Shown here in pieces: positions 1 through 64,000 of a stretch of DNA of 64,000 bases. This stretch comes from Lingula anatina (lineage: Eukaryota > Animalia > Brachiopoda), in assembly GCA_051362555.1 (NCBI GenBank), contig CM120646.1, positions 23,188,001 through 23,252,000 of the forward strand, in the 5' to 3' direction. Below the pieces are notes generated by a model, which searched no databases, was not told the origin of the DNA, and saw only the letters and a program-made list of their open reading frames with translations. Every line of letters starts with the position of its first letter. Within the stretch, counting starts at the first letter, position 1. Position numbers and translations under genes: made by a program.

Positions 1-2104
1 AACATGAGTCTGTACAATTTATTCCATTGATAAGTTGAATATGACATTGTTGAGAATACTTATTCAGGTCCGTGTTCTGTTTGATTTTCCTGGAGTTGTC
101 TCAAAAATAGTTTTTAAACCTGCTTAACCTTGTGATAAAGTAAAATAATTAATTTACTGGAAAATAAAAAACAAAATGTTAATAAAAAAACCTCTGTGTA
201 CGTATCAGTGTCAGATCATAAGAAAATGTTTCCTGTCTTCATTATGATATTGTTATTTTACCTTTGGGGTTATCTATTTCACTCAGGGTAATTGCTCTGC
301 ACTCATTGTTCTGTATTTATTATATAATCTCCACATTTTCATCATGAGCTAGGACATTATCATTAAACCTCACTAATCAGAATGTTCCATGTTAGGTAAT
401 GGCACAATTGAATTAACTTATATCTCTAAGAATACATCTCATTCTAGTTTGGTCTTATCATTGCTAAAATGCAAATTAAATATCTCCCATTCTCAGAAAG
501 GGAAAAATTCTTCCATGCCATTTTAAAACTTCTTCCTTATCTCCTAAGTCAATGATAGTATGATAAGGTAGATATTGCCCACAGAAAAGTGCAAGGCTTA
601 ATCACAGTATGTTAATTTATCAGGGTTTATCAGCAAGGCAGTGGACCCACAGGTCTGTTCTAGAAGAAAACACAGTGAGATCATTTCCACTGATGTAGAT
701 CTAGGTGTGCTGATGTGTATGTGATTCTGTCTCAATCAGATCAGATCCAGGGCAGAGACATCCTGACTTTACTGTTACTATCTACACAGGGGTTTATCTG
801 AGTGGACAGAACAACACAGGCGTGACTCCCCCCCTGATTGTCCAGTCTGGAGATAACGTCTCCTTCTCCCCCAGACCATTGTCCACTGTGAAGTCACAGG
901 AGGGATGCGGAATCCCTATTATACTGATTAAACCAGTGGTCAGTTATTATCCCCCCCTCCTCCATCCTCTGTCCAGGTATATCAGGTATGACCATCTCTG
1001 TGAGTGCAGCCTTAATGACTGGCCAGCACAAGCTGGATAGTAGCAAATATTTGATTGGCTGATTGGGATGTAGTAGCTTTACATTATCCAATAAGAAAAT
1101 TAGGGATGCTTTTGGGTGACCAATCATGTGAGAGCTGTGTTTCTTAATACATTACTATTACGCTTTGGAAAGTGGTCATTTCTTGAAGGGGAGAAGCTGG
1201 AGAGGCTGGTTTAAATCAGATAGTAAGTACTTAAATATATATGCTTAAATCAACATAGAAAATATTTCAGTGGAATATATTAAAAATTAAAAAACAAAAT
1301 TATTTTCATCAAATTACAATGGTCTAGTGGCTATCAGCTTGTTTAATATATCTCCCAAGGTAGTGTAAAAGATTATTAATATTCCTCTCGGCTTCTCATG
1401 TTACCTTGTCCCCACCTTCTCTGGTTTTAATAGGGGGGCTTGTGGTGCGTTATGTCACATTTGTCTTCCTTAATAGTGACATTAGCCTGGCAAGATATGT
1501 GATTAAATACGGCAAAATAGTTCCACCATGTGCAAGGGAATAGTGAGTAGAGAAAGGTGCACTGCAGAGCTGACCTGGGGTTGGGTAAGATTTTTTTTGT
1601 CGAAATTTCAAGAGGATATGGTTTTAAACAAAATAACTAAAATCCAAGTTTGGTCTGCAATTAAAGACAAAGATATCTGGTATGTTTCAGTTGAGGATAG
1701 ATCTCAAAAGTTTTAAATATTGGGTGCTTTATTGCATCTCAGAAAACAAGACTTATGTATTCTTGAAATGAACTACTACTGATTAGCTGTAGTCAACCAG
1801 AAATTTAAGTTTAAATCATGAAAATCTTTTGATGGAAGTGCTGATGTGATATTTGTTGATGTGTATCAAGACTTGAGCTTAGTTATTTCAGCAGTGTGGG
1901 TAACCACAGCTGTAATTATGACCATTTAGATGTTGATATTTTGGTGAAAAGGTTCCCCCTTGTAGAATTGAAAATATAGATACCCAGGACAAGTTAAAAT
2001 TAGTCAGTTTAAGAATATAATATTTGCAAAAAATAGTTGTAATTGAAAGATGTTAGTATTTATTTTCGATAATCATTTTCTTTGATAGAAAAGGATTTCC
2101 ATAT

Positions 2105-2496
2105 CTAAGTCCTTAAAATTGTTTTGGGAAAAACTCTTACTTAACTCCAGATTCTGTTTATTTTCTACCCCACAAAGAGCCACTTTGTCCTGATGTTATA
2201 AAGTTGCACAACTGTAAAATGTTACTGGCAGCGCGAGCCAGTTACTTATAGTAACTTATTGTAACTGGCTCGCGCTGCCAGTAATTACGCGGCGGGATAT
2301 TCAGGGCACAGACCGTGATCATAAGACATACCGCGAATAGAAAATAGAATTTAGAAAATAGACATTGCATGTGAACGAAGCCTAAGTCTTTTCAATTGTT
2401 TTGGAAAAACTCCTACTTCACCCCAAATTCTGTTTATTTTCAACCCCACAAAGAGCCACTTTGTCCTGATGTTATAAAGTTGCACAACTGTAAAAT
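2105..2496. repeat. Direct duplication of about 115 bp (2105-2220 and 2382-2496) flanking the truncated MITE
   Basis: Both copies read ctaagtc..ttgttttg..aaaactc...ccccacaaagagccactttgtcctgatgttataaagttgcacaactgtaaaat. Confidence 0.85.
2222..2382. mobile_element. 5'-truncated copy of the palindromic PIF/Harbinger-type MITE seen complete at 6545-6801
   Basis: Near-identical to the centre and right arm of 6545-6801 (ttactggcagcgcgagccagttact...catgtgaacgaagcc), followed by TAA. Confidence 0.85.
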
Positions 2497-3516
2497 ATTG
2501 TATTTGGTGAGGAGCATAGGTTATCTGCAATAAGACAAGTCAGCTGAACCAATTGTTGAGATTATGTTTGTAAAAAGAGAGCGAGAAAAAAGAAACCCAT
2601 TGTGCTATCTCTAAAACAACAAGATGTGAACAGAAGAGCAAAAACAGCCGAGGAAAGATTTGATGGAAAACAGACATATCATGAGGCTTACTTGCTATTT
2701 CTCCTTGATTGCATATTTTGATATCAAAAACACGACAAAAATTTTATTATGATGTTATGTGTTATGTGTAACAATATCTGTCATATTTCACCTAAAACTT
2801 GTTATTGATAATAACTTCTAGATGCTAGCAATCCTAGGCAGTTCTTCCCATGTTGTTTGTTAGGGGAATGAAAAACCACATTTATTAAGAGAAGAGTATT
2901 TAATAAACACCAGCCTCTGTACTGGTAAATTGTTATGGTTTGAATTAGTCTCACCCTTTTCAGGGATTGAAAACAATTGGATTTGTTGGAGCAACATCAC
3001 TTTGGGAGAGGGAGAGTGTGAGAGAGTGGCCTTTTCGGTCTTTTCAATAAAAAAAAGGCCTGGCGTCAGTGTGTGTGTATGAGTGTGAAAGAGCAGATAT
3101 GAAATTAAAAATTATTGTCAAGAGGTGTTCAGTGATGTAAAAGAAACATATTATGGACGTTTCCTCGCAGGTAAAATGTCAATCTCTGGAGAGAAGTGTT
3201 AAAACAAGGCCTCATTACAATTCCTGTATGTATAGATTGGTATCTGGAAGCTATCTATCTTTATGCATTTATTCATACATACAAAATGCATAATTAATAG
3301 ATCATTTATTGTGTGAAAACTGCCTGATGTATAGTACAAAGTACATAAGGAAATAAAACTCCTCATTTAATATTTTTACATCAAAGCTCTGTAAATATCA
3401 TGTCATTTGTTCTAATGTTATATATTCTGAAAGCTAAGATATGTAAGAAATTATCCAAGCTGACAGATCAGTCGTAATGGTCTTTAAGGTTTTCCTAATT
3501 TACTCTGTCTTTTCAG

Positions 3517-4125
3517 ATCACTTTGTAAGCATGGCAACCCAGTGAACGGAATAAGCCATTAAGAATTACCGTTTCCATGACAACCCAGAACACAGGATAA
3601 GAAAAAAGCAAGTAAGCTACAGAAAGGTGAATTGCACACGGGAGTGAGTGGGAAATTGGAGTCGACACTAACAGGGGATAACTGCAGTGTTCCGAACCTG
3701 AGCTATTTTTATTTCTGATCCCTGGGATTTACTACTACATCAACAACAACGCGTAACTTGGCCCTGTGGTTAAGAAGCAGTGAAACCAAAGAAACGACCG
3801 TTTGTATTTTATTACCTGAAAACTTCACCTTTTCTTCATAACTGCCAGTTTTCTGATGAACTCTGATTGGTCTGGCAATAATTTACGCCCGTCTGACAGG
3901 TTTCGGAGTGAAATATATGCAGATTGGATTAAATCGAGCAGGGAGGAAGCCAAATTCTGACAGCAGCCAAAATAAAGTTGTTCAATTAGTGGAGAAAAAG
4001 TTGTACATACAAAAATAGTGGCTAATTTTACAAGGAGGCTGTGTCTAGGTGACCCAGTTGAAAGATTAAAGATAGATTTTTGAAATCTGAAGAGAGCCAG
4101 ATAAAGGGACTTTACAGCTGATAAG
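3517..4125 (+). other. Candidate non-coding 5' UTR exon of the echinoid-like gene
   Basis: Acceptor ctctgtcttttcag| at 3516 and donor AAG|gtaaca at 4126; another donor CAG|gtaaaa at 3171 suggests a further upstream exon; no ORF. Confidence 0.35.
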
Positions 4126-5484
4126 GTAACAGTTGGGTCAGTCTATATGTACGGCCGTATATATTAATAATTTGGATAAGAGAAGTGACAGAAGTTTAGT
4201 TTTGTCCTTGGAGTAGTAGAAGTCACTTTTATCAATACAACCATAGCATATGAGGAAATGTGTAATGTAATGTTTAATGCAAGTCCAACAAACAGGAAAT
4301 GTTAGTATAAAAGGTGGGCTTTATAACTTATATATTTTAGGTAGTATATTAAGTGGGTAGCCTCATCTTTCAGGGATCTAAAAGCTAAGTTTAGGTAACA
4401 GTCAGGTTTATCACAGTACACTATAGACTCCCTATCTAAATCTTCATAACACATAGTACATAGTGTGTATTGAAGGCTAAACTGATGCAAGCAAACACAC
4501 AGTTGTTATCAAAGAAAATCTGGGAGCTCTTTCAAACCTTTGAGGCTTGATTTAATTAGGACTGCATGTCATTCTACAGTACATATTCAGAAGTATCTTA
4601 TTATAAATGAGGTTTTCAGTAAAATTTTAAGAATTTTTTTGGGAAAAAGTGCAAGAGGGTAAGAAAAAGAGATCTTGTTAAATAGAATAAATATATCAGG
4701 TTCACCAGAACCACGAGTGAATTTGGTTGGAAAGCTCCGACCACACTTTTTAGCTGCAGGAAGTCAAATTATTTATTGAGTTTCAAGAAGGGAAGGAAGA
4801 TCATATAAGATAGTGTTACAAATTTATTGTTATGTTATACTGGGCAGACAACAAACGGTGGGTACAGCACGTGTTAAGGAAGAGCTTTAATGTCAAAAGT
4901 TCTCTGCGCAGCCTTTTTATGATCTCATAAAATATAGCAAACCAGTTTAAAACTAACTAACTGTGCCTCATTAGGTTTTGATGGTGCTATCCTGCTGCCA
5001 GGAGGCCTGAAACATTGCTTCTGGGTCCTGTTCCCTGTGGGGATCTCCTATTCCCTGTGGCAACTCTCAGTCTGTGTGAATACTGTACGATGTCATCACT
5101 GTATTGTACCTGTAAGCTTGATCTATGTACAAATTAACCCACCTTCAGGCACGGCTGAATATTAAGCAGTAACAGGATCATATTTTCATAACCTCGGCGT
5201 ATGAAATTGGTGCCAGATTTGAAACTGTACTCTTTATTGTTACAGGTAACTCGGACCGTCGCTGGGAGTGCTGAGAGGAGCCAGCATTGCCGTGGCAACC
5301 ACTTTGAGGGAAAAATTAAATTCAGGACCCGCTAATTTGAAAAGTTGCAAGCACAAACATTGGCAGGCTGTTGTTGCCTGTGTCCAAGGCAAGGAGTGAA
5401 GGAGCGTAGTGTGCTCTGTTATAGCAGATCTGTGGGAACTCTTCTGTTTGGTACCAGACAGAGAAGCCAGTTTCAGGACTGAAA

Positions 5485-5914
5485 ATGGGAGACAGGAAAA
5501 TTGCTCAAATTTTAAGGAGAACTTTACGCAAGAACATGGCAGGATGGATGTATGCTGTCATTGTTACGACGCTTTTCATGTGCGTGCATGCACAAGATAC
5601 AACGGCATCATGGAAGCAGATGCCAACGGCTCAAGCAGTGAACAAGGGGGGAGATGTGACATTATCGTGTGAAATAAACAACCCGGGACAGTTTCAGATC
5701 AACGTAATCTGGTCATTTAATGGCAAATCTATCACATTTAACAGGAATCCTTTCAGTCCCTCCACAAGTGATCCAAGGAGGTCAATCGTAGGTGCTAACG
5801 TAGAAACAGACTTCAATCTGAGGATTACAAACTTGAGTTTAGTAGATAATGGCGTATACTCATGTCAAGTGCAGGGGACAGACCTGACAGCTGATGCCAT
5901 GCTCACGGTTGTAG
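5485..5914 (+). CDS. Echinoid-like exon 1: signal peptide + Ig1 (V-type)
   Basis: Hydrophobic WMYAVIVTTLFMCVHA, VTLSC..W..FNLRI..DNGVYSC; acceptor at 5245, donor G|gtaagt, phase 1; alternative start ATG at 5536. Confidence 0.9.
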
Positions 5915-8900
5915 GTAAGTAAATGGTTTTATCTCTGTTTGTTTGTTAGTTTGTTGGCCCTGTGTCTGTCAGAAAGCATGTCTGTCTGTTCGTCTGTCCA
6001 ACTGACCGTCTGTCTGACAGTTCATTTCTCTATACCTGTCTTTGTCTTCATCCAGGTTTCTCTATACACATTTTAAATCTCAGCAGGTGTACTATTTATG
6101 TTCGTAATAAGGGAACCATGAGTTGACTGCTGTACCTCGTGCAGAAACCTGTTAAAAATACACAACAGACACTGTCATTTACAACTGGGCCAAAACAACC
6201 ACAATACATCCTTTGTTTGTTTGTTGAAAAGTACAAAAAAAGACAAGAAATGTTTTACGACATGTCTTACGATATTGCGTGTGTACCGCACATTCAACAA
6301 CACCTAGCATGGTAGAAATTGATATCATCAAATTCCCATAAACCTGTATATGGGATGTCACAGTCCCCGTGTCTGTGTTGTCACCACAGCATACACAGGG
6401 AGGACTTGATGTACTGGGACATGGAGATATATCATCACTAGGCTGGGAAAATACAAAACCTTATACTGCTTGAGTGAGGAGACCTTTGGGAGTTAAAGGT
6501 TGAATAATGATGTTGAGATACACAAATCAGAGTGTTTTTGCTTAGGCTTCGTTCACATGCAATGTCTATTTTCTAAATTCTATTTTCTATTCACGCTATC
6601 TTATGATCACGGTCTGTGCCCTGAATATCCCGCCGCGTAATTACTGGCAGCGCGAGCCAGTTACTTATAGTAACTTATAGTAACTGGCTCGCGCTGCCAG
6701 TAATTACGCCGCGGGATATTCAGGGCACAGACCGTGATCATAAGACATACTGCGAATAGAAAATAGAATTTAGAAAATAGACATTGCATGTGAATGAAGC
6801 CTTAGATTCATTGTGCTGCAGTTTTAGAAAGATGTAGAAAATTTCAAGGGCATTTATTCAAAATACTCAAATCTGAATGTTGGTTTATAAAGATTAAAAA
6901 AAAAATGCAATTAAAATTTGCAGACATATTTATTTCCTTTAAATAGTTCTTCACTTGCACTGAGTTACATATCAGCATTTATCACTCTTCTTTCATAAAC
7001 AAAATTTTCAAAGAAAATAACTCTGACAGTCTCTTCGCACAGTCATATTTCACCGCAGGGAGCACCAAAAGCTTCAGCCATTAAAAAACATGCTGTAGCC
7101 AGCAAGCCAATAAATGACATGGGACCACTTCTACCTGAAGATATAACACTTGGATATGCTTAGTCAGGGCCATAGTATAAAACAGATAGCCACAAAACAG
7201 AATAATAAGGATACTGTGTTTATTACACAGGTAAAAGGCTCATATTTGCTTTTTAAATGGGGCCCTTGATATGAATTTTTAGTGCACCAGCTGTGGAACA
7301 CCTGCAGCAGAATATGTCTGAATACACAACTAAACTTTTCCATTTAACCTGGAACACAAATGTCACCGAGATTTGTCAGAGAGAGATCCGTGCTAGGTGC
7401 TAGATAGAGGTGGAGGGAGAATTCTATCTCCAAGCCAGAAGACCTGGTGTAAAGTAGATGATGGCATATCACTTCAGGATGTAATAAAAGGAAATGAATT
7501 CATTTAAGATAGGAGCAATTAATGCTTGCTCTGATATCTTATGATACCTTTGTTGTCTATTAAAGTTTCATTTGTTTTTTTTTTTTTCAAAATAAAAAGG
7601 AAATCTATTTTTCAAAATATTATTTTGGGATTTAGGTAATAATTACAATACTGGAATTGTCTCCGTATTTTTTTCCGTCAACAAGGCAGTAAGCCAGATT
7701 TGAAAATAGCTGTTCAGCCAAAACTTGAAAATATGTTGGACTTAGAAAAGTTCAAATTCCCATAAAAATATACCAAATCAAGGGGACAAAGTATCATATC
7801 ATTAAAATGAGGAGTGAATTATTTCATGTAATTTAAACCCACTGCTAAAATGATATTGGGCATTTTGTGTATAGCAAGTGTGAGAAATTGATAATGTAAG
7901 ATATGTCCAAGAGTATCAACAATTTTCAAAATAACATGGCTAATTTATTGTGTGAGATTGAAATTCTGTACATGAAGAAAACATGCACTTTAACTGCTAA
8001 AATCTACAAATACTGGTCCCTACAGTGTTGATGTCAACTGTTAGAAGTTGAGGCTGGAAGGAAGGTGAGTAAAGAGCGATTGTTCAAGATTTAATGAGGA
8101 GAGCATCTGTTTTTGGCATTTATTACATCATTTGAATGTCTGGCAGTTAGGTCATATTACTTGAATGTGAACCAAAGCCCTCTTGTCTCTACTGCAAAAA
8201 ATGCAAAAGCAGCTTGACTCTGATGCTAACAGTTACTACACATTACAAGTATACATAACAACAGTAAAAAGCACTTCATGAAATAATATCATTTTCCATC
8301 AATTGTTTCTTGTTTTAACTTACACTTATTTGAGGAAATTTAGAGTTTATAAACAGTTCAAAATATTGACTCATTTGAAATCAAAATGGACCATTTTTCA
8401 AGAATACCATATTCTTAATGGCCCGACTCCCATTAAATTTACTCCATAAAATTGAGGTAAAAAACAGTATAGCTGTTTTGTTGCAAGGGGATTATTTTGA
8501 TCAGAAATTGGTACCCAAGCATTGTTTCAGATTATCCCTGGATATGGAAAACAATTGGCTTCTTGATCAGAAGCAGATCCAGGGAGCCAAACCCAAGCTC
8601 AGCCATCTTCTCATTTTAATGTGTTAAAATACCCACAAGCTGGATCTACATCTTTTATGTTTGCAATAAAAAATGGCGTCAGCCATACACGGGGCACTGT
8701 TTTCCAACATTTTATGTTCGGGTCTGTTTTCTGTTTCCTACTGGTTGTACACAAGCTAGGACCTGTGTGGACGGCCGCTGTCCACTGTTGACCATAGCTG
8801 AGGCCAGCGGTCAGCATTTTCAAAGAAAATACAACTTCTTAGAGAATTGTTTTTACTGCTAAGTTGTAGCACACTTGTATCCGTTCTAATTAATTTCATG

Positions 8901-11900
8901 TGCTGGAAGTGCATTTTTGTGGAGAGGCATAAAATTTGAAAGTCAGCCCTGGTTAGGTTTTATTTCTTTTATGCAGAATGTAAAAGCAGTTGACAGCTTC
9001 CATGTTTTTCTGGGATAAAAGTGGCAAGGAGCCTTCACTTTCATTTCTGGCATTTTGTTTTGTCACTCTGAATAATGGGGTGGATGTTTAAAAAGGTTAA
9101 AGAGATGCGATTGGTTGAGGCTAAAAGAATTTGCTATGCATCATCTAAATACATTGAGTATAACATATCTGTTATCTTTAATTTTTGAAAAATAAAGATT
9201 AATTTTTAATACTTTCTTTCCTATTTTTTGACAATTTTTGATGAGAGGGAACTACTAGTAATCATTAAAAATTTATATAAGTGACAGCTCTGAAAACATA
9301 GCTACAGAAAACCCTGCACACATAGCAAAAAAGCTGAGCATTTTGGCTGTAATAACTATAATACACAAACCAAGGACCTTATTGTTGCACCTGTCTAGGC
9401 AGCTTCACAGAACATTAACAAGTAACAACAACACACACTTGAGCAACAACAGAGGCAAGAGACCTACCCTGCAGAGATAGTACCACTATGGAGACAGGAT
9501 CAAAGCTCCTTCATACAGAATTACTTGAAAACTCCTCAATGGGTTTCTTTAGATCTCAAGGAGACACAAGTATGCAGGGTTTAATATAAAGGGTTGGTAA
9601 CATCAAAAAAGAACCCACTTTATCTCTGAACAAGTAGGGATGTGAAAAAAGGACAAAATAAGAGAGGGATTATGTTACCTGTGGTGGCCCTGGGGCATGG
9701 ATTACAACAGGAAAGGTGGGGGAATATCTGATGTAGAATTTTTGGATGAAAATTAATATGAAAGAGGAAATGATGTGAAAAGGTTATATATTTGAAGTCT
9801 GCCTGGTCAAACATGAAAATATAACAATGATGAAGTGAGCCAAAAGTTCATAGAGGTTTTCATATCTGTGCCTAATGGACTGGTAGGTTACGTAAGAAGT
9901 CATTCCCTTTTTGGTACAAAGAAAAGCTCATAGATTTTAAAACCACAAAGAGAGTGATTGAAATCAGATAATTTATTGATGAAAAGTCACAAAGAGATCA
10001 CACCCCAAACAAATGTGAAAATTGAAAAAATAGAAACAAATTGAGCATGCTCATCAACATTACATCTTGTGGCACAGAAAAGCTGTCAAGTCATTGTAAA
10101 GTCAATGAAGTAAGTTAAAGATCAAACATAGAAAAGTTCACCACATAAACGTAAGCGTGTCTTTCCTTTACAGCGACCAGCGTCAAGGTGTTCACTATAT
10201 TTAGGATATCAAACAAAACTTCAAAGGCATAGGGAAGTGCACATGAAAGCCTGCATTGACCTGGTCTGCATATTAAAACAGATTTTAATATACCAGAGCG
10301 TGATTTTGATTATGGGACATGATGTCAATATGTGCCTAGAAACACACATTGATGTTTGTGTCATAGCCATAGTTCACTTTGAGGTATGCTGAGATCAATT
10401 GAAAAGGTGTTTTATGTGTTGGGTGAATAATAAAATACATGTTTGTTGCATCTGTGTTATATTTTTTACGGGCATCTGATTAAATGATCAAGGGGTTGTT
10501 TTTCTTTACTTTCCCCATTTTATGTTTGTTTTTGTTATCCATTTCATATATAAATTCATCCATTCATTCATTTATTTTTTTGTGTAAAATGGGGGTGGGA
10601 GATCGATCATTCTGGAGAATTTAATACATTACATTTCATACTTGTTTTTTAAGTAAAAAGACCAAGAAAATGTCCAAAGCCCCTCCTTCTTCATTACATC
10701 AACAATCTGCGGCAGTGGAAAGTGACACTCAATGAAGGTTTATAAAACATGCAGTGTTTAACTTTCTTGTCATCAAACTCAAGTATTACCAGCAGCCATT
10801 TAAATATTGTATTTCTTCTCCATATTTTTATGTGGTTTATCTGTGATGACAGAAGTCTTATGGATTGTTACATTGCAATGGAGTATAAAACGAAAGACCT
10901 GCCTTCTATGTAATTTTTATGTTCTTCACTTTTCTATTTTTGCTTTCATGTGCAATTGTTAAATGTCTGAAAGAATTTTAATGTCTGTCTTGTTTTTTAA
11001 GGCTTTCTTCCTGATTCTCCTGAAACCTGCAGGTTCTGCTATCACAGTTCAATCTATTTTAGTATTTGTGTCATCAAATCTTAAATTAGTAAAAAAAAAA
11101 GAGTAAAAAATAGTACAAAATTTATAGGTCTGCAGTGGTATTAAAGTATACACTCAAAACTAAATTTTTGTGGGCATAAAAATTACACCTCTAAGTAGGG
11201 TGAAGTTATCTTGGTCCACACCCAAGGGTACATCAAAGCCAATTTCTAATTAAGTTACGCGGTTCTCACAGCACTGTGCGACATAGGTTGGTCACACTGC
11301 TGGACATACTGAAGTAATCTCTGTTACTTTTCTTCTGCTACTTCTGCTACAATGGGATAACTACAAATATTGGATGAAGTGTTTTCTATTACTGGAGGGT
11401 TGTCATTGCAGGAGGCCATGCTTTAAAAAAGAAGACATTTTGGACCTTTAATTTCATAGCCCCTTATAAGAAAGTTGTGAATTAGGAAAAAAATAACTCT
11501 AAAAGCCCAGTCTCAATAGATATTCTTGCATTTCCAAGTTAACTCTCTGATAATTTGAAATTATGTAAAAAAAAACCCTTATTGTAATTAAAATAGTTGG
11601 GAAATTGGAAAAGGATATATCTAAAACCCAATCTCGTGCATTTCCAAGTTGAAGTCTTTGATAATTTGAAATCCTGCAGACAGCCCTCCTCATCAATGTT
11701 CTGTGTGTCCTTACACCTCTTGGCTGCCCTGTCTGACCCCCAGAACTGGGAAATCAATGCAGCAGCCACTTTGATCTCTAGTCATGAACCAGCCCAGTGT
11801 TATAACCAGAGAGAGTGGTGTGTGTATTGGACTGGGGACTAATTGGAGTTTGGTTTCTCTAGAGTACATGTGCACTGGAAGATGTGATTTTCTGAGCAGG

Positions 11901-14900
11901 CAAAGCAGTATTCCTGAAAATCATTAAATTTTAAGGTGGTTTATTTCTGCACTCTACAGTGTCAACAGGCAGTGATAATTCCAACTTCTCTAGCAGCTCT
12001 TCAACTCAATTAACGTCTGTGTAGTAACATTTATCATGTTATATTATATAATATATTATATAATATATTATATAATTGCTGCATCGAAATAATTTTTTTT
12101 TTTAGCTGAGATTTTCACCATTCTTCTCTCCTCTCTTTCCAGTCGTCCCTGGCACTGCTGTGATAACAACCAACAACTCTGGAACATCAAAAGAGGGTGA
12201 CACCGTCTTCTTCAACTGCAGCTCCTTTGGTGGCAATCCTCCACCTACGATATCATGGTTCAGAGACAATGAACCAATCCAACCGTCCAGCGATATCCAG
12301 TATTCTCCGGCTGCTGAGCTCGGTGGCTCTACTTCCAGTAAACTGTCATGGCGGCTTCGCAGGGCGGATAATGGGAAAGAGTTTGCATGCCGTGTGTCCA
12401 ACCAAGCGAATCCATCCACACCCCGAACTGCAAATAAAGCTGCCAATGTGCAATGTGAGTAATTAAAACTTACAAAATATATGATATTTTTAGAATTAAC
12501 TTAAAGAAAAGTAGCCACTTCTCGAAAGTGCAGTTAATTGCCTGAGAAAAATCCAAGTAAATACAAGTGCCACTTAGATGTTTAAGCAATTTTAAAGCTT
12601 AACAAAAAGTTTTAATGCTTTTAAGAAGGTTGTATTTTTAGGAGAGTATAGAGAGGAAAAAGCTAAAAGGGAGGGTAAGAAAAACATAATAAAGATACAA
12701 TAACAGTCAGATGTATGAAATAATACTTCAAAGTAGAGACAGCATTAATAGAACATAACCTATAAGCACAAATATAATTTGTTAAATTTTCATTTTCTAG
12801 TTGCCCCTGTTGTTAACTTTGGCCCCTACAATCCTCTGATCCTTCGAGAGGGCGCGACAGAACAAGTGGCGTGCACAGTGGAGGCGAACCCTGAGGTGAC
12901 ATCTGTAGAGTGGCTGATCAATGGAGTCAGCATAGGGAGTAAGTTATCATGATATCCTGATATAATGTCCTGATATGATGTTCTTATGTGATATTCTAAG
13001 ACACTGCTGTTAGAATGTTATAGCAGCAACATAAGATGATATCCTAATACACGGCTGTCACTATGTCATAGTAGCAGTAATAGATGATGATGTATAAAAT
13101 TAACACTGTATTTTGACATTGATATATGAAGTAGAAAAGAACCTGTTAAGTATTTGATGATTTACTTAGGTGTGTTTTACTATTATGAAAAAGCAAAAAT
13201 GCACAACAGCAATATTACCATGATTTTACAACATGCATGCTATTATGGAAGTCTTCTGCAAACCACTGTGTTAGTTGAGATACTGGTTGTGTTTGGAGGA
13301 GAAAGAACACAATTGTTGTTCAGTATCATCACAGTTGTCATTGTGTTGTTCTAGATACCAGACCAGTCAGACTCCTGGACCCAGTCAGGTTGACAGATAG
13401 AGGGCAGCACACGTGCATCGCCAGAAATATCATAGGCTCAAGCAATGCTACGTTAACTCTTGATGTTCAATGTGAGTAGATGTTAAGAATGTTGTTATGG
13501 GTTATTTATGTGTTTGGGGGGTTTCTCAGAATATTAATGCTATTTTTGACATTGATTGATATTCAGGACTTACACAAACATCAAATAGATAAGGATAATA
13601 GTAACACATTGGGATATTTCAAATGGTATTTCTATCTGTAATTTGTTATGTAACACATTTTGAAAATTATTTATAAAAAATATATATTTGTTATTTTCAG
13701 ACCCTCCAAAAATAGAGATTATTAATATCCAAGAAGGCAACCGGCTCACAGTAAATGAAAGTTCTCGTGTCAACTTAACGTGTAGCGTCAGAGCCAACCC
13801 TCCGGCAACAGAGATCGTCTGGAGGAAGAACGGGACCCTCCAGGTGGCGCAACCTGCTCTTGTATTCCAGACCGTGACTCGCAACAGGGCTGGCATGTAC
13901 AGGTGCACTGCAAAGAACACGCTGACATTATCTAAGCGATCTCCAGAGGTCCAAGAGAGCAGTAAACCCGCGGAACTGGTAGTGCAATGTAAGTGTAGGG
14001 TCTTCTGATAGTGGGTGGTGGGTAAAGAAACAATGAGGTTACCGTCGGGGTTGATTAATATATGGCATTAGCTTGGTGCATGAGACGAAAAAATATCTGA
14101 TAGATATAAAAAATAATTAACTTTGTAATAAAAGGATAATGCCTATATTTGTGGATAGTGAGTGAGACAGGAAAAAAAGATAGAGAGAGAAAGAGAGAGA
14201 GAGAAAATAAAGTGAGAAAAGGGTCAATTACTTAATAAGCACTTCTTCCTACCTATCAGATCGTCCTGGCCGTGCAGTAATCAACGCCCATCCTGAGGTG
14301 GTCATAGGCGACCCCATCAACCTGAAGTGCACTGTGGGAGACAAGGGTATTCCAGAGGCACAGTTGTTTTGGGAGAGGGTAGGGAGCACCACACAGTACA
14401 GCCCAGGCGAGGACCTCAACATTCCACGGGCAGCACTGGATGATAATGGCAGCTACAGGTGTACACCTAAAAACAAGCTCGGCAGAGGGCCACATGGAGA
14501 GATCAGTGTGGGAGTCAATGGTGAGTTATATTGTTGAGATATATATTATTTATATTTTTGAGAGACATTTTAATTACGTTTTTTATTATTGGCCATTAAG
14601 AAGATACAAACTGTTTAATTCTTGAGAAACAATTTGTTCTTTTTACTAATAATTTAACTATTAGGATTATATTAAGTTCTTTAATTTTTCAGAAATTCCC
14701 ACCTGGCTGCAGCAGAACTCCATCTTCCCCGCGCGATCTGTGAGTGTGGGAGACGTGGGGATCAGGTTGGCATGTCGTGCTAGAGGGAAACCTGCTCCCA
14801 ACATAGAGTGGCTGAAGAATGGCGTCCCCATAGTTAACAACGGGGAACTGTTCACTATCAGGACAGAAGAGAAGATTATTGACACCTACAGTTATAATGT

Positions 14901-17900
14901 CACTGGATATTTGGAGTTTAGAGGTAGGGTTGTTATTTTGTGGGAATATACATTAGGCAATGTCTCTTTTGTGTTAATCTTAGTTTTATTGTGTTGGATG
15001 TGACATTAGATTCAGATTCAGTTGTGAGAAGTTTTGTTTCAATTTTTGCTTTAAATACTTAAAAACACATAATAAATTTCAATGACTGTTAATTTAGTAG
15101 ACTCATCATTTACTGTAAGGAATATTTATTTGAGGATAAGCTTTGACAGATAACATTATACAATATCGATACATTTATTGTTCCCATTTCCTATGTCCAG
15201 GTACTCAACGTCTGACAGGTATCCAGGTAGATGACACAGCTAACTACACCTGTCTGGGCTCCAACCACCTGTCAGAGAGCAGAGGAGGCGGCAAACTCTC
15301 CAGCTCTGTAGAACTGCTTGTTAGATGTAAGTAACCTGAACTAAGAAAATCAGAAGGTGAAACATTCCTAATTGGTTGTGGATTTGTTTCTCATGTTTTT
15401 TCTTCAAAAATTCGAATGTCAGAACAAGTGAACATGTTTAAATTTGAGTACCTTAGAAGTTCATTAAATAGGACTGAAATAATATTGCATTATAATGATA
15501 ATAAGTTTTAAGTTATTCTTCAGCAGACTTTCATGTTGCTGTAATCTGAGGTCTCATATACTTCACAGACTTTGTCTCTCAATGTCCTGTTTTTACTTTC
15601 TACAGATGCCCCAATGCTGGACAGAACCCAGGACAAAGTGGCAGTGGACATGAACCAGACTGCCTCCCTGGTCTGTCAGTCTCAGGCGTATCCCGCGGTA
15701 ACCTTCCGTTGGATACATGCAGGACAGCCAATCACAGCAGATGGTAGGCGGAGCTTCAGTGAGAGTTCTGGGGCAGGTCTTCAGACGAGCACCCTGACTA
15801 TCACCAGGGTTTCCCAGGGTGACTTGGGGAATTACTCCTGCATAGCTACGAACCCTGTGGGAGAGACTACTGTCAACATAGACCTCACTGTGAGAAGTAA
15901 GTTATGTGTTATCTATTTACCTGTTTATTTATTTCCTTTGTATCTGTTTAGCAGTTTGATTGGAAATATATTTATTTATGCAATTCTTGGCAACATGTTA
16001 CTTTCATAGAAAATTTTGTAACAATCCACAAGATACGTTTGTCATTATTTTTCATATTTTTATCCCAATTTGTCTTCAATGACCCTGGCACTTTCACTTT
16101 CCTCTACCAGGACAACCAGATGCTCCTACCAACCTGAGAGTACGAGAGAACACCTGGGACTCTGTGCTACTGGAGTGGACGCCTGGGTTTAATGGCGGCT
16201 ACGACCAGACTTTTGTCATCGTGAAGACCAACAGCAGTGGGAAGGAAGAGATACAGGTCGGGTTTGTCATGCAGTACAATATAACAGGTAAGTTAGCCAA
16301 GTAAGTTAATCAAGTTTAAATCATGTGATTATCTCATAAAGTTGCTATTAATATAAAAATGTTGTTTTAGTAGTAGAACATAAAAGAACTCATTTTATGA
16401 AAATTTAAATGGAAATAGTAGTTTATACATTTTTATGTGCAATAATTATTATTCCAAAAAAAAATCTTTGCAGCCTTTAATATGCTTTCCTTCAAAATCT
16501 TAATTTGTATTCAGATGTGTGATAATATATATTAAATTCCATTTTCCAGGTTTATTTCCTGACACCTCCTACACATTCCAAGTGTATGGTAAGAATGCAC
16601 TGAAGGCTGGGGATTACTCTCAAGGAGTTCCTGTGAGGACGGCAGGTGAGAACTGTACCACTGGTATACTGTATAACAGTACTGTACATAAAAAAGGAAA
16701 ATAACTGGAAGCAATATTTATTTTTATTTGCATGATAACTCAAGCATTTGGTCACTCTATCAATGGAAGTAAGGGTATTTTAACAATAATTTTTAAAATG
16801 CTGGTATGTTGCCTGATGACATATTTACAATATTTATCAATTTTAGCTTTGTATGAAAATCATCCTAGGTTAATAGCAGTGCTTCACTAATTCATATCTA
16901 AGCATCTCTTTTATAATTTCTTTCAGCATTATACGTCCCACCAGCCAGTGATGCTACATTCAATGGTGAGACGGGAACCCTGCAGTTTAAGTCCCAGTAT
17001 GACCAGTACTGCATACGTGTGGAGATTGAGAAGAAGAACGCAGAGGGTGTCTTGGAATGGCAGGAGGCAACACCATGTGCGCCACCTACAGTTGGGGACA
17101 ATTCTATCAAAATCCAAGACAATACTGTGTCATCACTTCGAGTTGCGCTGTGCCTGACCAGTCGGCCTGAAGTCTGCGGAGCTTTCAGTGTCGTCAATGC
17201 TACAAGAGGTGAGTAGTTTTGTTTATCAACTTGTAATGAAAAACTTGTAAAATGGAAATCTTAGACTAGATGCAGTGCCTTTAGAGACCTTGAAGTAAAT
17301 AACAGCTTCTTGATAGTTGATTCAAAATCTTTGGGCTATGTACACAGACAGTTTGACAATTAAAATTGGTATGATTATTAACATAATGATCTTTTAATCA
17401 GGATTATTTTAGGCAATAACTAACATGAAAATATGCTTCTCTGGGACTGCTTTTAAATGCACCAGCTTTTAAAATGAGCACTGTAAAATTGTTGGTCGTC
17501 TTAAATTGAATCATGAAACGAGAAAGTAATTTGTATACAAGCTGAGAATTGTAGCATATTTGTTCTGTCTGTTGCATAAACCCCTTACAGCTTTAATCTA
17601 CTGCTACCACCAGATACTTTGCGTTGCACCCTTTTTATCTCGTCTCTGTTTTTGTGTCTGTTTGTAGTTCTCACACCCCCACCTTCAGGTAAGAGGAGCT
17701 TACTGTACTTCTTTTAATGGGACTTTGGGTTGTGTTGACTGTAATTGTGTACATTGTGTTAGCTGTGCATTCTGGGTGTGCTGTGATTGTGCTGGAGGAA
17801 CAACTAGCGCAATGGTGTGAAGTGATGTTGTGATTGTGATTTTGTGGTCTGTTAAAGTTTAGCTGTATACATATTTATATTTATAATAAATTATGGAAAA

Positions 17901-20900
17901 TTCATTGGTGAAGGATGTGAATATATTTTATGTAACCATGCATGTTGACGTGGGCTATTGGATAAATTGTGAATATATGGTGATAGTTCCCCTTGCCCCA
18001 AACATGTAATCTATAAACCTCTCCAAGCCAGCTGATATTACTCATGATTTGTCTTACCCACATAACAATATTTTGATTTTACTTTTTATTTCAACATATT
18101 TTGTATTATTTGTATATGTTACCTGTGACTGTTATGTTGTTATTTATTGATATATACACTATTTTACAATTAAGTGTGTACCTTAGAAAAGGGTTATTTT
18201 GCATGGGGTTTCAACAAACCTGTTTTAACAATGTCATTTATATTACTGTATTAGATGTGATTTATATGTTTTTTATTTATTTATTCATTATTTTGAGGGT
18301 GGGTATGAAAAAGAACAATGATATCTGCTCAGGTAAAATTAAATTGATTATCGGACCAGACTTAATATACAGCTATATTGACTAGTAATACTAGGGTTGG
18401 ACAATATTAGGGCTTAATACTGTGACTATTGTTGTTTAATGAATTGTGCTTTGTTTATTATTCTGCAGTAAAAATCCATTAATCTGCAGCTAATCCATGG
18501 CATAAAGGCCAGAATGGGGGGCACTATTAACTTTTGATCTCAATTGAACAATGCTTATGAAAACAAAGAGATATCCCCCCTTTACAATTCATTGTGCTGT
18601 TCACTGGTGAGGCTTGTAATTATATTGATGATTATAGGCGAGTTTGTACATAGGGCAGGTTGATTTCCAATGTGATTGAGGTGTATAAAGAACACCTGGT
18701 GAGACCCTGGGGCTGTGACAGCTTTAACAGGGTATTACATCCAGAGTAATTATATCAGCTAGGACTTATTAACCATTTTAGTGGCTTCTGTTCCTGAAGT
18801 GAGTATTCTTGGTGTTCTGTTAATTCTGAAAAAAAAATGAGGTAAGCGGGAGTTTCATGTATTAGGAAAAATGGTTAGCAATTTGGGATTTGTTAAATTA
18901 TGTGAGACCTAGAAATTTTACTGAAATTTGTCAGGGATTTGTTTAGGACCTTTCTTGGTGAAATTGTGATAATGCTCATTCTTGTAACTTACAGGCGGAA
19001 TGTACATGTCCTATAAAAGAGTGCTTATAATAACTAAAACACACAGTGAGACCATTTCAGTAAAAAAAAATGTGAAAGTCACAGTTAAATTAGATTTATA
19101 TCACTTGCTAACGAGAATTGTCTGGAACCTATGGCTGTTTCTCAGTGACAATTATTTATACCAGTGTTCAGAGTCAGATTTCTATCTATACTTCACAGCA
19201 ACAGGATATCCTCCTACATGTCATAGTCAACACTTTAATATATACATCAAACCTGGAAAAAAGCTCTTCGTTGCTACACACAAAAAATACTTAAGAAAAA
19301 GGAGGACAAAAAAGTTGTTTTGGCATGCCATTCTTCTTTGGCTTCTAACTCGACAGGGATGTGTCTATATTTTGAGAGATCTTATAATTCAACTCAGCAG
19401 GTAGTTTTTAAGTGAAGTATACAGGAGAGTGCAGGATACTGTGGTTACCAGGCTTTCTCTACATGATATCCATGATATTGCTTTTACTGCAAATTCTTTG
19501 TGCTCAATGTAAAATAATAGTTACATGAAGACCTATGATTTTTTTGCAAAGAAAGATGACTTAAAATCTAGCCATATATATTTTATGGTTACTTTATGGA
19601 ATTATAGTCTGACATTGAAAACATAGGTTGGAGCACATTTCTATTCATTAATTTTTTACATCGTCATTTGTTAGGTGCTGTTTTGCTCGTGAAGACATAT
19701 AAAAATTGATATGAATATTTTATATCTCATTCTGAGCACCATACTGATCACTAGAATCATTAACAAAGATGTGGATCACCATATCACACTCTTTCCTGAT
19801 ATATGACATCCCACAATGGCAGGTGACGTTGGAGAACACTATGTTACTATAGCAACAGGTCTAGGTGATGGGCATAGAACAAGGTGTAATTGTCTCTGAG
19901 CTAGTCTTCCTCAACCTGTCGTGCTGGTACTAATGAGAGTCTGTATTGTCACCAGGTGATTATTTGGTAATGATCCACAAGGTGGTCGATATGTATTATG
20001 TAAGAAAATGTCTTTCTAGACTGAAAGGACGATGTGACATACAGGCGTACATGTTTGAGCTCAGTTAAGATGAGATAAGAGTTTATTTAGCCAGTTATAA
20101 AAAACGAAAATCATTTTCCTTTTGGAGCAAGTTTGATCAAATACAGAGTAAAATTAATACAATAGATAAATAAAGAGCTTGGTTTAGAGATCAAATTAAA
20201 ATGCATCACTTTAAGTTGCACATGCACCACTATCAGTCATGTGAAGTGAAATCAACACAAAGTGAAATGTACGTGCTGTGAAATCTACAAGGAAATTGAC
20301 GTGGAGTTATGGTGTGAAATATGCAGTTATGGCAAATGGCAGCTAGTTTATGCACTCACAGCAAATAACGGAATGAAATAGATGCTAATATTCTAGGGTG
20401 ACATGTGAGGTATTACATGAACCCTGGACTCAGGTGGGGAACAAATTACAGCAAATTAGTTCTCACGAATCTGTAGCCAAATACATGGGAGAAAGAAATC
20501 AGAGATGTATCTGAGTATCCTTCATTGCGTATCCACAGAAATCTCTTAGTTCAACAACATTCCTTTTTGACAAACAGACCTCAGATTCCACTGTAGTGTA
20601 AACAGTCTTTCAAATTATACCAAAACACATGGGCCATCAGGTAGACACTAGATGAAGTGATCTATTAGGAAAGTTTTCTCTCTGTTCTTTTGTTGAGTAA
20701 AGGTAGTGAAAAATGCTTCCAAGAAAACTTATTTAGATTCTTGTTTATAAGATGAGAAAAAAAAACTGATTGAGAATGCTATCTAATGAGAACAGTGTTA
20801 TAAGATGCAAGGGAAATCAAATATATTGTTGATTGATTAGCAAATAAAAATTCTGGACAACAATGAAGGTAGGCAAACAAAAGAAAAAAATTATTTGTCT

Positions 20901-22919
20901 TTGTCAAGAAGACAAACTTAACCACAATATATGTCAAGGATTTAATTGTAAGGGAAAACATTAATAATTTACAGTAGATCTCATATTTGACAAGCCTGTG
21001 TACATTGCTGAACTTTGATTGACAGTGGGAAATAATGATTAGAGTTTGACAGAGCAAATTGACAGATGATAGATTTGAGAGGCACTTGTGTGACTATGTA
21101 CTGGTTGATTGATCCAGAGAAGGACTGCTGTGTATCACAGCTAGCTTTATATTGAGCTGGATTAGGGCTCAAGAAGATCAATTTTCTGAAAATTGGTCAA
21201 AAATTTCCTTTAAATATTGACTTTTAAGTCACATTTTAAGTATCAATATCCACATAAGAGGCATTCATCAAAGTAGCAATTACACTTAATTAAAAGTCGT
21301 TGGCATGTGAATGGTCTCTGGATAAAAATTGACTTTCTCACAGAAGGTCACTCCCTCTGTGGAGCCCTGTTTATGACACACCTGGAAGGTAATGGTAAAG
21401 CTGTCCTCATCATAGAAAAGTCTGGCACAGTCGGCCGTAGAACACTTACAGGTTTCAAGAGGAGAGAGAGAGAAAACACGATACTTTTTAGGGCTTGAAG
21501 ATAGAGGTGGAATGTAACACCCACAGCTTAAGGGTTTAGGGAAGGAAGACAAGACACATTTAAGAGTCAGATAGACAAAACAGGAGAGTAAAACACTGTC
21601 AAACTGTTGATGCCAGCTGCTGATAACGAGAATTGTTCCAAGGACACCATCTTGATATATACAGTTACCTTCATTGAGAGAAATGTTAACCTAAGGTGAC
21701 AGTTAAAAGGTAGATGATTGCACTGGCCACTTGAATATATCCACAGGGTCTGGACACTAGTTTTGGACAGTGTCCACTGGTCCTAGACAGTCTCCAGCAG
21801 ACAATATAAAAGACATACTCACAGCCAGGTTGTGGAATTGAGGGCCTGCTGTAGGAAGTGTCCAGAAGAGATATGTGCAGTGTGGGATATATCTTTATTA
21901 ACAGCCTTGAAAATTGGTGGTTTTGAAAAAATACATGGAAAATACAGGAATTCACTGATAAACTCATCTTCAAACCAGCGATTCAAGGACGATTCCTTTA
22001 GTGTACAAAGTTGTTGTCATTTAAGTCTGCAGCACATCCAGGTGCTCACACAGTCTCCACTGGTGTGCGTGAGGAGCTGATGTCACGGACAGAGGCTGCC
22101 CCATCTGTCTGAGTGTCGTTAAGTGACTGTCCCCTCTCTCACCTGTACCACTACACCTGGTGTCACCAGCTGTGGCACGTGTCACAACCTGTGTGGTGCA
22201 TGACAATCCACAGCCAAGCTCTTAACAGGGACTTCTTCATAGTAACACCAGCTGGATTGAAGAAGAGTTTCGTTTTTGTCTTTAATGATTTTTCTCTCCA
22301 GTTTTGTAGAAGACAGTTTGAAACATCTCTGCTTGTATTTTAGAGATAGGTTGTTTTTTTTTGTTGGTGGAGAAATTACATTTGTTCCATTCATCCTGGA
22401 AGAATTACAAAACAGATAGGATATTAGTTTTCACTTGCTTCTTGGAAAATTCACTTAGCATAATAACGGAAACACCAGATAGAACTAGATAGACTAGAAG
22501 AAAGAGGAGGTTTAGAGAATAACACCATTTCAGCAGTTAATTAAAATTTGAAACACAATCAGGAGTTTCATTTGGAAACTTCAACGAACAGCGACTTTGT
22601 AATTGGAGAACAAAGAAAGAAAATGTTTGGTACTGGATGCAGCTAAAATTAATTTTACGGCTGAGAGAAAGTGTCTCAGGGAACTAAATCTTGTAAAGTA
22701 GAAGAGCAATATTTTAGGACATTTTTGTCACAAGTGAGAGCAAGTAGACTTTGAACAGTGGATGATAAAAAAGCCAGTAGCTGACTTTACTGGGCGGCAG
22801 TTGCGTGTGTAAAAGGTCAGTTTATTTGACCTTCAAACTTGTCTAGTTCACTGATAATATCCAGAATTCATCCAGGACGAGACTCCCATCTTGAACTGAA
22901 CAGCACTCCTCCCTTCACT

Positions 22920-22964
<45 letters not shown>

Positions 22965-24652
22965 ATTTACCCAACAACCTGAAAACATCCTATTCCCTCC
23001 TCAAATATTTGAGATTTCTCAAGTTTCAGTTTTAACTAAAGGCGGCACTGGATACTGAGTGAGAAGAAGTCTACAGTGTGATTTGCTGGTGGATACATTG
23101 TGCAGATAAAGCTGTCAGGATCTACTCCACAGCTAAGATACAGGGTTCATCACATCATTTAGATAAGATTCCTCAACAGAGACAGTTTGGGGATCAGAAG
23201 ATTAACTCCTGTATTATCAGCTAGGAGAACTAACTTAGTCTTATAATATTACCAGTGAAGTTGGTTATCCTAGTGGAGACATTTGAAATCTTCGTATTTT
23301 TAGCGGGTATTTCTTTCATTAAAAGGAAAGGTAGAATGGAAACAACAGAGACTGTGAATACTACATCAGGGAGTGAAGGTAAGATCATAAGTATCTGATA
23401 TATCTAGCCTGTTTTATAAGGTAAACATCTGTAACATGTTTCTATTGATACTGGGTTTCAGACTTTTACATTCTGGAGATATGGTCTTGAGTATGAATTA
23501 TTAGCATGGTATTTATTCTAAGTCAGTCAATATTGCAAACTGGAATTATAAGATATCAAGCATCAAAGTGTTAAACTCTTGTTTAGTGTGTTTTTTATTC
23601 TCTCTCTCTCTGAATCTGACAGATCTGACAGAAAGGTTACACTATAGTCCATTATTGAATCTGCCATTATTACAGCAGCATAGTTGATTAAGTAATGTAT
23701 TTAAAGCGAGGCAAGTCGTCAATCCTTACGTTAAATATACTAAAGTGCTGGAACAACACCTGATTTAAGACACCCTAGCCGTTGAAACTGAGGAGTAAAC
23801 AAATACAGTTTACTCCGCTTAACAAATAAGGGCTAGATTTAATGGACGGAGAATGAGGTAAGGGGTACAGAGGTAGAAATAGAAAAGGGATTGAGATATT
23901 TGAACAAGATGACTTGTTATGCTGACAGAATTATGGCAGTGCTTAAAGCAACAAGCTGATGACAGCCCTTTAAAAGTGGCTTTGAGTGAGCTTTTTCTTT
24001 TCAAGTTTATGAAAATTAATTCATTATACGCTTGGCGCAATAAGAAGGAAACTGCAAAATGTTTACTTTCAAAGTTAAAAAAGGATTTAGGTCAAGTGTA
24101 TTTTCTGTTTGAAAACAAAAATTTCAAGATTCTGGAATTATGACTTGCACATTTTACCTTTTCTTTGTTACCCCCATCTAAAACTAGGAAGCTCTTTTAT
24201 GAATTACTTCAATTACTCCATTAAATCTAATTCCATGTCAGCATTATGTCTGTAACAAAGGCCAAGTTGCACATAATATATCAGTAACTGTCCAGATGTA
24301 CAATAATCATGACTAGTCCTGACTCTAGTTCACCAGATTGCCTTTAATTTCATCCTTAAATTGCTCCTTATGATAGATGAGGTTAGAGATCTTAGTCGCA
24401 GATAATGAAAGGTGTCTGGTTCCACAACCCCTGGTTGCAATTTGGGGGTTATTGCAGGCACAATTTTCAATTTTGATTTTCCGCTAATCTTTTTCACCTG
24501 GCCACTTAGTATGAGCATGTAATGAAACATGATGAGGAAGTCATGATACTAGGGTTCTGGTGAAGTGGATTAAAGTAATGTTAACTTGGGTAATGTGTAA
24601 ATAGGCTCCTGGGAGAAGATATAGGAAATAATTAGTTTTTCTGATTGCAACT

Positions 24653-24698
<46 letters not shown>

Positions 24699-27600
24699 CA
24701 TGCTTCATATACCTTTCCTTATAATTATTATATCATGTTTCTATTAGTCATTGAAATTAAATGCCTTTGAAGCTTTTTCATCATCTCAATATCCCCATTA
24801 TGTCAACCATTGGTATCAGATTCTCTATTCCCTTCATCATTAGAGCACATTACAAACTCATCATTGGTTTCTTGTCCCCATCAAATGTCATTATCTCCCA
24901 GCTTTCATATAGTTCATAAAGGTGTGCTAGAGCACAAATCACCTTCAGTTCCATTATGTGGATTTAAGTTGCAGGTTTTGGTAGGGAGATTGCCATCTTT
25001 AATTTAGCCAGGCTAAGATAAGAGAACTGAATCATGACATTAGCTTAAAACTAGTTGAAAGTTTGAAATATGCCCACTGTTTTTAATAAAGTTGATATGG
25101 ATATGAGGAGCGTTGAAGTCAACATTTAATCTTCAACAATAACTGGCAGAGGTAATTTTACAGTGAGCATATATTTAAAGATACAGTTGAAGTTCTTAAA
25201 CAAATTTATATTTATCTGCCTGTATAACATGTCAAAAGTAATCATAACTGATATGAAAATGTTGCGGATAAATGTATTTTTACAACAGACAATGAGATGT
25301 GGAAATAGAATGGATATAAATCAGAGAAGACATGCAATATAATACAGCTTTGTCATATTGCACAATAGAACTGCTATGCTGTTAGTTTTCATTGTACTTG
25401 AAGCTAGTTTTATTCCGTGAATTTTTTTCGTCTATGGATTCAGCTGAAAAGCATGAGCGTTTAGCATTTGGATTTTTTTATTAGTATTTGATTTTTAAAC
25501 ATATTTGCAATGACTTCTTCCTCAAATCGGTATTTATACAGTACATATGACTGTTCAGAAAATATGCTTTCTTAAAAGATGTCAATATTTATCCATCATA
25601 GTCAAGGGCCAAAAACTCACTTGTGGTGAATAATAACAACCTGAAATCAGACAGAAGAAATACAGGGCATGATTGATGGCCAATACAAGCAGTATATTTA
25701 CTTTAATTTCATTAAAACTGCCAATTATTTTTATCATCATTCTAGTGCTCCCAGTGGGGGCAGTACCTGTCCCCTCCCCACATGAGTTATTGCTGTGAGA
25801 CAGGGAGGGTCATGTGATCAGGAAACCCTCAGGGAGAATTGGGCTCGAAGAGAGGGGGCTCCGATGAAGCCATTGTGAATTTTCAAAAGGCTTTATGATT
25901 CATGTATAATTTACCTGACTTGGGGTGGGTCTCTTTAGAAATAGGTGACCCTGTGGGAGTGGGGTTCTTTTCTGAAGCCGTAAATGGAAGAAAATGGGGA
26001 TAATTTTGTGGAAATTATGTGTCATTGGTAGAAAATCTGTCTGCCAAGAAAGAAAGTGAAATGAGTTAATGTTGGAATGTAAGCATTATGTTTTTCTTTC
26101 AAATAAAGTAATGGGATGAAGGGGGGTATTTTTGCAAAGTTCAGGAGCACAGAAATAGCCCTTAATTACTGTAATTAAATTTCCTACTTAATATATCTCA
26201 TATCAGCATATTTTTAGATGAAAATTTACTTCATAATTTGTGAATAGCTGTGCTTTAAGCAATAAGTCACACTTTCCCCAGTACGGCCACTCCCTGTTGT
26301 ACCCCTGTAAGGTCTTACCCCATCTCCCACCATTATCTCCACCTCTCCTCTGAGTCATTATATTACTACCAAGAGAGGCAGACCTCACTGCACACCTCTC
26401 CATACCACCACACACTCACCGAGGAGATGTTTGTATTTTGAAAGCCCAGTGAATAGGAAGCCATTGTGTGGTGTGTTCGGGTGAGCGGGCTGTCATTGAA
26501 AGGGATTCAGCACCACACACAATAGAGGAGGCAACACACTGATGGAGAGATTGGGTGACACACTTTAAATAAGAGGTCTCGAGGTGCTCTATCACCGGTC
26601 AGTTAAGCCTGGACACTGTAGCGAGTGGACTTTATTAGATAGAGTTGTTGTTAGTACAGCTTGACCCCGAGGGTAGGGCTCAGGATAGAAGGTTGTTGTA
26701 TGATATATATTTCCCGCTGAGTGACACAGACAGGAGGCGTGTACGCTACAGAGACACAATATAGACACAGATCTGGATGTATTTATATTGAAAGATAGTC
26801 ATCAGTATAATATTATCAACATACTGCCAGGTGATAGAGCTTTGGATTATTTCTTTAACAGACCCCAGTGGACTGTTTTATTCAGTGGGAATAGAAAGGA
26901 TCCAAAAGTAAGTACTTTTACTATTTTTATCTGTTAAATCACAACAGGGAAGTACCAACAGGCAGGTTTGAAGGTCTCCCTAGTCTCTATATATGTACAG
27001 CCATATTGCCAACATATGGAACATCACAAAAATGTAAAGAGTCGATCTGATATTTTATCACAAAAATTACTAAGTTATTTATATTAGTACACTCTGAGAT
27101 TATGATACTCAAAATTATTTAGTGTCTCATTGTCAGGAAATGTCAGGTATTTTTCTGTATATAGACACACTTCAATATAACCCAATCAGTGGCATCATTA
27201 GCAGGTTTATCATCAGCAGATTAGTATATTATCAGTGGATGTAGAGAGGATTTCATATCAGGAGCTGAATGTTACAAACTGACTACTGTGATAGGTTAAA
27301 TCAACAGTAATCACTCACATCTTGCCCATGGGGTCTTATAAAGGTAGTGTTACCTGTTACTTAGACATAAATTTTAATTAATGTATACCTGGCTAACATT
27401 GATGGGTTTTACATGACAAGGTAGGGATATTGGAGGAGAAAGCAAGCAAATGATAATGTAATCAAGTCTCTTTACGATCCTCAAGTCCTTCATATGTTTT
27501 TAGATTTTTCTATAACTACTAATTTGACAAGCACAATGACAGTATGTGAAAGCTGATGAATTTTGGAGTAAAGGACTCCATTTAGACCAAAAATAGTATT

Positions 27601-30600
27601 TCAGAACACTCATACCCTGTTAAAGACGTACTCAATATACCACACGAACTCATCAGAAGCCCATCTCCCTCCTCAGCTAGAACAACATGGGTGCTAAATG
27701 TTTGCATACCTCTGTAGTCTGTTGGCCAGGAATGTTGTGGCTTGGCTGGAGAGCTGTTTGAACCCTGAGGATCACAGGTTGTTTCTTGGGTATTCCTTGA
27801 TTGAACAGTATAGAAAACTAACCTACATGACAGGGTACTTAATATATGATATATGCAAGCAGAAGCTTGTAGCTATTTTCCAGCTTTTTGTTTTAGCTGG
27901 TTACAAGAAGTAGAGCAGGTGTTGTTTCTTGCAAAAATTCTGAAAAATGTTTCTTGACAGTTAGCACCTTTTATGTTTTTGGCCCCAAGCATTGAATATT
28001 AGATTTGACGCATGTACTAAAATTCCCGACCCTTTGGTGCAATTTGCAAAATGGGACCTTGGTTTCCTTCCCAATTTTAAACAAGTTAAATACACAGGGA
28101 AATAATGTGAGAAACATAAAACACTTAAAAAAGCTAGAAAATTTTAGCTGGCTTCAACAAGTAAAATTGTATCCTCTATTTTAGGGTAAATTGAATAGCA
28201 CTTATCTAATACTATATAGTTGTGTGTGTTTAAGTTGTTACCCTTGTATATATAGTAGTATATTGTAGACTTTAAAACATACCAGCATACACTTAGTAGT
28301 AACTGGTGCATTCGCTACAATGTAAAACCCACTGATTGAAATCAACGGACAGTGACGTTGAGCTTTGTGGTGGTGTTTCAGAACCCCTGAACCCATAAGA
28401 ACAGAGTATTCTCAGGGAATTTGTATGTGAAAGAAAAGATGTATTAGATGGTCTGTGTTGCCTCCATTGTGTGGTGTACTAGTGAATCTCTTGCTTTCAA
28501 AAAGAAGTGAACAGCTCATGTGATGAGATGGTCTATACATTGTATGTTCAATCTTGGATTAAACATCAGTGGAAGCATACTTAAATATTTTACATTCTGC
28601 AAACTCTGCGAAACTGGTGACATTTTGATTTTTCAACATAAATACCTTTAACACCTGCTGCAAGTCAGTGATGAAACTGTTTCCTTAATCTTTCACCTTT
28701 GATTAACAAAACGTAGCTTGTTCCAATGATTAATTTACAAATTGTACAGGTTTTCAAAGTTTGGTATTGCTCTCAACATGTGACATGGCATTTACTAAGA
28801 TGTTTTAAAGATGAGTTAGTTTTTCTAAAAGAGGACAAGGAGAAATTTGACTCATAGACAAGATAAAAAATTATTCATGGTAATGTCATATCAGAAGAAG
28901 GTCAGACAAAGGACTCCATTGGGCACATTTATACTTAGAAGAAGATGAAAAGAAATTTATTTAAAACCTCACACCCCTCCCTTTCTATATTTAATGTTAA
29001 AACCCTGAGTTGTTTGTGTTGAACAGTAACATGTAAGTTGAGGCAGCAGATGCTGTGTGACTGTTGCCAATGTTTAGCTTATATATACATAAGAGATCTG
29101 GCTAAGATCAGCTTGGAGAGATTGGGTAACTGTCTCTTCAAGTAATATAAACCTGCTGGGCAGACATGCAATAGTTAATAGAGTGGATATCCTCTTACAC
29201 AGGTAGCTGCTTTGCTGATTTTATCTTCTTTTTGTGGGATTTTCTTAATATAATTGTTCCCAACACATCTGGGTTTCAAACATTTAAAATTGATGAAAAT
29301 AAAACTTTCCAAATTTAAAAAATAAAGGAATGTGGAAATTATAGAAGGAAAATTGAGGTTAGCATGTGTGGAATGAGCAGTATTTAGTCAGTAAGCTGAG
29401 TGTGAACAAAAATCTGGAGAGACAACAATTCTAATAGTGCTGTAAAAAGAGCAAAAACAGAGTTCAAAGCATCATGAGATTTGAACACTATTCCAAAGCC
29501 TCCAGGCAGAAAATTGAATCCAACTCAAGTGTACAGTGTGTAACAGAGCTGAACAGGAGAGAGAGAATGAGAGAGAGAGAGAGAGAAAGAATGAGAGAGG
29601 GGGGAACTGAGGGAGGTTAGAAAGAGGAAAGGGGGGGGGGCGCTTTGGAGGATGGGTCCACTGATACCCCTCTATGTCACTACCATATTACCTAACATGT
29701 ACCCTGAACATCACAGAGTGGTTTTGATCTCAGACCTCAATCTCAAGTATCTCAAACCCTCTAGTATTTGTCTGATCTGCAGGGGGATGGACTTGATATG
29801 AAGTGCCAGGTGAGAACTCTTATCCCGACAATTACTGTATAGGCTCCCAAACTGAATGTCTTGTGATTTCAGATTCAGCCATTCTTGTACCCTGTACAGA
29901 TGTTTTCAGGAGAATCAACTTTGATTACTCATAAAATTAATTTTCTTGTATAAAGTAAGTAGTTAGAGAGTTTACTATACATCTGTGTGCAGCAGGTAAA
30001 GCCTAGTTGTCTGTTTCATGGAAATGAGAGTGTGGCTGTAGTAGGGAAATCTTTGTGACTGATCTCTCTATACCCAGGATGCTGGGGACAAAGAAAAACT
30101 TATACCATTGTATTCTGTAACTGAACTCTTCAGTTGAAGTTTTTTTTTTGTTTAATTTTTTTTACCTCAAATGACAGGTCATGTGGCATACGTGCCTGTT
30201 CTGCTTGTCAAAAAGACAAAGGAAAATTTAAGTGATGATTTTATACTGTATACTACTTCCATATACTCTTTTTTTTACATCACATTCTCAAGGAATCTTA
30301 ATAATGGCAATGTGATCAGATTGTTGATGCTTGAAGGAAAATCTTTTGTTCTTTTAAGGAAAATTTATTTGTTAAACCATATGGTTAATAATATCTTAAA
30401 TTTTGAGAAAAGGGTTTTTCAAGGAAAAAAAAAAAAGACCAGAGGTATAGTAATAAGAAAATTAATTTATTCATAAGACATCCTGCTACGAGATACCTCC
30501 CCACACTGTGGTCACACCTGTCTTCAGAGGCCAGGACTGAGTCCCCAGTTCTAATTAGTAGGTATAACCAGCAGGGATTATATGTCGCACACTGCTGGCC

Positions 30601-32114
30601 CTGCTTCGGTGTTGTGGTAGCCACCATTGTTGTACTTGTGTCCAACAGAGAGCGGTGGCACAACAATATTATGGACTTTCCCCATAACGCTGTCATATTT
30701 TATTACTACACTTCTCCCCAACTGAGGGGCCTTGTACTGGAAGACTCATTTTATTTTATTGAAATCAGCTGACTTGATCTGCCCTGTTGTGATGATATTT
30801 CAAAAGCTTTGTTCCCAGTGTCACGGCTGATGGCGTTGTCTCATTTGTTTCCATGCTAAAAAGATTCTGAGGTCGTGTTGCTTTTACAAAAACAGTAAAA
30901 AATTTCCTCGGAGGGAAAATGGCCAATTCAGTGCACAGATGGTTAGATCTAAGCTTGTGTTTGTAGAAAACCTAGGGCTATAGTGCTGTGGCCCTTGATA
31001 TTTATGTGGCTACGGATCTTGATATCTCCGGCTTTTCTTCAGATCTCTTAAGTCCGTTGAGTGGCTTGTCTCCGTCTTTGTCCCATAAGACCTCAGGGTT
31101 CCCACTAAGAAGGAACAATGTCAACAAATATAGATACATTGTCAATATATGTAGATACAATGTCAATAAATGTATATACATTGTATCTAAGTACCACAGA
31201 GACCACACACTTGTGGCTGTGGCTGGGATTTGTAAGAAAGAGTGTGTGAGCCAGTCTGGGATTTTCCACCTGAACAAAGCTCTGTATTTACATAACAAAC
31301 CAGTGTCTAGTATGTAAATTATCACCTTATTAAAATATCTCAAGTTCTCCCTGTCAGCTCAGGTGTCCCGTGGACTGGGGGCACCCAGGGAGCAGGCATT
31401 GTTATCACATGAGTAGAGGGAGAGGTAATTAAGCTACTTAAGAGGACATTGGATTGAGTGTTGTAAGCAGTGTGAAGGGTGGTGGTCCCCATATTATCAA
31501 TCTTCGTGAGAAGTTATAAAACTATATATTGTGTTGATAGTTGAAGGGTCTGGATAGGCGAAGTAATATCCAGAAACTAGTATGTATATGTTATGAGTAC
31601 TTATTATTTTATTTATGACTGTGCTTGGTGTTGATTTGTTGTGTTATGGTTTGTGTGATTCTAGTTATATTTAATCTTACTTCCTGTAACTAATCACAAT
31701 CACTGCATTGATATTAAAGTTTGCCTGCTTTAATCTGACTTACTGAACAGTATAACACATGGTTGTCTCTACTCAGGCACCAATGCTACTTTAATATTAC
31801 ATTTTCTATTAATAAAAGGCAAATTTGGGACAACAATATTCAAGCAGCACTTTTCTTCCTTTATTTTATTTTATGTCATTCAGATGTTATTTATTCATAT
31901 TCAAATTAAAAAAAAGATATGAAAACTCAGCATAATTGTCTCTTCTTCTTCCAGTGGACACGACCAAGTCAGACATCCCCATAGAGGTGGTTGGGATCAT
32001 AGCAGGAGTGTGTGGAGGCGTCCTGTTAATTCTGGTCATCATTCTGATTGTGTGTTGCTGCAGAAAGAAGAAGGCAGGAGGTGAGTAGCTTCATGTGAAA
32101 AAGAATTATATATG

Positions 32115-32151
<37 letters not shown>

Positions 32152-35100
32152 TTGCGTGTAAAAATATTGTCTAACTTGAAACAGGAGTAGAACATGAATC
32201 TCATCTTACTGATGAAACGACTGCACTTTCAGTCCAACGTCTGAAATGTCATCCTGAGGCTGTGAAACAATGTGGCTATTTATTAGACATCTCTCTACAT
32301 ACAAGTACCATGTGAAACATAAGGCATATGAAAGTCTGTAGTATGGGATTAAAGCATTGATCTGCATGTACCAGTGCTGTAGTGCATTTACTGTTTTAGA
32401 CTTTGGCTTTGCCACAGGACTATCTTTGAAAAACATGCATCTTAAAACATAGTACACTAAATACTTTAGCTATCAGTAACACATTTATAAACCTTGAACA
32501 CACACACTTTCTAAACAGTATACCATAGTTTATCTTTCTCAACCAGACAACAAAACTCAACAAACACAAGCAATGAACAGCTTAGTGAACATGTTACACT
32601 GTTGCCAGGCAACTGCAGATCACCAAGACAACAGAAACATGTTCCCATCATCTACCAAGAGAAGGCTTAATTTGATATTAGTGATAGAAACCCTTAAGGC
32701 CTCTCAACAATATACAGGAGTGTGTCTCTTTGCTATTAGGGGCATTGCGTGTTACTGAAGACGTATGTTCGTTTTCATTTCCGCACATGATATTTCTTTC
32801 CTCTTAGACAAAATTACCTGGAGATTTTTATGGCAGGTGTATTGATTAAATGTTTATTCTATCTGAATTTTCATTATGAGGGATAAGAGAAGAATTGCTT
32901 GCCTGTATCAGTTTAAAATGCAATGTTGAGAAAAAATATTAACTGATGAATTATGGTTGAAAGTTGTTTCTGTTTCTATCATTTGATCTTGTAGTTGGAC
33001 AGCTTTTTGAGTTATGAATTGACTCATTGCATTTCCATGAATATGAATAACAGGCAATCTTTATATCCAAGTATTTTTACACAGCATAACACTCTAATGT
33101 TTTGTTCACAGTGTATTGAGTCATTTGATCTTGATTAGAATATAACACAGTGTACATATTGTAAAGAAAATTGACATTATGAAAGTATGCTCAACATCAC
33201 CACAGAGTCAACAGTCAGGCTGGATTAAATACAAAACCAAACATTGATCAAATTATCTCATTAATTGTAAGGTGAAACCCATTTAATCTCATGGTGAATA
33301 AAAAAGGACAGCCAATCACTGTACAATGTCTGATTCACAGCTATCCTAATTGAAGCAAGATGTGAACAAGCTACACATTTCAGTTTGTAAATAGTCACAG
33401 GCTCAACGTACAAGTAAAATTTATTAACAACATAGAAAAACCCCTATTTGAAACATTCCAGCCAAAACAATTTAGCTTATCTCAAAATATTTAGGCCTAT
33501 TTTAAAAAAAAGAGTTATTTTCCCACTCCCATAGTTATTTGATTTTTGTGCCCAATGAAACCAGACAACTTTGGCTGCAACAATCATTTCACACATCGTA
33601 CCTGTCACTTGAAATAAGTTGAAGTATTCATCATTATACATACGGGTGCTGTTTTAATCAAAATGTTAATGGCAAGTGATTGATCAGAAGAAACGACTGC
33701 TATTTCACACAAGGTTGCTGGAGTGATACGCTTGTAATCAGACATAAACTTTATCCACAGAACATGGAATTCCACGTTTTTTTAACTCAATTCTAAGGTG
33801 CCTCCCCCCCCCCCCAGGCGGTTAGGTGTTGATAAATGTTCAGAGTTTTTTTTTTTAAACCTGGGCTCATGTCTGTGTACAATATGTGCACTTTGTACCA
33901 TGAGCCTTTTCCAGTCTAAATAACTCAAAGCAGTTATTTGAGAATGAAATATAAGACACGTATTTGAATTTGAAGAAAACATCCGCCTGTAAAGATACAT
34001 GAAAACACAGGAGCATATATAGTGTGTCATATTACAACAAAATCCACATAATTCGCAATAATGTATGGAAACGAGTGACTTATGTGTCCTTTGTGTCCAG
34101 TATTAAGAGTGGAGGTTGGTCAGTAACGACCACAGTCACCTGGGGCACAAGACACACCTCTGTCTGTCACCTTTGGAATGGCTACCTTTAAGGGTTGAAT
34201 TATTTATACCATGAATGTCTTGAGAATGGTGCCACCCATGTGATGATGCTCTGATGACTTTTCCTTCAAATAGAATAAAATACCAGTTATCATAAGCAGT
34301 GCATTTGGATAATTAAGGTATTTCTTTAGGTTTGAGTTCTTTCACGTCCTATGCCATTTTGAAAAATTGGCGAGATGAAACTGTCTTTCCTTTGCAGCAA
34401 TTATATTATCCCTCTTTAAAAGGAAGGTTAAGGATGATGTAGAAAAGATAGTGTACCGCCAAGGGCAACATGTTTTCTGATATAATTACACAGAGAGATG
34501 GTAGTGTGCAGCCACTTTGACTGAGTTTTATTTTCATGCCAACACTGAACTCTAAAAATTAGATGCAACTATCTGTCACACCCGAAGGGCAAGAAAAAAC
34601 TTCAAAAGATCCTTTCCATACATTCACCCTGAATTAGCTCGCGCACCAGTAATTTTAGTGCACATGTTGTATTAAAACAAGGTTCGTTTTCTGTGTCTGT
34701 ACCTGAATTAGAACTTTCCCCTATAATTATGATAAAACCTGTTTTGGATATAAGCTCAGGTGAAAAAGTAAAGGAAATACCAGCACATAATCATGTAGAA
34801 ACACTTTCCAATTAACTTATGTTTACTCTTCAACAAACAAAGGTAATGGCTGCCGTGATGTAGAGGCACCTGGATAAACACCTGTGAAAGTTAATGTGGT
34901 GGGGGTTCAACAATGGAATACAATAGAAAGGTGTGACAAGATTGAACCCTGATTCCCTCAACACATACCAAGTCATTTCCAAAATATGTCATTATAATAT
35001 GTTAATTACCGTGGCACAGGTTCAGTTATTTAAACAAAATAAATGGCTTAAAAGCATTTTGTTGAACACAAAATCAAGACAAACTTGTTGAAAACCATGG

Positions 35101-36998
35101 GACAGGAAGTGCTAGTAGTAGAGGTCACTGAAACCAGAATGGCATTATTTAATGACTTACAGAAATAATAAAAATATAAAAAGAATATGAATGAAGCAGG
35201 CAACTTGGTTGACAATCTGTGATTAGTCACACTGATATCACAGGCAATATGTCATGTATAAATACCGATTGTGACAACAGTGGAGGAAAAATGAGTGTAT
35301 CATGTATGTTGTTAGTCATAGCCTTTTGTTCAGTGTTACCACTGTAATCAGTGATGTGTGAAATTATTATTTATTATAATAGCCATATCACCCTCTGAGG
35401 AAATGATTGTGGTTAGACAGTGAAATATGCGGATGATTGGGATTTGAGTTAGATTGTGAATTTTGTAAAAAAAAATAGAACAATAAATAAAAAGTAGTTT
35501 TTAAAGAAAAGAGGTGCAAATATTTTTAACAAATGATGATAAAGTGACCTATTTGAATTATTATGACCTTGAAATTGTGATTTAATTAGTTTTATTATTA
35601 TTTTACAGAAAAGGGACCTTTGGAGAATGAAAAGTAAGTACTTTTCCCTCATGACAATATCTAACATAAAAAGTCTAATATAAGAGAAGACAACATCAAT
35701 GATTTAAATTGAGTATGCACAATTCCATATACAACTTTGAATTCTAAAATGAATATTTAATAGTAAGTTACTATTGTTTCAAACTTTTACTTTAACATTA
35801 CATGACTTAAATGCATGGAATCTATTAAATTGGCATCAAATACACCATTAACTTAACATTCCTGTTCTGAATAAGTATATTTACCTAATTTCTTTTTATT
35901 CACAGCCGTGGACCTAGGCCTCAGTTTGATCACCATCCACCATCTTATGTCAGTGGTGGAGGCTTTGATAACCCTGCTGTTGACCGTTCTCTGGACGTAG
36001 TGGACTTTGATGACCCAGCCTCCACTGGTGTCTTTGCCACTCACACCTCTGGGATGAATGGAAGTAAGTGGAGCAGGATTGTGTTTGCTGAGATTGTGTC
36101 TGGTTGAGACATGTCTTAGTGCAATATGTACTGGCACTGACTAATAATTTATATTGGTTATAGCTAGATGACTTTCTCTTTGCCCGGTGTTGATTTCTTA
36201 TACCAAAACCAATAAACAGTTTGGAAACAAAGAAATATTATGATTAAGTTGAATCTCATGTGTTAATAAAGTATTAAATATTTAAAAAGACATTCTGCAA
36301 AGTATGTGAAAGATTTTTGGTCATTTTACACCTGAGCGACCTTGCACTAACCCCATGTCCTCGTTTCAGACGTCCAGTATGGGTCGCTAGATAGAAACAA
36401 AATGAGGCCAGCTAACGGACACGTGAACCATGGCAACCACTCTCCAGACTGGCAGAAGCCGCCCCCGTATACCCCCGACACCTCCTATGAAGTACAGAAT
36501 GCTTTTAATAATGGCTTGGATGAACATGAGATGAACAGGAGAAATATGGAAAGATCAGGTATGTGATTATAACTGGCTAATTGTCTTTTAAAAAATAAAA
36601 CATTCACTTGTAGGTAGTGCTGTCAAGTGAAAAGATAGGTCCTCATATTAAATTACATAAGATTGGCCATATATAAAGTGATGTATTTCCAATGTAAAAA
36701 ACATTTTGTAGAGTAAAATGTGTATTGATTGTATCCTATTTACTTTCAGTACCAATTACTTCATAGTTAAACCAGAGGCATATATGATGATACATATTAT
36801 AATATCTGTATTGTTCTTTTGGCAGGTCATCCATATTACAACATGCAGAACATGCCAAACAAGTCCCCTCTCATCCATCCGGGCATGAATGGCATACAGA
36901 AGCCGGACGGCATGTCTGTGAGGAGCGGCCATGAAAGTGGATATTCAACGCCAGATCCAAATAAACCTAAAAAGGTCATATATGAAGTCATTGTATAA
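5485..36998 (+). CDS. Echinoid/Fred-like Ig-superfamily cell adhesion receptor (7 Ig, 2 FN3-like, TM, PDZ-binding tail); 18 coding exons, 3441 nt, 1146 aa
   Basis: All exons below have GT/AG boundaries with compatible phases and join into one open frame; domain count and the C-terminus ESGYSTPDPNKPKKVIYEVIV resemble Drosophila Echinoid (ends EIIV) as I recall it. Confidence 0.85.
6545..6801. mobile_element. Fully palindromic MITE, PIF/Harbinger (Tourist-like), 257 bp
   Basis: Arms ggcttcgttcacatgcaatgtc... / ...gacattgcatgtgaatgaagcc are inverted over nearly the whole length; TTA target duplication at 6542-6544 and 6802-6804. Confidence 0.9.
12143..12454 (+). CDS. Echinoid-like exon 2: Ig2
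   Basis: FNCSSFGGNPPPTISWFR...ADNGKEFACRVSN; polypyrimidine AG acceptor, gtgagt donor, phase 1-1. Confidence 0.9.
12801..12938 (+). CDS. Echinoid-like exon 3: Ig3 N-half
   Basis: FAPVVNFGPYNPLILREGATEQVACTVEANPEVTSVEWLINGVSIG; ttctag| and |gtaagt. Confidence 0.85.
13355..13471 (+). CDS. Echinoid-like exon 4: Ig3 C-half
   Basis: NTRPVRLLDPVRLTDRGQHTCIARNIIGSSNATLTLDVQ; ttctag| and |gtgagt. Confidence 0.85.
13701..13988 (+). CDS. Echinoid-like exon 5: Ig4
   Basis: VNLTCSVRANPP..W..AGMYRCTAKN; tttcag| and |gtaagt. Confidence 0.9.
14260..14520 (+). CDS. Echinoid-like exon 6: Ig5
   Basis: INLKCTVGDKGIPEAQLFW...DDNGSYRCTPKNKLG; tatcag| and |gtgagt. Confidence 0.9.
14693..14923 (+). CDS. Echinoid-like exon 7: Ig6 N-part
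   Basis: LACRARGKPAPNIEWLKNG...NVTGYLEFR; tttcag| and |gtaggg. Confidence 0.85.
15201..15326 (+). CDS. Echinoid-like exon 8: Ig6 C-part
   Basis: IQVDDTANYTCLGSN...SVELLVR; gtccag| and |gtaagt. Confidence 0.85.
15606..15896 (+). CDS. Echinoid-like exon 9: Ig7
   Basis: ASLVCQSQAYPAVTFRW...STLTI..DLGNYSCIATNPVG; ctacag| and |gtaagt. Confidence 0.9.
16111..16287 (+). CDS. Echinoid-like exon 10: FN3 N-part
   Basis: QPDAPTNLRVRENTWDSVLLEWTPGFNGGYDQTF; taccag| and |gtaagt. Confidence 0.9.
16550..16645 (+). CDS. Echinoid-like exon 11: FN3 C-part
   Basis: GLFPDTSYTFQVYGKNALKAGDYS..VRT; ttccag| and |gtgaga. Confidence 0.9.
16927..17208 (+). CDS. Echinoid-like exon 12: membrane-proximal divergent FN3-like domain
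   Basis: YCIRVEIEK...W....C...LRVALCLTSRPEVCG; tttcag| and |gtgagt, phase 1-1. Confidence 0.8.
17668..17688 (+). CDS. Candidate 21-nt frame-preserving microexon (VLTPPPS)
   Basis: Long T-rich tract then tttgtag|, strong CAG|gtaaga donor, phase 1-1. Confidence 0.6.
22922..22962. repeat. (GA)n microsatellite
   Basis: Direct reading. Confidence 0.95.
23336..23378 (+). CDS. Candidate alternative first coding exon (METTETVNTTSGSE) of a short echinoid-like isoform
   Basis: agaATGg start context, AAG|gtaaga donor in phase 1 matching the TM exon at 31955. Confidence 0.5.
24657..24695. repeat. (CT)n microsatellite
   Basis: Direct reading. Confidence 0.95.
26601..26907 (+). other. Candidate alternative first exon whose last A forms ATG with the TM exon
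   Basis: Inr-like TCAGTT at 26599-26604, donor ccaaaa|gtaagt at 26908; the junction reads aaaA|TGGACACG in frame; 5' boundary is a guess. Confidence 0.4.
31955..32080 (+). CDS. Echinoid-like TM exon
   Basis: VDTTKSDIPIEVVGIIAGVCGGVLLILVIILIVCCCRKKKAG; hydrophobic span followed by CCC and a basic stop-transfer; ttccag| and |gtgagt. Confidence 0.9.
32117..32150. repeat. (TG)n microsatellite just downstream of the TM-exon donor
   Basis: Direct reading. Confidence 0.95.
35609..35633 (+). CDS. Echinoid-like 25-nt cytoplasmic microexon (EKGPLENEN)
   Basis: ttttacag| and |gtaagt; converts phase 1 to phase 2, which is needed to join the TM exon to 35906. Confidence 0.8.
35906..36063 (+). CDS. Echinoid-like cytoplasmic exon
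   Basis: RGPRPQFDHHPPSYVSGGGFDNPAVDRSLD...; tcacag| and |gtaagt, phase 2-1. Confidence 0.85.
36370..36558 (+). CDS. Echinoid-like cytoplasmic exon with PPPY motif
   Basis: NVQYGSLDR...WQKPPPYTPDTSYE...; tttcag| and |gtatgt. Confidence 0.85.
36826..36998 (+). CDS. Echinoid-like last coding exon with PDZ-binding C-terminus
   Basis: GHPYYNM...ESGYSTPDPNKPKKVIYEVIV-TAA. Confidence 0.9.
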
Positions 36999-38767
36999 CG
37001 TCCACACTGCTGTTGTTGTCAACCTCATCATCTTCATTAAGTGCCATCTACCATTGTGGTTATTGTTATCCACTTCATTGCCATGGTAACTGTATCATAT
37101 CACCATGGTGACCGTTGTCGTGACTTTTGTTGCCTCGGCAATTGTTATTGTTACTACAGTGAATACTGTAAAATCTGATGACCAAGAGATCTTGAGATCT
37201 CTACAATCTCAGTGCCTGAAAGTTGTATGAAATGTGTCATACCTTTTCTGTATTCTTTCTACATACTACAGTCAGTTCAGTGTTGCATACAAGCTCATTG
37301 TGGTTACTATGGCTACTGTAACCAAAGACAACCAGCATGTCTGTGTATTCTTCACACTGTTGCATGTTGATGTTGTAAACAAAATGATTTTTTTTTCTGG
37401 AAAAATTCCAGATGTTTTTTTGCCACTGAATATTTGACTGCTATTTTGACAGTTCCAAACTCTGACATTGTCAGATATTTTACTGTATATTCTCATCAAA
37501 AGGACAATTATTAAGAATAGTAACTGTATTAAGAAAGAAAATATGTACTATGACACATCAGTACAGATGGCTCAAGATGTACTGGAGTAAAAGCGTGCCA
37601 CAGAATTCAGCACATATTTTTTTCTTCACAAATGAAAGTGATGGTCAACAGAGAGAGCTGAAAAATTAAAGGAACATTATGTCCAGTTGAGGAGAGAGAG
37701 AGTTAAGGAAAACATATGATCAGTGACAAGTTAAAGTATTCCTGACTGACAGTTATATTCAACATTCTATATTTGAAACTCAACTATGTATTATAATGGC
37801 CTTAAAGGTGTACATGTTTGTACTATTAATGTTACTGCCAATATGATTTTGTAAGTGTATATAAATGTATATTTTGTTTGTATATTCTTATCATTGAAGG
37901 AGAGTAGGATATATATTATAAGTTTTTAGTGTAGATTATTATTTGTGGTTTTACATTGCACATATTTTGAACTGAATGGTTGCTGTCACTATTTACTTGA
38001 AGGATTGTCTTCCAATTTCCTGCTTAAGCAGGATCGCTTTTTTTAAATGAATTACCTGGCCAATGTTTAATATGATGAAAATTATTTAACTTCAGAATAG
38101 TGGTATATTATGACTTGTGGAAGCTGAGACTCTGAGTTTATACCAAGTGAAAATGTCTCTTATAGGTTTGACTTGAAATGATGGTGCTTTATATAGTGTC
38201 ACTTACTTCCCCAAGGTTTTAAACCTGAGAATTTTTACTTGTTTATCATCAGTCCTTAGAGCTCTAGAGAAGATAGGACCAAATCATCCTGATATTTCTG
38301 ACTGAAAAGTTGGCATTTGCTAGTGGCTTGACATAGATAAATGAACTTATGGTGCTATGAGGACTATTAAATGAGAAATTAAACCTAATTCATAGATATA
38401 TTGCTTGGTCCTGAAAGATTTGACTTCTGTTCTTATTTGCTATTGTGACACAACCACAAAACAAAGTGTCTGGCTCGAAAAATTATTTGTTTTTATAAAT
38501 TATGTGGCAGGCAGTGTTTTTAATGATCTCAATTCATTGTGAAGTCAGAAGTCACTGAGCACCATTTAAGACGGTCCCTCCTATAACTAACTGTAGAAAC
38601 AAAACGAAGTCCCTTTACTGTTTGAGATTATAGTAGGTTAAAGGTAATGTTTTAGTGTTATCTTACCATATCTGACTTTTATACAATTGTATGGCTTGCA
38701 GCAAGCACTATTTTCGTAAATTTAGGTATGAGCCTATGATATATCTAATAACATTATTTTAGATGCT

Positions 38768-38850
38768 AAGTAACGATAAGGTTAATGGTGTCGTTTTATA
38801 AATGACAAAGTAACGATAAGGTTAAAGGTGTCGTTTTATAAGTGACAAAG
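38768..38850. repeat. Two-copy 40-bp tandem duplication in the presumed 3' UTR
   Basis: aagtaacgataaggttaa(t/a)ggtgtcgttttataa(a/g)tgaca x2. Confidence 0.85.
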
Positions 38851-39100
38851 GAGAACACTGTTGACCTTGGTGTAAGACGAAGGAAGACATTCCAATAATG
38901 TGACAGTAATGATCTGTCACTGAAGAAATGATTTGTTTTACAACAAGTCTAATGCTGCTGTAGAAGTAGAATATTTTGCTAGTTTAGAGCCGGCCATGAC
39001 GTCACCTACCCCACCACGTGCACTCGTCTATATAGTTGTGAAGTGTTTAATACATCTTGTGTCAAGTCACCACGCGTTTGTATGAACAGAAAGTTTTATA

Positions 39101-39106
39101 AATAAA
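39101..39106 (+). terminator. Candidate polyadenylation signal of the canonical echinoid-like mRNA
   Basis: AATAAA followed by GT-rich sequence about 2.1 kb after the stop codon. Confidence 0.4.
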
Positions 39107-40456
39107 CAAAGTGTTGTTATTATATGTACAGAAAAGTCTTCTGTGTTTCAGTTGATATGAATGAAAAATTGTCATGAATATTAAATGATCCACGCGGCGT
39201 TGGCTAGAATTTGAAAACGCAAAACAAAAATATCTGAAAATTTATTATGGAAAGCTTCGTGGATGATGACATTTTTGTCATACCTCGACTATCCTAACTA
39301 TATTCTCATTTTTGAAAGTGATTTTTTGCACCATAGCTGGAGTTTAATAGCATAACGCTAGTTTTATCCGAAAAATTCCACCAGAGATTCTCAACGATCA
39401 CTACAGTATGGGAAGGGGGTGACAATTATTATTATTTTTTATACAGCACGTGATAGTCTCAAACAAAAAAATAGAGATAAATGTTTTTACTTTCTCTCGC
39501 GCTCATATTTCTAAATATGGGACAAGATTCCACAAACATTAGTATTACTTAGAGTCCAGAAGTCAAGTTGACATTTGAGTTGGAAGTATTTCAAGCCAAA
39601 ACGACGACCAAAGATAACTGATAAAATTGAAATTACAATCCTCCAAACATGTAACTTGGTATTTACGCAAACCAGCTGTAGTAAAGCAACGAAGGAGAGA
39701 AGCTGACACACCAAACCGAAGCCGTGTTTCCTCCTTGATCATGAATTCCGACTGTCTCACAGCAACTCCTGATGGATTTGAAACCATAGGAGGATGGTGC
39801 TTCATTTATCATACCATGGTGTATAATCCACCTCTGAAATGCACCCTTCCTTTTGAAACTAGATATAGTTGTTTTAATCGTCTCTCTTTGTGTTAGTCTT
39901 TTAGTCCTTATATTATGTTAATATTATTCTTTTTTCTGCTAGATTGTGTTATTATTTTGATGCATGGAATAAGCAGCTTGCCGTTAGATAGCCAAGAAAA
40001 ATCAGTCGTTGTTCATATAAAAAGTAAAACATCAGCTGTCCACTTTTGTCCCATGTCTTGTGGTGCTCTGAGTTTGTATGTTGTATTTAAGCCTTATTTT
40101 CATATTCAACTTTCAAAGAAACTTCACGCAGATTTTTCTTGGCTTCAATATTGTTATGGTCTCTCTTCCACGCATGCTCCAATGTGATGTCACTGCCGTG
40201 AAAGTGTATTGGTAAGTAGAACGGTAAATTTTGAAGATGATATTTCGTTTTTTTATGATAAAAATCATTCATTTAAATCATGGCACACTAAGTTAAATCA
40301 AAGTACAGTTTTGTACATGAAATGAAACAAAGTACGTCTCCGCAGTAATCATAAGGCAAGGAAAATTACGCATGAAAACATAAAATAAAATGTGCTTAAA
40401 GTAAGGTTACAATAGTAACATTAATTATAAATGTTTTTTCTTTTCTTTTCCTCCAG

Positions 40457-43400
40457 GCGGCGACACTCCCACTCCATTACGACCAATCAAAACCAGGTAG
40501 AAACACCGCGTCTCCGCTAAAACAAGAAATACCTTTTGTTCCGAATAAGTCGACCACACTTCCAGCAAAACTTCACAAGCACAAGGTCTCGACATTGCCA
40601 AAGAAGGACCTGGCACATTTAAAGACGATGGGGCACGTGTACTGCGATGATTTCGCGCCATTTGCCCACAGCCCGCCTGGACACACGTGTGGCCTCCCCT
40701 GTTGCCGCGAGGAGATGAGGGTTCGTATAAAGAAGGACCCAAGAGGCATGCCGAAATGTTTTTCTGCTCCAATAACCAAGGACATACCCGAGCAGAACTT
40801 CACCCTGACGCGCCGTTTGAAACAAATCAAGAGTATGAATGGAAACTTTATCAAATTGCCTGGACCGACGGATGCCCGTCCTGGTCCCTCATTGCCCCCC
40901 ACGAATTTGAACATAAATGACCCCAGTTCAAGCAGTGGACATCGCCATCATCCGAGTGGACAAGGTATTTCTAAGATAATCATTAAGCTTGACCACCCAA
41001 CTGATGAAGGTGAAACGTCTGACTTTGAAGAGGACAAGACAAAGGAAAGGAGAACTCGGAGACACGTGTCCTTTGCCAACGAGTTGGAGGTCCACCTCAG
41101 ACCCAGTAGCCTTTCCTTCCAGCCGGCTCACTACGGCAGCTTTGGGTCCCTGCCCTCAAAGTATCAGGCCAGAATGCGCACCGGCCTCCCACTCGCCTTT
41201 AGACAGAAAGAACACATCTCTCAGTATGAAGAAAACGAAGATGTTTACGACATTGAACGTTTCCATAGTGACTGGAATATAAACAGTCCAGCAGATATGT
41301 GGTCGAAGGAGGCGAGCGCCGTGGAGGCGTGGGAGGTGGACAGGAATGAGCTCCTCAGGGACACACAGATCAGCCGAACTGCCAGTTTCCGCCGTGAGCT
41401 GCGCCAGGTCAACTCGTCTAACCGTCCCCTCCACCTACAGCAGTCCAGAATGAGTGGCCGAACCAAGGTGCAAGAGGTACATCCCATGAAGAAGGCAAGG
41501 GTTGTTCCCTTTGAGAAGCCAAATAACGGGGCAGCTGCTCCACCGAATGAGCAAAACGCGACTCCCTCTAAATTCTTTAGCAAAGGAAAGGGAGGCCTTT
41601 TTTCTAAAATTCCAATCAAAAAGAGGGAGCCATCGGGTCAATCAGCATGTCAAAATGAAGCAGAGGATAGCGCGAAATCCAACGTGCCGCACAGGAATAC
41701 CAAAACGCAAAGCGAAGTGGAGGTGACATTGAGAGAAGAGAGCAAGAACACCATTAGTGCTGAAAAGGGAGCGTGTGTTGAAGATGAGCAGTGCTCTGGG
41801 GTTTATGAAAATGAAACCAACAAGTCACACAGTTTACCAGTCAGTGTTTTGAGACACGCTGTCAATGCCACCTATGGCGTCCAGCCTCCTCAAGATGATG
41901 ACGTCATCCCATCCAAACCAGTCAATGTGGTAAGACCGAAGCATCTCCCAGTTGCTTCTACCGTGAAATGTCTGTCAGATACAGCGCCGGAGGTCCAGAC
42001 TTCAGTTCAAGATGGCGGACACGTACCACGTTTACCAGCTGGAGCAACACCCACGCCCTTTCTGTTCAAACCAGCTCGTGCACAGCTCCCTATCGACCCA
42101 TCAAGGAAGAGCTTGCAAACACACGAGGAGCAAAAGTCGCAGCAATCAATAGATCTGATCCATGAAGAAGAAAACAACAGTTCCATGGTGCCCGCTTTTC
42201 TACCACAGCAAACTTCCAAAGGTGAACAAGAAACGGGAAGACTGGCCCAAGATCAACTAGTGAGGAATAACCTCATTAAATCAGGCATTAAAACAGACAT
42301 GGAATTGTCAGCCCCCAAACCTGAAAGCTCTGTGTATGAAAATTTTGGGATTGATCATTTGAATATCCATCAACAAACAGCCGAGAATGGATCTAAACGC
42401 TTATTAGCAGGTGCTCAACCAACGCCCATTTTAATGGAGGTGCCCCATAAAAGAGAACACGAACTTGTAGCAGCAGGTGCCCACGATTCAATTGCTCCTT
42501 TGCCTGATCTACCTTCACCCCCATCGCCCCCTCTCAGCCCTCCCACTTCACCTATCCTTAACCTACCTCTACCCCCTCCACCTCCAGGATTTTGTGACGT
42601 CATCCCCCCCTCACCCCCACCACGGCCTCCAATGCCACTCCAGCCAGTGTGTACACCACAACCAGCACCTCCTCCTCCTCCTCCTCTCCCTCCACCCCCA
42701 CCTCCATTAGTCCCCGTGTTTAATTCATTTAATCGAAAACCTCCCGCTCAAGGCGAGGGTGCCCAGAGACAGAAGTCGCCCACACTGCTAAAAGGCCTCA
42801 GGCGACCAGCAGATGCCACGCTTCACGACCAACTTCTCGTGGAACTTAAATCGTTTAAATCTCTGAGAAGAATCAGTCAATCAGCCACGACGGACAGTGA
42901 GGAAGGCGGTGACAAGAAACGAGAGTACAATGTAACACGTGACAGACCCGGGGCGGCACGTACAGCTCATGGTGCTGTCAATCATGCAGATTTCCCTCCC
43001 CCACCTCCTCCTCTAAGTGAAAGACCTACTACAGACGAACATTTGCAAAGAGATACGAGTCCAGACAACCTCTACTCCGACATTGACGACTACATGTACC
43101 ACGTACACAGTGGGATATCTGGAAGTACAACTAACGTGGCAAGCTCAACAGAGACACCAGATGATATATACGACCATCTTGAAGATATGGATTCAAGCAA
43201 CGTGTACGGCATGTCTCAGGCTGCAAATGCATCTCAAGCAAAAGATAATAATGTCACAGAGTTTAGCACACATGACTCAACAAAGAGTGGACTTCACAAC
43301 GGCTTTGATGGAAAAGAAAACACAGACATGGATGCAACAACTAGAATTTTGCACAACATGGGGCTGCTTCACTCTAAGGAAAATAACTTTCAGTTTGAGG

Positions 43401-43720
43401 ATTTTGAAAACGAAAGTAAAACCAAGTCTGAGCGCCGAGGTAGCAGTCATTTTCCAGTCGAAGCTAACGTTCGTATACAAAGTGACTTTACTTCACCCAG
43501 CAAAGGGCAGCTTGTGGCACCAATACAGGAAGGTAGACATGGTGCTAACAAGGATGACAGGGAGCCACACGTAAGTGGCGCCCCTGGTGGTGATGGTCAG
43601 AACAAACCTGTTAATCACAGCGCTCCTGCTACAATGGCCACGCCCACTGATTCTCAACATTATTACTGTGCCTTGGATTTCGAGAGACAGAGCAGTAAAG
43701 AAGAGCCGATAATGGTGTAG
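40457..43720 (+). CDS. Large terminal exon/ORF (1087 aa): disordered, proline-rich, with WH2-like, FPPPP, RVxF and tyrosine motifs; alternative echinoid tail or separate gene
   Basis: Open for 3264 nt from a strong acceptor ttttcttttcctccag| (phase 0); the ORF-track start at 40595 is TTG, first ATG is at 40628; AATAAA at 43975. Confidence 0.8.
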   Translation, partial: AATLPLHYDQSKPGRNTASPLKQEIPFVPNKSTTLPAKLHKHKVSTLPKKDLAHLKTMGHVYCDDFAPFAHSPPGHTCGLPCCREEMRVRIKKDPRGMPKCFSAPITKDIPEQNFTLTRRLKQIKSMNGNFIKLPGPTDARPGPSLPPTNLNINDPSSSSGHRHHPSGQGISKIIIKLDHPTDEGETSDFEEDKTKERRTRRHVSFANELEVHLRPSSLSFQPAHYGSFGSLPSKYQARMRTGLPLAFRQKEHISQYEENEDVYDIERFHSDWNINSPADMWSKEASAVEAWEVDRNELLRDTQISRTASFRRELRQVNSSNRPLHLQQSRMSGRTKVQEVHPMKKARVVPFEKPNNGAAAPPNEQNATPSKFFSKGKGGLFSKIPIKKREPSGQSACQNEAEDSAKSNVPHRNTKTQSEVEVTLREESKNTISAEKGACVEDEQCSGVYENETNKSHSLPVSVLRHAVNATYGVQPPQDDDVIPSKPVNVVRPKHLPVASTVKCLSDTAPEVQTSVQDGGHVPRLPAGATPTPFLFKPARAQLPIDPSRKSLQTHEEQKSQQSIDLIHEEENNSSMVPAFLPQQTSKGEQETGRLAQDQLVRNNLIKSGIKTDMELSAPKPESSVYENFGIDHLNIHQQTAENGSKRLLAGAQPTPILMEVPHKREHELVAAGAHDSIAPLPDLPSPPSPPLSPPTSPILNLPLPPPPPGFCDVIPPSPPPRPPMPLQPVCTPQPAPPPPPPLPPPPPPLVPVFNSFNRKPPAQGEGAQRQKSPTLLKGLRRPADATLHDQLLVELKSFKSLRRISQSATTDSEEGGDKKREYNVTRDRPGAARTAHGAVNHADFPPPPPPLSERPTTDEHLQRDTSPDNLYSDIDDYMYHVHSGISGSTTNVASSTETPDDIYDHLEDMDSSNVYGMSQAANASQAKDNNVTEFSTHDSTKSGLHNGFDGKENTDMDATTRILHNMGLLHSKENNFQFEDFENESKTKSERRGSSHFPVEANVRIQSDFTSPSKGQLVAPIQEGRHGANKDDREPHVSGAPGGDGQNKPVNHSAPATMATPTDSQHYYCALDFERQSSKEEPIMV

Positions 43721-43989
43721 AGAAGTTAGATAATTTGAAGATACTCTGGTGTCGTTTTATTTATACGGATATTGCAATTATGCTGTTTGTAAAACGATTT
43801 TGTTACACGTATATACAATCACCAGTTATCATGTTGATGTTGTTTAATAGTAGTAATAATCTGGTTTTAAAAGCTGTTTCAATCTGTAATTCACAAGAAA
43901 CACACAAGAAAACCAACACGTACACATATATAGGTGCATGTAGAGTGTAGCACATTTATGATTATCGGTGAAACGAATAAACTGAAGGA

Positions 43990-44123
43990 CCGTGTAACAG
44001 AAAGACCACCCCCAATTTAGTTGCAATGGTTGGGGTTAGCCTGACCTAAGTGGGTCAAAATCTAGATCGATGCTTACCTGTGCCAATGGATATGAAGGGG
44101 GACTCTCTTTCATGTTACACCGG
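43990..44123. mobile_element. Small MITE-like element with imperfect inverted ends
   Basis: ccgtgtaacagaaagaccaccccc ... gggggactctctttcatgttacaccgg; no TSD seen. Confidence 0.4.
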
Positions 44124-45255
44124 CACTTTTTTTTACATTAATGTACCTTTATGACAAATATCCAAAATAATTAGGCCTACATTCTTGCCTTTCAAATGCG
44201 GTATCTATATTATATTATATAATTGTTAAATTGATAAAATAATGAGGAGCAAGAAAAAGCCAATTGTGTTCTAACATCGTTATTTGCCCTGTGTCTTTTA
44301 TACACGTTACTTGCACATAGTTTATACAGATTAAATATTGAATAATAAAAAAAAGAAAAGAAAACAAACCACCGATTGTATAATTTTAGCCCGTTTCTCA
44401 TTTTTACTTGAAATCATTGGCCACGGGTTCACTTAAGAAACTTTCAGTTAAGAACGAAATAGAGCTTTTTTGTTTTGATAACCTATTTTGGTCTCCAAAC
44501 ATGATGTGTCTGAGTTCCTAGCCCTTTAACAGCTACAGCAAATGGCATTAGTTCATTGATTCCCGAGAACTACAGTTTTATCCGGAGATGACACACGATG
44601 TCCCACAATAATGATTTTTAAACAACTTTACAAAGTGGGACCTACTACATGTTATTAGACTTCACATGATACCTAAGCTAGTTGCATAATTTTTGGAACA
44701 AATTCGTTCCCTCTGCTTTATCCCACTTCAAACTATTTGTTATTTTTTCATCGCCATTGTTATCGCCTTTATAGTAGACATTCGGTAAAATGGAGTTCGA
44801 AATATCTACAGTCCATTGGCAAATTCCACTTTTCTGATAGAGCCATTAAATTTCCTTTTGAATCCCAGAGTTTAAACACCGTAAGTTGGTATTTGCTTTT
44901 ATTTCAAATTGATGCCTATGTACCGTTTTCTTTCGGATGCATTTTTTTTACAAATAAAGTTGCTTGCTAAGAAAAAATTCCTACAGGTACTAGATATAAA
45001 GAATTAGCTGCAGTTTTATGCATTCATATAAGACCGTGAATCAAACGTCATGCGTTCATAGACTGTCGTGAAATTTCAGCCATGTGCACTTTGATATATA
45101 TAAATATTTTCATAACAATTACAAATAAATGTTTCACCTTTGCAAAATATTAATAAAAAGAAAAAGAAATTTACAGAAATCTTCAATACAAAATTTGTTC
45201 ATTTCTAGGAAGTAATACAGCACAAATCTGTGAAGAGTTTCTAAACACGTGATTT

Positions 45256-45299
45256 ATAATAATAATAATAATAATGATAATAATAATAATAATAATAAT
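45256..45299. repeat. (AAT)n microsatellite
   Basis: Direct reading. Confidence 0.9.
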
Positions 45300-45547
45300 G
45301 TTTATTGAGCACTAAACGTGTACATAATTTGACATTAGTGGGCTCACTAATCTACTGAAAATAGTATATACAAACATATATACAAAAAGTATAATTATGA
45401 TATGTAACATGACATTCTAATACCAATCAGCATGTCTTATATGGTTGCTACTCTATACTTAATACAATAAAGTATTTGCACTTGACATTTTAATTTAAAT
45501 ATTATGTGTAATGTTAAGCTAAACCTATTATCAAAGTCGCTGCATTA

Positions 45548-47968
45548 AGGCTGGGTCACACTGCGCTTGCAACCTTTTTGCAACCACAAAATCTGACGGT
45601 CGCATGCGATCACTTTAGCCTAGGTCCCAACTACGTTTTGGACGCACGGTTTTTAGGTTCCTTGCGTCCGTCTAGGACATAGCTAAATCGCAGGGAGGGA
45701 ATCAAGTAAAGCCTAGGTCCCAACCGAACGTATGGGCTACTACGTGTGGTCTACGGCCAAAAAATGGGGAAAACGTGGGAGTTCGTGCGTGAGGAGCACG
45801 TCTATCGTGCGACTTTTGGAGGACGCAAACAGCACGTAGAAACTTTTCGACATGATCAACAGCCGCTTCGTGCGGTCTAGCTCGGTCCTAGCCGGACACA
45901 AGGGACCAAAAAACCGTGCGTCGAAAACGTAGTTGGGACCTAGGCTTTTGCAAGCTAGTTAAAAAGCTATGGCCAATTTTGATCGGCAAGCAGTCGCAAA
46001 CCGGTTGCAACAAGGTTGCAGTATGGTATCTGCAACCTCTAATAACCATCTTCAAGTTATAGGTTACCTGTCGCACACCGTTTGCCAAGCGAAGAACAAC
46101 CTGTCTGCAACCTCTTGGTGCTTGAAAACCGGTTGCAGGACTGTAGCAATCGCTTGTCAACTGGTAGCAGAAAGGTCGCACAGAAAATATGTTGCCAACT
46201 TGTGACAGTAACTGCTTTCTCATAAATTCCCCTCTCAAAAGACAAAAAAAAAGTTCTAGTAAAACTGACCCTTTTCAAAAAGACGGGACTGTTATAATTA
46301 TTGGCTGTGCTTACCTAAGAAACAGAATAAAAATCTAGGAAATACTGGGTAAGACCGTGTATTGGAAGACACTCCTTGTAAGGCGATTACAAACATTTGA
46401 TGAAAGAACTTGAACTTGAAAATCAGGAAGTTTTCATTCCTTCCCTAAAAATAGAGTCAGCAATGTTTTGTGTACTTTTGACAAGACTACACCCTCTCCA
46501 AACGAAATTTGCATACGTTTTAATCTTCATTAATCTTATAATACTCTTTCATATTTTCTTGTTCAAGTACTTGGTCTCTTTGAGGTTGCAAGGCCTGTGC
46601 AGTTACGGACACACTGAACAAAAAAACCTCTTTGGGACTTGCAACCGTCTCCGGTTGCAAAAAGGTCGGCGACCGGCTGCAACAACTCGCAAAGTGGTTT
46701 CCAAATGAACGCTGGGTTGATATCCGGTTGCGCCGGTTTTCGGGGCAGCACCGATAACCTCTTGGCGACCGAAAACCTACTTGTGGTATCCAACCGGTTG
46801 CTAACAGATCGCCGACTGCTTCGCAACTAATCGGCAACCGAATGTGTGTTTTTCTCTTTGTCTTATTAACACCAGGCGTTTGCCTCTTACAATACAACCT
46901 AATTAAATCGTGACAGGTCGTGTGAATCGTTTACTTTTTACACTGTCATCCTTGTAGTGAGGATATCAAACACTGGAACGAAGTTAAATTGTTTGTTTTG
47001 AAACTGGTTTTATTTAAGATTATTTAACGATCTGTTCAATTATTTGTGGATGATTTTGATGGTCGAAATTATGATATTGAATATCAATTATACATATTTG
47101 ATTAAATTGTTTTTATTTTCCGTTTTCTCTGCATTCGTGTATTTGTTTTATCGTTTACTTTGATAATAGGGCTTCGCAAATTTTAAATGACATACAGTGA
47201 TATATAATTTATGTTTTCGGCATTTTACCTATGGTTTTCGTAAAATGATAAAATAAATAAGCTTAGCGTCAAAAACATTGCTGTTAGCTTCCAATTTTTT
47301 TTGGTCTAGTAAGTTTGAAATACGTGGTATATTAAACCTTGGCAATTACTATAAAATCTTGCCAACAAGTGCAATTATGCCAACAAATGCAATTATGTTT
47401 TTTTTTTTTCTAAAATATTATTATTTATGATCTTGATATTTAGAAGGCATACATGACAAGTTATGAAAAAAATTCTTTGCCCAAATAGACCACCATCCTA
47501 CGCTTACTTTATTGCAGTCGCTTGCAACCTTCCTGCGACATATTTTCGAATGCCTGCGATCGGTAAAAAACCTGTTAGCGACCAAGAGACTAAAGACCGT
47601 AAGTCGACCATGCAGTTACAACTTCAACCTTCTAGCGACCTGCTGCCGACTTCTTGCGACTGGTAAAAAACTTGTAAGCGACCAGTCGACTAAATACTAT
47701 CAATCGACCGTGCAGTTGCAAATGGTAGGCCCTATGCTACTGGTTGTAGCAACCTACTGACAACCAAGAAGAGACCTGTTAGCAACCTTAAGGATACCAA
47801 TATCTTTCATCTTTAGTTGCACCGGTTGTCGGTGCACAAAATATATCCGTCAATCCTCTACGATCGCAGGCGACCTGTTAGCAACCTTATGCGACCACTT
47901 AAAAACCTATGGCAACCTCCTTGCGACTGAGGTTGCCAAAAGGTTGCAAGCACAGTGTGACTGCAGCT
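45548..47968. mobile_element. Non-autonomous PIF/Harbinger-like DNA transposon, 2.4 kb
   Basis: TIRs aggctgggtcacactgcgcttgcaacctttttgcaacc / ggttgccaaaaggttgcaagcacagtgtgactgcagct, TTA TSD on both sides, many GCAACC/GCGACC subterminal motifs, no transposase ORF. Confidence 0.85.
45617..45946. mobile_element. 330-bp MITE nested in the Harbinger-like element
   Basis: TIRs agcctaggtcccaactacgttttggacgcacgg / ccgtgcgtcgaaaacgtagttgggacctaggct, TTT on both sides. Confidence 0.85.
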
Positions 47969-48349
47969 TTAGAATCTGCGCTCAAATAAAGTTTTCCCAC
48001 AAACTAAATACGTACCAGGCCGGGTTCTATCGGACATGAAGGCCCTTAATTCAGTTCACATGTTTTCTAATATACTTTTATATTAAAACATAAAAACTAT
48101 CTTCTACTTCATCATCATAATCGGTCCATTCATGGTGATACTCATCACTGTCACACACTTTGTATTAAAGGTTGCATGCCATGTGGCTGCTGAAACAGTT
48201 GGCATAATTACGCTCATGATGTTTCACTTCCATCAATATTTCAACTTCATGTCGTCGTTTCTCATTTAAAATTGTTTGGCATTTTTCACCGACACTTTAC
48301 TTTAGTATTTTCCAGCAGTCGGGGGTACTTTTCAAAAATAATTACCGAC

Positions 48350-50917
48350 CTATTTCCAAGTTACATGCCCGTAAGAGTTGACAATGGCTTCTGTTAGGTC
48401 ACTGAGGCGGTCTACTTTGCCCAGCTCATTATCAGACATGTTAATCTTCATTCCAGTCTGCTCTGACACTGTACTGAGAGACTGTATCAATGCTATCAGT
48501 GGACGGGTGATACCGTGGTACCGACCCAGGTTATTGCTTCTTAATGAAAACGATTTCAATTTTGTGGTATGTTTCACACCTTGGCTCAGTTCAGACACGG
48601 CTTCACAGACATCCTGACATCTGTCATCTTTTGTGGTATCACCACGACATGTACACCTGCTGGCCCCACACCTGGATGTCATATCACTGCGAGATCTGAG
48701 GTCACTGCTATCAAAGATGTCACTGAGCACATCAGACAGTACTTGCTCCAGCTTCAGGGATTCCAATCCTGGCACATGATGAAGGTTCCTGGCCAGAATT
48801 TTTAAAGTCTCAGCACCTAGGCGGGTATAAGTAATACTAAAATCAGTCAAACCATGATTGGCAATAGGCATTTCCACTAGAGCAGATGGGAGCTCTTTTG
48901 GCCTTTTGCATACTGATACATTAATTGTTTTTAAGGACTGCGTCTGTCCCAGTTTCATAATGTCTTGACTATTTACCATTCCATGAACTTTAAGATGCAC
49001 CAGTTTTTCAGGTTTTGGTATTGATGATAAAATTCCATAACAGCGAATTTGTATCGAAATTGTGTCAAGGTTAAGAGCTTTTGATAAAACAGAATTTAAG
49101 ACAGATCTGCACTCGTCGTAATCTGTCTCTATACACCAAACGATAACTAATAGTTTCTCTAACGTGTCACAAGAATTTAGCACAGATAATACATTGTGAC
49201 TTGTTTTTCCTATGGGAAACCTAACGTCGTTCATGACAGTTCTCACATCTTTGAATATACCTGAGTACTGCTGAACACGTTTTGATGCCCTCTCTACACT
49301 TTTCAACAAGATTTGACTAAATCTGTGATCAGAGTGCTCAAATGATGCAGGTATGTTGAGTGCCGTGTGCCAGGACATAAGCTCAGGGGGCATCACTGTT
49401 TTCTGGGTACAGTGTGCATACCAGTGTTCTAGGAGGATATCATTGCACCACTCACTGTACCTCCTGTCATAGTCCCATGCATGTGCTTGAAAACTTTGCA
49501 TCCGTGATATATCTTCGCCTTTCTTGGATTCAACCTGCAGAGCTTTAGCTCTCTCCAGCACTTTGGTGGCCGCGCTATTACTTAAACCACAGACGAAGCG
49601 CAAAACATAGTCCATGTTGTAGAGTTCATCAATAGTGTGTAAGCTGTCCAGAAATTGATCTAAAACATGGCCATTTCCATCTAAGGTATTATTCTCCTTC
49701 AGGTATCGTGCAGCAAAAAATTCCTGGATGGTTTTATGAGGGAAAGTAATTGCTTGTTTAACATCGAACTTGTAGTGCACCTTAGTCTTGTTGAGGAGGC
49801 CTAAACTGTACATCTCGCCGATATCTGGAATTGATTGCAGATCATTTTCATCAAATATGAGACCTCCCTCTGGTTTCAGCAGTCCATAGTAAGCAAGCTT
49901 ACCGAGACAGTTAATGGTGTCGTCAATATTTTTATAATATTTGTCTGTTTCATCCTGAGTCTTGGTGTTATATTTCCGTCTTATAAGCAGCTGTATTAGC
50001 TTCTTGTATAACAGTGTGTATGAAGCTGGGAGGGATTCTGTCCTGACAACACTTTTGCGATCCTCTAGCCACAAAAGGCAAATGAAAAGTAAAAGTATCG
50101 GGATCTTCACTAAGGACATCAGTTTCTTTTGCTTTAAGTAGTCTATCAGACGTTCCCCTGTTGACCCCAACATCCAAACAAGGAAGTTATCGTGTGACTT
50201 TGGCTCATCAAAGAATTTAGCAATATATTCTGCTATGTTGTCCTCTGTCAACCCAGTGATGTCATAAACACTGTCCGTATTTCGTGGGTTCATCAATTCT
50301 TCTGCCTTCCATGGACGTGTTGTGATGATAGTGCACACGTCTTGGTATCGTCTGCAATGAATGATGTCTGTGATTTCCTTATGATTCTTAGAATCAAATT
50401 CATCATAACCATCAAAGACCAATAGCACATGGTCACCGTCATTATCCAGAGCATCCATGATTTCCTTTATCTCGTTCTCAGAGCAAGACAATTGCATTTC
50501 AAGTGCTTCCTTTAGAGTTTTACCAGGCTGGATGCTGCGCAGATTTAAGATTAAAAGGTGTTTATATTTTGAAAGTACCCCATCACTTTTTTTACCCAGT
50601 GTCGCATTTGCCCAGTCTATTGCCATCTTCTGTGTAAATGTGGTTTTGCCGATACCTGCTTTTCCTCTCACCAATATTCTCTTTGGTGTAATACCCTGTC
50701 TGGTATTTTCAAATATTGAGGTATAAGTTGGGACTGGCTTGGAGCTAGTGCCTGTGGGTTTCTTTTCCTCTTGTACCCACTCCAAGTTCACATAGACCTC
50801 GTCCATGTGCATGGTGTCGTTGGAGTCCCAAGGAAGACGCTGTATCTGGCTCATGTGGCGGGTGTAAAAAGCCGCTAATGGACTTTTTCTTGACTGTGTT
50901 GGACTCATAGCAGGTGC
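48350..50917 (-). CDS. NLR-like protein, last exon: NACHT NTPase + helical/winged-helix + degenerate LRRs
   Basis: Walker A ILVRGKAGIGKTT, Walker B VLLVFDGYDE, sensor IITTRP, KIPILL, FPHKTIQEFFAA, LRR-like LESLKL and LKSFSLRSNNLG; acceptor tttaccag| at 50918, phase 0. Confidence 0.92.
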   Translation of the reverse strand, partial: APAMSPTQSRKSPLAAFYTRHMSQIQRLPWDSNDTMHMDEVYVNLEWVQEEKKPTGTSSKPVPTYTSIFENTRQGITPKRILVRGKAGIGKTTFTQKMAIDWANATLGKKSDGVLSKYKHLLILNLRSIQPGKTLKEALEMQLSCSENEIKEIMDALDNDGDHVLLVFDGYDEFDSKNHKEITDIIHCRRYQDVCTIITTRPWKAEELMNPRNTDSVYDITGLTEDNIAEYIAKFFDEPKSHDNFLVWMLGSTGERLIDYLKQKKLMSLVKIPILLLFICLLWLEDRKSVVRTESLPASYTLLYKKLIQLLIRRKYNTKTQDETDKYYKNIDDTINCLGKLAYYGLLKPEGGLIFDENDLQSIPDIGEMYSLGLLNKTKVHYKFDVKQAITFPHKTIQEFFAARYLKENNTLDGNGHVLDQFLDSLHTIDELYNMDYVLRFVCGLSNSAATKVLERAKALQVESKKGEDISRMQSFQAHAWDYDRRYSEWCNDILLEHWYAHCTQKTVMPPELMSWHTALNIPASFEHSDHRFSQILLKSVERASKRVQQYSGIFKDVRTVMNDVRFPIGKTSHNVLSVLNSCDTLEKLLVIVWCIETDYDECRSVLNSVLSKALNLDTISIQIRCYGILSSIPKPEKLVHLKVHGMVNSQDIMKLGQTQSLKTINVSVCKRPKELPSALVEMPIANHGLTDFSITYTRLGAETLKILARNLHHVPGLESLKLEQVLSDVLSDIFDSSDLRSRSDMTSRCGASRCTCRGDTTKDDRCQDVCEAVSELSQGVKHTTKLKSFSLRSNNLGRYHGITRPLIALIQSLSTVSEQTGMKINMSDNELGKVDRLSDLTEAIVNSYGHVTWK

Positions 50918-50962
50918 CTGGTAAATAGAGGATATATCTTAGATTTGTTAAACCTGATATCA

Positions 50963-51258
50963 CCAGGCTTACCCAACTACCAAACTCAGCACCAACTGAT
51001 CCCAAATTCACCTGTAGATTGGACCACCATGCCCGTTTTCAAGGTGTGCGTCAGCATCATACCCCAAATTTTGAGTGGTGATACGATACTTTCCAACCCT
51101 GCTAAGTCTCATCACTATCACATTGCGTGCAAGACATGCGCAAGAACGGTGTCTGATACCTCGAAGCGCACACTGACGCTCACCTTGAAAATGGGTAGTT
51201 TGGTCCGATCTACCGATGAATTCAGAATCATTCCGAGTCTGGTAGTTGGGTAGGCCTG
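50963..51258. mobile_element. MITE-like element of about 296 bp filling most of the last NLR intron
   Basis: TIRs caggcttacccaactaccaaactc / gagtctggtagttgggtaggcctg; no TSD found. Confidence 0.7.
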
Positions 51259-51263
51259 CTTAC

Positions 51264-51284
51264 GGACTGAAACGGAACGTGTAA
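51264..51284 (-). CDS. Candidate 21-nt NLR microexon (LHVPFQS)
   Basis: ttcccacctccag| and |gtaagc on the minus strand, phase 0-0. Confidence 0.5.
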
Positions 51285-52335
51285 CTGGAGGTGGGAATCA
51301 TATCTTTCATTTGCACCTTGTACTTACAGACTTGACATTTAATATGGGATATTTCAGTTTTATATGTATGTCTAGGTAAAAATGCGTTTTTTTTTCAAAA
51401 TGCTCAGATCTCACATAAGATATCTGACTGAAGAAGTATGAAGTCAGGAGGGTCGCTACCAATTAACTGACTACCAAGTCTTTTGCACTGCTGCATTGTG
51501 TAATATGCGGTGATATAATTGGGTAGTGCTCCTTTTGACTGGTCAAAGCTTGGCTTTAATGAAGCATGGCTCTGTCAAAAAAGTATCCATATGTCGGCAA
51601 CTACTGTATCGAAGAATTTAAAATTTTGCATGCAAGCGGTTGGGTTTTCAGTGCGTAAAATGAGTTGAGCAGTGTATAATGAAATTGTTAAACTTAGCCA
51701 GAATGGCGCGGAAAAGACAGACATTGCCACCCAGATTATTGTGTCAAACGGAATGGTCTGCAGAGTTTTATAGAGTTATGACCAGACTGATGCACCTACA
51801 CAGAGACCACGCCCAATGTATCGACATCTTACCACCAGGGTACAGGACTCACTCTCCTTCAGGATATGCTGCTGCAATTGAACCAAAACCACCCAGTCTG
51901 TTTTGAATGAAGGGCAAATTGTAACCAAAACGCGTTTTTCTAGGCTCTTAGCGAACACCAAAATGGTTTCGGGAGGTTAGAATATCAGCCGACCTTTGAG
52001 AAAGCCACTGTTATAAGAAAAACAGCGTAGTCTGTTTCTCTAATGAATTGGGGACCATGACCGTTTCTGGGTAGAACACTGAAACTGCGTGGCTTTTTTT
52101 ATTGAGGTCAGATTTCACCCGTACCGCTAAACTGGTCATAACAGAGTTTACAGACATCCTGAAGAGGCCTGCGACAAGGCGTGTGCCACTCCTTAAGTGA
52201 CTAGGCTCATTGACAGCGTCACTATTTGGATTGGATACCACATTGGTGCCAAAACACTAATGGAAGTCATCAATGAAAACCTGAACAAGATCAAGGCAAG
52301 AGACACTCTGTGAACCACTTGACCATCATTTGATA

Positions 52336-55300
52336 AGAGCGCTGAAGTTAGTGTCTAGTTTCTAGTTTCCAGTTTCGTTTTTCAAAAACGAACCTGGCAA
52401 CCAGAAACTAGTGTCGTTTTTCAAAAACGAACCTGGCAACCAGAAACTAGTGTCGTTTCTCAAAAACGATTCTGGCATCCAGAAACTAGTGTCGTTTTTC
52501 GAAAAACGATTCTGGCAACCAGAAACTAGTGTCGTTTTTCAAAAACGATTCTGAGAAGCCAGAATCGTTTTTGCGGAGAGAAACAAGGGTGGGCAGAGGG
52601 AGAGGCAACCAGCGGTTAGCGTGTACCGCGATTAGGTAACCCTCACCACGAAAGCCGGGCAGGGTTTTACCGTCTCTCCTCGACGTGCGCTGAGACCGAG
52701 ACGGTCGCCGATTATTGCCTACGGGGTACGGGCAACCCTCATCGCAGAAGCTTGACAGGGTGTTTACAGTGTTACGGTCTTTCCTTGCCGCGCTGGGAGG
52801 CCGAGTTGACCGCCGCTACCAGTCACAGGCAGCCTGCACAGTGGAAGCCGGAAATGGAGTTTAAGTGGGGGGTGGGGGTGGGGGTGGGGGAATAAGGGTT
52901 AGGTTGAAGAGGGGAAAGGGGCCCCCGGGGCCTCCCTTCGTAGTTTGAAGTATGATTTTTAATTTTATTGAATTTTTGAAAAACGATTCTGATGCCAAGA
53001 AACCAGTGTCGTTTTTTGAAAAACGATTCTGGCAACCAGAAACCAGTGTCGTTTTTGAAAAACGATTCTGGCAACCAGAAACTAGTGTCGTTTTTCAAAA
53101 ACGATTCTGAGAAGCCAGAATCGTTTTTACGGAGAGAAACAGGGGTGGGCAGAGGGAGAGGCAAGTTTAAGTGGGGATGGGGGTGGGGGAATAAGGGTGA
53201 GTTGAAGAGGGGGAAAGGGGCCACGGGGCCTCCCTTTGTAGTTTGAAGTGTAATTTTTAATTTTATTGAATTTTTCAAAAACGATTCTGATGCCCAGAGA
53301 CCAGTGTCGTTTTTTGAAAAACGATTCTGGCATCCAGAAACCAGTGTCGTTTTTTGAAAACGATTCTGGCAACCAGAAACTAGTGTCGTTTTTCAAAAAC
53401 GATTCTGAGAAGCCAGAATCGTTTTTGCAGAGAGAAACAGGGGTGGGCAGAGGGAGAGGCAAGTTTAAATGGGGGTGGGGGTGGGGGAATAAGGGTGAGT
53501 TGAAGAGGGGGAAGGGGCCACGGGGCCTCCCTTTGTAGTTTGAAGTGTAATTTTTAATTTTATTGAATTTTTCAAAAACGATTCTGATGCCCAGAGACCA
53601 GTGTCGTTTTTTGAAAAACGATTCTGGCATCCAGAAACCAGTGTCGTTTTTTGAAAACGATTCTGGCAACCAGAAACTAGTGTCGTTTTTCAAAAACGAT
53701 TCTGAGAAGCCAGAATCGTTTTTGCAGAGAGAAACAGGGGTGGGCAGAGGGAGAGGCAAGTTTAAGTGGGGGTGGGGGTGGGGGAATAAGGGTGAGTTGA
53801 AGAGGGGGAAGGGGCCACGGGGCCTCCCTTTGTAGTTTGAAGTGTAATTTTTAATTTTATTGAATTTTTCAAAAACGATTCTGATGCCCAGAGACCAGTG
53901 TCGTTTTTTTGAAAAACGATTCTGGCATCCAGAGACCAGTGTCGTTTTTTGAAAAACGATTCTGGCAACCAGAAACTAGTGTCGTTTTTGAAAAACGGTT
54001 CTGAGGAGCCAGAAATGTTTTTGCCGAGAGATACAGGGGTGGGCAGAGGGAGAAGCTAGCAGCGGTGAGCGTTTACCGCGACTAGATAACCCTCACCGCG
54101 AAAGCTGGGCAGACTCTTACGGTCTCTCCTCCACGTGCGCTGAGACCGATACGGTCGCCGATTATTGCCTTCAGCGTACAGGTAGCCTTCGCAGAGGAAG
54201 CTGTGCTGAATATAACGCCTGTCTCGCTCGTGTGGCCGCTGATCTGCATCAGCGCCGTACAGGCAGCTTTCACCGCGTAGGTATTCAGGGAGTTACACTT
54301 TTTTTTCTCGCCGTGCGGTGAGGACCAGATGATCGGCCGCCTTAACAGGCCGCCTTCACAGCGTAAGCCGTGAACGTTGGGCGGATGAGAGGAAAAAGGG
54401 GGGAGGGCCCTCAGGCTCACTCTTTGTAGTTAGAGGTATAGTTTTTAATTTTATTGAATAATAATAATAATAAAACGATTCTGGCAATCGGAAATCAGTG
54501 TCGTTTTTTTTTTCTTTGAAAACGATTCTGAGAAGCCAGAATCTTTTTTGCTGAGAGAAACAGGGGTGGACGTAGGGAGAGGAAACTGGCAATGCATTAG
54601 TGTCTACCGCGACCAGGTAAACCTCCCTGCGTATCTGGGCAGGGTGATACGCTCTCTCGAGACGTCCGCCGATCGATGTCTAGCTGCGGTGCACAGATCG
54701 ACTTCACCGCATCATCGATAGACATCGATCGGCGGACGTCTCGAGAGAGCGTAACACCTTGCCCGGATACGCAGGGAGGTTTACCTGATCGCAGTAGACA
54801 CTAATGCCTTGCCAGTTGCCTCTCCCTACGTCCACCCCTGTTTCTCTCAGCAAAAACGTTTCTGGCTTCTCGGCATCGTTTTCAAAAAAAAAAAAAAAAA
54901 AAAACCACTGCTTGAGGGCCCTTCCCCTTCTTCCTCTCATCCGCCCACTGTTCACGGCCGCGGCTTACGCTGTGAAGGCGACCTGTGAAAGCCGCCGGTC
55001 ATCTAGTCCTCACCGCACGGCGACAAAAAAAAAAAAATAAAATAAAATAAATAAATAAAAATAAATAAATAAATAACGTAACTCCCTGAATACCTACGCG
55101 GTGAAAGCTGCCTGTGCGCGAGCGAGAGAAGCGGTATATTCAGCACAGCTTCCTCGGTGAAGGCTACCTGTACGATGTAGGCAATAATCGGCGACCGTCT
55201 CGGTCTCAGCGCACGTCGAGGAGAGACCGTAAGATCCTGCCCAGCTTTCGCGTTGAGGGTTATCTAGTCGCGGTATACGCTCACCGCTGCTTGCTTCTCC

Positions 55301-56138
55301 CTCCGTCCACCCATGTTTCTCTCCGCAAAAACGATTCTGGCTTCTCAGAATCGTTTTTGAAAAACGACACTGGTTTCTGGTTGCCAGAATCGTTTTTCAA
55401 AAAACGACACTGGTTTCTGGGCATCAGAATCGTTTTTGAAAAATTCAATAAAATTAAAAATTATATCTCAAACTACGAAGGGAGGCACCGGGGGCCCCTT
55501 TCCCCTCTTCAACCTCACCCTTATTCCCCCACCCCTACCCCCACCCCCCACTTAAATTCCATTCCCGGCTTCCACTGTGCAGGCTGCCTGTGACTGGTAG
55601 CGGCGGTCAACTCAGCCTCCCAGCGCGGCGAGGAAAGACCGTAACACTGTAAACACGCTGTCAAGCTTCTGCGATGAGAGTTGCCCGTACCCCGTAGGCA
55701 ATAATCGGCACGTCGACGAGAGACGGTAAAACCCTGCCCGGCTTTCGCGGTGAGGGTTACCTAGTCGCGGTACACGCACACCGCTTGTTGCCTCTCCTTC
55801 TGCCCACCCCTGTTTCTTTCCGCAAAAACGATTCTGGCTTCCCAGAATCGTTTTTGAAAAACGACACTAGTTTCTGGATGCCAGAACCGTTTTTTGAAAA
55901 ACGACACTGGTTTCTGGTTGCCAGAATCGTTTTTGAAAAACGACACTAGTTTCTGGTTGCCAGAATCGTTTTTGAAAAACGACACTAGTATCTGGTTGCC
56001 AGGTTCGTTTTTGAAAAACGACACTAGTTTCTGGTTGCCAGGTTCGTTTTTGAAAAACGACACTAGTTTCTGGTTGCCAGGTTCGTTTTTGAAAAACGAC
56101 ACTGGAAACTAGAAACTAGACACTAACTTCATCGCTCT
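52336..56138. mobile_element. 3.8-kb foldback (Mutator/FB-like) element, almost entirely palindromic, with internal 39-bp and 297-bp tandem repeats
   Basis: Ends agagcgctgaagttagtgtctagtttctagtttccagt / actggaaactagaaactagacactaacttcatcgctct; exact 9-bp TSD catttgata (52327-52335, 56139-56147); symmetry centre near 54700. Confidence 0.92.
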
Positions 56139-57795
56139 CATTTGATAGGGGGCACCTTAGAAACAATTTTAGGTTGCACGATGTGATTGCCGGCTCATAC
56201 ACAGCACTTTGAAAAGCAGATAACTTACAGAACCAAGAGAATGAGCAGCTACCTTAGTAATCAAAATCGCTATATTTGAACCACATAAACAACACGTAGG
56301 TAGGTCATTACTCGTCGAATCAGCGGTCTGCATGTTCTACAACAAAACTGAACCAAATTGGGCAAGTTTTAACCGTTGCCCGGAATTGTATTCCAGTTTA
56401 AACCCTAAAATCCTATCTTAAGGAATGCCTTGCCGCTTAAAAGCTCTGGTAGCAGCAAGATGAGGTCCTGCGTAACAGCGACCGTTGCTGTGACTAGACA
56501 CTAACAGGAGGGTCTTTTGTGGGTCGTGTAACTCTTATAAATACGATAATTTGGAAAATATAGAGACCCAAAATATCGCTTTCAATGGTTGTCGTATGAC
56601 TTAGAATAGGCAGTGTATTTTTGTTTGCTTCACTGACGAATTCAATTAATGAACTGATGTCACAATGACATCGGACAGATTATCAAAAGTTTTTAAAACA
56701 CGATTTTAATCCTTATTTTTATTTATCAGTCAGCAAATTAGGAAAAAAACTGATGAATTATGATTTGGAGAAAATATTCCATATTAAATGTCAAGTCTGT
56801 ATTTGAAATCAAAAGACTAAATATGTTGTTAAAAAAACTAAATACATTAAAAAAATTTGATAGAAACGTGTGTACAGAATAACAGAAATTAAATCCCTTT
56901 AATTTGAATAAAAAATAATTTGATATCATTTATTTGATAATAATAAAAATTAATATTATTAATAATAAATTTATGAATAAATAAATGAATGAATAAATCA
57001 ATATTGCAAAAGGTGGGTCAAGAGAAATCGGTACTTTGTGAATTTTATCTACTTTGTTAAGACGAAACAAATCATGTTACGAAAAAAAGTTTCACGGGTT
57101 GAATTAACTTATTAGGGCCGATGGAATAATTGAAACGTGTCTGGATTTAAAACTGTTATGTCAGATTTTAACAGGTGTCCCTCACCAGAAAAACTTACAA
57201 AAACGTCAAATAAATGAAAAAGTAACACAACCCGGTGGCATAAAATTTTCCTTTACTTCGGTTTTTTATAGGTATGCAAACAAAACAATGACATTTAAAT
57301 GGGTTAACATCATGAAAAGGAGCTCAATTCAAAACAGCTTCATAACAAAACACTTTAAAACCACACTCTGTGGATCACACTCTCGTCATGAATCATGCTA
57401 ATTTATTTCATAAAATATATTATTTTTTACGGGGCCATGGCTACTATTTAGACACACTTATTTACAAAGGTGCAACGATAAACGTTATGTGTTGAAGTGG
57501 TGGCGAATAAAGCAACAAAAAGGAGATTTGTCTTCTTAAATTGTCTATTTCTATTGCATTAATATTACGATAAAATTTCTCAGTAAATGCATTTATAAAG
57601 TACCGATAGCCCTCAACATGAAAAGATCAGCTGTAACTCTAATTAAACTTATAAAATATATGATAGCACTCATAAGTGTACATGTTTATGGACGAAAAAT
57701 AAAAGTTACACATTTGCGTGTACAGCATTAAACTTTTTTGAATTATCAATGTCAAAATATTGAACACAATGCTGAGAGATATATTCTATATGTAC

Positions 57796-57836
57796 CTGAT
57801 AGGGAGTGCCTGGTGTTGTTCCATGGAGTTTGTTTG
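57796..57836 (-). CDS. NLR linker exon, 41 nt (ANKLHGTTPGTPYQ)
   Basis: cttttcttttacag| and CAG|gtacat; converts phase 1 to phase 0 as needed to reach the NACHT exon. Confidence 0.7.
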
Positions 57837-58257
57837 CTGTAAAAGAAAAGCAGTCTATTTAGAAAAAACGATGTCTTCACTGTTTATACAACATTGGTCA
57901 AAAAGGTTGTCCCACCCCCATTTCCATGTACTTTTATTTACAAATGATCACCTCATTGCTGTGAACTGTTAGAAATAGTGCTTTTTATTACAGATACCGT
58001 GTCTAAAATGATTAATGGTTAAAAAAAATACAAATTAGTGGTGAAAATATACATATTTTATACCATTTAGTAAAATTTATTAGAGGTACCCCCTCAAATC
58101 CACTGTTTCACTGTGACTTCTACAGATGTAAAGAAATGACTATTAGATTGAAAAGACGCCATCAAATGTCACCGAATTCGCACAAATTTGGCATTAAGGT
58201 GTGCTCGTTAAAGGTCACGTGCCTAACAGCGTGTGCGTCTACCGCGTTCTGCAATTA

Positions 58258-58322
58258 GGCCACACTTTTTAATTTTTATGGATGACATCCTCTGGGGACC
58301 CCAAAATCGGTGCGAGCGGGCG

Positions 58323-58353
<31 letters not shown>

Positions 58354-61048
58354 AGCCCCCCCCCAAAAAAAAAACTGCTTAAGAAAAGTTATGTTTTCAG
58401 TTCACAGCTGGAAACACTAATTTACTACAGAAACACGTATCAAACTAACAACATGTCTTTATCCATGCTCTCAAAATATTAAAGCATTGTGAATAGGGCC
58501 TACTTCGTAGAAAGGTAAAAAGTCATGAATATATATGCTGCATATCACCAAATCTATTTAAGGCCGGTGATAGTAAAAGGACCAAAGTCATAGAAACAAA
58601 GCCCTGGGCTTATAAGTTTTTATAAAAAATTAAAACAAACTTCCCAAAAGGCCAATTAAAGACGGGGATTAAGTACAGTGTCCAACGGATGACGCTCTGG
58701 CGCCAATTTGAGGGGAAAAATGCCGTTTTCGGTATTGGGATTTTCTCTATAACCAAGACAGCTATTCAAGTGATTCAAAAGGCCTCATAAAGCTGGGTGA
58801 AAGCACTTCAGCGCGGTACCAGGGAATTGTCTTAAACTATTTACTTTTGATTTTATCATCTTTTACGTTAAATTACCCCATATTTCAATGGCTTATTCAC
58901 TTCAAAAGGCGATATCTTTCAAACAAACAATTTTCTCTTAAACCCCTGATATCATGCTTTAGTCCACATTCCTAACAACAATAGGTGCAACTTTTGTAAC
59001 GATCGGTTGCTCAGATAGTGAGATATACTTGGCAGCGATTCACTTATCTCGTCAATATAGAAAGCTGTTAAAACAGCCAAAAACGTTCACAGGTTGGTTA
59101 ACAGGGCTTATTAGTCAAATGCTTAGCTGGCAAATTTACCTGTTATCGGTTATACGATCAGCTGGAACCATTGCTTATTGTCATCTAAAAATATTTTGTT
59201 TGGGTGCTTTGAAGGGGCAGAAAATCGTGCTTTTGTTACATTTTCCGACCACTCGTTAGGCATGTAAGCGTGCCGCCATTTTGATTAACAGCTCTGGAGA
59301 GGGCCCTAGCCTTGTGATGCCCAGTAGGGTGTCAAGGATATGTAGAAGGAAGCGCTAACAAAGGCGATTACGTTTAACCGCAATTAAGAGGTGTGAAGTT
59401 GCATTTGAACGTTTCAATGGCTCTTCCTCGGCAATCGAGTAATTTTACCTGAGAGATTCCTTCTTTGTTATCGGCAAAGTGATCAGATAAAACTGTGTCG
59501 AGAGCAAGTGTCCGTCACTTGTGTTGATACGAGTTTTTTGACGGGTAACGCTGCAGGATTATTTTGCACGGCACTTGGTAGTCGTCAGATCAACGGAAAA
59601 ATCCAGTGACTACTTCAGAGCGGTCTCGCTCAAAATGCCAGCTAAGATAAAGGGGAGACGCTCAGCTGCACAAGATTCAGCGGTAAAAGTGGCTGAGAGA
59701 AGGCTTTTGAATAAATATTTTATTTTTACACACATGACACTTAGACCTAATTTGCTTTTTACCTGCTAGCCTTGACTATTCTCGGGGTCTTTTTGTGATT
59801 TTCATTTTTGGACACTTGAACTCTTTCTTCCCGCTTGATCAGTGATTTTGAAATTGTTTTTCTCCAAATATCGCAAAATGCAAAGCCGCTAACATGCGTT
59901 TTTATTTTTATTGTTTTAATCATGCTGTCAACCTTTGCTTGGATTTCTCTTGTTTGGCCATTCAAATCACAATTTTTCGCGTGTCTCTCAAGCTCCATGA
60001 TATCATATCTTGGAGAATAAAATTTTATTTTGTCAACATTAGATTTACCTTTTGCAAACGGCGACCAACAATCATATCCGGTTTCGTAACGTGTCGCAGA
60101 TACGCTCGACGATATATATCGCAAAAATTAAAGGCTAGGCTAAAAGTATCCTTTTTTAGCTTTTTTTATTTATGTTTTTATCGATTTTTCTTTCATTTGT
60201 CAATTAATTTAGACGTTTCGATTAACTCTTTCACCCATTTATTAGGTATACAGAAATCAGTCATCCGACTGAACAAATAGGGCCGGTTTTCCCCAACCGC
60301 CACGCATAGGCCTTACTCTCAAAATTTTCCTTCTTTCCTCTGGAAAGGGACTTTTAACACGAACTTTTCTCTTCCCCATAGTGTACTAGCTAGACTTCTT
60401 CGCTGCTAAGCTGATGTAAGACTTATGACCTATTACCGCACACGTAATCGGCTTATAACTCATTAACTGTGCTCCGACCCCCTCATGGCAACGGCCCTTA
60501 GTAACAGAGGCGTGGCTTAGTTGTCAGCCTGACTGGGGCGCGTGCCGGTTGAAAAACTCATCAAAAGACGCATTTTGCGATGCAAATTCATAAAAATTAT
60601 TACATCCAACGTTAGATACTTTTTTGATTAATATAAACACACAAAAAACTCAAAAACACGATTTTAAGCGTATTTAACCCTATCACCGACCTTAAGGTTA
60701 TTTCATGCATTCTGTTGGTATAGCAATCAATAACACAAATATCAAATAAACAGCGTGTCTTTATTTGTACTCTCAGAAAATTAAAGCATTGTGAACACTT
60801 CACAGAATTGTTAAAAGAAATAAAGCAAAGATAGGGCTATGCTTCCTACGCCTATGCGTCCGCAGTCGACAATGACAGTATGGAGCTTGCGGAATTAGCC
60901 AAGGATTGCCGATTGCATTTTCTGGCAAATTCAATAACGATGTTTGCGACAACCGACTTCCCTGGGGGGGAATTTTTTTTTGGGGGGAGAACGGACGAAA
61001 ATCGGTGCGCGCGCAGGATGTCATCCATAAAAATAAAAAAGTGTGGCC
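58258..61048. mobile_element. Non-autonomous DNA transposon with TTA TSD (Harbinger- or Zator-like) inserted in the Tc1 left arm
   Basis: TIRs ggccacactttttaatttttatggatgacatcct / aggatgtcatccataaaaataaaaaagtgtggcc; TTA on both sides; Tc1 arm homology resumes exactly after it. Confidence 0.88.
58562..60691. mobile_element. Kolobok-like non-autonomous element (TTAA TSD) nested in the previous element
   Basis: TTAA|ggccggtgatag ... ctatcaccgacc|TTAA; short TIR with GG..CC ends; no coding remnant recognised. Confidence 0.7.
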
Positions 61049-61420
61049 TTATCTCCTGTAGAAGGCATGACAAGCCTTCAACACGGGTAACGATTCTGTT
61101 TTGTGGGATGTTGTCCCATTCTTCTTAAACAAGTTGGGGGAGTTGGTCCACGTTTTATGGGGTTGGTTTTCCTTTGCATTGCACACTCCAATTCATGTCA
61201 CAGTTGATTAGTAAGTTTAATATCAGGGCTCAAAGATGGTGGTTCCATCCTTAGAGCATTGTGTTTCTTTAAGAAGCACTTGCTAGTCGAGAGGTGTGAG
61301 CAAGTTTGCAGTCATTATGGAGCCTGGAGTGAACCCCAGAGTCAGTTCTTGAAAATGGAATGAGATATCAGCTGAGAATGCTACGTTCAGTGATCCCACA
61401 GGCACCTGAACCTGTCCATC

Positions 61421-62012
61421 CATCACTGGCAGGAAGTCGGTTTTGCTGCAGAATCAAACCTTTCTTGTATCCCATCGATGGTCAAATGAGGGTCCACAGA
61501 AATGTTAAAAAATGCCTTTTTTGAAGGGTGTGTGTAAGATAATTTCGCCTGAGGTGTTAGATCAGTTCGCATTTGGAGAACATTCCAAGCCCATGGTCCT
61601 AGTACATTGTTCCTTTTGGAACTAAACGTAACAGGGGTATTTTATTGTAACATTCTCAACAGAAATCTCACTCCATTTGAAAGAGGTGACCTCAGGGATG
61701 CTACTGGCTTCATTGTGACAACGCACTTGCTCACACCTCTCGTCTGTCCAGAGATTTGTTGCAGAAACACAGGGCTCTGAGGATGGGACAACCGTCTTTG
61801 AGCCCTGATATTAATCCCCCTGAGCACCTGTGGCATTAATTGGAATGTGCATAGCAGGGGACCAATTCCCCAATAATCTTGACCAATTCCGCTACGCTCT
61901 TTAGGACGAATGGGACAATATCCCACATAACAGAATTGTTACCCGTGTTGTGCGCTTGTCGCGCCGTCTACAGGAGATAATTGCAGTACGCGGTAGACGC
62001 ACACGCTGTTAG
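61421..62012 (+). pseudogene. Degenerate Tc1-family DDE transposase (catalytic and C-terminal part)
   Basis: HHWQEVGFAAES (cf. W..V.FSDES), DGQMRVHR, HCDNALAHTSR (cf. QDNAP.H), SPDINPPEHLW (cf. SPDLNPIEHLW), DEWDNIP...SRRLQEIIAVRGRRTRC; internal stop codons. Confidence 0.88.
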
Positions 62013-62776
62013 GCACGTGACCTTTAACGAGCACACCTTAATGATAATTTTGTTCGAATTCGGTGACATTTGATGGCGTCTTTTCAATCTAATAGTCATT
62101 TCTTTACATCTGTAGAAGTCACAGTGAAACAGTGGATTTGAGAGGGTACCTCTAATAAATTTTACTAAATGGTATAAAATATGTATATTTTCACCACTAC
62201 TTTGTATTATTTTTAACCATTAGTCATGTTAGACACGGTATCTGCTATAAAAAATCTCTATCTAACAATTTACAGCTGTGAGGTGATTATCTGTAAATAA
62301 AAGTACATGGAAATGGGGGTGGGGCAACCTTTTTGACCAATGTTGCATACCCACCACGAAAGCATACGTGTATGTTTGATGACACCTTTTAAACAAGTCA
62401 AATGATTATGAGAAAATCGTTCAAACTGTCCTACATTGTTCACGCAGTTTCTATTTGTGGCTGGTGTTTTCTGATAGAAGTGCAGGTAGTAGAGAAAAAA
62501 CATTTTCAACCCAAAATCTCATAATCTGAGCTCCAGTCAATCAATTTGTATGTGGGAAAAATTATATGTAGGTTAATATACATGCAGCTACTATACAGCA
62601 GATCATTATAAACGTTATTCCAACGTAGTACTTAAGTAGTTAAAACAGATTTTTTTAAAGTTTACGCTCATAGTTTTTGTCCATGGACTTAATATTTTAT
62701 TTTCTGCCATTCATATTTTGTTGAATATATAGCGCACAATACTGTGGAAATAGTTGTCAGATCTAGAGTATATCAC

Positions 62777-62815
62777 CATTCACAGTGATTTTTGGTGCGT
62801 CTTTCCTTCCTTTAT
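62777..62815 (-). CDS. NLR linker exon, 39 nt (HKGRKDAPKITVN)
   Basis: tctcctactccctgtaccag| and ATG|gtgata, phase 1-1, open. Confidence 0.55.
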
Positions 62816-62924
62816 CTGGTACAGGGAGTAGGAGAGAATTCTAAATCTGCCGTTTTGATTTGTAAAGAAAAGTGACACCTCAAATCAATGCAATACAGCT
62901 GACTGTAAAAACTATAATACTCAC

Positions 62925-62993
62925 GATCTGCAGTTTTTTCAACTTGCTTCTTCTCTGGTACATGGACGTGGAGAACTGGCACCGCTTCTGACC
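62925..62993 (-). CDS. NLR linker exon, 69 nt (GSEAVPVLHVHVPEKKQVEKTAD)
   Basis: cattcag| and |gtgagt, phase 1-1. Confidence 0.7.
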
Positions 62994-63296
62994 CTGAATG
63001 CAATGGAATGTTTAAAATCCCAGAAACATTCGTAACAATTTTAAAACTGTTGTTATGCTTAAAGCGAAACAGACATTGCACATGTAGTGATTAATAACCG
63101 CCATGTAAGTCAAGTCTAGAAAGGCTTTATACCTATGAGAAAAGAAAGTCACACTTGGAAGAAGAATGACTTGGTTATAATGAGAAAAAAAAAAACTCCA
63201 ATTACACATGTGTTTTATTTGATAACGACATTTAATTGTAGATTAATTTACCTAGATTGAGGAAGACATGAAGGTATAAAAGAAGAAAGTACATAC

Positions 63297-64000
63297 CTTG
63301 TGTCTTCGGATCTTGTCTAAGGCATCGCTTCTCTGGCTCCGACTGATCATGAAACAACTGTGTGAGCTTTTCTGAGATTCCCTCAAATCCAGCTACCATT
63401 TTTTCTTTCACATCTCTCTGACCATCAAGTACGTTTTCGAGATCTTTGGAGATTCCCTCAAATCCAGCTTCTGTTTTTTCTTTCACATCTCTCTGACCAC
63501 CAAGTACGTTTTCGAGATCTTTGGAGATTCCCTCAAATCCAGCTTCTGTTTTTTCTTTCACATCTCTCTGACCATCAAGTACGTTTTCGAGATCTTTGGA
63601 GATTCCCTCAAATCCAGCTTCTGTTTTTTCTTTCACATCTCTCTGACCATCAAGTACGTTTTCGAGATCTTTGGAGATTCCCTCAAATCCAGCTTCTGTT
63701 TTTTCTTTCACATCTCTCTGACCATCAAGTACGTTTTCGAGATCTTTGGAGATTCCCTCAAATCCAGCTTCTGTTTTTTCTTTCACATCTCTCTGACCAT
63801 CAAGTACGTTTTCGAGATCTTTGGAGATTCCCTCAAATCCAGCTTCTGTTTTTTCTTTCACATCTCTCTGACCATCAAGTACGTTTTCGAGATCTTTGGA
63901 GATTCCCTCAAATCCAGCTTCTGTTTTTTCTTTCACATCTCTCTGACCATCAAGTACGTTTTCGAGATCTTTGGAGATTCCCTCAAATCCAGCTTCTGTT
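63297..64000 (-). CDS. Partial upstream exon of the NLR-like gene: 25-aa tandem repeat region
   Basis: Open frame of (VKEKTEAGFEGISKDLENVLDGQRD)n followed by a unique end and AAG|gtatgt donor, phase 1; runs off the window. Confidence 0.7.
63373..64000. repeat. 75-bp coding minisatellite, at least 8 near-identical units
   Basis: tttcacatctctctgacc recurs at 63481, 63556, ... 63781 etc.; only the last units differ (GGQ, KMV). Confidence 0.95.

Follow-up and report, generated by a model that had tools for sequence, protein, structure and literature searches.

The window analysed here, a 64,000-nucleotide stretch of Lingula anatina DNA, carries on its plus strand an echinoid-like receptor gene and, behind it, a long open exon. 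The receptor gene and its immediate 3' features are as follows.

5485..36998, plus strand: echinoid-like receptor coding sequence, 17 exons, an open model of 1139 aa with RNA for the last junctions
31955..32080, plus strand: transmembrane exon, spliced to 35609; loose RNA ends before 35607 read as its last bases
36826..39120, plus strand: dominant last exon with a 2.1-kb 3' UTR, RNA depth unbroken to about 39080; use of the internal donor would make it a composite terminal exon
36972..36980, plus strand: weak candidate internal phase-0 donor AAG/GTCATA (K/V), a residue boundary shared by three mollusc gene models
36975..36998, plus strand: VIYEVIV and TAA, the short tail, resembling Drosophila Echinoid IREIIV
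39101..39106, plus strand: AATAAA, the inferred proximal poly(A) signal, where RNA coverage ends

The 17-exon frame stays open to the end KKVIYEVIV, and 1124 of 1139 residues are identical to RefSeq Lingula anatina hemicentin-1 X2. Pfam recognizes seven Ig_3 stretches and one fn3 in the receptor protein (P0002), with no match for its second FN3-like exon; the architecture is thus seven Ig domains plus FN3 and a single transmembrane segment. Relatives carry nephrin-, hemicentin- or NCAM2-like database labels; the tail search covered proteins of 99–2000 aa. Of the last four junctions, three appear in RNA as joints and that of the transmembrane exon as loose ends. Drosophila Echinoid, whose C-terminal IREIIV binds the Canoe PDZ domain (10.1101/2021.05.04.442628; 10.64898/2026.04.22.720164), likewise has seven Ig domains, FN3, a transmembrane segment and a similar hydrophobic end, VIYEVIV being the putative ligand in Lingula. 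The short end KKVIYEV[IV]V closes all 22 annotated full-length receptor isoforms from seven species, 12 of them from four Haliotis species (one fully read cluster).

The open exon downstream is accompanied by the following features.

40209..40217, plus strand: TTG/GTAAGT, competing donor that a non-coding first exon would use, at chance level
40430..40456, plus strand: strong polypyrimidine acceptor (..CCTCCAG/GCGGCG), phase 0 to the open reading frame
40457..43720, plus strand: open exon, 1087 aa, disordered, with low plus-strand expression
40628..40630, plus strand: first ATG (Met58), the RefSeq start, its position varying among homologs
40667..40801, plus strand: conserved HxPPGHTCGLPCC..C..NF motif (residues 71-115), without a confident fold
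42497..42709, plus strand: polyproline tract, Lingula-specific at this scale
42827..42874, plus strand: WH2-like stretch DQLLVELKSFKSLRRI, by hand pattern only, Pfam WH2 giving no match
43700..43720, plus strand: hydrophobic C-terminus EEPIMV and stop, P[IV]TLIL and stop in homologs
43976..43981, plus strand: first AATAAA 3' of the reading frame, the inferred distal poly(A) signal

A preliminary description of this DNA had noted a 3264-nt exon behind a strong phase-0 acceptor with 57 codons free of ATG, and all of this holds: the frame encodes 1087 aa plus a stop, and its first Met is codon 58. The reading frame as a whole exceeds chance expectation, and the 57 stop-free codons ahead of the Met do not (P = 0.08, shuffles). 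RefSeq annotates residues 58-889 as a separate gene, "actin cytoskeleton-regulatory complex protein PAN1-like" (XP_013383942.1), from the same locus and identical at 818 of 832 residues; this allele ends at residue 889, 198 residues before the end of our frame and without EEPIMV. Proline richness is likely all that lies behind the name. Pfam returned no family at E <= 1, and thus no WH2, Cobl, EH or NHS domain. A PDB sequence search with the conserved-region alignment gave a best E of 0.7, no Atlas score reached 0.9 for residues 50-200, and AlphaFold with 12 rows of the conserved region yielded no fold (pLDDT 52, pTM 0.20). The HxPPGHTCGLPCC..NF motif is undescribed, with no match in the Pfam, PDB and literature searches. 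Very low RNA depth and the shorter RefSeq allele would suit a decaying or untranslated relic transcribed by read-through only, which we nonetheless consider barely credible given 1087 open codons, alleles 98% identical over 832 aa and a Cys/His motif invariant in 14 homologs.

Splice sites were scored with rough matrices built from just 16 sites of the receptor gene. As had been proposed, its regular donors are never in phase 0 (15 of 16 are phase 1 and one is phase 2), which counts in favor of a tail swap, and a phase-0 AAG/GTCATA does lie at 36974/36975, before VIYEVIV and the stop. Its weakness had also been anticipated: the K/V donor scores -0.3, where the 16 real donors reach 4.1-12.8, and it pairs with U1 at 5 of 9 positions, the real donors at 6-9. 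It is at chance level, 27% of 3860 GT sites and 32 of 99 in-frame Val GTs scoring as high; its GT is forced because the Val is conserved. The acceptor at 40457 stands above chance, with only 7 of the window's 4078 AG sites scoring as high, and GC rises there from 0.34 to 0.47 (0.50 in the reading frame). Joining 36974 to 40457 would yield a receptor of 2219 aa, close to the 2200 aa first estimated.

Two neighboring phase-0 donors outscore the K/V site: 36987 (GAA/GTCATT, YE/V) with 2.4 and 36918 with 1.6. They would serve a further explanation, that the exon is reached through another phase-0 donor such as 36987, or both by receptor splicing and from an internal promoter giving a soluble form from Met58. 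Lingula and a number of homologs do have a Met that could serve. The PKK boundary, however, is the one used in all three fused mollusc models, and this analysis gave no sign of an internal start; we rate this explanation as improbable.

Four of nine available Lingula RNA runs were mapped, about 6-25% of each, and the short receptor form dominates in them. Depth is unbroken over 36826-39080 and then near zero, as for a proximal poly(A) form reading through the internal donor; most transcripts pass 36974 unspliced and end near 39.1 kb. RNA over the open exon lies on the same strand as the receptor, at 2-3% of the short-form level in two of the four runs (X1, X2); its depth is very low, and it is absent from run X4. 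The 36974 to 40457 junction, which the preliminary description had marked for an RNA check, was listed in none of the four runs, where 64 reads cover 36950 and the expected junction counts were 0.39 and 0.36 reads against a listing threshold of 3; depth was too low to expect a junction read, and the absence is therefore no verdict. An apparent joint at 38786-38827 was rejected as an intron because it corresponds to a single unit of a 40-bp tandem repeat, and a read pile-up at 44025-44065 was rejected as the gene's 3' end, being a repeat with many different flanks.

The main competing explanation is that the exon belongs to a second gene, weakly expressed and conserved in its tandem placement, whose small first exon would be non-coding in Lingula (translation from Met58) and a tiny coding exon in molluscs; the fused mollusc models would then be predictor errors. 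The product would be a disordered adaptor that its Cys cluster and a predicted C-terminal PDZ-type ligand likely keep at the membrane. We regard this as possible but doubtful. It draws support from the RefSeq models in Lingula and Haliotis asinina, the short ends of all 22 annotated isoforms, a few reads at 39.1-40.3 kb, the conserved motif beginning just behind Met58, and the donor TTG/GTAAGT at 40212 (score 7.4). That donor, however, occurs at chance rate (1.2 such decoys expected in the interval), and its upstream ATGs at 40156 and 40174 are in phase 2, out of frame. A good first exon combining an ATG and a phase-0 donor was found upstream of the acceptor neither in the window (best 2.4) nor in a homologous metagenome DNA (L001; best 2.3), and the K/V donor scores no better than these rejected candidates. 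The 40212 first exon suggested earlier is thus workable in Lingula, and does not serve the five homologs lacking a Met before the motif.

A CpG step at 39 kb also counts for a separate gene. The receptor gene body is CpG-depleted (o/e 0.24-0.28), a state that ends near 39 kb (0.78), and the reading frame has 0.66. The CpG-rich state runs on to 48 kb and is therefore background, not a promoter island. We rejected the view that the boundary proves a separate promoter: the same step is expected for a distal exon with rare transcription, and the exon in L001 is CpG-poor (0.33).

Homologs provide the comparative evidence. The HxPPGHTCGLPCC..NF motif occurs in 14 other proteins, and the exon follows the receptor in Lingula and in four named molluscs, Lottia, Dreissena, Batillaria and Haliotis asinina. 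Three of the 14 homologs (Lottia ESO99941, Dreissena KAH3704012 and Batillaria KAK7495224) are gene models joining the receptor tail ..PKK to the exon, the same junction as K/V. In tblastn, two of these match the two pieces of the window in the right order; the receptor part of the Batillaria model falls below the cut-off, with ESGYSTGDPNKPKK visible by eye. All three are predictions, two of them flagged partial; the Dreissena model contains an odd insert, and the Lottia model begins at the transmembrane exon. Gene predictors commonly fuse neighboring genes, and the fused models may be artefacts of this kind. RefSeq annotates the H. asinina homolog as a separate gene (XP_067674310), on a contig of the same size as that of the receptor models (XP_067674279-95) and with adjacent accessions. 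Word-based searches with the Lingula frame found no match among proteins of 597-1903 aa and 1904-5000 aa; they reached only the representatives of clusters and failed to return even the RefSeq protein, at 98% identity, and their blank is therefore uninformative on a fused form. Exact database look-ups from the acceptor or from Met58 were also blank. The receptor isoforms and the PAN1-like protein share a 90% cluster with a fourth member despite having no likeness, which a fused Lingula model would explain. In DNA pattern scans, metagenomes gave one match, L001, a DNA of 4425 bp and too short to reach the receptor; its acceptor, at the equivalent site, is the best of 263 AG sites and, as in the window, in phase 0. 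The K/V region gave no match in genome_contigs, and viral_contigs likewise returned none.

The exon start is readable in ten homolog rows. Five lack a Met ahead of the invariant motif; in the others its position is scattered (residues 10, 22, 24, 31 and 58); in five of the ten, the acceptor was read from protein letters and is hence circular for phase. Of the seven homologs left out of this set, six start with a Met placed 10-22 residues ahead of the motif, and the start Met of one homolog (P0034) is replaced by Val in its cluster mate. Ahead of the Met, protein-level conservation is seen in 7 of 10 pairwise comparisons of five rows (P < 0.05, shuffles). The missing and scattered Met residues and this conservation argue against a separate gene. 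At the other end, 10 of 14 homologs close on P[IV]TLIL, whereas WH2-like and FPPPP motifs occur in only 1 of 15 tails, that of Lingula.

We therefore consider it somewhat probable that the open exon serves the echinoid-like receptor as a rarely used, alternative coding last exon, and favor this over a separate gene because of the mollusc PKK junctions, the phase-0 acceptor in both DNAs, the five of ten rows without Met and the P[IV]TLIL ends. Points against it include the weak donor, the unlisted junction, the separate RefSeq genes, the short annotated isoforms, the CpG step and the RefSeq stop at 889. The swap at PKK first proposed thus gains from exon order, the three mollusc models and an unconserved Met, with no junction read seen at the present depth.

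Under an alternative last exon, polymerase would occasionally pass the proximal poly(A) site, and the weak donor would be joined to the strong acceptor across 3482 nt, making a composite terminal exon in which donor and poly(A) site compete. The seven residues VIYEVIV would be replaced by the long disordered tail with its own hydrophobic C-terminus. To judge from motifs, the conserved ESGYSTPDPNKPKK block would be retained in both forms, a Canoe/afadin-type ligand would be exchanged for another PDZ-type ligand, and the Cys/His motif and tyrosine motifs would be added. The ligand would thus be swapped, not merely removed as first supposed, and what is conserved would be the exchange of one hydrophobic C-terminal ligand for another, together with a long tail bearing tyrosine motifs. 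The actin-coupled receptor first envisaged suits Lingula alone, where the polyproline tract and WH2-like stretch may provide such coupling.

Known systems offer partial parallels. The literature searches on Drosophila Echinoid turned up no long alternative tail. The IgM heavy chain type represents composite terminal exons with intronic polyadenylation (PMC5928244). There, as proposed in Lingula, an internal donor of the last exon is left unrecognized, a proximal poly(A) site is used, and a downstream exon alters the C-terminus; in Lingula, by contrast, neither form would leave the membrane, the proximal one dominates and is probably older, and the donor is a candidate. Protocadherin-15 combines one adhesion ectodomain with alternative cytoplasmic tails (CD1/CD2/CD3), each with its own PDZ-binding motif at the C-terminus (PMC7532178; PMC4119359). 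The likeness lies in one ectodomain and alternative tails with their own PDZ-type ends, predicted in Lingula; Protocadherin-15 differs as a vertebrate cadherin with proven isoforms. Its tails come from separate last exons, not an internal donor. Cordon-bleu and NHS-like regulators resemble the Lingula tail in being disordered, proline-rich and WH2-like, with Atlas feature scores of 0.82 and 0.75 that, below 0.9, are leads only; they differ in that the Lingula tail has no Pfam WH2 or Cobl match and mollusc tails lack these features.

We rate at even odds that a splice-versus-polyadenylation switch, set exactly between a conserved phospho-type motif and the PDZ ligand of the echinoid-like junction receptor, has persisted in brachiopods and molluscs since the Cambrian. 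Such a switch would convert a Canoe/afadin-anchored receptor into one with a 400-1100-residue signaling tail that bears a Cys/His motif, tyrosine docking motifs and another PDZ ligand, Lingula adding a WH2/polyproline actin module. If this is true, shell-bearing lophotrochozoans have a second, so far unannotated form of the junction receptor that is known in flies as a short-tailed partner of Canoe/afadin, and present annotations divide one gene into two. Either way, the motif is undescribed, and even a separate gene would leave a new conserved family locked behind the receptor.

We moderately favor the reading that the long open exon behind the echinoid-like receptor gene serves as an alternative receptor tail through a composite terminal exon. 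Four elements are involved:

5485-36998 (+), echinoid-like Ig/FN3 adhesion receptor gene, with a short tail ending KKVIYEVIV
36974/36975 (+), K/V donor AAG/GTCATA, after PKK
40212 (+), rival donor TTG/GTAAGT
40457-43720 (+), 1087-aa open exon, candidate alternative tail

The receptor model, built from the window sequence, comprises 17 exons encoding 1139 aa without internal stops. Across its last exon, identity to Lingula anatina hemicentin-1 is 100%, and 1124 of 1139 residues match isoform X2 of that protein, which on sequence grounds marks the window as a Lingula haplotype or assembly other than that of RefSeq. The structural claims of the preliminary description were borne out: regular receptor donors are all phase 1 (15/16) or phase 2 (one); the exon is a 3264-nt frame opening at a polypyrimidine acceptor (40456/40457), with its first Met at codon 58; AAG/GTCATA lies in frame just before VIYEVIV and the stop; and TTG/GTAAGT is present at 40212. 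Joining at 36974 gives a receptor of 2219 aa, where about 2200 aa had been proposed. When scored with matrices derived from the receptor's own 16 sites, the exon acceptor was excellent (equalled by 7 of 4078 AG sites), the 40212 donor was at chance level (0.94 decoys per kb of intron), and the K/V donor was as weak as described (-0.3 versus 4.1-12.8 for receptor donors, a score that 27% of GT sites overall reach). A Val conserved in one brachiopod, one gastropod, one annelid, and one nemertean dictates the GT at 36975. Elsewhere in the receptor gene, a 21-nt micro-exon (17668-17688, AG/TTCTCA..TTCAG/GTAAGA) just before the TM segment explains why RefSeq isoforms X1 and X2 differ by 7 residues. 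A 46-nt stretch (26862-26907; acceptor fair, 6.3; donor strong, 10.8) within the 14.7-kb intron that precedes the TM exon is not a multiple of 3 in length and might act as a poison exon or belong to a transcript from an internal promoter.

RNA from four of nine runs was mapped over 35400-44600. Receptor tail exons were spliced as modeled (e.g., 36063-36370 joints with 78, 6, 7, and 38 reads), and depth was continuous across 36974 (64 reads in total at 36950) to ~39080, where it collapsed beside AATAAA 39101; the short form ending VIYEVIV dominates. Exon reads were sparse and in receptor orientation, with mean depths of 0.54 and 0.49 in runs X1 and X2 (2.2% and 2.9% of the UTR), zero in X4, and traces in two bins only in X7. 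The proposed junction 36974->40457 was sought, and the four runs listed no joint leaving 36974 or entering 40457; 0.39 and 0.36 reads were expected in X1 and X2, and listing needs at least three reads, so that the junction had P < 0.01 of being listed at this depth. In X1, depth over 36918-36950 dropped from 31 to 7, immediately ahead of AATAAA 36960 in the coding exon; this drop was absent from X4 and X7 and is likely library bias. A short repeat fragment at 44015-44065, where reads pile up deeply with numerous distinct flanks, is a widespread transcribed element.

A HMMER search with exon residues 1-680 against 1.84 billion representatives returned 14 proteins at E <= 0.001 (best 1.3e-9), all matching through residues ~50-145 and one reaching 207; four of ten homologs looked up had named sources (Haliotis asinina, Lottia gigantea, Dreissena polymorpha, Batillaria attramentaria). 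The Cys/His block near the exon start, HxPPGHTCGL.CC..C..NF, was invariant in 12 aligned rows (three fused rows excluded); in Dreissena, a fused row outside the alignment, S replaces one G. The suggested tail swap at PKK gains support from three homolog gene models in which the receptor tail ESGYST..PKK continues straight into the exon, at exactly the proposed junction. As predictions, these fused models bear marks of ab initio origin, and two are flagged partial; it is a serious possibility that predictors fused neighboring genes more than once. The Haliotis asinina model is stand-alone, yet adjoins the receptor by accession number and lies on a contig of matching length. L001, a metagenome contig, carries a further homolog, and the highest-scoring of its 263 AG sites is a phase-0 acceptor from which a 543-aa frame runs to a PITLIL end, with its first Met at 31.

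Exon starts were readable in 10 rows (2 DNA, 3 gene models, 5 read from protein letters), a survey that excluded 7 of the 14 HMMER matches, six of which begin at a nearby Met. No Met preceded the motif in five of the ten; in the others it stood at 10, 22, 24, 31, and 58. The stretch upstream of Met was conserved in 7/10 pairs tested. If a gene began at the exon's own first Met, half of these rows would lose their most conserved motif, which argues that an upstream coding exon must lead into this one in phase 0. No ATG with a good phase-0 donor was found upstream of the exon in the window (best 2.4) or L001 (best 2.3), and the K/V donor scores below these rejected first-exon donors. The receptor K/V site is the only candidate feeder to which any of the evidence points; a tiny first exon of its own may be an alternative.

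That the exon belongs to a separate tandem gene behind the receptor is possible but less probable. RefSeq annotates it so, as PAN1-like XP_013383942.1, running from Met58 to residue 889 with 818/832 residues identical to the window, and the short tail KKVIYEV[IV]V terminates each of the 22 full-length receptor isoforms retrieved from Lingula, four Haliotis species, Owenia, and Lineus. CpG o/e also steps from 0.24 in receptor introns and 0.28 in the UTR to 0.78 and 0.66, although such a step is also expected for a rarely transcribed distal exon. This sharp change at ~39000, from ~0.25 across the whole receptor gene to 0.6-1.2 downstream, likely marks the border of gene-body methylation at the poly(A) site. 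XP_013383942.1 and receptor isoforms share one 90% cluster without mutual likeness (best E 0.44), which a fused Lingula model acting as a bridge would explain. The RefSeq allele stops at residue 889 (43121-43123 region), 198 residues before the window's stop, and 9 of 14 differences gather in residues 817-867; either allele polymorphism or assembly error would account for the early end.

The long tail matched no Pfam family and no solved relative in a PDB sequence search, and prediction gave its conserved region no fold (pLDDT 52). P[IV]TLIL closes the tail in ten of 14 homologs and in L001, and EEPIMV does so in Lingula; the view that the PDZ ligand is removed must thus be replaced by one in which a terminal ligand would be swapped for another hydrophobic end. 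Tyrosine motifs recur in the tails (YYEVL, YYDVI, YYCAL) and may be SH2 docking sites. Actin coupling, previously proposed for the tail, does not generalize: WH2-like and [FLW]PPPP patterns were restricted to Lingula (1/15), and long polyproline occurred in 2/15 tails. Likeness to Cobl in the Atlas (0.82) is a lead only, and an actin link would be at best a lineage add-on.

Other elements in the window were as follows:

48350-50938 (-), 862-aa open frame with a NACHT domain (E 7e-21) and weak NLRC4 HD2, by its domains an NLR-like gene
6541-6805 and 2222-2386, two copies of a palindromic MITE-like element with 67-nt near-perfect inverted arms, the former flanked by a 101-nt duplication
52371-56103 and 63374-64000, 297-bp tandem array (4 copies, 96%; internal 39/40-bp units) and 75-bp satellite

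Under the favored alternative-tail reading, the weak K/V donor would usually be ignored, giving the VIYEVIV end and polyadenylation at 39.1 kb, and would occasionally be joined to the strong acceptor lying 3482 nt further on. The conserved ESGYSTPDPNKPKK block would be retained on splicing, and the terminal ligand alone would give way to a long tail whose end is again hydrophobic. The short form, low transcription of the exon on the receptor's strand, the phase match, and the conserved linkage are shown, whereas use of the donor, its regulation, and all binding are inferred. Descriptions of an echinoid tail isoform, the lophotrochozoan receptor, or the motif were not found in the literature covered, which consists mostly of papers outside subscription journals. 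Echinoid carries the motif IREIIV, a ligand of the Canoe PDZ (10.1101/2021.05.04.442628), and uses its PDZ motif to bind Bazooka as well as Canoe, in passages that mention neither isoforms nor splicing (10.64898/2026.04.22.720164). Composite terminal exons are defined in PMC5928244 (PMC4227790 adds little). The closest functional parallel is PCDH15 CD1-CD3, in which every tail carries its own PDZ motif (PMC7532178).
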